Assembly (NCBI GenBank): GCA_947175295.1
Contig: CAMWMK010000002.1
Location: 11,290-75,289, forward strand
Reading direction: 5' to 3'
Length of the DNA: 64,000 bases
Source: an uncultured Porphyromonadaceae bacterium
GTDB lineage: Bacteria > Bacteroidota > Bacteroidia > Bacteroidales > Muribaculaceae
The stretch's first letter is position 1. Each line of letters begins with the position of its first letter. The translations under genes were made by a program, and so were the position numbers. The notes below the pieces were generated by a model, which worked only from the letters and a program-made list of their open reading frames with translations, made no database searches and had not been told where the DNA came from. This document shows positions 1 to 64,000 of this stretch, piece by piece.

Positions 1-2244
1 GGCCTGTCGGTCACGGAATACAGCGACGGCGCGGCCTTTGACAGCGGCCGCACCGTGATATTCGGCGGTATCAACGGCCTGACCTTCATCAACAGGCATG
101 AGACATATAAGGCTCCGGAGCCTTACATGCCGGTGATATCCTTCCTCGGGCTCTCCATATCGGGACAGGACGTGCCGCTTGAAGACTACCTGAAGTCGAA
201 AGACGGAAAGCTCAGCCTTGAGCTTGCGTCAGACCAGAACTACTTCGCCATCACGATAGGAGTGCCTGACTTTATAGACGGCGCCAACTATGTGTATTAC
301 TATTCGCTCGACGGCAAATCATGGATCAACAACGCTTCGGAGACCACCATATCCTTCAACGGCATGAACTACGGCACCTACAACCTTATGGTGCGCTACA
401 TGAATCAGGCTACGGGAGTGGAGAGCGACCCCTGGATGATCAGCATCAAGGTGAACGCGCCCTGGTATCTGTCGGGATTCATGAAAATGGTCTATCTGCT
501 GATGATATTGGCTGCCATCGGATGCGGGGTATGGCTCTATCTGCGCCGCCAGAAGCAGAAACAGGAGGAGGAGCTGAAGCGTCTCGAGCACAGCCACAGG
601 GAAGAGGTATATGAAGAGAAGCTTAAGTTCTTCACCAACATCACCCATGAGTTCTGCACGCCGCTGACGCTGATCTACGGCCCCTGCGAAAGAATCTCCA
701 ACTATCCGGGCTCGGACGACTACATAAAGAAGTACATAGGACTTGTGCGCACGAATGCCGAGCGCCTGAACACCCTCATACAGGAGCTGATCGACTTCCG
801 ACGTATGGAGACCGGGCATAAGAAGCTGAAAGTGACGGAAGTGGGGATGAGTGAGCTCTGCTCCGACATATCCACTTCCTTCTCCGAGCTTGCCGACAGG
901 AACAACGTCACGCTCATAGATGAAATAGAACCCTCCATAGCATGGCCCACCGACTTCGGATGCGTGAGGAAGATCATGACCAACCTCATCTCAAACGCGT
1001 TCAAATACACTCCCTCGGGAGGCACGATAAGGATCGGAGTCAGGGAGGAAGGCGACAGACTCCGCTTATCGGTCTACAATACCGGCAAGGGCATCAGCGA
1101 GGATGATAAGAAGCAGATATTCAACCGCTACAGCGTGCTCGACAACGTCGAGGAGAACGCTGTGAAGGGGCTTTCGGCCCGCAACGGCCTGGGCCTTGCA
1201 ATCTGCCACAGCATGGTGGATATGCTCAAGGGCCGGATCGCGATAGAAAGCGAGGTAGGGAAGTATGCGGAATTCATAGTGACACTGCCTAAGCTGCAGA
1301 TCCCGGAGGAGAACACGGGAGAAGCATCCGCGCCCGCAGCAGACATGGGGGGAACTACTAAGGATGCTAATGAAACCGCGGAGCAGGAAGCGATGCCTAT
1401 GGACGAGGGCGTAGAGCCACCGACGCCGGAGCCTAAGGGGGATAGAAGCAGGATACTTGTGGTAGACGACAACCGCGGCATACTCACCCTGCTTAAGGAC
1501 TCACTGTCGGAATTCGACGTAGAGGCGGTGGATTCCGCCGACCTGGCAGTGGAATCGATACGCCAGACGCCTCCCGACCTGATAATATCCGACATCATGA
1601 TGCCGGGAACCGACGGAGTGACCTTCACCCGCATGATAAGGCAGAACAAGCATACGATGCACATACCGCTGATACTCCTTTCGGCCAAGAACCGCAATGA
1701 GGAGAAGGTGGAGGGCATAGAGTCGGGGGCTGACGCATATATCGGCAAGCCGTTCAGCACGCAGTATCTCGTGGCGATGACGAAACGCCTGCTTGAGAAC
1801 AGAAAGCATCTACGCGAATACTATTCCACATCGGCCAGCGCATACGAATATACCGACGGGCAACTGCTGCATAAGGAAGACAAAGACTTCCTCGACCAGA
1901 TAACGGCCTTCATAGAAGAGAACATCGACAGCGAGGAGCTCGGCCCGGAGCAGCTGGCAGCCCATATGAAGATAAGCGTCAGGAACCTCTACCGGAAGTT
2001 TAAGGAGCTCGAGCAGCTTTCGCCCAACGACTTCATCAAATACCAGCGCATCAGTTACGCCGCACGGCTTCTGCTGACCACATCGGCCACCGTGCAGGAG
2101 ATACTCTACAGAAGCGGATTCACCAACCGCTCTCATTTCTACAAGGAATTCGACAAGCGCTTCGGCATGACGCCCAAAGCATACAGGGACGCCAACGTGA
2201 AGAAGGACACTTCGCTGGAAAACAGCAGAAAACCAAAGGATTGA
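1..2244 (+). CDS. Hybrid two-component system (HTCS) sensor histidine kinase/response regulator with AraC-type HTH; 5' end cut by the window edge
   Basis: Frame 1 is open from nt 1. The listed GTG at 55 is only an internal codon. The translation shows a TM segment, a HisKA H-box (FFTNITHEFCTPLT), a HATPase motif (NGLGLAICH), a receiver domain (ILVVDDN...DLIISDIMMPGTDG...SAK) and a C-terminal AraC HTH (SGFTNRSHFYKEFDKRFGMTPKAYR). Confidence 0.9.
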   Translation, partial: GLSVTEYSDGAAFDSGRTVIFGGINGLTFINRHETYKAPEPYMPVISFLGLSISGQDVPLEDYLKSKDGKLSLELASDQNYFAITIGVPDFIDGANYVYYYSLDGKSWINNASETTISFNGMNYGTYNLMVRYMNQATGVESDPWMISIKVNAPWYLSGFMKMVYLLMILAAIGCGVWLYLRRQKQKQEEELKRLEHSHREEVYEEKLKFFTNITHEFCTPLTLIYGPCERISNYPGSDDYIKKYIGLVRTNAERLNTLIQELIDFRRMETGHKKLKVTEVGMSELCSDISTSFSELADRNNVTLIDEIEPSIAWPTDFGCVRKIMTNLISNAFKYTPSGGTIRIGVREEGDRLRLSVYNTGKGISEDDKKQIFNRYSVLDNVEENAVKGLSARNGLGLAICHSMVDMLKGRIAIESEVGKYAEFIVTLPKLQIPEENTGEASAPAADMGGTTKDANETAEQEAMPMDEGVEPPTPEPKGDRSRILVVDDNRGILTLLKDSLSEFDVEAVDSADLAVESIRQTPPDLIISDIMMPGTDGVTFTRMIRQNKHTMHIPLILLSAKNRNEEKVEGIESGADAYIGKPFSTQYLVAMTKRLLENRKHLREYYSTSASAYEYTDGQLLHKEDKDFLDQITAFIEENIDSEELGPEQLAAHMKISVRNLYRKFKELEQLSPNDFIKYQRISYAARLLLTTSATVQEILYRSGFTNRSHFYKEFDKRFGMTPKAYRDANVKKDTSLENSRKPKD

Positions 2245-2280
2245 CCGGCACGCCGCGATGTGCTGAAATGTGTCAAAAGC

Positions 2281-2340
2281 GTAAACATGGCTGCCAGGAT
2301 GCAAATGACAATGTATCTGGCAGCCATGTTTACATTTATT
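2281..2340 (+). terminator. Intrinsic terminator-like hairpin after the HTCS gene
   Basis: A perfect 17-bp stem (GTAAACATGGCTGCCAG at 2281-2297 pairs with CTGGCAGCCATGTTTAC at 2317-2333) is followed by ATTTATTAT. Confidence 0.7.
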
Positions 2341-2354
2341 ATATACCATAGGAT

Positions 2355-2362
2355 TAACTTTG
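2355..2362 (+). promoter_or_regulatory. Bacteroidetes -7 promoter element TAACTTTG upstream of the GH125 gene
   Basis: The sequence matches the TAnnTTTG consensus exactly and lies 24 nt upstream of the ATG at 2386. Confidence 0.55.
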
Positions 2363-2385
2363 CAATCGATTAAACTGATCTAACA

Positions 2386-3858
2386 ATGAATTCAGATATG
2401 GGAAAAATGTTGATTGCAATGGCCGCCCTGCTGCTTTCCGGAGCGACAGCGGCCGCAAGCGGAAACGCCGGACAGTGTCCGCGCGACAATGTATCTGCAG
2501 GCAGCGATGCCTACAGACTGACAAGCTGCCGTCCGGCGCAGGGCGAGCGCCTCTTCCACTCCGACGCAGTGGAGAATGAAATCAAGCGCATCAAGAAGCA
2601 GCTTAAGAATGAGAAACTGGCATGGATGTTTGAGAACTGTTTTCCGAACACCATCGACACCACCGTGCACTACCGCATAGGAGACGACGGCAAGAACGAC
2701 ACATTCGTCTACACCGGCGACATCCACGCCATGTGGCTGCGCGACTCGGGAGCCCAGGTGTGGCCCTACGTGCAGCTCGCCAACGAAGACGCCGCCCTCA
2801 AGGCCATGCTCGAAGGGGTGATACGCAGGCAGCTGAAATGCATACTGCTCGATCCATATGCCAACGCATTCAACGACGGCCCGACAGGAGGGGAGTGGAT
2901 GACCGACCTGACCGACATGATCCCCGACGTGCATGAACGCAAGTGGGAGATCGACTCGCTCTGCTATCCGATCAGGCTCGCCTATGAATACTGGAAAGTG
3001 ACGGGCGACGACTCCATCTTCGACGAGGAGTGGCTGATGGCCATGGACAATATCCTTACCACCTTCAAGGAGCAGCAGCGCTACGAGGGACCGGGCAAAT
3101 ACAAATTCCAGCGTAAGACCGAGCGTGCCCTCGACACGCTCAACAACGACGGCCTCGGCGCTCCCGTGAAGCCCTGCGGACTGATTGTATCGTGTTTCCG
3201 GCCGTCTGACGACGCCACTACGCTGCAGTATCTCGTGCCGTCTAACTTCTTCGCTGTCTCATGCCTGCGCAAGGCAGCAGAGATACTTGACAGCGTCAAC
3301 CACGACAGCAGGAAATGCGCGGAATGCCGCAGGCTGGCCGACGAGGTGGACAACGCCCTGAAGGTCTATGCCACTTACAAGCATCCGATGTATGGAGAGA
3401 TATATGCTTTCGAGGTAGACGGCTTCGGAAACCACTATCTGATGGACGACTCCAACGCACCGAGCCTTCTCTCGCTGCCATATCTCTGCGATGTGGACGT
3501 AAACGATCCCATCTATCAGAACACGCGCCGTTTTGTATGGAGCGAATCCAATCCCTATTTCTTCAGGGGTACAGCAGGCGAGGGCATCGGAGGCCCGCAT
3601 ATCGGATATGACATGGTGTGGCCGATGAGCATCATGATGAAGGCCTTCACAAGCCAGGACGACGCGGAGATAGCGGAATGCGTGCAGATGCTGCTCGATA
3701 CGGACGCAGGCACAGGATTCATGCATGAATCATTCCATAAGGACGATGCATCCAACTTCACGCGTCCATGGTTTGCCTGGCAGAACACCCTCTTCGGTGA
3801 ACTTATAGTGAAACTCGTGAACGACGGAAAAATAGATCTTCTAAACTCGCTGTCATGA
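2386..3858 (+). CDS. Glycoside hydrolase family 125 (metal-independent exo-alpha-1,6-mannosidase, DUF1237)
   Basis: 490 aa with a signal peptide. Contains the motif FVYTGDIHAMWLRDSGAQVWPY and has the overall length typical of GH125. Confidence 0.8.
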   Translation: MNSDMGKMLIAMAALLLSGATAAASGNAGQCPRDNVSAGSDAYRLTSCRPAQGERLFHSDAVENEIKRIKKQLKNEKLAWMFENCFPNTIDTTVHYRIGDDGKNDTFVYTGDIHAMWLRDSGAQVWPYVQLANEDAALKAMLEGVIRRQLKCILLDPYANAFNDGPTGGEWMTDLTDMIPDVHERKWEIDSLCYPIRLAYEYWKVTGDDSIFDEEWLMAMDNILTTFKEQQRYEGPGKYKFQRKTERALDTLNNDGLGAPVKPCGLIVSCFRPSDDATTLQYLVPSNFFAVSCLRKAAEILDSVNHDSRKCAECRRLADEVDNALKVYATYKHPMYGEIYAFEVDGFGNHYLMDDSNAPSLLSLPYLCDVDVNDPIYQNTRRFVWSESNPYFFRGTAGEGIGGPHIGYDMVWPMSIMMKAFTSQDDAEIAECVQMLLDTDAGTGFMHESFHKDDASNFTRPWFAWQNTLFGELIVKLVNDGKIDLLNSLS

Positions 3859-4784
3859 ACAGGAAAAACATTATGATCACGGTGATGATGCTCCTAAGCG
3901 TCATCACCTCCGCTTTTTCGGCGCGTACCGCAGAGTTTAACGTGGCCTCCTACAATCTTCGCCAGCAGAACAGGGAGGACTCCATACGGGGAGATGTCTG
4001 GAGCCGACGCTGCCCTGCGATAGCAGACATCGTCCGCTTCCACGAATTCAACATCTTCGGCACTCAGGAAGGCTTCAAAAACCAGCTTGAAGACCTGAAG
4101 GCCCTTCTTCCCGGTTTCGAATACATAGGAGTGGCGCGAGAAGACGGGAAGAACGTAGGGGAGCACTCCGCCATCTTTTACGACACGCATCTCTTCGAAC
4201 TCTTAGACCATGGCGACTTCTGGCTTTCGGAGACCCCCGACAGGCCCGGACTCGGCTGGGACGCCGCATGCGTGCGGATATGCTCATGGGGCAAGTTCAG
4301 GCATATAGCCAGCGGAAAAATATTCCAGTTCTTCAACCTTCATCTCGACCATGTGGGCACGAAGGCGCGAGTGGAAAGCGTTCTGCTCGTACAGCGCAAG
4401 ATGCGCGAGATCGGTCTTGACCTGCCGACATTCCTCACAGGAGACTTCAACGTAGACCAGACCCATGATATGTATGCAGTGCTATCCTCCTCGGATTTCC
4501 TTGCCGACTCGTTCAAGACAGCGGGTTTCGTATACGCTCCCAACGGAACCTTCAACAGCTGGAAGACCGATGGCTACACCGACAGCCGCATCGACCATAT
4601 CTTCGTGACCGACGACATCACGGTAGACAAATACGGGGTACTTACCGACACCTACCGCACGCCGCTCGACCTGGAAGCGGAATATGATGCGAAGGACTTC
4701 CCGGAGGAACTTAAGCTCAACGCCTACAGGAGCCGCGTGCCCTCGGATCATTTCCCGGTAAAGATCAAGGTTAGGATTGAGTAA
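3855..4784 (+). CDS. Endonuclease/exonuclease/phosphatase (EEP) family protein, secreted
   Basis: 309 aa with a signal peptide. The N-terminal FNVASYNLR and C-terminal IDHIF...PSDHFPV motifs are typical of the EEP fold. The start overlaps the GH125 stop (ATGA), which indicates translational coupling. Confidence 0.8.
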   Translation: MNRKNIMITVMMLLSVITSAFSARTAEFNVASYNLRQQNREDSIRGDVWSRRCPAIADIVRFHEFNIFGTQEGFKNQLEDLKALLPGFEYIGVAREDGKNVGEHSAIFYDTHLFELLDHGDFWLSETPDRPGLGWDAACVRICSWGKFRHIASGKIFQFFNLHLDHVGTKARVESVLLVQRKMREIGLDLPTFLTGDFNVDQTHDMYAVLSSSDFLADSFKTAGFVYAPNGTFNSWKTDGYTDSRIDHIFVTDDITVDKYGVLTDTYRTPLDLEAEYDAKDFPEELKLNAYRSRVPSDHFPVKIKVRIE

Positions 4785-5025
4785 GGGTTGAGGATTAGTG
4801 GTTAATGGTTGGGGAGAAGCGAAGTGGCTGATGTTCAGTGTGTGTCGGATAGTGCCAGAAGTGTATGCGGAAATGAATACATACAGTTTAGGCGTTGACG
4901 GGATACATGAAAAAGAAAAATTTACGCTTACTTTGCATCGTCAACGCAAGAAGCCATCAGCTATTGCGGCGACGTAAGGACAATGACAGTACAAGATGTT
5001 TTTTGGTAATATACAATTAGGTTTA

Positions 5026-5064
5026 TTTAGGTTAATATTTAGGTTATTTTAGGTTCGATGTAAA
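5026..5064. promoter_or_regulatory. Four direct TTAGGTT repeats at helical spacing in front of the PUL structural genes; candidate operator
   Basis: TTAGGTT occurs at 5026-5032, 5036-5042, 5048-5054 and 5058-5064, so starts are spaced 10, 12 and 10 bp apart. The array lies about 90 bp upstream of the ATG at 5154. Confidence 0.4.
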
Positions 5065-5153
5065 GAGTTTCAGCAAAGGTAGACTGAAGGTAAGAAGATT
5101 GTTTAAAAGATTCAATACAGATAGGAAATTTAAAACCAACATCATATTAATTT

Positions 5154-6959
5154 ATGGCATTAACAAAACTTTTCAATCGTTTGGGAATGGCGGCGCTGGT
5201 AGTGCTGCTGTCCTGTTTCGCCACCGGATGTTCGGACAAGGACGATGTCCTGACCGATGTAGTGGTAGGCTCCGGAACTGTAAGCGGTACAGTTACCGAT
5301 GAAAACAACCAGCCGCTGTCGGGAGTGACCGTCACCGACCTGTCTTCAACGAAATCGACTGTCTCCTCAGGCGACGGCGGCTTCACGCTTTCCGACATTC
5401 CCCTCCACAGCCAGGGCCAGATCGTGAGCTTCACGAAAGAGGGATATGAGGAGGTGTCGATCACTCTCGTTCCCTCCAAGTTCGCGAAAGGCATGGCTAC
5501 GGCAGACGTGCAGATGACATTCGCCAACGCAGTGATCAAAGGTCACCTTACAGACGCCCAGAACGGCGACAAGCCTCTCGAAGGAGCATTGGTAAGCGTG
5601 AGCGCAACCAAATCGGCGGTTTCAGATGCCGACGGTTATTATGAGATCTCAGGACTCGCGCTCAGAGACTATACCCTGACCATCACTAAGGCCGGATATC
5701 CCACGGTAAACGCCAATATCGGCATCAATGATTTCGTCGACGGCGTAGTAGTGTATGATGCCCGCCTCGGCGCAGTCGAACTTCTCCGCGGCCTCACGAT
5801 CGACGACCTCCGCAAGGCTCCGAGATGGTACAACAACGAATACAAGGGTGGCCGCAACGCCGACGCTTATCCTATGTTTGACTGGGCTTGCGACTACATG
5901 GGCTCATTCGCAACCTGGACAGGCGACTATGAGGAGCAGAACGAAGGTTCGACACTCCGCATCCGCAACGGCGAAGACGACCAGAAGAACCCCGCCGACG
6001 AGAAGAACTTCGACACATTCGTATATGGCCGCAAGCTCATCACCGCCGACAACAGCCACTTGACCATCCAGCTCCGCACCCACCAGTCGCCCTGCTACTG
6101 GGGCGTACAGATCATCGACCTCACCAAGGCTGATCCGACAGTGGAATACGTGGGCAACACAAGGGTAGCCGACAATGGCTCGTACTACAGCGAATTCTTC
6201 GACCTCTCTCCGTGGGAGGGTAAGGAAGTAGTGGTAGCCGTAGGCCACTACCGCATGGAGACCGGCGACTACTGGCGCCAGCTCGTGCTCCGTCGCCTCG
6301 CCTTCAGCAATGTATATTTCGACCCGAGCGAGGTCTACACCTGGATGCCCGGCACTGAGATCGCCGACCTTCCCGGCTGGCACATGACGGAATCGATGGT
6401 GCGCTCTTCAATGCCTCAGGACCTTACACACTACACGGGCATAAGCCCCGTAGGAGGCAACCGCGACAACTATATCGACGCCTATAGAAGCTGGCACGGC
6501 GCAGGCCACGTAATGGCTTACTGGAGCCACATGCCGCTCCACAAGGATCCGGACGTATTCGCCAACGAAGGCTACATGATCAAGACCCGCGGCAACGAGG
6601 CTCCCGACACCAAGGAACCGGAGCAGTACGTATACGCGAAGTATTCCATCGCTCCCGGCCACAACAAGCTGACGCTCACAACCCGCAACTTCGGAGATAA
6701 CGCCACCTACTTCAAGCTCACAGCGATCACAATGGACTGCAAGGCCCACTTCATGGCTCCCGCATCCAACACTGCGATGGAGGCTTCGGCAGCCGAAGAC
6801 GGTTGCTGGAAGTTCAGAAGCGGCGATGACTACTGCAAGTTCACCTACGACCTTTCTGAATTCGACGGCCAGGACGTGATGATCTGCATCAGTGTCCACA
6901 ACGGCGAGAAGAACGGCGATGAGAACAAGCTCACCCTCAATGCAATCGATATCGAATAA
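5154..6959 (+). CDS. Lipoprotein with two N-terminal carboxypeptidase-regulatory-like (CarbopepD_reg) domains and an uncharacterised ~390-aa C-terminal domain; possible surface glycan-binding protein
   Basis: Lipobox LLSCFATGCSD. Two repeats resemble GTVTDENNQPLSGVTVT...GGFTL and GHLTDAQNGDKPLEGALVSV...GYYEISGL. The gene sits in PUL context immediately upstream of GH76 and SusC. Confidence 0.6.
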   Translation: MALTKLFNRLGMAALVVLLSCFATGCSDKDDVLTDVVVGSGTVSGTVTDENNQPLSGVTVTDLSSTKSTVSSGDGGFTLSDIPLHSQGQIVSFTKEGYEEVSITLVPSKFAKGMATADVQMTFANAVIKGHLTDAQNGDKPLEGALVSVSATKSAVSDADGYYEISGLALRDYTLTITKAGYPTVNANIGINDFVDGVVVYDARLGAVELLRGLTIDDLRKAPRWYNNEYKGGRNADAYPMFDWACDYMGSFATWTGDYEEQNEGSTLRIRNGEDDQKNPADEKNFDTFVYGRKLITADNSHLTIQLRTHQSPCYWGVQIIDLTKADPTVEYVGNTRVADNGSYYSEFFDLSPWEGKEVVVAVGHYRMETGDYWRQLVLRRLAFSNVYFDPSEVYTWMPGTEIADLPGWHMTESMVRSSMPQDLTHYTGISPVGGNRDNYIDAYRSWHGAGHVMAYWSHMPLHKDPDVFANEGYMIKTRGNEAPDTKEPEQYVYAKYSIAPGHNKLTLTTRNFGDNATYFKLTAITMDCKAHFMAPASNTAMEASAAEDGCWKFRSGDDYCKFTYDLSEFDGQDVMICISVHNGEKNGDENKLTLNAIDIE

Positions 6960-6979
6960 TCATCTAAACGGACTCTGAG

Positions 6980-8434
6980 ATGAAAGCATCAAACATATTG
7001 CTCGCCATGTCTCTGCTATTGAGTTCCGCCTCCTGTTCTTCCGACGATCCCAATGGACCGTCGGAAGAAAACAAGGGGGACACTCCCGGAGTAGTTACTC
7101 CCGGCTCTGTAGCCGAGACCAATACGCTCCGCGCCATCAAGATCATCAACGCCGCGATGGACAATTACTTCGACGGATCGAGCATGCAGATGGCCCGCTA
7201 CTACAATCCATTCACCGGAAAGAAGTCAAGCGAAACCGGGAGCGTCTGGATGTATACAAGCTCCATCGAGGCAGTGAACGCCACCCTCAAGGCGATGAAG
7301 GACCTCAAGGAGAGCGGATCGCCAGCCCTCTACAACGAGTATTGGGACACATACACCAAACTGCTTGACAGCCTGGTGACCAATCTTGAGTATTACGCAG
7401 GCACCTTCGACCTTACTTCCTACACGGGCACCAACAGCTGGACGGTCTATGCAGTGAACAGGGCCGGCAGCCCCGGCAGCGCCGACGTCACCGGCGTGCT
7501 GAATGTCTACGACGACCAGGAGTGGCTCGTAAGGGAACTTCTGGAAGCCTATGAAGCGACCGGCAGCGGAAAGTATCTTGAGAAGGCCGAGTATCTCGCT
7601 TCCTATGTGCTCGACGGCTGGGACTGCACCCTTGACGGCAACGGAAACGAAAACGGCGGCATCACATGGGGCCCGGGCTACACCACCAAGCATTCCTGCA
7701 GCAATGGTCCGATCATCGATCCGCTCGTAACGCTGAGTAAGATCTATAAGGGAAAGGGCGACAAAGTGACGTATAAGATCGTAGAGGCCGACAACAGCCG
7801 CAAGGAAGTGACCGAGCCTAAGGCCGACTACTACCTTAAGATGGCCAAGAAGGTATACGACTGGCAGAAGCGGAAACTCTTCAACCAGGATAAAGGAGTC
7901 TACTGGGATATGCTCGGAGCCGATGGCGGCGTGAGCTACGAGACAATAGACGGAGTGCGCTACCGCAAGAACAACCGCGACACAGGAGCGACTGGCAATT
8001 TCTACAGCTACAACACCGGCACAATGCTTTCGGGAGCCGCCGCGCTGGCCGAGGCCGGAGCGGAAGGAGGCTATGTCGACGACGTGAAGGCACTGACTGC
8101 CTCGAGCTTCTCCTACTTCGCGAAACTCGGAGCAAGCCTCAAGGGCTACTACACGTTTGAGCTGACGGGCTTTAGCCCATGGTTTAACTGCGTGCTGATG
8201 AGAGGCTATGCCGAGGCTTATCCCCTGTGTGCTTCCGCCGCCGACGGCCTGAAGGCTTTCCAGGACAACCTCGACTACGGCTACGGCAATTTCCTTCAGG
8301 GCGACATGCTCCCCGTCAATCCCCTCGGAGGCTGGAACCGCGACCACTCGAAGTGCGACACCGAAGCGATGTTCACTTTCGCGTCAGCAACGGAATACGC
8401 CATCCTTGCAAGCCATGCACTTATAAAGAAATAA
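6980..8434 (+). CDS. Glycoside hydrolase family 76 (endo-alpha-1,6-mannanase) lipoprotein
   Basis: 484 aa with lipobox LLSSASCSSD. The VYDDQEWLVRELLEAYEATGSGKYLEKAEYL segment carries the adjacent DD pair typical of GH76. The gene is co-located with GH125. Confidence 0.75.
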   Translation: MKASNILLAMSLLLSSASCSSDDPNGPSEENKGDTPGVVTPGSVAETNTLRAIKIINAAMDNYFDGSSMQMARYYNPFTGKKSSETGSVWMYTSSIEAVNATLKAMKDLKESGSPALYNEYWDTYTKLLDSLVTNLEYYAGTFDLTSYTGTNSWTVYAVNRAGSPGSADVTGVLNVYDDQEWLVRELLEAYEATGSGKYLEKAEYLASYVLDGWDCTLDGNGNENGGITWGPGYTTKHSCSNGPIIDPLVTLSKIYKGKGDKVTYKIVEADNSRKEVTEPKADYYLKMAKKVYDWQKRKLFNQDKGVYWDMLGADGGVSYETIDGVRYRKNNRDTGATGNFYSYNTGTMLSGAAALAEAGAEGGYVDDVKALTASSFSYFAKLGASLKGYYTFELTGFSPWFNCVLMRGYAEAYPLCASAADGLKAFQDNLDYGYGNFLQGDMLPVNPLGGWNRDHSKCDTEAMFTFASATEYAILASHALIKK

Positions 8435-8455
8435 TCTAATCAACATCATTTCAAT

Positions 8456-11400
8456 ATGTTCAGAACACTAAAAATCAACTGCGCCTTGTTTGTGGCGGTC
8501 ATGTCACTGCTTGCAGTGGTCTTCCCGTCGGCAGCATACGCTCAGTCAGCGATCACCGTAAGGGGAACAGTCACTGACAAAGAAAACGAACCGCTCATCG
8601 GAGCGACAGTAATGGTGAAAAACACCACCAACGGAACCTCGACCGACCTTGACGGCAACTACACGCTCTCTGTCAATCCCAACGACGTGCTCGTGGTCAG
8701 CTATATCGGATATAATGCCGTTGAGGAACCGGTGAAGGGACGCACCACCATCAACTTCACCCTCAGCGACAATGCGGAAGCACTCGAAGAGGTAGTGGTA
8801 GTGGGCTACGGCGTTCAGCGCAGAGGCTCTATCACGGGCGCCGTGTCGGAGCTTAAGGGCGACGCAATGATCAAGACCAACAACGAGAACCCGCAGAACA
8901 TGCTTACCGGTAAGATCCCCGGCGTGCGTGTATGGCAGAAGAGCTCCGAACCCGGAACATACAACAATAACTTCGACATCCGCGGCATGGGTTCGCCCCT
9001 CGTAGTAATCGACGGAGTGCCCCGCACTGTAGAGGATTTCCAGCGCATCAACGCCAACGACATCGCCGACGTATCGGTGCTTAAGGACGCTGCCGCCGCC
9101 ATCTACGGCGTACGCGCCGCCAACGGCGTGCTCCTCGTCACTACAAAGCAGGGCGGCGTTGGCAAGGCCAAGGTGAACTACAACGGCTCTTTCACTATCC
9201 AGAAACCCAAATCGATGCCTGAGCTCGCCGACGCATTCGATGCGATGACCATTTGGAACGAAAAGGGACGCGCCAACATCAACGGCGGCCAGCTCTACTA
9301 CACACAGGAGGATTTCGACGCCTTCGCAAGCGGCCTCCGCACTCAGACCGACTGGAACGGTGAGGTGATCGCTGACTGGTCGCCGCAGACGCAGCACGAC
9401 ATCAGCGTTTCAGGCGGCAACGAGCGCACCAAATACTTCGCAAGCTTCGGCTTCATCTATCAGGAAGGTATGTTCAAGTCGGGCGACCTCAACTACGACA
9501 AGATCAACCTCCGCACCAACCTCCAGACCACCATCTGGGACGGCGTGAAGCTCGACATCAACCTTTCAGGCATGGCCGACGACCGCAACTCCCCATGGTA
9601 CAGCTCTGTCGACATCATCCGCAACTACTGGAGCCAGGGTGTGCTTCACCCCGCCTACGCCGATCCGGAGCATACCATGCTCAATTACGCAGGTCTTGAC
9701 CTGGAGCGCAACACAGTGGCCATGATGAGCAGCGACTATGCCGGCTACCGCAAGAACAGAAGGAAGATGTTCCAGTCGAGCGCAGCCCTCAACCTTGACT
9801 TCGGCACATGGGCGCCGGCCTTGAAGGGACTTTCTGGAAAGGCACTCGTAAGCTACGACTACACCCTCGACAACAACGAGATCTTCAAGAAGGAATTCAC
9901 CCAGTATGCCTACAATGAGGCCGACGGCTCATATACCGCCAAGGTATTCCCCGAGACCAGTCCATCCAACATGCGCCGTGAGTTCTACGACAAGTCTCAG
10001 TTCATGGTGCAGTTCACACTCAACTATCTCCGCACTTTCAACGACCTCCACAACGTAGGCGCAGTAGTGGGCTATGAATCCACAAGCCGCCACGGCGACA
10101 ACTTCTACGCATACCGCGACCTCGCCTTCACCGCTCCCTATCTTCTCGCAGGCGTCGAGGAAGGTCAGGTAGGCTCGATGAATACCGGACTTGGAGACCT
10201 CTACGACTTCGGCAACCGCGCCATCATCGCGCGTGTCACATATGACTTCGACAGCCGCTACCTCATCGAGGGTCAGTTCCGCTACGACGGATCATCCAAA
10301 TTCGCCAAAGGCCACCGCTGGGGCTTCTTCCCCTCCGTATCTGCCGGCTGGCGCATCGCAAGCGAACCCTGGTTCAGAGAGAAAATCGACATCAACGGTT
10401 TCGTAAATCAGCTTAAGCTCAGAGCCAGCTACGGCGTGCTCGGCGACGACGGCTCGATCAACTACGAATGGCTTCAGGGCTATACCTACCGCGGCGGTAC
10501 AGCATCGGACAACGGCAACTTCAACGGCTACGCTCCCGGCTACATCTTCGACGGCAACTATATCTACGGAGCCGACCCCTCGGCTATCCCCAACGAACTG
10601 CTGAGCTGGTATAAATCCAAGACCTTCAACGTCGGCGTAGACTTCGAAGCACGCAACGGCATCATCGGCGCAAGCATCGACTACTTCGTACGCAACCGTT
10701 CCGGCCTCTTCGAGCGTCGTGGAGGCGACCTCCCGACAGTGGTAGGCTCCACAGCACCGCTGGAGAACGTCAACTCCGACCGTCACTACGGTCTTGAGGT
10801 ATCGCTCACTCACCGCTACAGCGTAGGCGATTGGAGCTGGAACGCCAAGGGCATCTTCTCCATCACCCGCAACAAGTATATGACGGCTGTCCAGAACGGT
10901 CCTTACGCCAACTCCTACGACAGATGGCGCCACGACAACCTCAACAACCGCTTCCAGGGCGTTCAATTCGGCTACGAAGGCAACGGACGCTACCAGAACT
11001 GGTATGAGATCTGGAGCGATCCCCTATACACGGAGCGCACCGTACTGCCCGGCGACTACAAATACCTCGACTGGAACGGCGACGGCGAGATCAACGGCGA
11101 GGACGAACACCCCTTTGCCTACGACCAGACTCCCTGGACAAACTACTCACTCGATGTCAACGTAAGCTGGAGAGACTTCGACTTCAACATGCTCTGGCAG
11201 GGTTCAGCCCTCGGCTCGATGGAATACAAAGAGCCTCTCTACCGCCTCTTCGGCCAGAACGGCGGCGGCGTGCTGAAGCAGTTCCTCGACAGATGGCACA
11301 CAGTGGATCCGAACGCTGATGTATATGATCCCTCAGCTGAATGGGTAAGCGGCTACTACGCTTTCGGCGACCGCGGCCCCAAGGGCAACTCCACCTTCAA

Positions 11401-11623
11401 CAGGGTATCTACCGACTACGTGCGATTGAAGAGCGTGGAGCTCGGCTACACGCTCCCGGCAAAGCTTCTTAAGGGCAATACCATCCGCTTCTATTTCAAC
11501 TGCTACAACCCATTGACTTTCACAAAGGTTAAATTCGTTGACCCGGAGCATCCCGATACAGACGAGGGCCGTCTCTACCCGCTCAACCAAACATATACAT
11601 TAGGTGTGAACCTCTCCTTCTAA
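8456..11623 (+). CDS. susC: SusC/RagA-family TonB-dependent outer-membrane transporter
   Basis: 1055 aa with a signal peptide. It has an N-terminal CarbopepD_reg domain (GTVTDKENEPLIGATVMVKNT), a plug (VVVGYGVQRRGSITGAVS) and a C-terminal beta-barrel ending in LSF. Confidence 0.95.
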   Translation: MFRTLKINCALFVAVMSLLAVVFPSAAYAQSAITVRGTVTDKENEPLIGATVMVKNTTNGTSTDLDGNYTLSVNPNDVLVVSYIGYNAVEEPVKGRTTINFTLSDNAEALEEVVVVGYGVQRRGSITGAVSELKGDAMIKTNNENPQNMLTGKIPGVRVWQKSSEPGTYNNNFDIRGMGSPLVVIDGVPRTVEDFQRINANDIADVSVLKDAAAAIYGVRAANGVLLVTTKQGGVGKAKVNYNGSFTIQKPKSMPELADAFDAMTIWNEKGRANINGGQLYYTQEDFDAFASGLRTQTDWNGEVIADWSPQTQHDISVSGGNERTKYFASFGFIYQEGMFKSGDLNYDKINLRTNLQTTIWDGVKLDINLSGMADDRNSPWYSSVDIIRNYWSQGVLHPAYADPEHTMLNYAGLDLERNTVAMMSSDYAGYRKNRRKMFQSSAALNLDFGTWAPALKGLSGKALVSYDYTLDNNEIFKKEFTQYAYNEADGSYTAKVFPETSPSNMRREFYDKSQFMVQFTLNYLRTFNDLHNVGAVVGYESTSRHGDNFYAYRDLAFTAPYLLAGVEEGQVGSMNTGLGDLYDFGNRAIIARVTYDFDSRYLIEGQFRYDGSSKFAKGHRWGFFPSVSAGWRIASEPWFREKIDINGFVNQLKLRASYGVLGDDGSINYEWLQGYTYRGGTASDNGNFNGYAPGYIFDGNYIYGADPSAIPNELLSWYKSKTFNVGVDFEARNGIIGASIDYFVRNRSGLFERRGGDLPTVVGSTAPLENVNSDRHYGLEVSLTHRYSVGDWSWNAKGIFSITRNKYMTAVQNGPYANSYDRWRHDNLNNRFQGVQFGYEGNGRYQNWYEIWSDPLYTERTVLPGDYKYLDWNGDGEINGEDEHPFAYDQTPWTNYSLDVNVSWRDFDFNMLWQGSALGSMEYKEPLYRLFGQNGGGVLKQFLDRWHTVDPNADVYDPSAEWVSGYYAFGDRGPKGNSTFNRVSTDYVRLKSVELGYTLPAKLLKGNTIRFYFNCYNPLTFTKVKFVDPEHPDTDEGRLYPLNQTYTLGVNLSF

Positions 11624-11642
11624 CCATCAATTACGAAACGAC

Positions 11643-13700
11643 ATGAAAAAAATCATATTATCATCAATCCTCGGCCTCGGCCTTCTCGCTTCCTGCGCCG
11701 AGCTCGATATAGCGCCGAAAGGCATGATGACGGAAGACGACCTGCTGAGCAACGACGCCGGCATGGAGATCTATATGGCGGAGATCTATTCCAACCTTCC
11801 CCTTGAAGACTTCAAATACCTTCCCCAGAGAGGACACAAGCGCAACGGCTGGCTCGTATCGAAGGGTGTGGAAGGCACCGGCGAGGCAGTAGGCCGCGAC
11901 GGCATCGTGGCAGCCTTCACCGGAGAGGAGGAACAGTACTGGGGCTCCGCTTTCACTACCCTCCGCAAGATCAACACCCTCATCGAAGACCTTCCCAACT
12001 ATCAGGGCAACTACTCGTCGGTGGCATTCAACGACTATCTCGGCCATGCCTACTTCCTGAGGGCATATATCTTCACCCAGATGGCGATGCGCTACGGCGG
12101 CATCCCCCTCGTCACCAAAGTAATCAACTATCCTGGCGATGAAGAGCTCGAAGTGCCACGTTCGACAGAGGAGGAGACCTGGGACCAGATCCTCGCCGAC
12201 TTCGACAAGGCAATCGAACTGATGGGCAACCAGAGCGTGAAGCGCGGATATGCCAACCGCAGCGTAGCGCTTGCCTACAAATCGAGCGCAATGCTCTATG
12301 CAGGCTCAGTGGCAAAATACAACCAGACTGTAGACGGCAACCTTACAGGTTTCGGCGCCAAGACGGGTGTGCGCGTGATGGGCTTCGCTCCCGATAGCTG
12401 GGAGAGCGCTTCAAAGCGTTACTTCGCGGAGGCATACAAGGCCGCCTCGACCCTCATCAGCGAAGGAAGATACTCACTCCACAAAGCAAAGTGGAGCGCC
12501 GACGACGCCAACGCTCAGTTTGAAAACCTCGTAGACATGCTCGCCGACGCCAACAGCTCGGAGCACCTCTGGGTGAGGGAGTATGAGTATCCTACGCTGA
12601 CCCACGGCTATGACGGCTACAACAGCCCCTACATGATGAACTTCTCCTATCCGGCCCACTCGCCGCTCAGCTGCGGCAGCTGCCCGACGGCCGACTTCGT
12701 GGAGCTCTTCGACGGCTTCGACCGCTATCCCGACGGCACGCTGAAAGTGACTACCGGCGACAATATCATGGAGGGTGAATACGTTATGTATGATAAACCG
12801 CTCGATTTCTTCAAGAACGCAGAACCCCGTCTGCGCGCCCAGGTGATCTTCCCCGGCGATAAATTCGCCGACGGCACAGTCGATATGTGGGCCGGCTCGT
12901 ATACAGGCACTCTTCCCGTGACCCACCTCATGAACGACTATTCCTACGGCAACGCTCCGCAGAGCTTCACGGAATCAAGATATGGCGACGACCTCGTGCT
13001 CAGCAACTCGCCGACAGAGGTGAAATATGTGGCAGACGCCAACGGCAACGACCACCTCGCCACAGGCCCTTGCGGCCCGTACAGAGGCTGGGGCGAGAGC
13101 GGCGTGACAGGTCTCGTCACCCGCAAATGGCTTGATCCCGATTTCCGTGGCGGCCGCGAAGGCGTATGCGACCAGCCCTATATCCTGATGCGCTATGCAG
13201 AGGTGCTTCTCGACGCAGCTGAAGCAGCAGTAGAACTTTCAATCGCTGGCGTGTCTTCTCCTGACGGGACCGATATGCTTGGCGTGGCCACCCAGGCCAT
13301 CAGGGATATCCGCGAGCGTGCAGGCGCCAACCAGCTGACCAAGTCGCTGACCGGCGATGAAGAGAGCCGCAACATCGTTCGCCGCGAACGCCGCAAGGAG
13401 CTCGCTTTCGAGCACCAGGCCAAGTGGGACATCCGCCGCTGGCGCGTGCAGCACTACGAAGGACGCGACGGCTTCTGGGGCGAGATCCGCAACAAGGACT
13501 CCTTCAGCAACAGCAACAACTACCGCTTCCGTGGCCTCTATCCCTTCTACTGCACAGCAAACGGCAAGTACTTCTTCGATACCCACTTCCAGAATATGTC
13601 GGACAAACAGTTGAGCTACAATCAGATCGACTATTACTTCCCGATACCCGGAGGCGAGGTCGTAAAGAGCTCCTTCATCGATCAGCAGCCTAACCGCTGA
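11643..13700 (+). CDS. susD: SusD/RagB-family nutrient-binding outer-membrane lipoprotein
   Basis: 685 aa with lipobox LLASCAE. It lies immediately downstream of SusC and has SusD-like TPR-type segments (AYFLRAYIFTQMAMRYGGIPL, RRERRKELAFEHQAKWDIRRW). Confidence 0.9.
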   Translation: MKKIILSSILGLGLLASCAELDIAPKGMMTEDDLLSNDAGMEIYMAEIYSNLPLEDFKYLPQRGHKRNGWLVSKGVEGTGEAVGRDGIVAAFTGEEEQYWGSAFTTLRKINTLIEDLPNYQGNYSSVAFNDYLGHAYFLRAYIFTQMAMRYGGIPLVTKVINYPGDEELEVPRSTEEETWDQILADFDKAIELMGNQSVKRGYANRSVALAYKSSAMLYAGSVAKYNQTVDGNLTGFGAKTGVRVMGFAPDSWESASKRYFAEAYKAASTLISEGRYSLHKAKWSADDANAQFENLVDMLADANSSEHLWVREYEYPTLTHGYDGYNSPYMMNFSYPAHSPLSCGSCPTADFVELFDGFDRYPDGTLKVTTGDNIMEGEYVMYDKPLDFFKNAEPRLRAQVIFPGDKFADGTVDMWAGSYTGTLPVTHLMNDYSYGNAPQSFTESRYGDDLVLSNSPTEVKYVADANGNDHLATGPCGPYRGWGESGVTGLVTRKWLDPDFRGGREGVCDQPYILMRYAEVLLDAAEAAVELSIAGVSSPDGTDMLGVATQAIRDIRERAGANQLTKSLTGDEESRNIVRRERRKELAFEHQAKWDIRRWRVQHYEGRDGFWGEIRNKDSFSNSNNYRFRGLYPFYCTANGKYFFDTHFQNMSDKQLSYNQIDYYFPIPGGEVVKSSFIDQQPNR

Positions 13701-13742
13701 TGAAAGACAACAACATTTAACAATAAATCCAGACTATACGAC

Positions 13743-14558
13743 ATGAAAAAGTTTCATATATTTGCGGCCGCATTGGCAATGATGTTCGGAATGACATCGT
13801 GCGATCTCTTCGAGATGGACAACTACGATGCGCCGGAAGAGACAATACAGGGTGAAGTGGTAGACGTGCTGACGGGCGACCCCGTTCTGACCGACCAGGG
13901 CAGCGAGGGCATCCGCGTCCGCCTCACCGAGCTCAGCTGGGGCGACAACGTAGAGCATAACCCCGATTTCTACTGCATGCCCGACGGCACATTCCAGAAC
14001 ACCAAGATCTTCAAGGGCCACTACTATGTGCGCATCGACGGACCCTTCATCCCTCTCGTAAGGGAGACTCCCGACGGAGTGGTGCTCGCCGACGAGTGCA
14101 AGGAGATAGACATCAAGGGCACTACGAAGGTGAAATTCGAGGTTCAGCCCTTCCTGAATGTGAAGATAGTAGGCGAGCCTCAGGTGAGCAACGGCCAGAT
14201 CAAGGCCAAGGTAGTGGTAGACCGTGCGGTATCTCCCGAGGATTTCCGCGACAAGATCCAGCCGACACGCGGCAATGACTATTCCGACGACCTGATGAAC
14301 GTCACCGACGTGCAGCTCTTCGTAAGCTATTCCTCTTCGGTAGGCTACCGGGCCCGCGACGAAAGATGGTCTTCATCGCTTTCTTACCAGGGCAAGGACT
14401 TCGAGTCTTCGCTCGGACAGGAGCTGACCATGACCACCAACGGCGAGATACCTTCGGGACGCAGGGTCTATATCCGCGCCGCAGCAAGAATCAACTACTC
14501 CACAGCTGAAGTATACCGCTACAACTACAGCGAGCCGCTCGAAGTACTGATTCCCTGA
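13743..14558 (+). CDS. DUF3823-like PUL-associated lipoprotein
   Basis: 271 aa with lipobox GMTSCD. The N-terminal IQGEVVDVLTGDPV motif and the position directly after SusD are typical of DUF3823. Confidence 0.6.
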   Translation: MKKFHIFAAALAMMFGMTSCDLFEMDNYDAPEETIQGEVVDVLTGDPVLTDQGSEGIRVRLTELSWGDNVEHNPDFYCMPDGTFQNTKIFKGHYYVRIDGPFIPLVRETPDGVVLADECKEIDIKGTTKVKFEVQPFLNVKIVGEPQVSNGQIKAKVVVDRAVSPEDFRDKIQPTRGNDYSDDLMNVTDVQLFVSYSSSVGYRARDERWSSSLSYQGKDFESSLGQELTMTTNGEIPSGRRVYIRAAARINYSTAEVYRYNYSEPLEVLIP

Positions 14559-14590
14559 TTTTTCGGAAAAATCAAAGACATTCAATCGCT

Positions 14591-15247
14591 ATGAGACAAC
14601 CAATCAAATTCCTGCCCTATCTTAAAAGCACAGCCTGGGGCGGAGAGGAGATATCGCGTTTCAAGAACATCAACATCAACTGCAAGAACATCGGTGAGAG
14701 CTGGGAGCTCTCGGCGGTGCCGGGTTGCGAGAGCATCGTGATGGATGGCGAGGAATGCGGAATGACACTCACAGACCTTGTAAGGAAATACAAACATGAC
14801 CTCGTAGGGGAATCGGTCTACGGCCGCTATGGCGATAAGTTTCCGATTTTCGTAAAGTTCATCGATTCGGAAGGTGACTTCTCGCTGCAGGTGCATCCCG
14901 ACTGCAATCATCAGGATACTCCGGTCTGCTACAGTTATTATCCTGACGGCGACCTGACCCAAAGTGGAGGCAGCGAAGGACTGATGGCATGCGATTACTT
15001 CAAGGTGACACGTGAAGTGATAGACGGAGAGAAACGCATCACCAAGACAGATGATTCCTTCATGGGAATGGTCTGTGTAGGAGGAAGCGGATGCGTGAAG
15101 GTGGATGGCATCTCTACTCCTGTAAGACAGGGTGAGACACTGCTCCTCCCGGCCAAGACGGATGAGTTTGAGGTGGAGGGCGCGCTGTCGCTGCTGACGG
15201 TGGTGATCCCGACCCTCATGAAGGCGGAACTTTCAGGTATGGCTTGA
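14591..15247 (+). CDS. manA: Type I mannose-6-phosphate isomerase homologue, in frame but ~100 aa shorter than usual (possible remnant)
   Basis: The N-terminal part (LPYLKSTAWGGEEISRFKN...GESWELSAVPG...KFPIFVKFIDSEGDFSLQVHPD) matches class I PMI. The sequence then jumps to the C-terminal cupin part (LMACDYFKV...GETLLLPA). Confidence 0.6.
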   Translation: MRQPIKFLPYLKSTAWGGEEISRFKNININCKNIGESWELSAVPGCESIVMDGEECGMTLTDLVRKYKHDLVGESVYGRYGDKFPIFVKFIDSEGDFSLQVHPDCNHQDTPVCYSYYPDGDLTQSGGSEGLMACDYFKVTREVIDGEKRITKTDDSFMGMVCVGGSGCVKVDGISTPVRQGETLLLPAKTDEFEVEGALSLLTVVIPTLMKAELSGMA

Positions 15248-15266
15248 TCATCTGATGAATAAATTT

Positions 15267-15302
15267 AAAAAGAGCGTTTGCCAAAAGGCAGACGCTCTTT
15301 TT
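15267..15302. terminator. Bidirectional terminator hairpin between convergent genes
   Basis: AGAGCGTTTGCC (15271-15282), AAAA loop, GGCAGACGCTCT (15287-15298). The stem has one T/G mismatch and is flanked by an A-run and a T-run. Confidence 0.75.
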
Positions 15303-15328
15303 AATATTAATATAAATCGGCAGACAGG

Positions 15329-18300
15329 TCATATGGTGTCGGATGAAGAACCCTGATCCGAGGATTTCGCTGCAGGAGCGGGATCCTTGAAGAGTCCGGA
15401 GAGATACTTCTCGTTGATACGCTGCATGAACTCCCAGAAGTTGGGCACGAATAGCGTTCCGATGAAGGCGTTCATCGCCATGCCGAACACTACCGCCGTG
15501 CCCAGTTCGATACGGCTGTTGGCGCCGGCACCTGTAGCGAACATCATCGGCATAACGCCGAATACGAAGGCGAGGGCCGTCATCATGATCGGGCGGAAGC
15601 GGATCACACCCGCGTCGTGGGCCGACTGCTTGATGCTCTTTCCGCTCTTGCGGAAGTCCATCGCGTATTCCACAATCAGGATGGCGTTCTTGGCCGACAT
15701 GCCTATCAGCAATATCAAACCGATCTGAGTGTAGACGCTGATAGATTGGCTCATGCAGATGCATCCGAGGATTGTGCCGAGGATTGCGATCGGGGTCGCG
15801 AGGATCACTGCTATCGGGTCGGTCCAGCTTTCATACTGGGCAGCCAGCACAAGGATGGTCATTATGATCGCGAATATGAACACGAATGTGATGGTAGTGC
15901 CCGACTGAGTCTCCTGATAAGCCATGCCGGTCCATGCGTAGGAGTAGTTCTTGCCCAGAGTAGACTTGACGAGCTGCTCCATAGCCTCGATACCCTCCGA
16001 AGAGGATACTCCGTCGGCAGGAGTGACGGTGACAGATGCCGACTGATACATGTTGTAGCGGTTTACGGTGGCTTCGCCCATCACTGGCTCGATTGTGGTG
16101 AATGCCGAGAAGGGCACCATCTCACCCTGCGAGTTGCGCACGGAAAGCCTAAGGACATCGTTGATATTGTCGCGTGCGTTCTGGTTGCCCTGCATGCGCA
16201 CCTGGAACACGCGGTTGAACTCGACGAAATCGTTGACGTAGTTGCCTCCCATGTATCCGCTGAGGGCAGTGAATATGTCGGACATCTCAAGCCCCTGGGT
16301 AGTGGCCTTATCGCGGTCGATGTTGAGCTGATACTGCGGCACCACGCCCTGATACATTGTAGTGAGCGACTTGAACCTCGGATCCTTATCCACAGCCGTG
16401 CGCAGCGCCTCGATGGCCTTCAGCATTTCGGTGGGGCCGAGAGAGTTGATGTCGAGAAGGTTCATCTCAAGGCCTGATGACATGCCGAGTCCCGGGATGG
16501 CAGGCGGGTTGATGGAGAATATCGATGCGCCCTGAAATTTGGGAGAGGCCGAGATCTCATCCACCTTGGCTATGACATTGTCGATGGAGCCTTTACGTCC
16601 GCGTTCCTTCCATGGCTTCAGCATCACGATGAGCGAACCTCCGTTGGAAGCGGCTCCACCGCCCATCATCGAGAATCCGGAGATGGTCATCACGTCTTTC
16701 ACTTCGGGCAGTTTCAGGACTTCGGCCGCCAGCTCATCGGTGATCTTCTCGGTGCGATCGAGCGAGGCTCCGGTAGGAAGCTGGATGGAAGTCATGAAGT
16801 GGCCCATATCTTCAGAAGGGATATAGCTGGTAGGCCATTTTACGAATCCGTAGAATGCCGCCGCGGCGAGCACGAGGAAGACGAGAAGCGAGGCCGTAGC
16901 ATGGTTGAGCATTCCTCCGATGGCCTTGTTGTAGAGGTTCTCCACTTTCGCCCATCCGGCGTTGAACCATCTGTAGATGAAGAATTTCGAGGGCTTGCGC
17001 GGAGTAAGGAAGAGAGCGCAGAGTGCCGGAGTGAGCGTAAGGGCGTTGAAACCGGAGAATGCTGTGGAGACGGCGATGGTAAGTGCGAACTGCTTGTAGA
17101 GCTGTCCGGTGATTCCGGATACGAAGGCCGTAGGAATGAAGACCGAGAGAAGCACGAGCACCTCACCGATCACTGGCCCCGTAAGCTCCTCCATGGCCTT
17201 TGTCGCGGCCTGATGGCGTGTCATCTCGCCGGTGTCTACGAGTCGTGAGCAGTCTTCCACCACTACTATGGCATCGTCGACCACAATGGCGATCGCGAGC
17301 ACAAGGCCGAAGAGCGAGAGCGTATTGAGCGAGAAGCCCATGATCTTCATCACGGCGAAAGTGGCGATGAGTGATACAGGGATTGTGATCATCGGAATCA
17401 CTACGGCACGCCAGTTCTGAAGGAAGATGAGGATCACCACCATCACGATAAGGGATGTGATGAGGAACGTCATGAAAAGGTCGTCGACCGACTCCTTCAC
17501 ATAGTCGGTGGCGTTCATGATCACTGAGAGGTGAACTCCTTCGGGGAGATATTCCGACAGGCGGTCTACCTCCTTAATACAACCCTTGGCCACGTCGAGC
17601 GCGTTGGCGCCCGGCAGCTGGTTGATGCCGATGGCGCAAGCCTGCTTGCCGTTGATGGTGGAGGTGTTGGAGTAGCTTTCAGATCCGAGGTCGATCTTCG
17701 CTACATCGCGCAGACGCAGCATGTTGGTTCCGTCGGATTTAATGATGATGTTGCCGAACTCCTCGGGTGTGGATAGGCGTCCGTGGCTTACGAGCGTGTA
17801 CTCGAACGCGGAGTTGCCGCTGAGGGGAGGCTGGCCGACCGATCCGGCGCTGACCTCCATGTTTTGCGACTGTATTGCGGCCGACACATCGGCGGGAGTA
17901 AGGTTTCTGATTCTCAGGGCCTCCGGGTCGAGCCATACGCGCATGCTGTATTCTCCACCGCCGAATGCCTGCACTCCACCCACTCCCTCTACACGGCTGA
18001 GGGGATTGGTGAGGTTGAGCTGCGCATAGTTGGTAAGGTAGAGCGCATCATACCTCTGAGAGTCGTCGGCCGTGAGGGCCAGAAACATGATCTGGTCGCT
18101 CGCCTCCTTATTGACGCTCACTCCCTGCTGCGCCACTTCAGACGGAAGCGTGGAGCTTATGAGCGATATGCGGTTCTGTACTTCTACGGCGGCCTGGTCG
18201 AGGTCGGTGCCGTTTTCAAATGTGATGGTAAGGCTGTAGCTGCCGTCGGAGCCGGAGTTGCTGCTCATGTAGAGCATTCCCTCCACACCGTTGACCTGCT

Positions 18301-18502
18301 GCTCGATTGGGACGCCTACTGTCTGCGCCACTGTAGAGGCCGAGGCTCCGGGGTAGGATGCGCTCACCATCACCGTAGGAGGAGTGATGTCGGGATATTG
18401 TGCTACGGGGAGCGAGAAATAGCACATTCCTCCGGCGAGCACCATCAGGATTGCGATGACGGTAGCGAAGATCGGCCTGTCTATGAAGAATTTTGAGAAC
18501 AT
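15329..18502 (-). CDS. RND efflux transporter permease (AcrB/HAE1 type)
   Basis: 1057 aa with N-terminus MFSKFFIDRPIFATVIAILMVLAGG and a 12-TM architecture with two large periplasmic loops. Confidence 0.95.
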   Translation of the reverse strand: MFSKFFIDRPIFATVIAILMVLAGGMCYFSLPVAQYPDITPPTVMVSASYPGASASTVAQTVGVPIEQQVNGVEGMLYMSSNSGSDGSYSLTITFENGTDLDQAAVEVQNRISLISSTLPSEVAQQGVSVNKEASDQIMFLALTADDSQRYDALYLTNYAQLNLTNPLSRVEGVGGVQAFGGGEYSMRVWLDPEALRIRNLTPADVSAAIQSQNMEVSAGSVGQPPLSGNSAFEYTLVSHGRLSTPEEFGNIIIKSDGTNMLRLRDVAKIDLGSESYSNTSTINGKQACAIGINQLPGANALDVAKGCIKEVDRLSEYLPEGVHLSVIMNATDYVKESVDDLFMTFLITSLIVMVVILIFLQNWRAVVIPMITIPVSLIATFAVMKIMGFSLNTLSLFGLVLAIAIVVDDAIVVVEDCSRLVDTGEMTRHQAATKAMEELTGPVIGEVLVLLSVFIPTAFVSGITGQLYKQFALTIAVSTAFSGFNALTLTPALCALFLTPRKPSKFFIYRWFNAGWAKVENLYNKAIGGMLNHATASLLVFLVLAAAAFYGFVKWPTSYIPSEDMGHFMTSIQLPTGASLDRTEKITDELAAEVLKLPEVKDVMTISGFSMMGGGAASNGGSLIVMLKPWKERGRKGSIDNVIAKVDEISASPKFQGASIFSINPPAIPGLGMSSGLEMNLLDINSLGPTEMLKAIEALRTAVDKDPRFKSLTTMYQGVVPQYQLNIDRDKATTQGLEMSDIFTALSGYMGGNYVNDFVEFNRVFQVRMQGNQNARDNINDVLRLSVRNSQGEMVPFSAFTTIEPVMGEATVNRYNMYQSASVTVTPADGVSSSEGIEAMEQLVKSTLGKNYSYAWTGMAYQETQSGTTITFVFIFAIIMTILVLAAQYESWTDPIAVILATPIAILGTILGCICMSQSISVYTQIGLILLIGMSAKNAILIVEYAMDFRKSGKSIKQSAHDAGVIRFRPIMMTALAFVFGVMPMMFATGAGANSRIELGTAVVFGMAMNAFIGTLFVPNFWEFMQRINEKYLSGLFKDPAPAAKSSDQGSSSDTI

Positions 18503-18553
18503 AGTCTGTGAGCTTTAATGCACAATTAACAATGCATAATTCATAATTGATGT

Positions 18554-19678
18554 TTACTTGGTTAAGGTCGGCTTCACTTCCATTCCGTTGCGGACGGTAA
18601 GGAGTGCCTGTGTGACGTAGCGGTCGCCGGGCTTAAGGCCTTCGTTGACTACGCGCAGGGTATCCTGATAGAGCTCTCCGATCTTGATGGGGGTGTAGAC
18701 CACCTTGTTGGAGTCGTTGACCACATATACGTATTTCCCGAGCTGGTCGGTACCTATAGAGGCGTCTTTGATGAGTATCGCCTTCGGGTCTACTCCGTAG
18801 GGAAGTTCAATTGTGATATACATTCCGTCTTTCAGCTCGTTGTCGATGTTTGTAATCGATCCTTTGAGCTGGAGCGTACCTGTAGATGAATTGATCGTAG
18901 GGGATTCATAGGTGAGGTCGGCGGTATAGGAGTGGGGTAGAGGTTGTGTGAACTTAATGGGAACGTTTCTATAGAGCGAATGCGACATGCCTCCGTTCTG
19001 GCCTATCATCTCTTCATACTGCGAGTCTTCGATGGTGAAGACCGCAGTCATCTTTGCGTTGTCGTAGATATTACACATGGTCACCGGCGAACCTTCACCG
19101 CTTATGTATTCTCCTATGTTGGGGATACTGGATGTTATGTAGCCTGAGATAGGAGCCTTTATCTGGCAGTATGAAAGATTGAGGTTGGCCTGGCTGAGGG
19201 CTGCTTCCGCATTCTTGATCGATGCTGCTGCCTGCTCCATGGAAGACTTAGCCTGTATCACTTCGATCTGCGACACGGCATCGCTCTTAAGGGCCTCGCT
19301 GAGGGCCTCATAGTTTCTTGAGGCGTAGTCGTATTGGCTTTTGGCAGTGGCGAGGGCCGCCTGCGCCTGATTGACGGCGTCGCGGTATTTAGTGGATTCT
19401 ATTGTAAAAAGCACCTGACCCTTGTTGACGTAGGATCCGCCTTCATAGCTCTTCGAAAGTAGAGTGCCGTTGACTCGGCATACGACAGAAGCTTTGTCGC
19501 TTGCTCCCAACAGGCCGGGATAAGTCTTGTGGAGCACGATTGAGTCTACGATTGGAGCGGCTACCGCCACTTCCGGAATCTCTTCTTTGGGAGCGTTCTT
19601 ATCAGATTTCCTGCAAGAAGCGGCCGATATCATCAGGCATCCGGCTGAAAGCATTAGGTAAAGGTTTATGTTTTTCAT
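18554..19678 (-). CDS. RND efflux periplasmic adaptor (membrane fusion protein) lipoprotein
   Basis: The ORF track start at 19714 is a TTG. The first ATG (19678) gives MKNINLYLMLSAGCLMISAASC, a lipoprotein signal. The protein has a coiled-coil hairpin and beta-barrel domains typical of the HlyD/AcrA family. Confidence 0.9.
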   Translation of the reverse strand: MKNINLYLMLSAGCLMISAASCRKSDKNAPKEEIPEVAVAAPIVDSIVLHKTYPGLLGASDKASVVCRVNGTLLSKSYEGGSYVNKGQVLFTIESTKYRDAVNQAQAALATAKSQYDYASRNYEALSEALKSDAVSQIEVIQAKSSMEQAAASIKNAEAALSQANLNLSYCQIKAPISGYITSSIPNIGEYISGEGSPVTMCNIYDNAKMTAVFTIEDSQYEEMIGQNGGMSHSLYRNVPIKFTQPLPHSYTADLTYESPTINSSTGTLQLKGSITNIDNELKDGMYITIELPYGVDPKAILIKDASIGTDQLGKYVYVVNDSNKVVYTPIKIGELYQDTLRVVNEGLKPGDRYVTQALLTVRNGMEVKPTLTK

Positions 19679-19733
19679 AGCTGAAGGTATTGTTTCGGTT
19701 ATAGTTTTATACAAGTGTCACTCTCTGTTCGGA

Positions 19734-21149
19734 TCATTCTCCGGTCTTGTTCCATCCTCCTCCAAGGGCTTCGTAGAGGTTTACTACAGCGGTGAGGGCC
19801 TTTCCCTGCGCGGAGATCTGCGAATCCTGGTTTGTGAGGTAGCTTATCTGCGCGTCCACCACATTATTGAAGGGAGACAGGCCTTTTTTATACCGTTCCA
19901 CTGCGTAATCAAGAGATTCCTTGCTTTGGTTGACGACGTCTTCTGTGAGCTTGATGGTCTGCATGGTGGATTTGAATGTGGTGGTGGCGTTGGTGACTTC
20001 AATCACGGCGTTCATCACGGTATAGTTGTAGGAGTCGATTGCGGCTTCAAGCTGAGCCTTCGCTTCCGCGGTGCGGTAGTTGCGTGCGAGACCGTCGAAT
20101 AGTGTCCAGCTGAGTGTGGGGCTCACTTCCCAATACATACTGTGGTCGCCGAAGAGGTTCTTTGCCTCGTGGGCCTGGGTGCCTATAGATCCGTTGATGG
20201 AAAGTGTAGGGAGGAAGTCTTTTTTCGCTATGCCTACTTGAGCTGCGTATTGTGCAAGCTGGTATTCTGCCTGCACTATGTCGGGGCGCCTTCTGAGCAG
20301 GTCGGCCGGAACGCCGAGGTTGGCTCCGTAGACCACTGCGGGCATCGGAGCCGGAGCGGAAAGCCATGAGTAGATTTCATCGGGATATTTTGCGGTGAGG
20401 AGGCCGAGGGAGTTGATGGAAGATTCTATCATGGCCTCAAGTGGAGGAATGGAGGCTTTTGTGGAAGCCACTACGGTGCGAGACTGCGACACTTCCAGCA
20501 TGCTTGCCAGTCCGGCCTTGAATCTTGCCTCCACGATTGCGAGCACTTTCTCCTGCTCGGCGAGGTGGCTTTTTGCCACCTGCATTTCGTTCTGATATGT
20601 GCGGAGGTTGATGTATGCTTTGGCGACATTGGCGGCGAGGGATACCATAGTGCCGTCATATTCGGCTTTGGTAGCGTTGTAGGCGGCTTTGTTGGCCTTT
20701 ACATTCTGAGTGATTCGTCCGAAGAGGTCGACTTCCCACTGCATGGAAGCACCCAGCGAGAAGTAATCGTAAGGCGATGACTTTGCCACTACGGGGCCGG
20801 ATGCGCCTGAAGACTGCCCCTTTGTCCATCCCGCGGAGATGCCGAGGGTAGGGAAGTAGGCGGCTTTGGCGGCGTCGAGTGTCTTCTTCGCCATTTCGAT
20901 TCTCGAGAGGGCGGCTGCGATATTGTAGTTTTCCCTTTCCGCCATGTTTATGAGGGAGTCGAGTGTTGAGTCGCCGAAAGTCTTCCACCAGTCGTCGTCG
21001 GCAGGTAGTTTCTGAGAGTAAGCCGACTGGTAGGTCCATTGCTGCGGAATTGAATCAAGGAGCCAGTCGCGGGAGTCGTCGGCATTGGCCTGGGCGACCG
21101 CGCCGATGGCGGCGATTATCGTTAAGGCGATTTTAAGAGGTGTCTTCAT
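19734..21149 (-). CDS. TolC/NodT-family efflux outer-membrane factor
   Basis: 471 aa with a signal peptide. Tandem TolC repeats are present, and the C-terminal LYEALGGGW motif is typical of outer-membrane factor (OMF) proteins. It is the first gene of the OMF-MFP-RND operon. Confidence 0.9.
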   Translation of the reverse strand: MKTPLKIALTIIAAIGAVAQANADDSRDWLLDSIPQQWTYQSAYSQKLPADDDWWKTFGDSTLDSLINMAERENYNIAAALSRIEMAKKTLDAAKAAYFPTLGISAGWTKGQSSGASGPVVAKSSPYDYFSLGASMQWEVDLFGRITQNVKANKAAYNATKAEYDGTMVSLAANVAKAYINLRTYQNEMQVAKSHLAEQEKVLAIVEARFKAGLASMLEVSQSRTVVASTKASIPPLEAMIESSINSLGLLTAKYPDEIYSWLSAPAPMPAVVYGANLGVPADLLRRRPDIVQAEYQLAQYAAQVGIAKKDFLPTLSINGSIGTQAHEAKNLFGDHSMYWEVSPTLSWTLFDGLARNYRTAEAKAQLEAAIDSYNYTVMNAVIEVTNATTTFKSTMQTIKLTEDVVNQSKESLDYAVERYKKGLSPFNNVVDAQISYLTNQDSQISAQGKALTAVVNLYEALGGGWNKTGE

Positions 21150-21383
21150 AGCGGAATTCGTTGATGTTTTTCAATAAGGTTTCAATATGTGTGTCACTGC
21201 TTGAATGCCACATATATCTTTGATATGAAAACGTATGAAATTGCATATGGTTCAATCGGAGAGGGGTGTCTATGGTGGATGTCGGAATTGAAAAGTATGT
21301 CAATTTGATTGATTGTCTGCAATGAGTTTGATTGATGGCTATTAATTTTATGGAAAAATGTTGTATCTTAAATTTTTTTTTGT

Positions 21384-21391
21384 TAACTTTG
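21384..21391 (+). promoter_or_regulatory. -7 promoter element TAACTTTG upstream of ansA
   Basis: Exact TAnnTTTG match 22 nt upstream of the ATG at 21413. This argues against the longer ORF start at 21332. Confidence 0.55.
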
Positions 21392-21412
21392 CGCTTTGAA
21401 AATAAACATCAT

Positions 21413-22450
21413 ATGTCTGTAAAAAAACCGAACATACTGCTTATATACACGGGGGGAACTATCGGAATGATAGAGAATCCCGATACTAAAGCTTTGGAAC
21501 CATTTGATTTCAATCATCTTCTTGACAATGTGCCTAAGATTAAGATGCTTGACTTTGAAATAGACAATTTTCAGTTTGATGTGCCGATAGATTCAGCCGA
21601 CATGAATCCATCGCACTGGGGCCAGATTGCCAAGGTGATAGAAGACAATTACAGTAAGTATGACGGTTTCGTGATCCTGCATGGCACCGACACGATGGCC
21701 TATACGGCTTCGGCGTTGAGTTTCATGCTCAACAACCTTACGAAGCCTGTGATCATCACAGGGTCGCAGCTTCCTATCGGGGAGGTGCGTACGGACGGGG
21801 AGGAGAACCTGATCACAGCGCTCCAGGTGGCTGCGGCCAAGGACAGCGATGGGGAGCCGATGGTGAGGGAAGTGGCTATCCTTTTCCAGGATTCACTTTT
21901 AAGGGGCAACCGGAGCACAAAATTCTCGGCGGATAATTTCGATGCGTTTCAATCGAGCAACTATCCTGTGCTCGCCCATATCGGACTTGACATCACATAT
22001 AATAAGGATGCCCTCCTGCGTCCGTCGAAGGGTAAGGAGTTCAAGGTGGAGTATCTTATGGATACGAATGTAGCTTATCTTGATCTTTTCCCCGGAATCC
22101 AGGAGAGCGTGATAAGGTCTACGTTCAATATTCCCGGTCTACGGGGCGTCGTGCTGAAGACGTATGGCGTGGGCAACGGTCCGAGCAGCCCCTGGCTTTT
22201 CGAGTGCATCCGGGATGCAGTAGGCAAGGGTCTTCTTATAGTGAATATCTCGCAGTGTTCCAACGGTATGGTATCTCCTATGAAGTATTCCGCCGGTGTG
22301 GGACTCGCGAATGCCGGAATCATCTCTGGTCATGACCTTACATCGGAGGCCGCCATCACTAAGATGATGTATCTTTTCGGGATGGGTGCCACAGCACAGC
22401 TCGCAGGAAAATACATGGAGAAGAACCTTCACGGCGAACTGACTGAATAA
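21413..22450 (+). CDS. ansA: Type I L-asparaginase
   Basis: MSVKKPNILLIYTGGTIGM contains the catalytic TGGT motif, and HGTDTM is also present. The length of 345 aa is typical. Confidence 0.9.
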   Translation: MSVKKPNILLIYTGGTIGMIENPDTKALEPFDFNHLLDNVPKIKMLDFEIDNFQFDVPIDSADMNPSHWGQIAKVIEDNYSKYDGFVILHGTDTMAYTASALSFMLNNLTKPVIITGSQLPIGEVRTDGEENLITALQVAAAKDSDGEPMVREVAILFQDSLLRGNRSTKFSADNFDAFQSSNYPVLAHIGLDITYNKDALLRPSKGKEFKVEYLMDTNVAYLDLFPGIQESVIRSTFNIPGLRGVVLKTYGVGNGPSSPWLFECIRDAVGKGLLIVNISQCSNGMVSPMKYSAGVGLANAGIISGHDLTSEAAITKMMYLFGMGATAQLAGKYMEKNLHGELTE

Positions 22451-22465
22451 CACAACTTATAGACG

Positions 22466-22510
22466 GAAAAAAGCCGGGCAGCATCGAATGCGATGCTGCC
22501 CGGGTTTTTT
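22466..22510. terminator. Bidirectional intrinsic terminator between ansA and the S9 peptidase gene
   Basis: AAAAAAGCCGGGCAGCATCG-AATG-CGATGCTGCCCGGGTTTTTT. The stem is about 15 bp and is flanked by an A-run and a T-run. Confidence 0.85.
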
Positions 22511-22534
22511 ATCTGTGTATGTTGGGGTGAAGGG

Positions 22535-25393
22535 TCAGTAGCCGAGGTCCTGGCCTTTGCGGATCATGGGTATGCCGCTTTTCATCCATTCGGGCATTGG
22601 ATCGCCCTTCAGGTAGTGGTCGAAGAACTGCTGGAGACGGACAGTGATGTCCTTGCGGTTGCGGCGTTCCTTGAGGTTGTGGGCTTCGCCGTTGTATTGC
22701 AGCATCCAGACGGGTTTCTGGAGGCGGCGCAGAGCCATGAACATCTCAATGCCCTGATACCAAGGCACAGCGCCGTCTGCATCGTTGTGCATGATGAGGA
22801 GCGGAGTCTCCACACGGTTGGCATGGAATACGGGGGAGTTGGCGATATAGAGTTCGGTTGCGTCCCAGAGGTTGCGTCCGATACGGCTCTGTCCGAGCTC
22901 ATACTGGCCCTGGCGCGAGCTTCCGCTTTCCCAGCGTATGCCGCCGAAGGCGGAAGTCATGTTGCTCACAGGAGCTCCGCTGCCCGCGCAGGCGAACATG
23001 TTGGTGCGCGTCACGAGATAAGCCGTCTGATAGCCGCCCCAGCTCTGGCCGTCGATGCCGATGCGGTCGCGGTCGATCCAAGGATAGCGGTCGCACATGG
23101 CCTCGGCACCTGAACATACGAAATTCCAGGCGCATTCACCCGGTACGCCCGCCGTGTAATGGATGTCGGGAACGAATATGACGTAGCCGCGGCTTACGTA
23201 GAAAGGATAGTTGACCCAGCTCCATGAGGGTTCCATGTTGTAGTGGTAGTATAGGTCTTGCGATCCGGTCTCGTAGAACACGCAGAGCATAGGATACTTC
23301 TTATTGGGGTCGAAATCCTCCGGGACGTAGAGCACGCCGTCGGAGGGAGTGCCGTCATAGGCATACCAGCTGACGAGACGCGCAGTGCCCCAGTAGTAGT
23401 CCTTCACCTGAGGATTCGAGTCGCTGACCTTCTCTGCTTTGGCGAACACTCCTTTCGGAGCCAGCCACACATCCGGCATCACCGAGAAGTTGGCTTCCAC
23501 GAATGAGAATGAAGGAGCGTCGAGAGCCTGACGGATCTGAGTGAAGCTAAGCGTGTCGATCACTACATTCTCCGGCTTTGCGGCCACTCCGTATTTCATC
23601 GAGGCCAGACCGTTGCGCTTGTCCTTATAATTGAAGAGCGTAAGGGTCATGAGGTCGCCTTTCTTCAGGAAGCGGCGTTCCTTGCCATGGGTGTTGACAT
23701 AGCGTATCTTGAGGCCGTTGTCGCGGCCATAGCTCTTCGTGAGGCAGACCGGGGCTTCCTTGCCGGTAGGATCCACGCTCCAGATATCGAAACGGTCGTA
23801 GACCAGCATGCGGGAGTCATCTTCCGACCAGGAAGCGAATCCATAGTCCTGACGTACGCCCGGATGGTCGTCATCCTCGTCCCATACGGGATAGGGGATT
23901 GCCCGGGTGGCGTTGACGATGCTTCCGGATGCGATCTCATACGCAAACCAATCGCCGTCTTTGAACCAATACACGAACCTGTCGCCGGGCGAAAGCTTCG
24001 CCGAGCCCTCATAGACTGAGGCAATATCACGTTTCTGACCGTCGTTGACGTTGACTACGCTGATCTGCTCGGGTGCGTAATAGTTCCACTGCTGGCTCAC
24101 GATATCCTTGCTCGCATCGCGTATGAGCGCCCAGTCGCCGTCCCATCGGTCGGGGGAAAGCACAGTGGCGAGTGGATTGAAGTCGATGAGGCGGTAACGG
24201 CCGCTTTCGAGGTCGATCACTACGGGGAAAGTCTGTTCCCTAAGTTCGTCGAGATTGCATTTCTCCTGAGGGGGAGTATATGGAGCGTCCCAACGCCAGA
24301 TGTCGAGTTCCGGACGCTCAAAGCTTACGAGCGTGGTGTCGTCGGGAGCCACTTCCGGAGCCACACCTACTACGAGTCGGCGACCGTTGTAGCTGAATTC
24401 CGGTTTTGAATACTGGTTGATGTAGAGGGGAGCGGCAGCGTTGGCGGCCATCTTCTCCTGCCATTCCTTCATCAGGCGTTGCTGCACGTCCGGATCGGAA
24501 GAATGAGGGGGCTGGAGGTTGGGGCCTTTACGGCCTGTCATTACGTCAAGCTCAAACTCTTTCGGGGAGGAGGGGGCGGCACCGAGCGACGCCATATACA
24601 GCTGCATGCGGCGAGTGCCGGTGTCGTTGCTGTCGTTGGTGGCTGTATACGCCAGTTTAGTTCCGTCGGTGGAGAAGACCGGTGAGCCGTAATGTTTCTT
24701 TCCTTCGTCGATAAGGAAATCCTTTCCTTCCGGCAGATAGACCACCCTCACGCCTTTGCTATAGACCGAATCCTTGTCGGCAGGCTTTGACACGGCCACG
24801 AGTCGGCGCCCGTCTTCACTGAATGAATAGCTGCCGATATATGGAAATACCTTCGTCTCTCCCGAGGCGAGGTTTCTGACCACGAGGGGGAGTGCGGCAT
24901 CCTTATCGGAAAGCTTCATGTCTTTAGTGACAGTGGTGTCGCAGCTGTTGTAGGCAACCCATTCGCCACCTTTCTCGCCGATCCTGAATCCCTTGACAAG
25001 AGGAATCTTCGTGATGTCGCCCGATTTCAGGTCTACGATCGCAAGTGAATCCTGCGGCATGTCGAAGTTCTTCTTCTTGTCGATCTTGGCCTGGCGGGTG
25101 TCCTTGAAGAAGGGCTTGATGTTTGCCACGGCCCATCGGCTGTCGGCAGTGAAGGCGATTCCTGCTCCGCGCGCAATCTGAATGGCCTTGCCGTTGGAAG
25201 TGTTGCGGAGCGTCAGCACTCCGTCGCCTTCCTGCGGGTCGATGCTGAAGGCTGCCCAGCGTCCGTCGTTGCTCAGGCAATGGTTGGTCACTTTCTTCCA
25301 ATCGTCGAAACTGGAATGGTCGAGTGCTTTCTTGGCTTGGGAAGGGAGGGTAAAGCTGAGGAAGATGAATGGAATGAGATACGGATTCTTCAT
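22535..25393 (-). CDS. S9-family serine peptidase (prolyl oligopeptidase/dipeptidyl peptidase-like) with a large N-terminal beta-propeller region
   Basis: 952 aa with a signal peptide. The nucleophile elbow GQSWGGY sits in the C-terminal alpha/beta-hydrolase domain, followed by later D and H motifs (HNDADGAVP, GEAHNL). Confidence 0.85.
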   Translation of the reverse strand: MKNPYLIPFIFLSFTLPSQAKKALDHSSFDDWKKVTNHCLSNDGRWAAFSIDPQEGDGVLTLRNTSNGKAIQIARGAGIAFTADSRWAVANIKPFFKDTRQAKIDKKKNFDMPQDSLAIVDLKSGDITKIPLVKGFRIGEKGGEWVAYNSCDTTVTKDMKLSDKDAALPLVVRNLASGETKVFPYIGSYSFSEDGRRLVAVSKPADKDSVYSKGVRVVYLPEGKDFLIDEGKKHYGSPVFSTDGTKLAYTATNDSNDTGTRRMQLYMASLGAAPSSPKEFELDVMTGRKGPNLQPPHSSDPDVQQRLMKEWQEKMAANAAAPLYINQYSKPEFSYNGRRLVVGVAPEVAPDDTTLVSFERPELDIWRWDAPYTPPQEKCNLDELREQTFPVVIDLESGRYRLIDFNPLATVLSPDRWDGDWALIRDASKDIVSQQWNYYAPEQISVVNVNDGQKRDIASVYEGSAKLSPGDRFVYWFKDGDWFAYEIASGSIVNATRAIPYPVWDEDDDHPGVRQDYGFASWSEDDSRMLVYDRFDIWSVDPTGKEAPVCLTKSYGRDNGLKIRYVNTHGKERRFLKKGDLMTLTLFNYKDKRNGLASMKYGVAAKPENVVIDTLSFTQIRQALDAPSFSFVEANFSVMPDVWLAPKGVFAKAEKVSDSNPQVKDYYWGTARLVSWYAYDGTPSDGVLYVPEDFDPNKKYPMLCVFYETGSQDLYYHYNMEPSWSWVNYPFYVSRGYVIFVPDIHYTAGVPGECAWNFVCSGAEAMCDRYPWIDRDRIGIDGQSWGGYQTAYLVTRTNMFACAGSGAPVSNMTSAFGGIRWESGSSRQGQYELGQSRIGRNLWDATELYIANSPVFHANRVETPLLIMHNDADGAVPWYQGIEMFMALRRLQKPVWMLQYNGEAHNLKERRNRKDITVRLQQFFDHYLKGDPMPEWMKSGIPMIRKGQDLGY

Positions 25394-25472
25394 TTTGGAA
25401 GTCGATACACTGTAATTTTTATAATGCTATAAATGCTTTATGCGGGAGGCCGGGAAGCCTCCCTTCCATAAA

Positions 25473-26687
25473 TCAGCTGAATTTCAGTTGGTGTCCCATG
25501 CGTTCCTTCTTGGTGTGCATGTAGAAACTGTTGTATTTATTGGGTTTTACTTCAAGCGGAACGTTTTCGACGGTCTCGATTCCGAATCCTTCAAGACCTA
25601 TGCGCTTCATGGGGTTGTTGCTCATCAGGCGCATCTTCTTTATGCCGAGGGCGTGAAGGATTGATGCGCCTACGCCATAGCTGCGTTCGTCGGCCTTGTG
25701 GCCGAGGTGAAGGTTGGCGTCAACGGTGTCGAGTCCTTCCTCCTGAAGTTTATAGGCTTTGATCTTGTCCATCAGTCCGATGCCGCGTCCCTCCTGATTG
25801 AGATAGACGATAGCCCCGCGTCCTTCCTTCTCTATCAGCTCCATTGCCTTATGCAGCTGTTCGCCGCATTCGCAGCGCATCGATCCGAAGATGTCGCCGG
25901 TGGCGCAGCTGCTGTGTACCCTTACGAGCACCGGCTCGCCGTCGGCTACGTCTCCCTTGATGAGGGCGATGTGTTCGAGTCCGTTGTCTTTCTGGCGGAA
26001 GGGTATCAGGCGGAAATGTCCGTAGGCGGTAGGCATGTCCACTTCCTCTCCCTTCTCGAGGAGATTGTCGTTTTTCAGTCGGTAGGCGATAAGGTCGCGT
26101 ATGCTGATGAGCTTGAAGCCCCACTCGTCGGCCAGTCTGCGTAGCTCGGGGAGGCGCGCCATGGTGCCGTCCTGATTCATTATCTCCATAAGCACTCCGG
26201 CCGGTTCGAGACCGGCGAGGCGGGCAAGGTCGACGGCCGCTTCCGTGTGTCCGGCGCGTTCGAGCACTCCGCGGTCTTGAGCGTAGAGGGGATTTATGTG
26301 GCCCGGGCGGCCGAATGTCTCGGGTGTCGACTTCGGATCTGCAAGCGCGTTGAGCGTAGCGGCACGGTCGTGGGCGCTCACTCCGGTGGAGCAGCCTTCA
26401 AGTTTGTCAACCGTCACGGTGAATGGAGTGCCGAGCATGGAAGTGTTTTCCTCCACCTGGAATCCGAGGCCGAGCTCCTTGCAGCGCTTCATAGTCAGCG
26501 GTGCGCAAAGCACTCCGCGGGCGTGCTTAAGCATGAAGTTTACCTGCTCCGGGGTTATCTTTTCTGCCGCTATGATCAGGTCTCCTTCGTTTTCGCGGTC
26601 TTCATCGTCGACCACGACGACGAACTGACCTTTTCTGAAATCTTCTATTGCGTCTTCAATAGTATCCAATTTAATGTTCTTGTCCAT
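25473..26687 (-). CDS. ribBA: Bifunctional 3,4-dihydroxy-2-butanone-4-phosphate synthase / GTP cyclohydrolase II
   Basis: 404 aa. The DHBP synthase part shows [16 protein letters not shown] and the GCH II part shows [21 protein letters not shown]. Confidence 0.95.
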
Positions 26688-26726
26688 AGTTCTTATAATT
26701 CATAATGCATAATTCATAATGCATAA

Positions 26727-27284
26727 TTATTGGTCGTTACTTTCTGTCCCGGGCTTGCGGAATATGGAGAAATTGACCGATCCGTAGGCCCGGTGCTGTT
26801 CAAATCCGGGGATAGGGGAGAAATCGTGCTTGTCGTTGTGTTCCACGATCACGAGTGTGCCTGGCTTTACGGCTCCGGAGCCGAGGATCAGCGAAGGAAT
26901 CTCGTCAAATCTCGGATGATCGTAGGGAGGATCGGCGAAGACGATGTCGTAAGGTTTCCTTGCGGAAGAGAGAAACTTGAATACGTCGCCGCGAATCACG
27001 CGGAGTGCATCGTCGCCGAGCTTTTCCTTCACGCTTCTGATGAAATTGGCCTGCGTGGCGGCCATTTCCACGGAAGTGACCGAGCGTGCGCCCCTCGACA
27101 GGAACTCGAGGCTTATGGCTCCGGTGCCGGCGAAGAGATCGAGCACGTCGTCGCCCTCGATGTCTTCGATGTTTTCTATTACGTTGAATATGTTTTCCTT
27201 GGCGAAGTCGGTGGTAGGCCGGGCCGTGATGTTGTGTGGCACGTCGAAACGCCGCTTTCCGTATTTACCTCGTATGATGCGCAT
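26727..27284 (-). CDS. rsmD: 16S rRNA (guanine966-N2)-methyltransferase
   Basis: 185 aa with MRIIRGKYGKRRF, VLDLFAGTGAISLEFLSRGA and the DPPY motif (FADPPYD). Confidence 0.9.
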   Translation of the reverse strand: MRIIRGKYGKRRFDVPHNITARPTTDFAKENIFNVIENIEDIEGDDVLDLFAGTGAISLEFLSRGARSVTSVEMAATQANFIRSVKEKLGDDALRVIRGDVFKFLSSARKPYDIVFADPPYDHPRFDEIPSLILGSGAVKPGTLVIVEHNDKHDFSPIPGFEQHRAYGSVNFSIFRKPGTESNDQ

Positions 27285-28095
27285 ATCTTTTCTTTCTGTT
27301 TATGGCCAGATAGACGGCAGTAGGGATTTCCTTACCGTCAAGGTCATGGTTTTTCTGGCTGATTGTCTTGAAATAAGGGAGCAGTGTCTTGCCGAGGTTC
27401 TGCCTCGTGTCGCGGCGTCCGCTGAAAACCATCTCGGTATCGGGGGATGCCGCTTCGTATGTCTGCAGCATGTTGAGCAGCACATAGGCGATGTCGCTTT
27501 CCGTTTTCCATAGATGTGTGGATGCGCACTGAAGCTCGCCACGGCATAGAAGCACGATGTCTACTGCCGCTTCCCTGATGTCGACAAGGCATTTGAAAGC
27601 CTCGTGCGGCTGCGTGGCCGTCTCTTTGAGCAGGGCCTGCTGGCTCCAGATGCGGGCTCCCGGAAACGAACGCTGCATGAACGACTTCAGGCCCGGCGTC
27701 AGCGTGAACGCGCATTTCTCCTTTCCGAGGTCGTTGACCATTACGTCGAGTATATCGCCGCCGTAAATGCCCGTATAAGCTTCTGCGCATTCATCGTCGG
27801 TCTGGAACAATGCGGAGGGGAGCCATAGCTGTCGGTCGCTCTCCACTATGATGTCGGCGGAATAGTCGTCGAGCACCGTCGGATTGTCGTAGACGGCGTC
27901 TTCGATCCTTCCGAGCAGTCCTTCTTCCGACGGCGTCCAGGACTGACGCACCAGGACGCGGGGACCGCGCCCGAGCGATGCGTCGGGAAGGAGCCATGCT
28001 CCCAAGCCATGCTTCGATATGTCTACGGCGAGATGCCACTGCCCCGTGTCTGTAAGGTCGGAGTAGGCGCCGTAAGGGGGTATTTCTTCACTCAT
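27265..28095 (-). CDS. DUF3822-like conserved Bacteroidetes protein
   Basis: 276 aa. It overlaps the rsmD start by 20 nt, an operon arrangement commonly seen in Bacteroidetes. The family assignment is from memory only. Confidence 0.5.
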   Translation of the reverse strand: MSEEIPPYGAYSDLTDTGQWHLAVDISKHGLGAWLLPDASLGRGPRVLVRQSWTPSEEGLLGRIEDAVYDNPTVLDDYSADIIVESDRQLWLPSALFQTDDECAEAYTGIYGGDILDVMVNDLGKEKCAFTLTPGLKSFMQRSFPGARIWSQQALLKETATQPHEAFKCLVDIREAAVDIVLLCRGELQCASTHLWKTESDIAYVLLNMLQTYEAASPDTEMVFSGRRDTRQNLGKTLLPYFKTISQKNHDLDGKEIPTAVYLAINRKKRYAHHTR

Positions 28096-28200
28096 ACTGC
28101 AAAATTAACAATAAATCCGTCTAAAAACAACTAATCACTTGCCTGTTTCACATTTTTTTTTCAACTTTGCACTATGATAAATGAAAAATCAGGTGAAAAC

Positions 28201-29505
28201 ATGTCTTTGAACCGCAGAATCGTGTGGATGACGGTGCCGACGGTGCTGAGCAATATCTCTGTTCCGCTGCTCGGACTGTGCGACACGGCAGTGGCCGGAC
28301 ATATGGATGGAGAGCGGTATCTGGCCGGGATAGCCATAGGGTCGGTGATGATTACGACCATGTATTGGCTTTTCAGTTTTCTGAGGGCCGGCACTTCCGG
28401 CATCACGGCTACCTACTTCGGAGCCGGCGATAGGGAAGGAATGGGAGTGAGCATGCGCAACTCTTTGACATTGGCTGTCGCTATCGGTATGCTTCTGACG
28501 GCTTTTCATGGTCCGATGCTTGATTTGCTCCAGAAAGTGATGGGAGCTTCTCCTGAAGTGACCGAGCTCTCGGGCCGCTACTTCTCCATCTGCATCATGG
28601 GAGCGGTGCCGATGATGGTGGTGACGGCGCTCACCGGATGGATGATAGGGATGCAGTCTACGGCTGCCGCGATGGCCGTGAATATAGGGATGAGCGTGCT
28701 TAACGTGGCTACGACGTTGACGTTGGTCTATGGATTCGGTATGGGATTCGAGGGCATAGCGTGGGGTACACTCTCTGCGCAGTGGCTGATCCTCATACCT
28801 GCCTGGTGGATAGCTGTTCGGTTATGCCGCAGACATGGAGTGACTTTAGGGGCCGACCGTAGGATTCTGCTTGACCGTCAGGGATGGAGGAAGATGCTTT
28901 CGGTCAACGGCAACCTGTTTTTCCGTTCGGCCTGCCTCATAGCGTTGTCGTTGATGCTCTATGCCTACAGTGCCCGTCTCGGAGATGTGGAGGTAAGTTC
29001 CAATGCCGTCATCAATCAGCTTTTCCTTTTCTTTTCCTATTTCATGGATGGGTTCGCCTTTACGGGGGAAGCGTTGGTAGGGCGGTATTCCGGAGCTGGC
29101 GACGGCCATATGCTCGGCCAGGCAATAAAGGGACTTTTGATATGGACATCCGGCATCACGCTTGTCTTCGTAGCGGTGTATTCGTTGGCGCTTCCATATA
29201 TAGTAAGGCTGTTGAGCAATTCGGCGGCTGTCTTGTCGATGGTCGAGGATTGCCGGGTATGGGTTTCGCTTCTGCCGGCTGCGGGAGCGGCGGCGTTTAT
29301 CTACGACGGTTTCTACATCGGGCTGACGAAGACCCGCCCCATGCTGATATCGACCCTATGCGGAGTAGGCCTTTTTGCCGTGCTGATCAATGTGGTGAGC
29401 CACACACAATGGATGCTTTGGATGTCGTTTACCTGTTATCTCGCCCTACGCTCGCTTATCCTCATCCTCCTCTTCCGTACCCCTTCTGACAGAAAACCTG
29501 CTTAA
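28201..29505 (+). CDS. MATE-family efflux transporter (DinF-like)
   Basis: MSLNRRIVWMTVPTVLSNISVPLLGLCDTAVAGH is a typical MATE N-terminus, and the protein has 12 TM segments. A near-consensus -7 box (TCAACTTTG, 28161-28169) lies only about 5 nt before the alternative ATG at 28174, so the ATG at 28201 is preferred. Confidence 0.85.
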   Translation: MSLNRRIVWMTVPTVLSNISVPLLGLCDTAVAGHMDGERYLAGIAIGSVMITTMYWLFSFLRAGTSGITATYFGAGDREGMGVSMRNSLTLAVAIGMLLTAFHGPMLDLLQKVMGASPEVTELSGRYFSICIMGAVPMMVVTALTGWMIGMQSTAAAMAVNIGMSVLNVATTLTLVYGFGMGFEGIAWGTLSAQWLILIPAWWIAVRLCRRHGVTLGADRRILLDRQGWRKMLSVNGNLFFRSACLIALSLMLYAYSARLGDVEVSSNAVINQLFLFFSYFMDGFAFTGEALVGRYSGAGDGHMLGQAIKGLLIWTSGITLVFVAVYSLALPYIVRLLSNSAAVLSMVEDCRVWVSLLPAAGAAAFIYDGFYIGLTKTRPMLISTLCGVGLFAVLINVVSHTQWMLWMSFTCYLALRSLILILLFRTPSDRKPA

Positions 29506-29534
29506 CTATTGCGATTATAAATAGATTCTTGATT

Positions 29535-30386
29535 ATGATAAGGTTTGTAAACGCCAAGTTGAATCTTGGCCTTAATATAGTGAGGCGTCGCCCTGACGGC
29601 TACCACGACCTCGAGACAGTGTTCTATCCCATAGGGGTGCACAACGGCACTCCCGTCAATCCCGAGCCTTTCAGCGACATCCTGGAGATCACGCCGGCTG
29701 AGTCTACGGAGTTCGTCTTCTCCGGAAGGAAGGTGGATTGCCCTTTGGAGAAGAATCTCGTCTATAAGGCGTGGAAGGTATTTAAGGAGGCCTATCCGGA
29801 ATTGCCTGATTTCCGTATCCATCTTGAGAAGCATCTTCCCGACGGCGCCGGACTCGGCGGGGGAAGCGCCGATGCATCGGCTGTGCTTTGCATGCTCAAT
29901 GAGCTTTGCGGCGATCCCTTCGATCAGGGGCAATTGGCTGCGATGGCGTTGAAGTTAGGTGCAGACTGTCCTTTCTTCATCTATAACAGTCCGTGCTACG
30001 CTGAAGGGGTAGGGGAGAGGCTGGAGGCCGTGGATCTCGACCTATCTGGATGGTGGTGTCTGCTGGTGAAGCCTGAGGTGTCGATATCCACGAAGGAAGC
30101 CTTCGCGGGAGTCACGCCGGGAGCTCCGGAGCATTCATTGAAGGAGACGGCGAGGCTTTCTCCTGAAGAGTGGCAAGGCAGGATGGTAAATGACTTCGAG
30201 GGTTCGCTCTTTCCGAATCATGAAGTGCTTCCTCAGATCAAGGAGAGGCTTCTCGGGAAGGGAGCGGTGTATGCCGCTATGTCAGGCTCAGGATCTACTG
30301 TGTTCGGTCTTTTCCGGAGTAGGGAAGAGGCAGCTGACGCGCTGTCGGAATTCGTGGAGCACTATACGGCTCTATGTCTTATGTAA
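29535..30386 (+). CDS. ispE: 4-(cytidine 5'-diphospho)-2-C-methyl-D-erythritol kinase
   Basis: NAKLNLGLNIV is the N-terminal motif and PDGAGLGGGSADASAV is the GHMP kinase motif. The ORF-track start at 29529 is a TTG, and the first ATG is at 29535. Confidence 0.9.
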   Translation: MIRFVNAKLNLGLNIVRRRPDGYHDLETVFYPIGVHNGTPVNPEPFSDILEITPAESTEFVFSGRKVDCPLEKNLVYKAWKVFKEAYPELPDFRIHLEKHLPDGAGLGGGSADASAVLCMLNELCGDPFDQGQLAAMALKLGADCPFFIYNSPCYAEGVGERLEAVDLDLSGWWCLLVKPEVSISTKEAFAGVTPGAPEHSLKETARLSPEEWQGRMVNDFEGSLFPNHEVLPQIKERLLGKGAVYAAMSGSGSTVFGLFRSREEAADALSEFVEHYTALCLM

Positions 30387-30601
30387 GTGTATCCCGCGCG
30401 CGCAGGCGTGCGGGGACTCGCTTTCTGTTATGGAAATAAAAAAAACAGCTACTTTCCCAAGCAACTGTTTCTTGAAAGTTTTCCATAATACTTTCGAACT
30501 AACCTAACATCATGAAACGATTTTTATACCTATAAAACAAATGGTAGTGTAAATTGTTCGAAGAAAACGTAATTTTTTTTATAAAAATTAAAAATATTAT
30601 A

Positions 30602-31336
30602 ATGAATATCCATAAGCTGTTGATTTTTAGTATGGTGATGATGGGCGCCCCTCTGATTTCCTTAGAGGCTTTTCCTTCAAGGATAGTCATTGCCGCTCCT
30701 ATAGAGGAAGGCGCATATATCGACCGCACCGATATAGAGGAGATAGTGATTGAAAAAGGGCGTGGAATCACGGAGATTCCCGACTATGCCTTCCTTGGCT
30801 GCAGCTCCCTTAAGAAGGTATCGCTGCCTGAAGGATTGAAGAAGATAGGGTTTCAGGCCTTCAGTGAATGCTCCTCCCTTGAGGAGATCAATTTCCCGGA
30901 ATCTCTCGAAGACATCGGAAGCAATTCGTTTACGTATTGTACGAGTCTTGACAACCTGGCGTTTCCGAAGCGTCTGAAGCATATCGGCCACAATGCATTC
31001 TCTTTCTGCACTTCCCTTAAGGAAGCTCTTCTTCCGGACAGCTTGGAGGAGATAGAATCATATGCCTTCTCGGATTGCGATTCGCTGAGGAAAGTGCGTC
31101 TGCCGGCCAACGACCATCTGCTCGGAGAATTGATGATGAACTGCTGTCCGCAGCTTACAGAGATAGTGGCGCCCTCTGCGAAAGCGCCTGAGTTTGACTG
31201 CGGAAGCTATATTTTCGACCCTGAGGATGTGGCGGCATATGAGAGATGTGTGCTCTATGTGCCTGAGAATTCGAAAGATAGCTATATTGTTTCAAAATCG
31301 TGGCAAATGTTTAATAAAATTGCAATGTGTAAGTGA
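30602..31336 (+). CDS. BspA-type leucine-rich repeat (LRR) secreted protein
   Basis: A signal peptide follows the ATG at 30602. Repeated ~23-aa units resemble IPDYAFLGCSSLKKVSLPEGLKKIGFQAFSECSSLEEINFPESL. Confidence 0.8.
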   Translation: MNIHKLLIFSMVMMGAPLISLEAFPSRIVIAAPIEEGAYIDRTDIEEIVIEKGRGITEIPDYAFLGCSSLKKVSLPEGLKKIGFQAFSECSSLEEINFPESLEDIGSNSFTYCTSLDNLAFPKRLKHIGHNAFSFCTSLKEALLPDSLEEIESYAFSDCDSLRKVRLPANDHLLGELMMNCCPQLTEIVAPSAKAPEFDCGSYIFDPEDVAAYERCVLYVPENSKDSYIVSKSWQMFNKIAMCK

Positions 31337-31540
31337 TGAACCGATAAGAAGGTTCTAATGTTTAGAAAGTATAAAATTTGAAACCCAATCTTAAAGAGAT
31401 AAGATACCAACAAGAACCTTAATCTAAACTGTGGAAGACACAAATTTAAACTGTGAAAAACACGCTGAAGATTTAATACTACGAAACACACACACGAGAT
31501 AAGAAACACTTAATTTATACACATCTTAATTTTATAAACT

Positions 31541-31882
31541 ATGAAAAAGTTATTTACATCTTTCGTCGCTCTCTCTCTCGCAGTAGTTGGATTCAACGCA
31601 CTCGCAGAAACCTCCGCAACTCCGGACGCAGCTCCTGAGGCCAACCCCGTAGCAATGGAAGCTCCGGCTCCTGAGCAGGCACCCGCTGTAAATCCGGGCG
31701 TAGAAGTGCCCCAGGCGATCAGCGAACACCTCGCTCTCCGCTTCCCCGGCAAGTCTGTACAGGGCGTAACCCGTGAAGGCGTGACATATGTAGTCGACCT
31801 CGGCAACGGTCTTCACATCCGCTACGACAACTGCTACAATCCTGTATGCTACGGCGCCCACGACCACGACTGCATGCATTGA
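31541..31882 (+). CDS. Small secreted hypothetical protein with a Cys/His-rich C-terminus
   Basis: 113 aa with a clear signal peptide (KKLFTSFVALSLAVVGFNALA), a Pro/Ala-rich linker and the C-terminal CYNPVCYGAHDHDCMH. No family was recognised. Confidence 0.55.
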   Translation: MKKLFTSFVALSLAVVGFNALAETSATPDAAPEANPVAMEAPAPEQAPAVNPGVEVPQAISEHLALRFPGKSVQGVTREGVTYVVDLGNGLHIRYDNCYNPVCYGAHDHDCMH

Positions 31883-31916
31883 TCAGACATACACATATTG
31901 AAAGCATGATATAAGG

Positions 31917-31950
31917 AAGCAGCGGTACCCTCACGGGCGCCGCTGCTTTT
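31917..31950 (+). terminator. Intrinsic terminator after the small secreted protein gene
   Basis: AAGCAGCGG (31917-31925) pairs with CCGCTGCTT (31940-31948) and is followed by TT. Confidence 0.7.
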
Positions 31951-32107
31951 GATGTCTTCTGACCCTCACGGGCATGAAGGGCATCTCTGGCCGTTTATTT
32001 GCAGATAGTTGTTACCTATAACGGCCACTTGCTGTTTTAACTATAATATATTTTAATTATCATGGACCAAGGATTGTCTCCTTGTTTTCTTGTATGGATG
32101 TTGCTGT

Positions 32108-32518
32108 TCAGGGCTTGATTACAGACCCTTTGACAGTGAAAACCACTCTGGAGTTGCTGGCATTGCTCTTAACGCGGAGTGATTTACGGAAGAAACCGAG
32201 AGGGCGTCCACGAGTCTTGAATCTGACCTTGATTGTGCCATATTCACCCGGCGCAATAGGTTTCATAGGGAAGGAAGGCACCGTACATCCGCATTCCGTG
32301 AAGACTCTATGAATGATAAGGGGAGCGTCGCCCGTATTCTGAAACCTCATTACTCCGTTTCCTATTGAGTCAAGTGCTATCCTGCCAAGGTCGAGATATG
32401 TGGAATCAAGTTGAAGATAGGCAGTCTTAGCCGACGGCTGATCACCTTCCGGGTGATCGGCCGCCGACATCGACAACGCTATGCAGATCATCATTACAAA
32501 TATATGTATTGTTTTCAT
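32108..32518 (-). CDS. DUF1573-domain protein (small Ig-like/ASH-fold secreted protein); last gene of the pilus operon
   Basis: 136 aa with a signal peptide. The motif FQNTGDAPLIIHRVFTECGCTVPSFPMKPIAPGEYGTIKVRF is characteristic of DUF1573. Its start overlaps the stop of the upstream giant gene (TGATG). Confidence 0.8.
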   Translation of the reverse strand: MKTIHIFVMMICIALSMSAADHPEGDQPSAKTAYLQLDSTYLDLGRIALDSIGNGVMRFQNTGDAPLIIHRVFTECGCTVPSFPMKPIAPGEYGTIKVRFKTRGRPLGFFRKSLRVKSNASNSRVVFTVKGSVIKP

Positions 32519-35500
32519 CAGTTGCTTATTTTAACGGATTTCCGTTCATTACCGTTGGCCATTTCCACTACATATACTCCGTGGCTGAGGGCGATATGGA
32601 TTCTTTCGCCGTCGGAAACAGCAGAAGTCATAAGACGTCCAAGTGTATCATAGACTTTCACTTCCAGATAGCCGGAAGATGCACGGTCGCATACCTCGAG
32701 CCCATCATTGTTTTTGCTCCATTCAATGCCACCGAACACTTCTTCGACTCTTGCGCCGTAGGTCAGGAAATAGCGACCGGCAGCCATGCCGTCAACAGTG
32801 ATTTCCATTCCTTCATGGATCGGTGTAAGTGAATAGTCTGCTTTGTCAAGGAGTGACAATCCATCAATAGTCTCGGAGCCATCGAAGCGGAGAACTGTCT
32901 TAGTCTCGGCATCGGCGATTACGCCTATCTCGACTCCTTCCGCATCGTCGCAGAAGTTGATGCTGAGGGCCTGCCCGTTTTTCGCAGTGTAGACGGTAGA
33001 GGGAATTTCGAGATCCCTGTTGTCCATAGCAGCGACATCATTGCCACTCGCGATATCTGTTACCAGAATTGCGGCTGATGTTGGATTACCTTCGCAGTAA
33101 GAAGTGATTCTAAACACGTCGGGCTTCTCATCGCCACGGGTTGCCTCTGTCAGAATTCCTTTATTAGAGTCATATCTTCGCATCATGGACTCGTCATATA
33201 CCAAGTCCAATGAAGTGCGGGCTGCCTTAGCTTCCACGAAGAAACCCTGCATCGGGGCTATGACAGTTGGTTCGGCATATGTCTTCCCTTCCTCAGCAGG
33301 AACAGGGGTTGCGATGAATTTACCGTTGTCATCGATGCTCCCGGCAATCTGTCCCTTTGCGGTTACGATCCAATACTTCTGTTCAAGTTTTCCCTCATTT
33401 GCTTTAAGGAATTTTTGAATGTCCATATGGGTCATGAAAGGATTTCCTATGAGGAAGTATTTTCCTTCTGTTGCTGTTGATGCCGAAATGGTACCGTTGG
33501 TTTCGTTCAGCCTATGATTGCTTTGTGTTCTGACTGTCGTCTCATGTCCATTCTGACTACCGTCTTGTGTGAAGTAAAAATACTCGGTATCGGCCTTCGG
33601 GAATCGGAATAGCACTTTACCGTCATCCCCGGGTTTGTTCGTCTCCATGTGAGAAACATCTGTCTTAATGGAGAATCCAACACCACCGTCATAGCGTTCC
33701 GCCACATCGTTGTAGACAAGGCTCCAATTGGCTTTAATCACTACATTACGCACACCATCAGCATCTACGCCCGGTCCGTCAACTTCATACACTTTGGCAG
33801 AACTTTTATCCCAGCCTCGCTGATATACCGCCGGCTTGAAGCGATGAGTGGTAGTAAGGGTGTTGTCAAACGTTATATCCTGAAAGAGTTCTGTCAGCTG
33901 GCGTGCTCCATCGGAAGGGAGATAGAAGTCTCCTGCGAACACATCCTTAAGCGGGGATGCAAGCGTATACCAGCGGGAATGGTCGAGTTCCACATCCACC
34001 CAGGCCTTGTCGTAGTCGAGTGCATGCTGGTTCATGATTGTAGCGCCTGGCTTGAAGTGGATTTCCTTACAGGTATTCATATACCATGGACGGCAGGCAG
34101 TAGACGCATCGTCATTGGAAACCGGTGTCACATCATAGGCCGCCATGTCATACTGAATCATGGACGTAGCTTCGCCCACACCGTTTTCCGGATAATCGGC
34201 ATAGCCACTGCCATCTGTTTCCAGCTTCTCCGGCCAGTTATATTCCGTAGTCTTACCGCCTCGATTCACTTCAACATTTGACATCGTTACGCCATAGAGA
34301 TAAGGAGCCTCGATAATATCTGAAGAATCATTATCATTATTGTTTTCCACAACAGGAGAAGGAATGATGACATGTGTGAAGTCAAGCGGAGCGTAGCTCT
34401 TTTCGCGATTATTGATTGTCGCATCTGCATCCTTACCGTCTGTAACATGATGACGGTATCCGGCATCGCCATACTTACCATCAGCATATAGTTCTGCCGA
34501 AGCTACGCGCCTCCAGTTGTCGTCGTTGTTCCAGTTCACATTGCGGTCGCCGGTCCATAGCAGATACTTCGGTACAATCTTGAGCGTGAACACGTCGTGG
34601 CCGTTGCAGACTTCTTCTTCATCCGCTACTTCACCAGCAGAAGAGTTGACTGATTCCTGATATTGGAATCGCATACGGTAGTAGTAACCTTCCTTAAATT
34701 TGAAATTCCTATCAAACTTTACATCGAATAGATTACCCTCTGCATTGGCTTCTCCTAATTCTGCAGTCAGATTAATCACCTCACCAGTCCATAGAAGATG
34801 GCCGGTTTCATATTTACCATCTACTGTACCAAGATCTTTGTATTCCGGGTCATTGGTCTGAACGAGGACTATCGCGCCTTCCTTGGATGCATAGTTGTCA
34901 TCGTTCATAAGCGCTGATTCGACAGCAAGTGTCAATCGATCTGCTTTTTCGTTGGTCGACCCCGTGTAGCGCACCGGTATTTCAATTACTTTCGAATCAA
35001 AGATGTCAATATTCTCAGTTTGAGATGTACGCATCTGATCAAGTCCTATCCGCAAGGGGACGTCCGCCATATCTTCCGGGTATGGCATCTTAAGTCCGTG
35101 CTGCAGTTTCGGTGACTTTTTCTTTACTGTAAGATCTATCTCTGTTGGATTTGAGCAAATTATGATATCCTTGTCAGAGGTATTGATTGGTATGGCCACA
35201 ATCGGTATCGTCTCATTCCATTTGTCACCTTCCAGAATCCTTGCAGGAGGCACAACGAATGAAGATTGATGAAGCTGCAATCTACCATATGAACGGTTGT
35301 AATTAGGATTTGTCTCATCCACTACAGGTGAAGATTCTTTATTTATGATGTCAAGCATCCATTGTATCAGCCTTTCGGAGCCGTTGCCCTCACCGTTTTC
35401 GCCGGAATTATCATCAGTCGTTATGCCATCGGTAGTTTCCGCCGTCGGATACTTCGCACGGAATACACTTAGAGCCTCGGCGAGAGTATGAGTCTCAACA

Positions 35501-38500
35501 CCGTCATTGAGGCTCAGGAATTCTTCATTTGTACCCAGGAACCAGTCGAAATATGCATTCTTGTCAATCTCCTTGAAATCTCCGTCGACCTGTCCCCAGA
35601 TATTGACCTGTATTACCGGTGACTGGTTTTCACAAATTTCAAATTGATTTGCCTCTTCAACAACGACACCGTCGATTTTGATTACGTTGGAAGCCTTCAC
35701 TGTAAATTCACAGAACTTTACACAATAACCCTTGATATTAAATACAGAATGGGCATTGTCATCTGTCAACTTTTCTGAAGTTTCCGAATCTTCCGTACCC
35801 GGGTCTTCAGTAGTAGACAGGATTGCATAATAAGTCTGACCCGGCTTCAGATGATCTACCGTAAGATCAGTATTGAATACAATCATTCTCTCTCCGTCTA
35901 CCGTACGTATGGATGCCTTGATATCCGGCTCGGAAGTCGGAATGTAATCTTTGTTTCCTTTATAGTAGGTATTGAAAGTCATCACCCCATATTTATGGGA
36001 GGATGTCTCATCCACGCGGCCTATGTAAGAAGACTCAACGACAGAAGCATTGAATGCCACTTTATTTGGATCCTCGCTGTCTATGTTTTCCTCATATGTC
36101 TTATCATATACCGCTTTATCTATAAACGTATAATAGAACGTCAAATCATGTCCTTGACTTGCGGTCTTTGCCTCCTGCTCATTAAAAGACTGTATAAGGG
36201 TATCGAATCCGGATTCTATTCTGACAAGCGTTTTTGGTTCGTCGCATATCGGGGCGATCTGTTCGGCCAAAACGATAGGATTTGCAATATATACCCTGAT
36301 ATCATCAATGGCGTAGTCAGCACCGTTTGAACTCTTACAGTTGTTGTCAAGCTCAAGTTCAAAGTGATCAATCATATCAGGAGTTATACCGTCGGCCGAG
36401 AACTCAGACACACGTGGTACAAATGAATAATAAATATTGAGCCATTCGCCACAGTGATTGGCGTTGTTGCCTCCGGCGGAGGTCACACCATCGCGAGGTA
36501 CATACCCGGTGATGAATGAATGAAGTACTACTCGGTCGCCACCTTTGAATCCATTAGGAAGCGGTGTTTGGTTGGAAGTATCTCCGTCCTCTTCACTATC
36601 CCGGAGAACAGCTACGAAATTAAACGAAATATTAGCGGTCTCGCTCAGATTTGAGAACTCGGCCATCCATGCGGACACGTGCACTGTACTGCCGTTACAG
36701 ATGTCTTTGATTTCGAGACGAGCTGATACACCCGGATCGGTAGCGGCATTTACATAATAGAAATAGCCTTGCTCCACCTTTGTGTTATCCTCAGTTGCAG
36801 ATTCAGATTCGTTTAGACGTTTAGTGGTGTAATACAGTCTGTCGTAAAGACCTTTTCCGTCTTCTTTCCTGTTTCCATCATACTGATTGGCTTTTTCGTT
36901 AAACGGAGTGACACTCGAATGGGATGCCAGCATATACATATTGTAGTCATGACGATTGTTATAGCCAAACGAATAGTTGGATAAGTCCCATTTGATAGGC
37001 CATTTGAAATAGCTTCCTTCCATTCCTTCGGTATTCCCGCTTTTGAATCCATCTGTATAAGATACAAACTTATTCTTAAGGTTTTCATCGCTGAGGTGGT
37101 TGAGCTTTATATATTCATCGAAATTGATTGAAGTGCGTGGGAGACCATATTTCTCTTCCAAAGTCTCTACTCTGGCATGCTTGAATGAAACCTCCGCCTC
37201 ATCATTGTAAAGTTCATCTTCGGTGAGCATAGAGGCTCCGGAAGCAGGCATGAAGTTGATGTTGTATTCCATCACTACCAGATTCTGCTCGCTTTTATAC
37301 ACCTTAATGATTTCTCCGTTGACATCCTTGCCAATTAGTTGCACGATATAATTGCCTTCTCGTGGATTGTCGCATTGAAGCATACGGAAATACTCTTCTC
37401 CGTTGCCGCCTAACTTATACTCCACGTTATCGATGAAGCGAGAGCCCTGACTCTTGAAAGCCTCACCGGCTTTAAATTCAATTTCACCGCTACCGACCGG
37501 TTCGCGGGTAAGTGCGTTGAGGACCCGTATGTCCATTGCGCATACCCTACGGTAATCATCATCGTCAATCTTATAATAATAGTTTGAGCGGGCCTGTCCC
37601 CTTTTAGGTACAGGCGTGTCAAATCGTATCTGGAAAGGTACGCCTGCTCTTGCGCTTACCATTCTCTGGTTTTTACGAACAAAGTTTTCATTCTTTTCAG
37701 CACTGCCTGAAAAATCCTCCGCAAACACCTTTCCATCCCTTATCTTAAAAATATGACGACTGGATATAAGCGGCTCCGTTATTGTCTTGTTATCAAGATC
37801 TACATGTTTTGTTTTAGAAAATTCCTGACTGAAGTCGGCTGCTATTATGAACTCTTCATCCACAGCGTCAAAAGCATCAAACGGAAGATTATGCTGAACT
37901 CCTGCGGGCGAGTAGGGGTTGCGCGGACAGAAGAACGTAGCAAACGTTCCTGTCTGGCGGTCACCTCTTATTGCCAAATTATCTTCTCCTTCCGGATCAA
38001 CCTTAGGAGGAATGCCGTTTGTCCAATCCAGCGGATTGGTATTATCTTCCGGCAGTTCCTGGAAACCTTGTATCGCTCCAAGGTTTCCATAACAATTGTT
38101 TATGATTATATGTCCCTTTCCCTCTTCCTGATTGTTTCGAAAATATTTTCTATCATATTCAGCTCCATAAAGCGTACAGTTCACAACGATATTCCTGAAT
38201 GTGTTGCGCTCATCAAATGGACTTGTGTCAGAAATATTGACGGTTCCGGCCCAGCCTACAACAGCTGCATTATTCCTTTGCGCGATATTATCGTCAGGAG
38301 ATCCAATGACTCCCCCGATATAACAGTTCTCGAAAATAAGACGATTGGAGTTTCCGTAGGTACTTCCTAAAATTCCGGCAGCAGTCTGTTCGGAATAAAT
38401 CTTATCTCCATTCTCATTTATTTGATCGTTTTTACGGGTTCCGACACAGGTGGCATCATTACGTACATTTCTTACATACAGATATCCGTCATTGTGCAGG

Positions 38501-40113
38501 CCGATCAGGCCTACTCTATGACTTCCTATGAATTTACAGGAACTATCGATTGTAAGATTCTCAATTCTTGCGCCGTTATTTGAGTATCCAATAAGACCGA
38601 CACCTTCATTGTTAGGAAGGTTGATCTTAAGGTTGCTTATCTTATGCCCGTTGCCGTTAAGAAAACCAGTGAACTGTCTCGTCCAATTATCACCTAAACG
38701 GGGCACGTTGTCGTATCCCGAAAAATCAAGATCTTCCAGCAGTTCAATATATGCACTGCGGGCAGTCCGATTGACTTTATTAACTACACTGATATACTCT
38801 TCTACCGTAGACACTGTATATGCATGACTGCGTTCATTAAGTACTTCACCGCCAAAAAAACCGTAATCGTCTGATATCACTGAGTATGTGGGATCGATTG
38901 CAAAGTCAAGCAAGTCGTATTTTATCTTGCTCCATGGAGCCTCATATTTCAGGCGTCCCCCTGTCCTATAGTTATACCAATGTGAGAAATTTTCTTGATA
39001 GTATGTAGTGTTCCACATCTCGTAGTAGGGATATAGAGCAACAACATCACCCGGCACTGCATATACGATGTGTTCAACGGTATGTGTCGGTTGCCTTTCC
39101 TGACCTTGGGCCAAAGGATAGGGAGAAGTTTCCGGCTTTATCATTGAAAAGTCGGGAAATTCTATATTGATTCCATTATTCGTTAGTGCAGTCTTATCTT
39201 GGTCAGTAATCTCCTGCCAACCATTGACTTTGTTCTGAGGTGCAAAAATTCCCTTCGAATTTATAAATTCAAAGTCCTTATAATCCGTTACATAATCGTC
39301 AGATGTATGAAAACGATCTACGAAGGATGACGAATATTTGCTTCCATCACCGTCTTTTTTTCTGCTGAGGACATCAAATCGCGCCATCGCCATGTCGCGG
39401 TATATCTTCAATTCTCCACGTTCCCGGTTGTTGTTGGCGGTGACTATGAACCTCATCTTCTTAAGACGCTTATATTTAGGCACTTCAGAAATAAGGTCAT
39501 CAATATTCACGTTGTCTTTACTGAGGTCGTTGATGTTCATCCAAAGTTTCTTTATGAGGACCTTTGAAGAGAATTCCTGGGTTTCGGGACCACGATACAG
39601 GAGATACACATAGAAAAGTTCATGCCAGTTTTCGGCTACATCCTCATCATCATCTCCAAAGAGACCGATCACTTTGAATGCAGTAGGATGGGCATTGGCA
39701 AACCCGGTGTCTTTATCTCGCCTCACATAAATAAGAAGACAGTCGTTGTCGCCTGCTTTGTTGTAATCAAGCCCACCATCTTTCAGGTCAACTTCAATAA
39801 AAGCCGGGTTATCCTGCCATTCGGCGGGATTAGGCACTCCGGAAAAATACATTTCATTAGCACCGGGTTTGCCTAAGTTTTCAACCGGATAGTCAGGATG
39901 CTGATGATTCGTGCCTATCTTATCTATGAGAGAGCTATCATCAAGACCTGCTTGATATGGAAACATTTCAGTTTTTGCCTGCAAGGTGGCACCTATACAG
40001 ACACTAACCAATAAAACGAGATACCGCAGAGCATACTGAGTGATGCATGTATGTCTACAGATGAATTTATTAAAATCTGACATAATGGTATGAAATGACT
40101 GAAATCTGTGCAT
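32518..40113 (-). CDS. Giant (2531 aa) secreted surface protein with a T9SS type-A C-terminal sorting domain; positional analogue of Mfa5
   Basis: A single uninterrupted ORF with an N-terminal signal-like hydrophobic segment (LRYLVLLVSVCIGATLQA). An internal GLUG/beta-helix-like segment is present (GLIGYSNNG...GLIGLHNDG...AAGILGSTYG...AAVVGWAG). The C-terminal ~70 aa (LEVKVYDTLGRLMTSAV...HGVYVVEMANGNERKSVKISN) matches the T9SS CTD pattern. Confidence 0.85.
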   Translation of the reverse strand: MHRFQSFHTIMSDFNKFICRHTCITQYALRYLVLLVSVCIGATLQAKTEMFPYQAGLDDSSLIDKIGTNHQHPDYPVENLGKPGANEMYFSGVPNPAEWQDNPAFIEVDLKDGGLDYNKAGDNDCLLIYVRRDKDTGFANAHPTAFKVIGLFGDDDEDVAENWHELFYVYLLYRGPETQEFSSKVLIKKLWMNINDLSKDNVNIDDLISEVPKYKRLKKMRFIVTANNNRERGELKIYRDMAMARFDVLSRKKDGDGSKYSSSFVDRFHTSDDYVTDYKDFEFINSKGIFAPQNKVNGWQEITDQDKTALTNNGINIEFPDFSMIKPETSPYPLAQGQERQPTHTVEHIVYAVPGDVVALYPYYEMWNTTYYQENFSHWYNYRTGGRLKYEAPWSKIKYDLLDFAIDPTYSVISDDYGFFGGEVLNERSHAYTVSTVEEYISVVNKVNRTARSAYIELLEDLDFSGYDNVPRLGDNWTRQFTGFLNGNGHKISNLKINLPNNEGVGLIGYSNNGARIENLTIDSSCKFIGSHRVGLIGLHNDGYLYVRNVRNDATCVGTRKNDQINENGDKIYSEQTAAGILGSTYGNSNRLIFENCYIGGVIGSPDDNIAQRNNAAVVGWAGTVNISDTSPFDERNTFRNIVVNCTLYGAEYDRKYFRNNQEEGKGHIIINNCYGNLGAIQGFQELPEDNTNPLDWTNGIPPKVDPEGEDNLAIRGDRQTGTFATFFCPRNPYSPAGVQHNLPFDAFDAVDEEFIIAADFSQEFSKTKHVDLDNKTITEPLISSRHIFKIRDGKVFAEDFSGSAEKNENFVRKNQRMVSARAGVPFQIRFDTPVPKRGQARSNYYYKIDDDDYRRVCAMDIRVLNALTREPVGSGEIEFKAGEAFKSQGSRFIDNVEYKLGGNGEEYFRMLQCDNPREGNYIVQLIGKDVNGEIIKVYKSEQNLVVMEYNINFMPASGASMLTEDELYNDEAEVSFKHARVETLEEKYGLPRTSINFDEYIKLNHLSDENLKNKFVSYTDGFKSGNTEGMEGSYFKWPIKWDLSNYSFGYNNRHDYNMYMLASHSSVTPFNEKANQYDGNRKEDGKGLYDRLYYTTKRLNESESATEDNTKVEQGYFYYVNAATDPGVSARLEIKDICNGSTVHVSAWMAEFSNLSETANISFNFVAVLRDSEEDGDTSNQTPLPNGFKGGDRVVLHSFITGYVPRDGVTSAGGNNANHCGEWLNIYYSFVPRVSEFSADGITPDMIDHFELELDNNCKSSNGADYAIDDIRVYIANPIVLAEQIAPICDEPKTLVRIESGFDTLIQSFNEQEAKTASQGHDLTFYYTFIDKAVYDKTYEENIDSEDPNKVAFNASVVESSYIGRVDETSSHKYGVMTFNTYYKGNKDYIPTSEPDIKASIRTVDGERMIVFNTDLTVDHLKPGQTYYAILSTTEDPGTEDSETSEKLTDDNAHSVFNIKGYCVKFCEFTVKASNVIKIDGVVVEEANQFEICENQSPVIQVNIWGQVDGDFKEIDKNAYFDWFLGTNEEFLSLNDGVETHTLAEALSVFRAKYPTAETTDGITTDDNSGENGEGNGSERLIQWMLDIINKESSPVVDETNPNYNRSYGRLQLHQSSFVVPPARILEGDKWNETIPIVAIPINTSDKDIIICSNPTEIDLTVKKKSPKLQHGLKMPYPEDMADVPLRIGLDQMRTSQTENIDIFDSKVIEIPVRYTGSTNEKADRLTLAVESALMNDDNYASKEGAIVLVQTNDPEYKDLGTVDGKYETGHLLWTGEVINLTAELGEANAEGNLFDVKFDRNFKFKEGYYYRMRFQYQESVNSSAGEVADEEEVCNGHDVFTLKIVPKYLLWTGDRNVNWNNDDNWRRVASAELYADGKYGDAGYRHHVTDGKDADATINNREKSYAPLDFTHVIIPSPVVENNNDNDSSDIIEAPYLYGVTMSNVEVNRGGKTTEYNWPEKLETDGSGYADYPENGVGEATSMIQYDMAAYDVTPVSNDDASTACRPWYMNTCKEIHFKPGATIMNQHALDYDKAWVDVELDHSRWYTLASPLKDVFAGDFYLPSDGARQLTELFQDITFDNTLTTTHRFKPAVYQRGWDKSSAKVYEVDGPGVDADGVRNVVIKANWSLVYNDVAERYDGGVGFSIKTDVSHMETNKPGDDGKVLFRFPKADTEYFYFTQDGSQNGHETTVRTQSNHRLNETNGTISASTATEGKYFLIGNPFMTHMDIQKFLKANEGKLEQKYWIVTAKGQIAGSIDDNGKFIATPVPAEEGKTYAEPTVIAPMQGFFVEAKAARTSLDLVYDESMMRRYDSNKGILTEATRGDEKPDVFRITSYCEGNPTSAAILVTDIASGNDVAAMDNRDLEIPSTVYTAKNGQALSINFCDDAEGVEIGVIADAETKTVLRFDGSETIDGLSLLDKADYSLTPIHEGMEITVDGMAAGRYFLTYGARVEEVFGGIEWSKNNDGLEVCDRASSGYLEVKVYDTLGRLMTSAVSDGERIHIALSHGVYVVEMANGNERKSVKISN

Positions 40114-40130
40114 ACAGATATTTTTTTAAT

Positions 40131-41525
40131 TTACTTACTTCTGAGGTAAAGAGTCCGTGTGTATTTTAAATTGTCGATATTGAAGGTAAATGTAATTACG
40201 ATTGGTTCGTTCACCTTGTTCTCCGCCCCCATTTCAAAGTAGCCGTTCCATCTTCGGGTAGTAGAATCATATGTGAGATTCAACCCCTTGTAAATTTCCT
40301 TATCATAATCACATTGCACATAGTATGTCTTATCTGCTCCCGGTGTGTCATCCACAGTCAATTCCTTTCCTGTGCTGTCGATGAGTCTGGCGTCTATGTC
40401 GAATGCTCCGGATGAGGAGAAGGTGGCATAGAATTCAGTACCTTTATTTTCCACCTGTACTGGATATCCACCAATCGGAGGATAATCGTAGACGTTGAGC
40501 ATCGGCCTATAGTCTGAAATGACGATAGGGAAGAGAACATAGTCGTTGCGGTAGAAGAACTTGAGATCATCATCTGCTAAGGCATAAGTAGCGATTTCTT
40601 CAGTCTGGTCACCGCGTTTGAGTGTTATGCCGATATGGAAATGATCGGTAGGATGATTACCTTCCGCTATTGATTCTTTGATGTAGAAGCGGTGGCGTTC
40701 GGAAATGTCAGTAGTTTCTTTGTCAAGGGGAACGTCACTGTTCTGTATACCTACAGTTATTGGTTTGTAATAAACACCATCTGGAAGGGTCGGAGTAACG
40801 TCAGGATATTTATTGTCAGGAATTGGCTTTTCTTCATATTTTGGCATGAGGAATACAGATCCTGCATTAATAGGTTGAAGCCCAATCTCTGTAATGGATA
40901 TGTTGTCAGTTGTCTGTTTTACGAAAGCAAACTCAACACGACTGTATAGGCGGACAACTTCAATTGCAAAAGTTTCGTTGACAGTACCCTTTGGGGTGAA
41001 TTTAAGATATCCAGTCATCGGGATTGATTCCTCTGAAGAAAGAAAGTCTTTATCGCCATTTGCAGAATATAGAGCATTATTTATATCTTCGATATTGATT
41101 TTATCGCCAATCTTTGAAAGACCGAGGCTACTTGCAAATGCTTCGCAACTGTCTGCAGTGCTGTTGGTTTTATTGAAATTTGCGAACCCAAAGGCCGTGT
41201 ATGTCTTGTACAGTTCAAGTTCTACATTTACTACATCATTCCATACTCCTGACTGTGTCCCTTGGTCTAAAGCTACTACCGTTCCGCTATCATCGACGAT
41301 TGCAACAAACCAATTTTGTATCAGTTCATTGGATGTTGCTTGATGTTCAGGGAAAATGGCAGTGGCCCGTGTTAACGGCGCAAGTGGAGCAGCGGAGAGT
41401 GTAAGGGAAACAAATTTAGGTTGTCCGTTATCTTCTTTTTCGGGAACGTCATTTATACATGACGAGACAGCCAAACCTGTAAGGATGGCTGTCGCGAAGG
41501 GATATATGATCTGTCGAATTGTCAT
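40131..41525 (-). CDS. Type V pilus accessory/tip pilin-like lipoprotein (fimbrillin superfamily)
   Basis: 464 aa with lipobox LAVSSC. A prodomain-like FVSLTLSAAPLAPLTR|A carries the Arg processing site typical of type V pilins. The gene lies in operon context. Confidence 0.6.
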   Translation of the reverse strand: MTIRQIIYPFATAILTGLAVSSCINDVPEKEDNGQPKFVSLTLSAAPLAPLTRATAIFPEHQATSNELIQNWFVAIVDDSGTVVALDQGTQSGVWNDVVNVELELYKTYTAFGFANFNKTNSTADSCEAFASSLGLSKIGDKINIEDINNALYSANGDKDFLSSEESIPMTGYLKFTPKGTVNETFAIEVVRLYSRVEFAFVKQTTDNISITEIGLQPINAGSVFLMPKYEEKPIPDNKYPDVTPTLPDGVYYKPITVGIQNSDVPLDKETTDISERHRFYIKESIAEGNHPTDHFHIGITLKRGDQTEEIATYALADDDLKFFYRNDYVLFPIVISDYRPMLNVYDYPPIGGYPVQVENKGTEFYATFSSSGAFDIDARLIDSTGKELTVDDTPGADKTYYVQCDYDKEIYKGLNLTYDSTTRRWNGYFEMGAENKVNEPIVITFTFNIDNLKYTRTLYLRSK

Positions 41526-41559
41526 ATAAGCGTATATAGAATTTTAGTGTTCTTAATCA

Positions 41560-43272
41560 TTACATTATAATTTCCGGTTGAGGTCGGAAATTCCATTTGA
41601 TTACATATATTCGTGTATTTACATTGTGTGGTTCTGTAATCTCCGGTTTCGGTTGTCCAATACCGTTGAATGATAGTTTTATTCGGTATATGTTGTTACG
41701 AACTATGCCATATTTCATAGGGAAATTCTCATCTGAATCTTCGATATTTGCATGTTTTATCCAGATGTTGTAGTAGCATATGCCACCCGGATAATATACA
41801 GTCTCATACTTTCCTTCGCCAGGAAGAGTAGCCACGTATTCGTTCAGAGCATCTTCACTGGAAAAATAGAGATTGTATTTTTCATCCACAATGTTTGTAT
41901 TATAGGCTCCTACTGTTCGGAACAGCCAGAAGTCATTGCCATCGACATATTCCTCTGATTTAGCATCGTCTCCTATATCACCGGTAGTGTATACCTTGGC
42001 AGGGTGATATTGTGCACGGAAAAGCAGACCTGTAAGGTAGTCGGAGGCATTTTCTAAAACTTGAATCTCCTCTGGATGGGTATTTTCATTCGCATATGTG
42101 ACGATGAGGGCTTTGTCTTCTGTTTTCTGGTCATAACTGTCGATAGGAATATCGATAGGTTTGCCAAAATTTGAGATTTCATATTGATTAGAGAAGAAAT
42201 AATTGTTTTGTTTGCGCAGGAATCCAGCTGAGCTTTTTCCATACCAATTAGACAAGATAGCCTCAGTGGTCTCTTCGCTTTTATCTTTGAAGCAAGGAGA
42301 TATGACGTAATTTGTCGGTTTCTGACCATCAAGAGTCTCATCTGCTGCTATTAGGACATTATCGACATTATCTCCATTTGAAAGATGTTTCAACAGATAG
42401 GAATTCTGTTGCATGAGATTTACAGGAATGATGTTTGAGATAGACAAGGTATGTTCGACATTCTTTACCTTATATCTAAGTTGGTTGTCAATATCGATCC
42501 ATCCTTTTTCCTGTTTATCTCGTGTAGATGAGTTGTTAGAAAACTGAAGGTCAATACGAGCTGCTACTCTTTCAAGTGTTATTTCGGTAGAATAGACAAT
42601 TCCGTCATTTCCAGTGGATACATTTATAAGACCTTCATTATAAATATAACTGTCAGGTTGTATCACTCCATTAAATGCAGGGGACATTACAAAACGGTCG
42701 GCGGTTGTCGTAGATTCACCTATCCAAGCTTTGCCATATTGTACATTGTCGACAATTGTCTTGGTACGGGTTTGATTGACCGCTACGGATGAGAAGATAT
42801 CTCCTGTATTGGCAACAACAATGCAACGACAAGAGTTAGGCAAACCTGCATATTCCCTGAATATTTCCAAATCCGCCTTATTCAATGGAATCTTCACATT
42901 ATAAATTCGATCATGATTATAGCTTGGATTGTCATTTTCAGTTTCAATCATAGACGAATCTACATATTTAGACCATCTTATATAATAGTTGCCGTCAAGA
43001 CCATTGTTGTTATCTCTATATAGAAATATATTTAGGTCGTAGATAGCATTCTCCTTACCTTGTCCATGCTCATAGCCATCGCCTATCTCTCCGCCAGTAG
43101 GGTTGGAACGCGTCCCTAAATTTCCTCCAGTTGTGACAGTAAGCTCTAAATAAGCCATTACTTCATCCGAAATCACTTCCGGACACGAATCATCTGCCTC
43201 ATATACACATGACGGGAGTGTGAGCAACGGCAAGATTGAAAATGAGAGTATCGCTTTTCTTAGAAAAGACAT
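41560..43272 (-). CDS. Type V pilus accessory pilin-like lipoprotein (Mfa1/fimbrillin superfamily)
   Basis: The ATG at 43272 gives MSFLRKAILSFSILPLLTLPSC, a lipoprotein signal. The sequence continues YLELTVTTGGNLGTR|S. The C-terminus NNIYRIKLSFNGIG...IYVIKWNF resembles the Mfa1-family C-terminal strand region. The longer ORF start at 43371 would overlap the upstream gene. Confidence 0.65.
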   Translation of the reverse strand: MSFLRKAILSFSILPLLTLPSCVYEADDSCPEVISDEVMAYLELTVTTGGNLGTRSNPTGGEIGDGYEHGQGKENAIYDLNIFLYRDNNNGLDGNYYIRWSKYVDSSMIETENDNPSYNHDRIYNVKIPLNKADLEIFREYAGLPNSCRCIVVANTGDIFSSVAVNQTRTKTIVDNVQYGKAWIGESTTTADRFVMSPAFNGVIQPDSYIYNEGLINVSTGNDGIVYSTEITLERVAARIDLQFSNNSSTRDKQEKGWIDIDNQLRYKVKNVEHTLSISNIIPVNLMQQNSYLLKHLSNGDNVDNVLIAADETLDGQKPTNYVISPCFKDKSEETTEAILSNWYGKSSAGFLRKQNNYFFSNQYEISNFGKPIDIPIDSYDQKTEDKALIVTYANENTHPEEIQVLENASDYLTGLLFRAQYHPAKVYTTGDIGDDAKSEEYVDGNDFWLFRTVGAYNTNIVDEKYNLYFSSEDALNEYVATLPGEGKYETVYYPGGICYYNIWIKHANIEDSDENFPMKYGIVRNNIYRIKLSFNGIGQPKPEITEPHNVNTRIYVIKWNFRPQPEIIM

Positions 43273-43298
43273 TTTACGAATTGTTTGATTGAAAAATG

Positions 43299-44549
43299 TT
43301 ATTTTATCACCACGTTCTGAATACGTTTGCTCCATGACAGAATATCTATCATGACTGTCACGTATTCCCACGTGTCACCTTTAAGGATAAAGTCGAGATG
43401 ATAGTCGTGTTCGCGGTCAAGGTATTCTTGTGGAGAATAATTGTAATACTCATATGCCGTACGTCCCTGTGCTAAGATATACGGGAGGTTGATTGTAGCT
43501 ACGTCTTCGCCTGTCTCCTTGTTTCTGATACGGAGGATAGCACATTTGTTGGGATCGGAATCATACATCACGCGATTGTACATGATATTGAAGTGTGCTG
43601 TGCGTTCCCGACTTGGATCGTTCTCATCGATATCAGAGCGTGTCGGTATCTTGGCCCCGGCATTGAGGGCTCTGGTAAGGTCGCCTGATTCGTATTCGAG
43701 TCCGTTATTACTGAAACGAGTAGTCCATCCTGCGAAGGGAGTATATCTTAGAGGATGGTGTGGCACTATGCTGTTGTCGTGAGCCAGAATGGCATTGTCG
43801 TCGTCGATAGTCACTTCATAGCGTGAATGCTGCATGTCGGCCTTGTTGTTGAGCTGTCGCAGGGTTATGTTGAGATGCTTGGTGTCCCTTATAAGGGAAA
43901 CAGTGGCATATGTGGCATGATCATCAGTGACAGTGACATATTGCTCCTCCATCGGGTATATGCTGTAAGGAGCAGAAGTACGGTGCATATCTGGAATATT
44001 GCGCGAATCCATAGGATCGTAAGACATCACTTTCAATGTATGCCAGAGGGTATCGAGAGGCAGCGAGTGATGATCTACGTTGTGGCGACCGGTCAGTTCA
44101 TCAGGCTGCTCGGAATGATCGAGGGTAATATTGAAGTCAGTAGCTTCTGTGTGTTCTGAGACACGGTTGTATTTCGCACGGCTGGTTGTCTGGGCATTAT
44201 TCCAGTCGTTCTGCAGACCTATTGCCTGAAGGCGATAGCGTCCCGGTGCGAGTTCGCCGGGAGAGAAGTGCATGGTGTAGCCGTAATTGGCAAGGGGACT
44301 GTTGCCATCTATATTTGAAACGGAGCGTTCAGCCACCTTATGGCCGTTCTCGTCATAGATATACAGCGTGACGTGACCGACGTGATCCTTAAACATGTCG
44401 GCGCGCATCGTATTGTAGTCGTAGACGTAACGCACATAAAGACCGGTAGGACAGTCATCTAAATCTTCGGTCATCATCGAGCAGGATGAGGCAACGAGAG
44501 AACTACATATAATTGCTGCGTTTGTCAATTTATGAAGAAAACGGTTCAT
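43299..44549 (-). CDS. FimB/Mfa2-family fimbrial anchor subunit lipoprotein
   Basis: The ATG at 44549 gives MNRFLHKLTNAAIICSSLVASSCS. The following DLDDCPTGLYVRYVYDYNTMRADMFKDHVGHVTLYIYDENG matches the Mfa2/FimB N-terminal pattern. No GTR prodomain site is present. Confidence 0.75.
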   Translation of the reverse strand: MNRFLHKLTNAAIICSSLVASSCSMMTEDLDDCPTGLYVRYVYDYNTMRADMFKDHVGHVTLYIYDENGHKVAERSVSNIDGNSPLANYGYTMHFSPGELAPGRYRLQAIGLQNDWNNAQTTSRAKYNRVSEHTEATDFNITLDHSEQPDELTGRHNVDHHSLPLDTLWHTLKVMSYDPMDSRNIPDMHRTSAPYSIYPMEEQYVTVTDDHATYATVSLIRDTKHLNITLRQLNNKADMQHSRYEVTIDDDNAILAHDNSIVPHHPLRYTPFAGWTTRFSNNGLEYESGDLTRALNAGAKIPTRSDIDENDPSRERTAHFNIMYNRVMYDSDPNKCAILRIRNKETGEDVATINLPYILAQGRTAYEYYNYSPQEYLDREHDYHLDFILKGDTWEYVTVMIDILSWSKRIQNVVIK

Positions 44550-44650
44550 ATTCAATTTATTTTGTAGGGAAGAATGGGTCTTTTGAAATTTAGACCATTT
44601 GTCAAAAGATAAAGAGAGATAAAATTTAAATATGTTATGTAGGTATATAA

Positions 44651-44683
44651 GGGCAGGGAACACCAAGGGACGTGTCCCTGCCC
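44651..44683 (-). terminator. Stem-loop directly after the major pilin gene (possible intra-operon attenuator)
   Basis: GGGCAGGGA (44651-44659) pairs with TCCCTGCCC (44675-44683), a 9-bp GC-rich stem 19 nt after the Mfa1-like stop. On the transcript it is followed by UUAUAUA. Confidence 0.5.
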
Positions 44684-44701
44684 TGTTGTCTATAGAACTA
44701 C

Positions 44702-46540
44702 TTATAGTTCTTCGCTTTGTGTACGCTTAGCCCAAGAGAGAATGTTGATCTTGCAGGCAATGGCTTTTTCGGGATCCACCTTATCATCAGGAGTCTTGTC
44801 AAGAACAAGGTTGCCAACTAAAGGTTCTCCATATTTTTCGATTGCTGAAATGCTTAAATGATACCAGTTGTTGCGTAATACACCGTAACGACCGAGATAA
44901 TTATTTGCGTTGTAATCGGGATAAGACTCAGCGGTTGTAGTGGTTTCTCCATTAGGTTCTTTCCACGGGGTCAGGTCATCGCCGAAGTGCTTGATACGGA
45001 CAGCATAATAGGAAACACCATCAACATATGCATTGAATGTAACCTGAGAATTGATATCCTCTATGATATTATTGACATCTATGTTTTCAGGAAATTCAAC
45101 AACGGAAGGGTTGTCTTCACCGTTAAGAAGCTGAATAGACGAAATCAGGAGCTTTCCATCCTTAACCTCGTATCCAAGATTGACCCATTTATTAGCAGCT
45201 GTTCCTTTATTGGTCTTTTCATCAAAAATACAATCGAGACCATCTATAGTAATTGTTGTAGGAGTATCGAAATAGTCAGTCCACGTTTTAACTACATCGG
45301 CATTTTCCACAACAAAGTGAGCAAGACTCATCTGAGCATCTTTGCTTGTGTATTTAGTAACACGGTCAATACCGCGTGTGAAGAAAATACCATCTTCAAA
45401 AGTTACCTTTAGAATAACTCTGGTTGTGTTAAGATAATCCTGATGCTTTACATCAAATGTATTCTCATAACAATATTGTGAAGAAGTTTCCGGTTTGAAG
45501 GTATTTTTGTCTATGTCTGCATCTTTAAGCACGACGAGGTTGCCATCATCGATGCCATTACCATTAGGATCATAGCCAAAATATAGACGGTAGAACAGGT
45601 TGGTGGCGTCGAAGGGTGAATTTCCAACGAATCGATAATTCTGAGAGGGCTTGATGGTAAGTCCTGCAAGGAAATTTGCATCTTGAGTATAAGCCATCCA
45701 CGCTGGTGCTTCAGAACCATCATAACTTCCATAAACCAAATTACGAGCAACGTAAGATGACGGCTCTGTATTGTCAATTACCCATTCTAAAGACTTTATT
45801 GTACCAATGGGCTTTCTAAGTAAATCCCTTTCTAATGTAACCTTTGCAACAGCACGTTCTACAAAGATTTCTGCTGCAGGATCTTCCTTAGCTTTATCCT
45901 TTGTTTCTGCAATTTTTTCTTTGTCAACCGGCGCAAGGAAATGGATTAAACCAGTTGGTGCTGATGCTACGCCTGATCCTGGTTCTGTTGTATAAGGCGC
46001 ATTTGTCATAAAGAAGTTGGATCCATTGGCAAAGGCCAGGTCTTTCGTTGTGGTAAGAGCCATAAACTCTTTAATGCTTCCTGTGAATGTACCACCACCA
46101 ACCAAATTTAGATTGTGATCGTCATCAATAGAGAAAAGGTTGTTGGAGTTTATTAAAGCGACAGCCCAAAGAGATTCTGTATTTTCTGTTACTTCAACAG
46201 GAAAAGTGACCAAGTGGGATGATGTTATTTGATCATCGTCAGGTTTTACAAATTGAAATTCGTTAGTCACATTGTAAGCCTTAAGGAATGTAGCGGATTC
46301 TTCTCGACCGGAGAAAAACACTATCGCGGCATTGTTTACCTGATATTCTGACTTATCTCCATCTCCAAAATTATCGTTGGCACGAGTTCCTACACTGGTA
46401 GGCATACCGATGGCAATGGATACATATCCAGAGCCTTTGCTGTCATCATTTCCGCCCAAGTCTGGGGCGATGTCTTTGTCGGAGCAGGCGGCCATCATGG
46501 TCAGTGCGGCTGCTCCGTAGAGCCATTGTTTTAGCTTCAT
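44702..46540 (-). CDS. Mfa1-family type V pilus major subunit (lipoprotein precursor)
   Basis: 612 aa with lipobox LTMMAACSD. A prodomain ends at SVGTR|AND, an Arg-protease maturation site. The C-terminal RNNWYHLSISAI...ACKINILSWAKR is typical of the Mfa1 family. Confidence 0.8.
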   Translation of the reverse strand: MKLKQWLYGAAALTMMAACSDKDIAPDLGGNDDSKGSGYVSIAIGMPTSVGTRANDNFGDGDKSEYQVNNAAIVFFSGREESATFLKAYNVTNEFQFVKPDDDQITSSHLVTFPVEVTENTESLWAVALINSNNLFSIDDDHNLNLVGGGTFTGSIKEFMALTTTKDLAFANGSNFFMTNAPYTTEPGSGVASAPTGLIHFLAPVDKEKIAETKDKAKEDPAAEIFVERAVAKVTLERDLLRKPIGTIKSLEWVIDNTEPSSYVARNLVYGSYDGSEAPAWMAYTQDANFLAGLTIKPSQNYRFVGNSPFDATNLFYRLYFGYDPNGNGIDDGNLVVLKDADIDKNTFKPETSSQYCYENTFDVKHQDYLNTTRVILKVTFEDGIFFTRGIDRVTKYTSKDAQMSLAHFVVENADVVKTWTDYFDTPTTITIDGLDCIFDEKTNKGTAANKWVNLGYEVKDGKLLISSIQLLNGEDNPSVVEFPENIDVNNIIEDINSQVTFNAYVDGVSYYAVRIKHFGDDLTPWKEPNGETTTTAESYPDYNANNYLGRYGVLRNNWYHLSISAIEKYGEPLVGNLVLDKTPDDKVDPEKAIACKINILSWAKRTQSEEL

Positions 46541-46681
46541 TGTTGTTTGTTTTAAGTTATTTGTATTTTGGTTGTTATGTTATTATAATTTTGCGTTGCT
46601 TGGAGTACCTACGGCTTCCGCCTTGGCACGGTAGGTGGGTGGCATGGGGGAGGCTGGAAGCCTCCTTTCCATGGGGTGCTC

Positions 46682-48157
46682 TTATTTAAGGAGTTCGAGG
46701 TTGCGTTCGGCGTTGGCGTTGCCGGTGGCTTTCTCAAAGTAGCGCTTCGCTGCATCGTAATCCTCCTCGGCTGTCGCAATGATGCCGAGTAGGTTGTATA
46801 CCTCGGGTGTATTCTCCGGTACCTTGTCTAATAGTTCTTTCGCACGCTCGTATTCTCCACGGTTGACGGCGGAAGTCGCGGCGTTGGTTATTGCGATCTG
46901 GTCGCGCGGATAGTATCTGAGGGCCGTCAGCATCACTTCGTTGAACTCATCGCTGTCTTCCGGATACATACGCGCTACGCGGTACATCTGGTTGAGCGAC
47001 ATTTTCTCGGGTGAAGTCTTGATTACATCCTTAAGCTGCACATCCGGCATCGGTTTTAGACGGGTATGTATGGCAAAGGTCGTGGCGCGAAGCTTCGGAA
47101 ACCATTCAGGAAGTATCTTGCTTCTATAGAGTGCTGCATATCTGGGATCTGTCTTGAGGAGCCATTCTTTGCGGTCCCACTGTTCGGGAGTGGTGGCCGG
47201 AGCATCGATGAGCTCAAGGAGATCCTTACGTTGCTGTTCGGTGAGTTCGTTGCTTTTCATTACCTGCTGGCGGAACTCCACCCAGTTTTCCGGCACGGCT
47301 GAATAGCTGGCGTTCTCCTTGGATAGGTGGTAACGGTCGGCGAGATATTCAGCGAGGGCTTTGCTTCGGCCTGTTGCAAGCTCGTCGTTGTGGGTATACG
47401 GCGACTCTGGAGAAGCGTATCCGCATATCTCAATTGCAGAGATCTCTACGTTGGGGTCGGAGAGGGCATACTGCACTGAGTCGTCGATCATCTGAATCTG
47501 CTGGCGGTTGTCGATGCGCTGGCCGTTTCGGCAGATGTAGGGGTTGACGTGTAGTTCCGTGCGGTCAACTTCAAACTGTACGCGGGCCCGTCCTTCGTGG
47601 ATCTGCACCGGGATTTCCTCCACTTCAGGGATAATCATGATGGATGTCATCTCCTTCACAGGGTTGTGGAAGATCACATAGGGGTCAGATATTGTCTCGC
47701 CTGCGCTCACGCCGCAGCCGCATTGGTCGAAAATAAATGCAACGCTTGAGCCAGGGGCACGCATCCAGTCTTCAAGTGGAATGCGTTCGGTATACCCGAC
47801 TTTCTGAGGCTGTCCGTTGTGGCGCAGAACTTCCTGACAGATTTGATGGCTGTCCATCGATTTGAAGTTGCGCAGCACACCGCGTTCATAGGATATGTGC
47901 ATGTTCCTGCCGTTGACGAGGACAGAGGGGAGTTGTTTGATTGTTGTGCTGTCTGTAGAAGTGACGACTGGAGTGATGAACACCTGCTCGTTTGACCGAA
48001 TCTTCAGGCTGTCGAGCAAGATGTCTGCGGAGACTGTGAGATAGTCTCCGTTGAAGATTATGTCTACGTTTTCCGTAGCGACCGTCTGCGCCATAGCGGT
48101 CGGAAGGCAGGCGAAACTGATGAATAGGCCCGCTGTTGACTTGATGAATGGGTTCAT
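46682..48157 (-). CDS. DUF3868-domain protein with an OmpA-like segment and C-terminal TPR repeats
   Basis: 491 aa with a signal peptide. The N-terminal DUF3868-like region is LTVSADILLDSLKIRSNEQVFITPVV...LPSVLVNGRN. The OmpA-like segment is CGYASPESPYTHNDELATGRSKALAEYL. The C-terminus is TPR-like. Confidence 0.7.
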   Translation of the reverse strand: MNPFIKSTAGLFISFACLPTAMAQTVATENVDIIFNGDYLTVSADILLDSLKIRSNEQVFITPVVTSTDSTTIKQLPSVLVNGRNMHISYERGVLRNFKSMDSHQICQEVLRHNGQPQKVGYTERIPLEDWMRAPGSSVAFIFDQCGCGVSAGETISDPYVIFHNPVKEMTSIMIIPEVEEIPVQIHEGRARVQFEVDRTELHVNPYICRNGQRIDNRQQIQMIDDSVQYALSDPNVEISAIEICGYASPESPYTHNDELATGRSKALAEYLADRYHLSKENASYSAVPENWVEFRQQVMKSNELTEQQRKDLLELIDAPATTPEQWDRKEWLLKTDPRYAALYRSKILPEWFPKLRATTFAIHTRLKPMPDVQLKDVIKTSPEKMSLNQMYRVARMYPEDSDEFNEVMLTALRYYPRDQIAITNAATSAVNRGEYERAKELLDKVPENTPEVYNLLGIIATAEEDYDAAKRYFEKATGNANAERNLELLK

Positions 48158-48173
48158 AGCGTTTTGGTCGAAG

Positions 48174-48794
48174 TTAGAAAATGTACATTATGCTTAGTCC
48201 GAGTTTTGTGATTCCGGCGTAGTTGGAGTTGCCGGAGTCAATCTTGGCCCCACATTCGTAGCAAGGATATTTGTCATACCATATATGATCGTATCCTACG
48301 CCGACTTCCGCTTCGATGTTCCAATGTCGGGATAGTATCCATTGGTAGCCGTAGGTAGCGCCGGCACCGGCATACCATCCCTGATATCTGGAGTCCTGGA
48401 CCCCTTTTCGAATGTTGTCTCCACCGAAGAATGCTCCAGGGAGAGGAATGTTGACATTGGAGGCGTTGAACTGGCCTCCCATTAGGTGCACGCCAAAGAA
48501 GTGGCCATTGAATTTGGAGCAGGTCCACCAGCGGAATTCGGGCATCACTGTCCAGTGCTTCGCCTTTCGGTCGCCGCTCTTAGAGTCGAAGGTCCATGGG
48601 TTGAGGCCGTATACGATCTGGAACGTATTTTTCGTTCCCACTCCAATTTCGATGCCAAGGTTGGGAGTGGTGGTTGCATCGTATAGGAGGTTGGTCTTGA
48701 CGGCAAACTCCTGTGCCTGGGCGGGAGCGCCGCCCAGAAGCATCAGTCCCGCGAAGAGGAGTCCGGCTCTTTTTGTCAGTTTGTTAGCTGTCAT
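48174..48794 (-). CDS. DUF3575-domain outer-membrane beta-barrel protein
   Basis: 206 aa with a signal peptide. EFAVKTNLLYDATTTPNLGIEIG...KHWTVMPEFRWW and the C-terminal aromatic residue match the DUF3575 pattern. DUF3575 followed by DUF3868 and Mfa1 is a common gene order. Confidence 0.75.
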   Translation of the reverse strand: MTANKLTKRAGLLFAGLMLLGGAPAQAQEFAVKTNLLYDATTTPNLGIEIGVGTKNTFQIVYGLNPWTFDSKSGDRKAKHWTVMPEFRWWTCSKFNGHFFGVHLMGGQFNASNVNIPLPGAFFGGDNIRKGVQDSRYQGWYAGAGATYGYQWILSRHWNIEAEVGVGYDHIWYDKYPCYECGAKIDSGNSNYAGITKLGLSIMYIF

Positions 48795-48896
48795 ATATGG
48801 AGTTGTCTGTTGTCTGTTCTTTTCTTAAGTCTTGTATCCTGTGTCTTAAGTTTTGAGTCTTGAGACTTGCGTCTTTGGTATCGGGGGGCATGAGTC

Positions 48897-50114
48897 TTAA
48901 TTATTCTCTGCTTCCATTCTTCTGATGAAGGATAGGAGGGAGGGGTATTTCAGTCCGTGGCTAAGGGCAATCTCCCTGATGGTCCCGCCATTGTTTTTGT
49001 ATTGTTCGATTGCGGAGCGGTATTTTTCCCATGCCGTCTTTTTTACGAGCTTGCCGTTTTCGAGCCTTATCATACCCTGCCCGTCGGCGAGTTCGGGGAC
49101 ATGCTTTCTGAGGTATTGGCGGAATACTTCGGGATTGAGTCCGAATTCCTTCGCCACTTCCGCCACCGCCCTGGGTTTGCTTCGGAGGCTTTCGATGGCA
49201 TCGCCGTATTTTGCCTCTTTACGACCTTGACGTTTTTCCCTGCACCATTGGTTGAGATAGTATTTTAGGCCGGACAATGATACGCCGGTTTCCTTTACGA
49301 TCTCGGCTAAAGTCTTTCTGCCTTCCTGATAAAGTTCAAGTGCACGAGCATAACGGATTTCTGTGCCTTCACGCGGGCCATAGAGCTGTCCGTTTCCGGC
49401 CAGACTTCCGGAAGTACGTTTATAAAGAGGTTTTTTTGCATCTTTGCGTCGCTTCGCCTTGCGTCGTATCGCATCGTGGTGATAGAAGCGCATGTGCTGG
49501 CCGAAACCACTGGGCGAGATACCGAACCGTTGGGCCACTTCCTCTATCGTGAGGTCGCTGTCTTTATACAGATCGACAGCCTGTGAGTACGCAGTCTGGC
49601 TTGTCTGGCGGGCTCCGCGTTTCTGACGGTCGGCAAGTCCGAGTCTGTTTCGGGTTGCTTCGCGTGTCGGGATGACTGAGGGATAGTGGACACGCAGCTG
49701 GGCTGCGAGTCCGGTGCCTGAAAGTCCGAACATGCGGGCTATCTGAGATATATTGAATTCTATATATGCTATGTCGTCGCAGGCCGCTATCGCGTCTTTG
49801 TATTTCCGGTGGGTAGCGTAAGACTGCCCTTTAGGCGATTTGATTGCGATACGCTCTTTCCCTTCAGGTATCGTGATGCCGTATCTCTTATACAGGAGAT
49901 CGCGATGATGACGACTAAGGTATGAGCTGAGAGCTATGGGTGTGACGCCGGTCTGTTCAGCTATCTCGCGAATGGATAGCTCTGAGTTGGTATAAAGGTC
50001 TACAGCAGCTTCGTATTTTCGTGCAATATCGAAGCTTCCGGCAGACGATTTCGTTCCCAACTGTTCCGGGAGCGGATTTGGCCTGACGACTGCGGTAGTT
50101 CCCATTATGCTCAT
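48897..50114 (-). CDS. Six-repeat helix-turn-helix protein; first gene of the pilus operon and a putative regulator
   Basis: Six ~55-65-aa repeats follow the pattern Y..A(I/V)..Y......(I/L).E(I/V)A...G(I/V/L)s...(L/F)..(Y/H)(L/M), for example YEAAVDLYTNSELSIREIAEQTGVTPIALSSYL and YSQAVDLYKDSDLTIEEVAQRFGISPSGFGQHM. The ORF-track start at 50153 is a TTG, and the first ATG is at 50114. Confidence 0.65.
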   Translation of the reverse strand: MSIMGTTAVVRPNPLPEQLGTKSSAGSFDIARKYEAAVDLYTNSELSIREIAEQTGVTPIALSSYLSRHHRDLLYKRYGITIPEGKERIAIKSPKGQSYATHRKYKDAIAACDDIAYIEFNISQIARMFGLSGTGLAAQLRVHYPSVIPTREATRNRLGLADRQKRGARQTSQTAYSQAVDLYKDSDLTIEEVAQRFGISPSGFGQHMRFYHHDAIRRKAKRRKDAKKPLYKRTSGSLAGNGQLYGPREGTEIRYARALELYQEGRKTLAEIVKETGVSLSGLKYYLNQWCREKRQGRKEAKYGDAIESLRSKPRAVAEVAKEFGLNPEVFRQYLRKHVPELADGQGMIRLENGKLVKKTAWEKYRSAIEQYKNNGGTIREIALSHGLKYPSLLSFIRRMEAENN

Positions 50115-50168
50115 AGCGATACTTGTATCTTCAATTAATAGTTTGATATTCAATTACTAAGTGCCTGA

Positions 50169-50198
50169 TTTTAATTATCTCTTATGAAGAGATAATTA
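50169..50198. repeat. Left inverted repeat of the candidate inverton
   Basis: The sequence is TTTTAATTATCTCTTATGAAGAGATAATTA. Its exact reverse complement occurs at 50471-50500. Confidence 0.9.
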
Positions 50199-50470
50199 GA
50201 TTTTATATCTGCCTGAATATCAATTAACTATTTTAGCAAAATTTTCGATTTGCTAAACAAATGCTAATTTACCCCATTTAGGGTGTTTTGTCTAAATTTT
50301 TGGTTTATAATAATTTGCAGGTTGTTTTGAGGCTAAAAATCGGTGATTAGCAAATTTATAAAAGCGAACTCTGCGATTTGATGTCAAATATGCGAGATAA
50401 TAAAAAAGAAAAAATTTTTTGTCGAAAAATTTGCAATATTTCAGTACTTTTATTAAATTTGCACACGATT
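50199..50470. promoter_or_regulatory. Candidate invertible promoter segment (272 bp) between perfect 30-bp inverted repeats
   Basis: The segment is AT-rich, bounded by 30/30 inverted repeats, and contains a consensus promoter at its right end. Confidence 0.6.
50430..50461 (+). promoter_or_regulatory. Consensus Bacteroidetes sigma-A promoter (-33 TTTG / -7 TAAATTTG) inside the invertible segment, currently facing away from the pilus operon
   Basis: TTTG lies at 50430-50433 and TAAATTTG at 50454-50461, separated by a 20-nt spacer. This matches the TTTG/TAnnTTTG consensus with the canonical spacing. Confidence 0.6.
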
Positions 50471-50500
50471 TAATTATCTCTTCATAAGAGATAATTAAAA
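50471..50500. repeat. Right inverted repeat of the candidate inverton
   Basis: TAATTATCTCTTCATAAGAGATAATTAAAA is the exact reverse complement of 50169-50198. Confidence 0.9.
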
Positions 50501-50662
50501 AATCCGGGTGGGAAATCATTGATTTTCAGCGGTCACAAATTTTTTTTCGCTAAACAATTCTACAGTATCCTCCTTTGGGGATGATGCTTTTTTATGTACT
50601 TATGGATATTCGGATAGACTTAGCTATTTTCTGAATGTCACTACATATATCTATATGATATG

Positions 50663-50693
50663 CGAAAGGCACGCCAAAGAGGCGTGCCTTTCG
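50663..50693. terminator. Hairpin terminator downstream of the T9SS LRR protein gene
   Basis: CGAAAGGCACGCC (50663-50675) pairs with GGCGTGCCTTTCG (50681-50693), giving a 13-bp stem and a 5-nt loop. Confidence 0.65.
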
Positions 50694-50814
50694 TGATTGT
50701 TAGGATGGAATGTCGGGGTCACTTAATGAGGGTCATGGGCTTTACATTCGATTTGATGATGTATAGACCTTTTGGCTCGGTATTGGGGAAGTCTTTGCTG
50801 ATACCGGACTTGCC

Positions 50815-52587
50815 TCAGTGTTTGATGTGTTTTTTGGTTGTGCCGTCGGAATTACGTATGATTGAGATACCCTTATAGGCATCGTTGACAACTCTTCCGT
50901 TGAGGTCATATCTGATGGCTGGAGACGTAAGGTTGCCGTCGATGGTTTCCACTGCAGCTCCAATTCTGTTCATGAATTTCTTCCAGTAAGCCTTGCTGCC
51001 GTATGCGTCTAATGATTCGTCAGGTACTATAAGGGTGGTGTTCTCAAACTGCCAGTCGGTGAAAGTCTCGCTGAAGACGGTAGGGGGAGTGATGGCACGG
51101 CATTCGAGCGTCTCGAGTTCATCGCCGGCGAATGCGTTGGGTTTGATTTTTGACATACCGGAGCCAAGAGTCACTGTCTTAAGGCTGTTACAGTCTGCGA
51201 ATGCTAAGTCTTCAATTACGGAAGTCGCGTCGGGAACGACTATTGATTCTATTGCTGTTCCACTGAAGCTGTATGAACCAATGGACTCCACATTGTTTCC
51301 GATTGTTGCGTTGGAAAGGTTTCCGCAGAACTGGAATGAAGCATTACCGATTGTCTTTACGGATTCCGGAATCTGAATGTCGGTAAGTTGTGTACATCCG
51401 AAGCACATATTTTCCGGTATAACTGTTAAAGCTGAGCTTAAATGCAGGGTTTTCAACTCTGTCATTTTATAGAAAGCTCCGCTGCCTACTTCCACAACAC
51501 TTTCCGGAAGAATGAGTTCCTCCATTGCTCCATTGCGTTGAAAAGCTTCGGATCCAATGGTTTTCAGACAGTCAGGGAAAGGAAAATGTATAAGTTTTCC
51601 CCATGCGCTATCATTCCAATTGAGATTAGAAAAAGCAGAAGCGCCAATTGACTCAAGCCCTTCACATCCTGTGACTTCATATAGAGCGTCATTTAGATAG
51701 AATGAGTAATCACCTATTGTTTTTACAGAAGCAGGAATATGGATGCTTTTGAGATTTACGCAAGATTCAAACGCGCGATTTCCTATATCAGTGACTTCTT
51801 GTCCAATGTAAGCTGATTCCATAGCTGCACAGTTAAGGAATACACCCTCATTGATATTGGTGATTGATTCTGGTAGATTTACTTCCAGAAGGTTATGGCA
51901 ACCACTGAAGCAATAATCGCTGATGTTTGTCAGATCGTCGTTGAAGTTTACAGTTTGAAGAAGGTAACATTCACCAAAAGCCGAATGACCGAGGTCTTTG
52001 ATACCGTTAGGCAAAGTTAGTTCGGTTAGATTTTGACAATTGAAGAAGCAACCATCTGGAATGGCGGTCAAGTTGTTGCTTAAGTGGATACTCTCAATCC
52101 AATGATCTCCAGAAAAAGCACTGTTACCCAAGGTGGTGACGGAATCGGGCATGTCAATGGAATGTAATGCCGTACAGTTCGAGAAGGAGTACCAACCAAT
52201 AGTAGTGAGACCATCATTAAAAACTACAGCTTCAAGACCATAGTCATTAAGAAAGGCACTTTCTCCTACAGATGTGATGTTCTGACCGAAAATCACCTTA
52301 GTCATGTTGGGATGATAGGCAAGGCCTTCCCATCCAATCTCTGTTATTTTCATCTCATATGCTCTCGGTTCTGTGTCTCCTTCCAAGAGATATACATGTT
52401 TGACAGTGTCTGGGATCGTAATCTCCCCAGACAGTTCTTCTGTAGCGCCTATAAGTCTACACTGGAAGTTTTCGTATGAGATTACCTCATACCTGAATGA
52501 GCCGACATCGAAAGTGTCAGCTGCCATAGGAATACTGGCGGCCAATAACGATGCGACTACTGTTAGTCCTTTAGCAAGATGATGCAT
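50815..52587 (-). CDS. BspA-type leucine-rich repeat surface protein with a T9SS C-terminal sorting domain
   Basis: 590 aa with a signal peptide. It has about 18 LRR units (for example IGNRAFESCVNLKSIHIPASVKTIGDYSF). The C-terminus IRYDLNGRVVNDAYKGISIIRNSDGTTKKHIKH fits the T9SS CTD pattern. Confidence 0.8.
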   Translation of the reverse strand: MHHLAKGLTVVASLLAASIPMAADTFDVGSFRYEVISYENFQCRLIGATEELSGEITIPDTVKHVYLLEGDTEPRAYEMKITEIGWEGLAYHPNMTKVIFGQNITSVGESAFLNDYGLEAVVFNDGLTTIGWYSFSNCTALHSIDMPDSVTTLGNSAFSGDHWIESIHLSNNLTAIPDGCFFNCQNLTELTLPNGIKDLGHSAFGECYLLQTVNFNDDLTNISDYCFSGCHNLLEVNLPESITNINEGVFLNCAAMESAYIGQEVTDIGNRAFESCVNLKSIHIPASVKTIGDYSFYLNDALYEVTGCEGLESIGASAFSNLNWNDSAWGKLIHFPFPDCLKTIGSEAFQRNGAMEELILPESVVEVGSGAFYKMTELKTLHLSSALTVIPENMCFGCTQLTDIQIPESVKTIGNASFQFCGNLSNATIGNNVESIGSYSFSGTAIESIVVPDATSVIEDLAFADCNSLKTVTLGSGMSKIKPNAFAGDELETLECRAITPPTVFSETFTDWQFENTTLIVPDESLDAYGSKAYWKKFMNRIGAAVETIDGNLTSPAIRYDLNGRVVNDAYKGISIIRNSDGTTKKHIKH

Positions 52588-52640
52588 AGTTAAACAAGTC
52601 TATCCGTAAAGCTCCCTAATCCGGATAAGTAAAAGTGAAT

Positions 52641-52962
52641 AAAAAACAACAGCGCGAGAGCCATTACCGTTGTTCGTCCATCACGTTGAGGCCTTCGCAT
52701 TGCCCGAATCAGTTGGACGAACAACCTGCAGAAGCCTCACGCTGGATATAATCATCTACCCACCGCAAGACGAGGCTATCCCCCGCCTTGCGATTGAATA
52801 CAAAATAATCCGCTTGGCATCTACCGGCTGCTTCATCCTTGACTGATTCTGAAAGTTGCGAAGTTTCAACGTGTCAAGAACGAGCGTCGAGTAAACGCTG
52901 TCTAAAATAAACTCTGCTGTCCCCACCCACTTGGCCCGAACCGGGCTTCTGCGAGCGGTCAG
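52641..52962 (-). ncRNA. Candidate ~320-nt structured leader or sRNA with its own promoter and terminator/antiterminator, upstream of the LRR gene
   Basis: A promoter lies at 52969-53000 on the minus strand. A 12-bp hairpin (52714-52725 with 52669-52680) has a 3' arm that overlaps the 5' arm of a terminator stem (52645-52652 with 52667-52674), which is followed by U6. No coding potential or RNA family was recognised. Confidence 0.4.
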
Positions 52963-52968
52963 CGTCTG

Positions 52969-53000
52969 CAAAGTTAGATATTATTTCTGTAAATACCAAA
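52969..53000 (-). promoter_or_regulatory. Consensus promoter (TTTG, 20-nt spacer, TAACTTTG) on the minus strand
   Basis: The plus strand shows CAAAGTTA at 52969-52976 and CAAA at 52997-53000. On the minus strand this reads TTTG-20 nt-TAACTTTG. Confidence 0.55.
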
Positions 53001-53247
53001 AAAAATTATAAAAAAATACAAAATGCCTACGGTTCTTTCATTTAAGCTATACATCTTCTATCCAGAGTCGGCATCCATACGCGACATAGTTACCTTACAC
53101 GCGCGCTGGCGGGCGGGGACCGCCCTCTCTTACAAAGCTCATCCCTTCGTAATAGAGCCTGGTCCCCAGGCGTCGACGCGCGTCCTTCCCCTAACTTTCC
53201 TCAGAGCTGGCATACGAATGCATCCTTCCCCCAGGTGTGGATAAAGG

Positions 53248-53278
53248 AAAGGCTGCCGCAAACCATGCGGCAGCCTTT
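53248..53278. terminator. Terminator hairpin downstream of nuoN
   Basis: AAAGGCTGCCGCA (53248-53260), loop AACCA, TGCGGCAGCCTTT (53266-53278). The stem is 13 bp, and the minus-strand transcript continues CCUUUAU. Confidence 0.7.
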
Positions 53279-53346
53279 CGGGGTAGTTTATGTAGAACTG
53301 TTATTTCTATCGGATAGATGTTTTGTTCATTCCGATTGATTATGGT

Positions 53347-54825
53347 TTAGAGTCCGAGGAGGGCGAGGGGTTGCCACATCGAGAGCTCTACGGAGTTGAC
53401 CAGCCATTCGTAGATCGGGCTTACGAGACCGAAGAATACGATGCCGATGATGCAGAGGCCAAGGCCGATCTTCGCAACACATGTGCTCTTGAACTCACCG
53501 ATGATGGGCTCTTCATTGGAGATCCACATCGCCTTCACTACGCAGAGGTAGTAGTAGAGGGAGATGACTGTGTTGATGAGGGCGATGAGCACGAGCATGT
53601 AGAGAGCCATCGAGTTGGTGGAGCAGACACTTGTGAAGATGAGGATCTTGCTGAAGAATCCTGCGAAGGGAGGGATACCGGCGAGGGAGAACATGGCGAG
53701 CGTCATGGCTACGCTGAGCCAGGGGTTGGTCTTGTGAAGACCGTTGTAGTCATCCATGTTGAGTTTGCCGGTATTGTCTTCGATGGTCTGGATTACGGCG
53801 AAAGCACCGAGGTTGCTGACTACGTAGACGATGATGTAGAACATCAGGGAAGCGAGTCCGAGCGCGTTTGCTGCGATTACGCCGAGCATGATGTAGCCTG
53901 CCTGCGAAACGGAGGAGAACGCCATGAATCGCTTCATGTTCTTCTGGCGGAGTGCGAAGAGGTTACCTACGGTGATGGTAAGGATGATCAAAGCGTAGAG
54001 CATCCACTCCCATGCGTCGCTGTAGACCTGACCGAAACACTGAGTGAAGATGATGAAGAACGCAAATGCCGCAGAACCTTTGGAGATGACCGAGAGGTAG
54101 GATGTGACCGGAGTCGGGGCACCCTGATATACGTCGGCTGTCCAGAGATGGAAAGGCACGAGGGAAAGCTTGAAGCCGATGCCAGCCATCACGAAAGCGA
54201 GTGCGATGGCGAGAAGACCACTCATCTCGCCCTGCGCCACTGCGAGCGCGAGGTCGGAGAAATAGAGGCTGCCCATAGAGAAGGCGTAAACGAAGCTGAG
54301 ACCCATCATAAGCACGGCAGAGCTGAAGACTGCCGTGAGGATGTATTTAATGCCTGCTTCGTGGCTTTCATAGCGGTACTTGTCGAAAGCGATCATAGCA
54401 GCGATAGGAAGCGAAGCAGACTCCAGGCCGATGATGAAGAGAAGGAAGTGGCGGGCTGAGATCATGAGATACATGCCGAAGAGCGTAGCGAAGAGGAGCT
54501 CATAGTATTCGCCCTTCCTTACCGACATCTCTTCGCTGTCGGCCCATTTGAACGACTGAAGAAGCACGAGGAAGACACCTATGTTGAGGATGCACTTCAT
54601 GGCTTTGCAAGCAGTGTCGTTGACATACATTCCGCCGAATATACCTTCAGAAGCGCTCGGAGCGAGCCAGATGGCCACTGTAGCGAGAAGGAAGAGAATC
54701 GCTGTGCAAGGGGTCAGGATCTTCTTTACCCCCTCTCCTCCGAAAGTGTCCATGAAGAACACCACGAGGAAGATTCCCAATACAATCAGTTCGGGAAGCA
54801 TTGTCCCAAATTGTGAATAGTCCAT
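53347..54825 (-). CDS. nuoN: NADH-quinone oxidoreductase subunit N
   Basis: A 492-aa polytopic antiporter-like protein. It is the last gene after nuoM and nuoL, and its length and position are typical. Confidence 0.85.
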   Translation of the reverse strand: MDYSQFGTMLPELIVLGIFLVVFFMDTFGGEGVKKILTPCTAILFLLATVAIWLAPSASEGIFGGMYVNDTACKAMKCILNIGVFLVLLQSFKWADSEEMSVRKGEYYELLFATLFGMYLMISARHFLLFIIGLESASLPIAAMIAFDKYRYESHEAGIKYILTAVFSSAVLMMGLSFVYAFSMGSLYFSDLALAVAQGEMSGLLAIALAFVMAGIGFKLSLVPFHLWTADVYQGAPTPVTSYLSVISKGSAAFAFFIIFTQCFGQVYSDAWEWMLYALIILTITVGNLFALRQKNMKRFMAFSSVSQAGYIMLGVIAANALGLASLMFYIIVYVVSNLGAFAVIQTIEDNTGKLNMDDYNGLHKTNPWLSVAMTLAMFSLAGIPPFAGFFSKILIFTSVCSTNSMALYMLVLIALINTVISLYYYLCVVKAMWISNEEPIIGEFKSTCVAKIGLGLCIIGIVFFGLVSPIYEWLVNSVELSMWQPLALLGL

Positions 54826-54866
54826 TGTTTTTCTGAGTTGTTAGTTGTGAAAGGTAAAGATTCCGA

Positions 54867-56384
54867 TTAGAGGGCAGCCGCCTGAATCACCGCGATGATA
54901 GGCTGGAACGAGTGCTGGATAGTCTCGTTGATCCAGTTGGGGAAGCAGCCGATACCTGCGATGCAGAGGATAAGGGTTACGGTGCTGAAGCGCTCAAACC
55001 ATGTAGCATCCGTAAGGGCGAGGTGATGCTCGTCCTGCACGGGGCCGAGAAGGAGCTTGCCTACGACGCGGAGGATATATACGGCAGTGATCACGATAGA
55101 GCAAGTAGCAGCGATCACGAATACACGATGGAACATATCCGCATCCTGGAACGAACCGAAGAAGATGGTCATCTCAGCTACGAAGCCGGAGAGGCCGGGA
55201 AGGCCAAGCGATGCGAAACCTGCGATCATGTAGCAGACGCCGAGGTAGGGCATGATCTTCATGAGGCCGCCCATCTTGCGGATGTCGCGGGTGTGGGTAC
55301 GGCCATAGATCATACCGATCAGCGCGAAGAAGAGGGCTGTCATAAGACCGTGGGAAAGCATCTGGAGGATAGCGCCGGTCATCGCAGTGGTGTTGAGCAT
55401 CAGGATTGCGAAGAGCACCATGCCGCAGTGCGACACTGAGGAGTAGGCGTTGATGTACTTGAGGTCGGTCTGCACGCAAGCGGAGAACGCTCCATATACG
55501 ATGGAGATGCCTGTCAGGACGATGAAGACCCAAGCCAGTTCATTCGCAGCCTGCGGAAGAAGGAAGATAGCGATACGGAAGCAGCCGTAGCCACCGAGCT
55601 TCATGAGCACGCCGGCGTGGAGCATTGACACCGCTGTGGGGGCACAAGCGTGGCCGTCGGGGCTCCAGGTGTGGAAGGGGAACATCGCTCCAAGCACGCC
55701 GAAGCCAACGAAAGTGAAGCAGAAGAGCATACGCTGCCAGCTCGGGTCGATCTGTGAGTTGTGGGAGATCTCAAGGATGTTCCAGGTGCAGTTCTGGAGT
55801 TCGGGAGCGGAGTGCCAGAAGATGCCGAGGAGGCCGAGCATCAGGAAGGCGGAACCTCCCATAAGCATAAGAGTAAGCTTCATAGCGCTGTATTCCTTGC
55901 GGCCCGTGCCCCAGACGCCGATGAGGAGATACATCGGGATAAGAGCGACCTCATAGAACATGAACATGGTGAACATGTCGATCGAGATGAAGAAGCCGAA
56001 CACACCGGTGCTGAGAAGGCAGAACCAGAGGAAGAAGTTCTTGGGCAGGGGGCTTATCTTCCAGGAAGCGAACGTACCTGCGAAGACGATCACGCAGCTG
56101 AGGAGGAGCATCAGTACGGAGATGCCGTCGACTCCGACAGCGAGATGGATATTGAGGGGGGCATACCAGAGCCAGCTGCCCATATAGAGCATCTCAGCCT
56201 GTTCGCCTGCGGCGCGGAGGCCGAGGAAATCTACGGTAAGCCATATACCGAGCACCATAAGGGCGGTGCTTCCGATTGTCATCACCGCGCGGATGGCATT
56301 CATACTGCTGTTGCGGCAGACGCCGAGACCCGCCATCATGAGGATGGGGATGATCACAAACCAAATTAAGATATTTCCAAACAT
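54867..56384 (-). CDS. nuoM: NADH-quinone oxidoreductase subunit M
   Basis: A 505-aa Mrp/NuoM-type antiporter-like membrane protein located between nuoL and nuoN. Confidence 0.85.
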   Translation of the reverse strand: MFGNILIWFVIIPILMMAGLGVCRNSSMNAIRAVMTIGSTALMVLGIWLTVDFLGLRAAGEQAEMLYMGSWLWYAPLNIHLAVGVDGISVLMLLLSCVIVFAGTFASWKISPLPKNFFLWFCLLSTGVFGFFISIDMFTMFMFYEVALIPMYLLIGVWGTGRKEYSAMKLTLMLMGGSAFLMLGLLGIFWHSAPELQNCTWNILEISHNSQIDPSWQRMLFCFTFVGFGVLGAMFPFHTWSPDGHACAPTAVSMLHAGVLMKLGGYGCFRIAIFLLPQAANELAWVFIVLTGISIVYGAFSACVQTDLKYINAYSSVSHCGMVLFAILMLNTTAMTGAILQMLSHGLMTALFFALIGMIYGRTHTRDIRKMGGLMKIMPYLGVCYMIAGFASLGLPGLSGFVAEMTIFFGSFQDADMFHRVFVIAATCSIVITAVYILRVVGKLLLGPVQDEHHLALTDATWFERFSTVTLILCIAGIGCFPNWINETIQHSFQPIIAVIQAAAL

Positions 56385-56415
56385 TGTCTTGAATTTTTTA
56401 GCAATATGAATAAAT

Positions 56416-58368
56416 TCAGAGGATACACCACCATACGAATGCCGCGAGGGCGATGGCTCCGAAGAAATACCATGCCACGTAGGCCTGGATGTGGCCGTTC
56501 TGCATGCCGCGGATAGAGAAGCTTGCCTTCTGAGTTACCTTGGCGAAGCCATCCATAGTAGCGTCGATGACGTGGCGGTCAAACCAAGCGATGCTCTGGC
56601 AGATGATGCCGAAGATGATCTTATGGGTGATGAACTGATAGATCTCATCCCAGTAGAAGCGGCGGTGGGCAGCCTCCCAGAGGGTGGGAAGAGCGGCGCG
56701 CATCTTTGCGGGACGGTCGTTTTTCTTCATATAGAGCCAAGTGGCGAGTGCGATGGCCGCTACGGCGATGATCACACTGGTGATGGCTACGGAAGCCTCG
56801 AGGTGGATATGGTAGGGCTCGCCGTTGTAGGTGACGAATTCACCGAAGGGAATGAAACCTGCCACGCAGCTTACGAGGGCGAGGATGATGAGCGGAAGCG
56901 ACATCTGCCAGGGAGCGTCGTGGGGTTTGTGGTGCTCATAGTGAGGATTCTCCTCCCACCAGAAGATGAGGTAGTAGAGGCGGAACATGTAGAATGCAGT
57001 CAGACCTGCAACCATCGACATCCAAGCGCCCCAGAAGAATGAGTTCTGATACATGGCAGCGAGCATCTCGTCTTTGGAGAAGAAGCCGGAGAAGGGAGGG
57101 ATACCTGCGATGGCGAGACAGCCGATGAGGAATGTCCAGTGGGTGATGGGCATATACTTGCGGAGGCCACCCATGGCGGTGTAATTGTTGGAGTGGACTG
57201 CGTGGATGAGGCAGCCAGCACCGAGGAAGAGGAGGGCCTTGAACATTGCATGGGTGAAGAGATGGAACATCGAAGCCATGTAGCCGAGGCCGGGAGCATG
57301 CCAGTGCTCACCGACGGGGACATAGTCGCGGGCAACTGCGAGCGACACCATCATGAATGCGATCTGCGAGATGGTGGAGAAAGCGAGCACACGCTTGATA
57401 TCGACCTGGCAGCAAGCCACCACGGCAGCGTAGAAAGCAGTGATAGCGCCTACGACGCCGACGAAGTCCATGGAAGCGGGCACCTGGCAGTAGCAGGGGA
57501 ACATGCGTGCTACGAGGTAGACACCGGCGACGACCATTGTTGCGGCGTGGATGAGGGCCGACACGGGAGTCGGGCCTTCCATAGCGTCGGGAAGCCAGAT
57601 ATGGAGCGGCATCATGGCCGACTTACCCATACCGCCCATGAAGATGAGCACCATGGCCCAAGTCATCACGGAAGCACCGAGGAAAGTAGCGCCGCCGCAC
57701 TCCGCCATCACGAGTTCGGGATTGGATGTGAGTGCCTGGAAGTTGAATGTATCGGTATAGTAGGAGAGCACGAGGATACCGATGAGGAAGCCGAGGTCGG
57801 CGAAACGGGTCACGATAAACGCCTTCTTGGATGCTGACACAGCCGACGGAAGCTTATAGAAGAAACCGATAAGCAGGTAGGAGCTGACACCTACGAGCTC
57901 CCAGAAAATATACATCTGGAAGATGTTGGTGGCCACTACAAGGCCGAGCATGGAGAATGAGAAGAGGTTGAGGAAGGCATAGTAGCGCTGGAAACCGGGC
58001 TCATGTTCCATATAGCCCCAGGAGTAAAGGTGGACGAAGAAGGAGATGGTAGTGATGACCACCAGCATCATCGCCGAAATCGGATCAAGAAGGAAACCGA
58101 TCTTCACCACGAGGCTCTGGGTGAAAGCAAGCCAGGTGACATCGAACACCTGATACTGCAGACGCTGGCCGAGCTCGGAGATGAATTCGGGCGCGCCGCT
58201 GAAGAAGTATGTGAAGGCCACTGTATAGGCGAGCACAGCGCATGTGCCCATACCGAGGATGCCGAGGATACCGGCAACTTTGCGTGGCATCACAACGCCT
58301 CCGATTCCCAAGATGAGGAACATCGCAATTGGGATCGCAAGGATTAAAATTGGAAGTGTTATGTCCAT
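56416..58368 (-). CDS. nuoL: NADH-quinone oxidoreductase subunit L
   Basis: 650 aa. It is antiporter-like with a C-terminal extension (lateral helix region) and follows nuoK. Confidence 0.85.
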   Translation of the reverse strand: MDITLPILILAIPIAMFLILGIGGVVMPRKVAGILGILGMGTCAVLAYTVAFTYFFSGAPEFISELGQRLQYQVFDVTWLAFTQSLVVKIGFLLDPISAMMLVVITTISFFVHLYSWGYMEHEPGFQRYYAFLNLFSFSMLGLVVATNIFQMYIFWELVGVSSYLLIGFFYKLPSAVSASKKAFIVTRFADLGFLIGILVLSYYTDTFNFQALTSNPELVMAECGGATFLGASVMTWAMVLIFMGGMGKSAMMPLHIWLPDAMEGPTPVSALIHAATMVVAGVYLVARMFPCYCQVPASMDFVGVVGAITAFYAAVVACCQVDIKRVLAFSTISQIAFMMVSLAVARDYVPVGEHWHAPGLGYMASMFHLFTHAMFKALLFLGAGCLIHAVHSNNYTAMGGLRKYMPITHWTFLIGCLAIAGIPPFSGFFSKDEMLAAMYQNSFFWGAWMSMVAGLTAFYMFRLYYLIFWWEENPHYEHHKPHDAPWQMSLPLIILALVSCVAGFIPFGEFVTYNGEPYHIHLEASVAITSVIIAVAAIALATWLYMKKNDRPAKMRAALPTLWEAAHRRFYWDEIYQFITHKIIFGIICQSIAWFDRHVIDATMDGFAKVTQKASFSIRGMQNGHIQAYVAWYFFGAIALAAFVWWCIL

Positions 58369-58382
58369 ATCTTAGGAATAGT

Positions 58383-58694
58383 TTAGAATTTCATTTCTTT
58401 AATGTCCGTCACGTTGGTATTGCCGATGGCCCTGTAGATGTTTATGATCAGGGCGATGGCGATAGCCGTCTCGGCAGCCGCGATTGCGATGGCGAAGAGC
58501 GTGAAGATCATGCCCTCCATCGAGCCGGGGAAAAGGTAACGGTTGAAAATCACGAAATTGAGATCGGCTGAGTTGAGCATGAGCTCAAGCGAGATCAGCA
58601 TAGCGATCATGTTTTTGCGGGTAATGAAGCCGTAGACGCCACAAGCGAAGAGGAGAATGCTCGGCACCAGATACCATAAAATGCTTATATCCAT
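58383..58694 (-). CDS. nuoK: NADH-quinone oxidoreductase subunit K
   Basis: 103 aa with 3 TM segments. Contains the typical NuoK segment LISLELMLNSADLNFV. Confidence 0.85.
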   Translation of the reverse strand: MDISILWYLVPSILLFACGVYGFITRKNMIAMLISLELMLNSADLNFVIFNRYLFPGSMEGMIFTLFAIAIAAAETAIAIALIINIYRAIGNTNVTDIKEMKF

Positions 58695-58715
58695 AATATA
58701 AAACTATTTTCGGGA

Positions 58716-59246
58716 TTATTTCTTACGTGCGATTACAACTCCACCGATGATGCAGGCGAGCAGCAGGACGCTGACAGCCTCGAAAGGAAGAAGATACTGG
58801 AATTTCTCCGAACCCACGAGAGCGGTGCCGATGTCGTGCATGGTCAGCTGCGGACCTCCGTAGGCGATGGCCTGTGAGAGGGAGATACCCTTCACGAGAG
58901 GCATCTTGAAGAGGGCCACGAGAAGGAGGGCGGCTCCTACCACGGAAGCGGCGATGCCGGTGAATTTCCTATGCGCGAGGAGGGGAGCGCTTTTCTCATT
59001 GGGCTTGTGGGTAAGGATGATCGCAAACACAAACAGCACCATGATGCCTCCGGCATATACCGCTATCTGCACTGCTCCGAGGAACTGATAGCCGAGCTGG
59101 AAATAGAACACAGCCGTGCAGATCAAAGAGAAGAGCAGATAGGTGGCTGCCCGAAGGATCTTGGTCGTAGTGACAGCCAGATAGGCTGAGATGACCATTA
59201 CGATGGCCACTACGAAGTAGAGTATGATGTTTCCTACTGAATCCAT
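58716..59246 (-). CDS. nuoJ: NADH-quinone oxidoreductase subunit J
   Basis: A 176-aa, 5-TM protein located between nuoI and nuoK. Contains AVQIAVYAGGIMVLFVFAI, typical of NuoJ. Confidence 0.8.
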   Translation of the reverse strand: MDSVGNIILYFVVAIVMVISAYLAVTTTKILRAATYLLFSLICTAVFYFQLGYQFLGAVQIAVYAGGIMVLFVFAIILTHKPNEKSAPLLAHRKFTGIAASVVGAALLLVALFKMPLVKGISLSQAIAYGGPQLTMHDIGTALVGSEKFQYLLPFEAVSVLLLACIIGGVVIARKK

Positions 59247-59281
59247 TGTTATTGTTGGTTTTTCGTTTTAAGTTTCGCTTT

Positions 59282-59914
59282 TCACGCCTTCGGGGCGTCG
59301 GGGTTTTGTGCGGCATTCTGAGCGGCCTCCTTCTCGGCTTTCTTGGCAGCGGCCTTAGCGAGGGCCTCGGCCTTGATCTTAGCCAGCTGTTCCGGATCCA
59401 TCGCGGGTTTCGGCTTCGGCTTCGACGCCTCGGCTATCACCTGCGCATCAGTGACTTCAGAATGGGCGTTCAGCAGTTTGACAAGTTTGTCGCGGGTGAA
59501 GACGGCCTGTTCGAAATCGTTGGAGAATTCAAGGGCGTCTTGCGGACAAGTGGTCACGCAAAGCATGCAGAACGTGCAGCTTCCGAGATCATAGTAATAC
59601 TTGTCAAGCACTTTTTTCTTCTTGCCGTCGGGCAGTTCCACGAATCTCGTCTTGAGTTCGATGGAGCTGTTGGGGCAGTTCATCTGGCAGATGCCGCAGG
59701 CGATACATTTATTGTAGGCCGGAGACGCGTCATCGCCGATCAGTGTAAGTTCCGCACGGAACCGGTCGGCGATCTTGAGCGTAGTGTGGCGGTTTTCGGG
59801 ATACTGCTCCGTAATCTTGGGAGTGACAAGCTCCTTACCGGTCACGGCCATACCCTTCGCCAGGCTCGCGATGCCTTTACCTACCGACGAAAAATATTCC
59901 TTAATGCTACTCAT
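59282..59914 (-). CDS. nuoI: NADH-quinone oxidoreductase subunit I (2x[4Fe-4S] ferredoxin) with an Ala/Lys/Glu-rich C-terminal tail
   Basis: The ATG at 59914 gives MSSIKEYFSSVGKGIASLAKGMAVTGKEL...TEQYPE. Two CxxCxxCxxxCP motifs are present (CIACGICQMNCP, CTFCMLCVTTCP). The longer ORF start at 60025 would overlap atpG. Confidence 0.85.
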   Translation of the reverse strand: MSSIKEYFSSVGKGIASLAKGMAVTGKELVTPKITEQYPENRHTTLKIADRFRAELTLIGDDASPAYNKCIACGICQMNCPNSSIELKTRFVELPDGKKKKVLDKYYYDLGSCTFCMLCVTTCPQDALEFSNDFEQAVFTRDKLVKLLNAHSEVTDAQVIAEASKPKPKPAMDPEQLAKIKAEALAKAAAKKAEKEAAQNAAQNPDAPKA

Positions 59915-59948
59915 ATATTGGTTTGTTATGTTGTTTTTTTTCGATGAA

Positions 59949-60839
59949 TTAGCGTTCCACCTGGCCTCCGAGGATATCGAGGAGTTCGGTGGTGATGCTT
60001 TCCTGACGAAGCTTGTTGTATTCAAGCTGCAGGCCTTCGAGAAGTTTCTTGGCGTTGTCGTTGGCGCTCTGCATTGCCATCACTCGGGCAGCCTGCTCGG
60101 AGGCACGGTTTTCAATGGTGATCTCCTGCATGGTTGAGAGCACGAACATCGGGAGCACTGCATTGAAGATGCTGTTGGCGTCAGGCTCGAAGATACAGAG
60201 TCCGTTGGCTTCCTTTGAGTCGGAACCTTCAAGAAGGGTCTCTCCGGATACCGGGAAGAGAGTCTCCAAAGTAGGACGCTGACGGCTCATCGAGAAGAAT
60301 TTCATATACTCCACGCATACGAGGTCGTATTCGCCGGAGGAGAACCTGTCGCGCAGTGAATGCGTGAATTCGTTGACCTTTTCTGCTTCCATCTTTGAGT
60401 CGACACCTTCGACCGCCACAATGTGCATATGCTGTCCGGCGATTTTAGACAGCGCTTTGTGCATTTTCTGTCCGATAGGGTAGAGGTCGATATCTACCGA
60501 TGGTCCGTATTTGGCCTTGAGCTGGTTGATCTCCACCAGAGCAGCCTTGAAAATATTGATATTGTATGCACCGCAAAGGCCGTCGTCGCTGCCGAAGACA
60601 GCCAAGGCGATTTTCTTCACCTCGTGGCGAGTCTCGATAAGCGGACTGCTGAAGTCGGTGCCGGTCTGCATGATATGCGCCATCACCGACTTGATCTTTT
60701 CGCGGTATGGCACAAGCTGCTTGAGAGAAGACTCAAACTTATGCACCTTCGCGGAAGAGATCATCTTCATGGCGCCGGTGATCTTCTCGCTCGAAGCGAC
60801 TGATCCGATACGTGTCTTTAGTTCCCTGAGGGTTGCCAT
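59949..60839 (-). CDS. atpG: F0F1 ATP synthase subunit gamma
   Basis: MATLRELKTRIGSVASSEKITGAMKMISSAKV is the canonical gamma N-terminus. The length is 296 aa. Confidence 0.95.
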   Translation of the reverse strand: MATLRELKTRIGSVASSEKITGAMKMISSAKVHKFESSLKQLVPYREKIKSVMAHIMQTGTDFSSPLIETRHEVKKIALAVFGSDDGLCGAYNINIFKAALVEINQLKAKYGPSVDIDLYPIGQKMHKALSKIAGQHMHIVAVEGVDSKMEAEKVNEFTHSLRDRFSSGEYDLVCVEYMKFFSMSRQRPTLETLFPVSGETLLEGSDSKEANGLCIFEPDANSIFNAVLPMFVLSTMQEITIENRASEQAARVMAMQSANDNAKKLLEGLQLEYNKLRQESITTELLDILGGQVER

Positions 60840-60907
60840 TGTCTTGTATTATAGAATTTCAATTAGTGGCATGCGTCGGTATCACCCGGCGCATGCCTGA
60901 AAAGTAA

Positions 60908-62482
60908 TTATTTATATCGGGAGCTGATCTCCGACGCGCATTCACGGATCTTAGCCTGAATGTCGTCGGTAAGATTGCCGGCCTTGATCTCATCAAGTAC
61001 TTCCTTGCGGTATTTAGCCTCAAGAAGCTGGATGAAAAGAGACTCAAATTCATGTACCTTGTCGATGGGAACGTTTTCCATCAGGCCGTTGACGCCGCAG
61101 TAGATGACTGCCACCTGGTTTTCCACGGGCCAGGGCTGATACTGGGGCTGGATGAGCAGCTGCTGGTTTTTACGTCCGGTGTCGATCACCTTTGCGGTAA
61201 CGGGGTCGATGTCGCCGCCGAATTTGGTGAACGACTCGAGCTCGCGGTACTGTGCCTGAGCGATCTTGAGCGTACCGGCCACTTTCTTCATCGGCTTGAT
61301 CTGGGCGTTGCCACCTACACGCGACACTGAGATACCCACATTGACAGCCGGACGGATACCCTGGTTGAAGAGAGCGGTCTCAAGGAATATCTGGCCGTCG
61401 GTGATGGAGATCACGTTTGTCGGGATATAGGCCGATACGTCGCCTGCCTGTGTCTCGATGATGGGAAGGGCAGTAAGCGAACCGCCGCCTTTCACTATGG
61501 GCTTGAGTACATCGGGCAGGTCGTTCATGTTTGAAGCCACCTGCTGGTTGTCAATGATCTTAGCCGCGCGTTCGAGAAGACGGGAGTGGAGATAGAAGAT
61601 ATCGCCGGGATATGCCTCACGTCCGGAAGGACGCTTGAGGATAAGGGAGATCTCACGATAGGCAACGGCCTGCTTCGAGAGGTCGTCGTAAACGATGAGA
61701 GCGTCACGGCCTGTATCGCGGATGAACTCTCCGATGGCAACTCCCGCGAAGGGAGCGTAGTAGCGCATGGCGGCGGAGTCGGAAGCCGTAGCCGACACGA
61801 CTACGGTGTAGTCCATAGCGCCGTGCTTCTTGAGTGTCTGCACGATGGAAGCCACTGTAGACGCTTTCTGGCCGATGGCCACGTAGATACAGTAGACAGG
61901 TTTTCCGGCGAGGAAGTTGCTCTTCTGATTGATGATGGTGTCGATGGCGATGGCCGTCTTACCGATCTGGCGGTCGCCGATGATAAGCTCACGCTGTCCG
62001 CGACCGATAGGAATCATTGAGTCGATGGCCTTAAGACCGGTCTGGAGCGGCTGCTTCACGGGCTGGCGGAAGATAACGCCGGGCGCCTTTCTCTCAAGCG
62101 GCATGCGAAGCAACTCACCCTCTATGGGGCCGTTGCCGTCGATGGGTTCGCCGAGGATGTTGATGACGCGACCGAAAAGACCATCGCCGACCGGAATAGA
62201 GGCAATCTCACCCGTGCGACGTACCGTCATGTTTTCTGACACCGCATTCACATCGTCGAGAAGCACAACACCCACGTTGCTTTCCTCGAGATTGAGCGCG
62301 ACACCGGTAGAACCGTTTTCGAACTCCACGAGCTCCGAGGCCTTAACGTTTTCGAGACCATATACGTGGGCCACGCCGTCGCCGACGCTGAGCACAGTGC
62401 CTGTCTCTTCAAACTTCACCTGGGAGTTGACGTTCTCGAGCTGCTGCTTTAGAATATCTGAAATTTCGCTTGGGTTAAGCAT
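60908..62482 (-). CDS. atpA: F0F1 ATP synthase subunit alpha
   Basis: 524 aa with Walker A GDRQIGKT and the typical alpha-subunit segments. Confidence 0.95.
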
Positions 62483-62484
62483 TG

Positions 62485-63030
62485 TTAATTGCTTCTTAAA
62501 AGTTTTAAACGTAATTGTTCGATCTCATTGCTGATCGAAGCGTCGAGACGTTGGCCGTCTACATCGATCACAAATCCTCCGATGAGTTCGGGATCGACTT
62601 CATGAGAGAATTCAAGGGTCATCCCCGGATATGCCTTCGACACGATGGCGCGCAGTTTCTGCAGCATTGTATCGTCGAGATTGGAGGCGGTGATGATCCT
62701 CACGCGAGCGATCTTCATTTCCTTTCGGTAGAGATCGCAGTAGGCGAGGGCCATCAGATGAGCGAAGGCTGCCCTTTTACGATCGAGAATAAGCCTGACG
62801 AATGAACGATAGTCGTCCTCCACCATGTCGCCGGCGGCAGTGAGCAGGAGTTTTTCCTTATCCTCACGGCTTACGTAGGGATTGGAGAGCACTTTCTGCA
62901 GACCGGGATTGCTGGCAAACGAATCAGCAACCGTCTTCATCTCGAGGTATACCTTTTCGGCGTTACCCCGCTCGACGGCGAGTTTGTAGAGCGCCTTAGC
63001 GTAGCGCTGCGGTATGAGTCCCTCGTTCAT
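62485..63030 (-). CDS. atpH: F0F1 ATP synthase subunit delta (OSCP)
   Basis: 181 aa with N-terminus [10 protein letters not shown]. It lies between atpF and atpA. Confidence 0.9.
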
Positions 63031-63034
63031 CGTC

Positions 63035-63529
63035 TCAATTCTTCTCTATTTCGTCCAACATCTTGCTGACAAGCTTCTGCTGCTCTTCATCGTTTCGGAG
63101 CTGGCCGCGGACCATCTTCTCGGCGATGTCGAGAGAGAACTTGCTGACTTCATTCCTGAACTGGAGTTCGGCTTCCTTGCGAGACTGCTCGATGGAGACC
63201 TTAGCCTGCTCCATCACCTTACGGGCCTCTTCGGAAGCTTCCTTTTTGGCTTCCTCGATGATCTGGCTCTTCATTTTCGCGGCTTCGCGAAGAATGTCGG
63301 CCTGACGGGCCTGAGCTTCATCTATCACCTGCTGTGCGGATTGCTTCGCATTGTCGAGCTGCTCTTTGGCCTCCCGGGCGTATTCCACACCTTTGTCGAT
63401 AGCGTCAGCACGCCCTTCCATCTGCTTGATGATTGCAGGCCATCCCCACTTCGCAAGCACGAGGAAGAGGATGATGAATGCCACAAACATCCAGAACACC
63501 AGTCCAAAATCGGGCGTGAATAATTCCAT
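63035..63529 (-). CDS. atpF: F0F1 ATP synthase subunit b
   Basis: 164 aa with a single N-terminal TM segment and a long charged coiled-coil region. Confidence 0.9.
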   Translation of the reverse strand: MELFTPDFGLVFWMFVAFIILFLVLAKWGWPAIIKQMEGRADAIDKGVEYAREAKEQLDNAKQSAQQVIDEAQARQADILREAAKMKSQIIEEAKKEASEEARKVMEQAKVSIEQSRKEAELQFRNEVSKFSLDIAEKMVRGQLRNDEEQQKLVSKMLDEIEKN

Positions 63530-63559
63530 TCCAATAAGAATTTTTATGGCCTAAGCCGA

Positions 63560-64000
<441 letters not shown>

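Follow-up and report, generated by a model that had tools for sequence, protein, structure and literature searches.

The 332-bp element at positions 50169-50500 of the window (i.e., the whole 64,000-nt stretch of DNA analyzed here, from an uncultured Porphyromonadaceae bacterium) is very likely an inverton, with a rough probability of 85%, which would confer phase-variable ON/OFF control on a gene encoding a protein with six helix-turn-helix (HTH) modules and on the type V pilus operon downstream of it. Directly established are the anatomy of the two recombination sites, the promoter motif, their conservation, the membership of the element in a wider site family and the occurrence of both orientations among homologous loci. 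As all four assemblies of the window locus were found in the OFF orientation, we infer the flipping of the window copy itself from its family membership and from purifying selection. The original prediction, an invertible-promoter cassette caught in its OFF state, is thus supported by covariation of the site cores, by a fixed promoter distance and by the presence of both orientations among homologous cassettes.

A repeat search of the 64-kb window recovered the two perfect 30-bp inverted repeats that had been reported for this element as part of slightly longer arms at 50169-50201 and 50468-50500, which are 33 nt long, 97% complementary (with 30 nt perfect) and separated by 266 nt. In the gene-proximal site, IR-L (50169-50201), the half-sites 50172-50183 and 50187-50198 (TAATTATCTCTT / AAGAGATAATTA) surround the core ATG at 50184-50186. 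In the gene-distal site, IR-R (50468-50500), the half-sites 50471-50482 and 50486-50497 surround the core CAT at 50483-50485, which is the reverse complement of the IR-L core; the proposed build of 12 bp, 3 nt and 12 bp with ATG and CAT cores was therefore confirmed in the sequence. Each site is also a near-perfect palindrome, with arms of 12-14 nt around three bases. This architecture of IR-L and IR-R is common to 22 loci, and IR-L is invariant in four strains. The exact 12-nt half-site TAATTATCTCTT has four matches in the 64 kb, all within the switch locus; the chance level is about 0.28 matches with one mismatch allowed, and four matches were reached in 0 of 100 shuffles. Moreover, the switch is the sole long spaced inverted repeat of such quality in the window.

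The invertible interior between the two arms (50202-50467, 266 nt) is AT-rich and, by MAFFT and blastn, shows end-to-end homology to the cassettes of three loci collected from other genomes (L003, L108 and L109) and partial homology to those of two more (L057 and L060). The interior carries a motif, TTTGCTAAAC, at 50249-50258 on the + strand, at an offset of +70 from the non-promoter site, and a related motif, TTCGCTAAA, is located outside IR-R at 50546-50554. The TTTGCTAAAC offset is fixed in nine cassettes, and many cassettes carry the motif at +69 to +71 inside the sites or at +21 to +23 outside them; TTTGCTAAAC could possibly represent an accessory (arm-type) recombinase site. Two open reading frames, one of 75 aa at 50292-50519 and one of 72 aa called in L003, were rejected as spurious, as they run across the repeats and differ from each other in strand relative to the gene. 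A search of the segment 49900-50900 against Rfam identified no RNA family.

The consensus of Bacteroidetes promoters pairs a TTTG element at -33 with a -7 element. A promoter of this type was found by sequence match on the + strand at 50430-50461, exactly where it had been predicted, with the -33 element TTTG at 50430-50433, a 20-nt spacer and the -7 element TAAATTTG at 50454-50461. The gap between the end of this promoter and IR-R is 6 nt if the site is taken to start at 50468 and 9 nt if it is taken to start at 50471. As sequenced, the promoter points outward through IR-R and away from the operon, which represents the OFF state. Both of the hairpins that had been proposed to lie in its path were also found. 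The first, a terminator-like hairpin followed by a T-run (50566-50593, + strand), would stop the OFF-state transcript, and the second, a 13-bp GC-rich hairpin at 50663-50693, is the likely terminator of a convergent gene encoding a leucine-rich repeat (LRR) protein and would represent a second block to OFF-state read-through. After in-silico inversion of 50184-50485, the -7 box came to lie on the - strand at 50215-50208, with a predicted start site near 50201 and a 5' UTR of approximately 87 nt up to the ATG at 50114, in good agreement with the ON geometry suggested earlier (a -7 element at 50208-50215 about 90 nt from the ATG). In this flipped state, the proximal palindrome would represent the 5' end of the leader.

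Many Bacteroidales loci were collected by scanning metagenomes and, with TTATCTCTTNNNAAGAGATAA, a set of genomes limited to one per species. An unbiased search over all collected loci for site pairs, defined as two copies of CTCTTnnnAAGAG located 100-600 nt apart, identified 22 distinct pairs in Muribaculaceae, Paraprevotella, Prevotella, Bacteroides and metagenome-assembled genomes (MAGs) labeled as Porphyromonadaceae. In all 22 pairs, a 3-nt core is enclosed by the half-site nTTAATTATCTCTT. Partner cores are perfectly reverse-complementary in all pairs but one (21 of 22), even though 13 reverse-complement core classes are represented across the loci; under independence, a core match would be expected by chance with a probability of 1/64 per pair. 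The one odd pair (L101) has the cores AGT and ACG, which differ from complementarity by a one-base mismatch. Cores that are specific to a locus and yet matched between partners would be expected of a strand-exchange (overlap) region and not of the spacer of an operator, and the covariation also upholds the original prediction that the polarity of the sites resides in the 3-nt core. The position of the promoter is similarly constrained: 21 of the 22 pairs have an outward-pointing TAnnTTTG box next to one site, and its distance from the CTCTT block of that site is 15-17 nt in all of these except L078, where it is 27 nt.

The genes located behind the cassettes of this family are typical phase-variable cargo. 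They include genes for NusG/UpxY-like antiterminators (L018, L056, L080 and L101), glycosyltransferases (L085), a BACON-domain protein (L076) and a Type ISP restriction enzyme (L125) as well as pilus operons (L092 and L109). In L003-L007, a homologue of the six-HTH gene with 81% identity heads a different operon, which includes a UDP-glucose dehydrogenase gene, and two TTAATTATCTCTT-NNN-AAGAGAT sites with the cores CCG and CGG are found upstream, approximately 300 bp apart. In P. merdae, a six-HTH homologue heads the same kind of pilus operon as in the window, and two tyrosine recombinase genes and a related inverted repeat pair are located directly upstream. A literature search for the motif string found no match, and the motif was also absent from the supplements of PMC11892184.

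In the mechanism proposed here, two identical inverted sites, each composed of two 13-nt half-sites nTTAATTATCTCTT and a 3-nt asymmetric core, would flank the promoter cassette. In the sequenced orientation, the promoter would read through the distal site into the terminator hairpins, leaving the operon OFF. Pairing of the two sites by a recombinase whose gene lies elsewhere in the genome, followed by strand exchange at the matching cores, would flip the segment, and the promoter would then read through the proximal site and the 87-nt leader to turn the operon ON. As had been noted originally, the 64-kb window does not appear to encode such an enzyme. Neither a Pfam search of 30 ORFs nor a six-frame tblastn search of the window (with two P. 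merdae tyrosine recombinases, the recombinase of L050 and approximate Hin/Gin sequences as queries) identified a tyrosine or serine recombinase, and a trans-acting enzyme would therefore be needed. An adjacent recombinase is also absent from most other family members, such that sites of this family would as a rule be served in trans.

Every recombinase that does adjoin family sites (in P. merdae, L050, L102 and L125) is of the tyrosine type. The Prevotella locus L050 encodes a 403-aa protein with Arm-DNA-bind_5, SAM_5 and Phage_integrase domains, and a site pair directly follows its gene. The recombinase of L102, which is 50% identical to that of L050, is encoded approximately 200 bp from a site whose arms equal those of the window. 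L125 encodes a relative of the L050/L102 type with 73% identity, in the gene order MobC, relaxase, recombinase, site pair (cores GAT and ATC) and restriction-enzyme cargo. In each of L050, L102 and L125, the recombinase is a 403-aa protein and a site pair comes directly after its gene. The family of this 403-aa tyrosine recombinase is very large and highly conserved, and its member in L125 is borne on a mobilizable element. Judging from this gene adjacency in other taxa, the enzyme that would flip the window copy is most likely a tyrosine recombinase, and most likely one of the Bacteroidales Arm-DNA-bind_5 / SAM_5 / Phage_integrase type.

Mpi, which inverts the capsular polysaccharide promoters of B. 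fragilis, is a serine invertase, and its inverted repeat consensus is ARACGTWCGT. The original prediction had likened the window sites to the hix/gix sites of serine invertases, and a trans-acting enzyme of the Mpi or Hin kind, operating on hix-like 12-3-12 sites, would be in keeping with the short symmetric half-sites around a very small core, with the lack of a local recombinase in the window and beside most family members, and with the existence of global serine invertases in Bacteroides (Mpi; PMC10403206). However, the recombinases that adjoin family sites are without exception of the tyrosine type, and tblastn with approximate Hin/Gin queries, a weak probe, detected no serine recombinase in the window or in approximately 125 related loci. 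In addition, the Mpi consensus is absent from the window, and the sites are centered on an odd-length 3-nt sequence, with covariation at each of its bases, and not on a 2-bp dinucleotide. Because of this covariation, a 7-bp TT-NNN-AA overlap between 11-bp arms would fit the sites better than the 2-bp crossover of a serine enzyme. The hix/gix analogy was therefore not sustained, and a serine invertase is considered unlikely. By comparison, the logic of the Mpi regulon, in which many promoter invertons are served by one recombinase in trans that mostly does not adjoin them, is similar to that proposed for the window, although the evidence from the window points to tyrosine recombinases and the inverted repeats are different.

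A second alternative accepts that the element is an inverton by descent and proposes that it is now a fossil or locked switch, in a genome that lacks the cognate recombinase and in which the pilus operon is permanently OFF. The window locus is indeed OFF in 4 of 4 assemblies (L116, which is the window's own contig, L115, L117 and L118), the window itself has no recombinase, and the presence of the 403-aa recombinase on a mobilizable element in L125 means that such an enzyme could be lost. The strains represented by these four assemblies differ by 4-5%, with SNPs in the flanks and in the remaining interior, whereas every half-site and core, together with the half of the interior that carries the promoter, is 100% conserved over all four. 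This perfect conservation of sites and promoter amid SNPs argues for ongoing selection, and the reading frames of the operon are also intact; a permanently locked switch is thus quite improbable. No match to the ON-junction pattern of the window locus was found in the metagenome collection, where the species is rare, such that this result is uninformative. An end of the Logan contig L002 at the inner edge of IR-L was rejected as evidence of inversion, as a perfect 30-nt repeat alone breaks a k=31 graph.

Comparison of homologous loci provided evidence that segments of this family do invert. Once oriented by promoter direction, five cassettes (those of the window, L003, L108, L109 and L060) proved homologous in a MAFFT alignment. 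In L108 and L060, the promoter is directed at the six-HTH gene; in the window, L003-L007, L109-L111 and L057, it is directed away from this gene. When L003 and L108 were compared by blastn, the proximal flank and the gene were found to be collinear (87.5% identity over 1399 nt), as was the distal flank, while the segment from site to site could be aligned only in the inverted orientation (72.8% over 342 nt, E = 3e-43). The two loci have diverged and differ in their cores, and they do not represent two states of one strain. In both of them, the degenerate outer arm of the proximal site remains with the flank, as predicted by site-specific inversion. Both orientations were also found upstream of NusG/UpxY-like targets, which are ON in L080 (Duncaniella muris) and L101 and OFF in L018 and L056. 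Moreover, in one Sangeribacter MAG, the contigs L044 and L048 break off precisely at the inner edges of a family member's two sites, which is the pattern expected if both orientations coexist in one sample; L092 has this switch in one piece, located between two divergent paralogous pilus operons. A flip at one and the same locus was not found among ten P. merdae contigs, between L098 and L107, or among the four assemblies of the window locus, each of these sets being uniform.

These comparisons also bear on the possibility that the palindromes are operators, which would bind a dimeric protein such as the six-HTH protein and loop the 300-bp region to control a promoter that stays fixed rather than inverting. 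In favor of operators are the near-perfect palindromic symmetry of each site, the six HTH modules encoded by the neighboring gene and the co-occurrence of the sites with six-HTH homologues in several loci. However, spacers that are reverse-complementary between partners in all but one of the 22 loci, despite 13 distinct cores, and a homologous interior that is found in both orientations between collinear flanks disfavor a paired-operator reading. Furthermore, the same sites are found at loci without a six-HTH gene (i.e., those with NusG/UpxY-like, BACON, glycosyltransferase or restriction-enzyme cargo), and the sole consensus promoter faces away from the gene in most loci. Operators in place of recombination sites are therefore very improbable, even though binding of a regulator may represent an additional function of the sites. 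Finally, the chance insertion, upstream of the operon, of a miniature inverted-repeat transposable element (MITE) whose ends are 30-bp inverted repeats would account for terminal inverted repeats around a short AT-rich non-coding segment, but can practically be dismissed, as there is no target-site duplication (flanks ...GCCTGA and AATCCG...) and no further copy in the 64-kb window, family members invariably head an operon and have their promoter at a set distance, and the interior flips while the outer half-sites remain with the flanks.

An invertible promoter upstream of pilus genes has well known precedents. In E. coli, fimS is an invertible promoter element of approximately 300 bp that controls a fimbrial operon and is inverted by the tyrosine recombinases FimB and FimE. 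The window element resembles fimS in being an element of approximately 300 bp that carries the promoter of a pilus operon, whereas fimS has 9-bp inverted repeats, adjoining recombinase genes, an unrelated promoter type and pili of the chaperone-usher class. In Phocaeicola vulgatus and B. fragilis, the control of type V (Mfa1) pili by invertible promoters has been experimentally established and is exerted via tyrosine recombinases, and in these Tsr systems a recombinase can also act on a distant locus, as shown for BF2766 in B. fragilis (PMC12940148). As in the window, the invertible promoter of the Tsr Mfa1/EPS invertons is located directly upstream of a type V pilus operon and its orientation sets the ON or OFF state; wild-type populations in the Tsr systems are mostly OFF (PMC12940148), and the window locus is likewise OFF. 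By contrast, the inverted repeat motif of the Tsr recombinases BF2766 and BVU2684, TACTTNNNANGTAANNGAA, has no match in the window with one mismatch allowed, and the window differs from the Tsr systems in its palindromic 13-3-13 sites, in the lack of a tsr gene beside the switch and in a first gene that encodes a six-HTH protein.

Modules composed of an invertase, an invertible promoter and variable cargo, including phase-variable resistance genes, are described for integrative and conjugative elements (ICEs) of Bacteroidales (bioRxiv 10.1101/2021.04.26.441444). L050, L102 and L125 share this architecture, with a tyrosine recombinase, a CTCTT-NNN-AAGAG pair with promoter and variable cargo. 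Compared to the modules described there, the window copy is chromosomal, has no adjoining invertase and controls a pilus operon. The switch is thus a good but ordinary example of a known and widespread invertible-promoter mechanism, and the current understanding of this mechanism stands.

Phase-variable pili and capsules shape colonization, adhesion, phage evasion and immune evasion in gut Bacteroidales, and for the Muribaculaceae, a little-studied family, the window locus contributes a clean switch with well-defined limits. The site family, with its half-site nTTAATTATCTCTT, a 3-nt core that is free but matched between partners and a promoter at a fixed distance, could also be used to predict invertons without sequencing reads. 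The questions raised by this locus concern a tyrosine recombinase that would serve many orphan copies and the role of the six-HTH first gene. A rather speculative scenario, which we consider doubtful as a whole, is that the CTCTT-NNN-AAGAG invertons may form one regulon of the often mobilizable-element-borne 403-aa recombinase, which would flip orphan chromosomal switches in trans, and that the six-HTH protein, made only in the ON state, may feed back on the switch or on sister loci via the half-sites or the TTTGCTAAAC motifs. If true, this feedback would represent a hierarchy for pili like that of UpxY/UpxZ.

The gene that starts with the ATG at 50114 (48897-50114, - strand) had originally been taken as the first gene of the pilus operon; the 405-aa protein that it encodes, with its six tandem HTH modules, is a putative regulator and not a pilus subunit. 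The homologues of this gene are mostly from Muribaculaceae, and the precomputed Pfam list for the homologues of the protein includes PF24001/DUF7317. A sequence search of the PDB with the six-HTH protein gave no meaningful match, and no mention of DUF7317 was found in a literature search. The six-HTH protein was also considered as a candidate recombinase and was rejected, as it is without a catalytic domain and as the sites are present at many loci that lack a six-HTH gene.

The rest of the type V pilus operon is located downstream at 32108-48794, also on the - strand, and includes genes encoding a DUF3575 protein (48174-48794), a DUF3868/TPR protein (46682-48157), a fimbrillin (44702-46540), an Mfa2-like anchor (43299-44666), a second fimbrillin (41560-43371), a 464-aa protein with no assigned function (40131-41525), a 2531-aa protein with a weak T9SS C-terminal tail (32518-40113) and a DUF1573 protein (32108-32518). 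Both fimbrillins are of the Fimbrillin_C type, and the presence of DUF3575, DUF3868, Fimbrillin_C and Mfa2 genes downstream of the switch assigns this operon of approximately 18 kb to type V (Mfa1/FimA-class).

On the other side of the switch, and outside it, the convergent neighbor is a BspA-type LRR gene (50815-52587, - strand). Reciprocal control of this gene and the pilus operon by antisense read-through had been put forward, but two terminator-like hairpins intervene and, in two other strains of the same species (L117 and L118), the switch and the LRR gene are kept apart by a C10 peptidase gene; such antisense coupling is therefore unlikely to be a designed feature. The region from 32 to 53 kb represents an island with a GC content of 38-47%, compared to 52-57% in its flanks.

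The protein encoded at window positions 48897-50114 on the - strand, which carries six tandem HTH modules, belongs to a single family of proteins of 400-470 aa, with other members at L003, L018, L057, L060, L108 and L109, all related Bacteroidales loci, and at the P. merdae locus L008. No homologue of this family was found in the PDB and no mention of it was found in the literature; the precomputed Pfam entries listed for it include PF24001/DUF7317. The gene is repeatedly the first one behind the invertons of pilus and polysaccharide-type operons, and in L018 it lies immediately 3' of a NusG/UpxY-like gene, which is the position of UpxZ. The six-HTH protein is possibly a switch-coupled trans-regulator.

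A further member of the CTCTT-NNN-AAGAG site family was found in L092 (3197-3470), which corresponds to the end of L044 joined to the start of L048, two contigs of one MAG; in this MAG, the contigs are interrupted precisely where each repeat meets the segment between them. The L092 switch is flanked by two divergent, paralogous DUF3575 pilus operons that are 77% identical, so that one and the same promoter would drive either of two pili in alternation.

Tyrosine recombinases of 403 aa, which form a very large family with 72-95% conservation, were found in L125 (1-7212), L050 (2600-4200) and L102 (1-1500), where, without exception, the recombinase gene precedes a promoter inverton of the CTCTT-NNN-AAGAG type and variable cargo. 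The recombinase of L125 is encoded on a mobilizable element with DUF3408, MobC and relaxase genes, and the cargo there is a Type ISP restriction enzyme. The motif TTTGCTAAA(C) was found at constant offsets from the recombination sites in the window (copies at 50249-50258 and 50546-50554) and in L003, L108, L109, L018, L027, L047, L098, L106, L050 and L125: in 9 cassettes it lies at +69 to +71 nt from the site distal to the promoter, and in 5 it lies outside the site on the promoter side, at +21 to +23 nt. Recombinases that carry an Arm-DNA-binding domain may use this motif as an accessory or arm-type site. In L021, L050, L052, L056, L097 and L101, one arm has a second type of half-site that recurs, CATCAnAATCTCTT, in place of TTAATTATCTCTT, which hints at two binding specificities or an asymmetric site assembly. 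The L101 pair (5076-5290), with cores AGT and ACG, is the only one without exactly reverse-complementary cores; because coverage of this contig is low (about 3x), the mismatch could be an error or represent a decaying switch.

The pilus operon in the window ends with a gene for a 2531-aa protein (32518-40113, - strand), followed by a DUF1573 protein gene. The only match of the 2531-aa protein was a weak one to a T9SS C-terminal sorting domain, and this protein may be a giant adhesin whose gene is expressed together with the pilus genes. The pilus/LRR island (32000-53000) has a GC content of 38-47%, below that of the Nuo/ATP-synthase and riboflavin-biosynthesis (RibBA) genes on either side. The island differs among strains; the LRR gene is not the same, and a C10 peptidase gene is inserted beside the switch in two other strains (L117 14200-16260 and L118 7774-9834). 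Several assemblies have a break point directly after nuoN.
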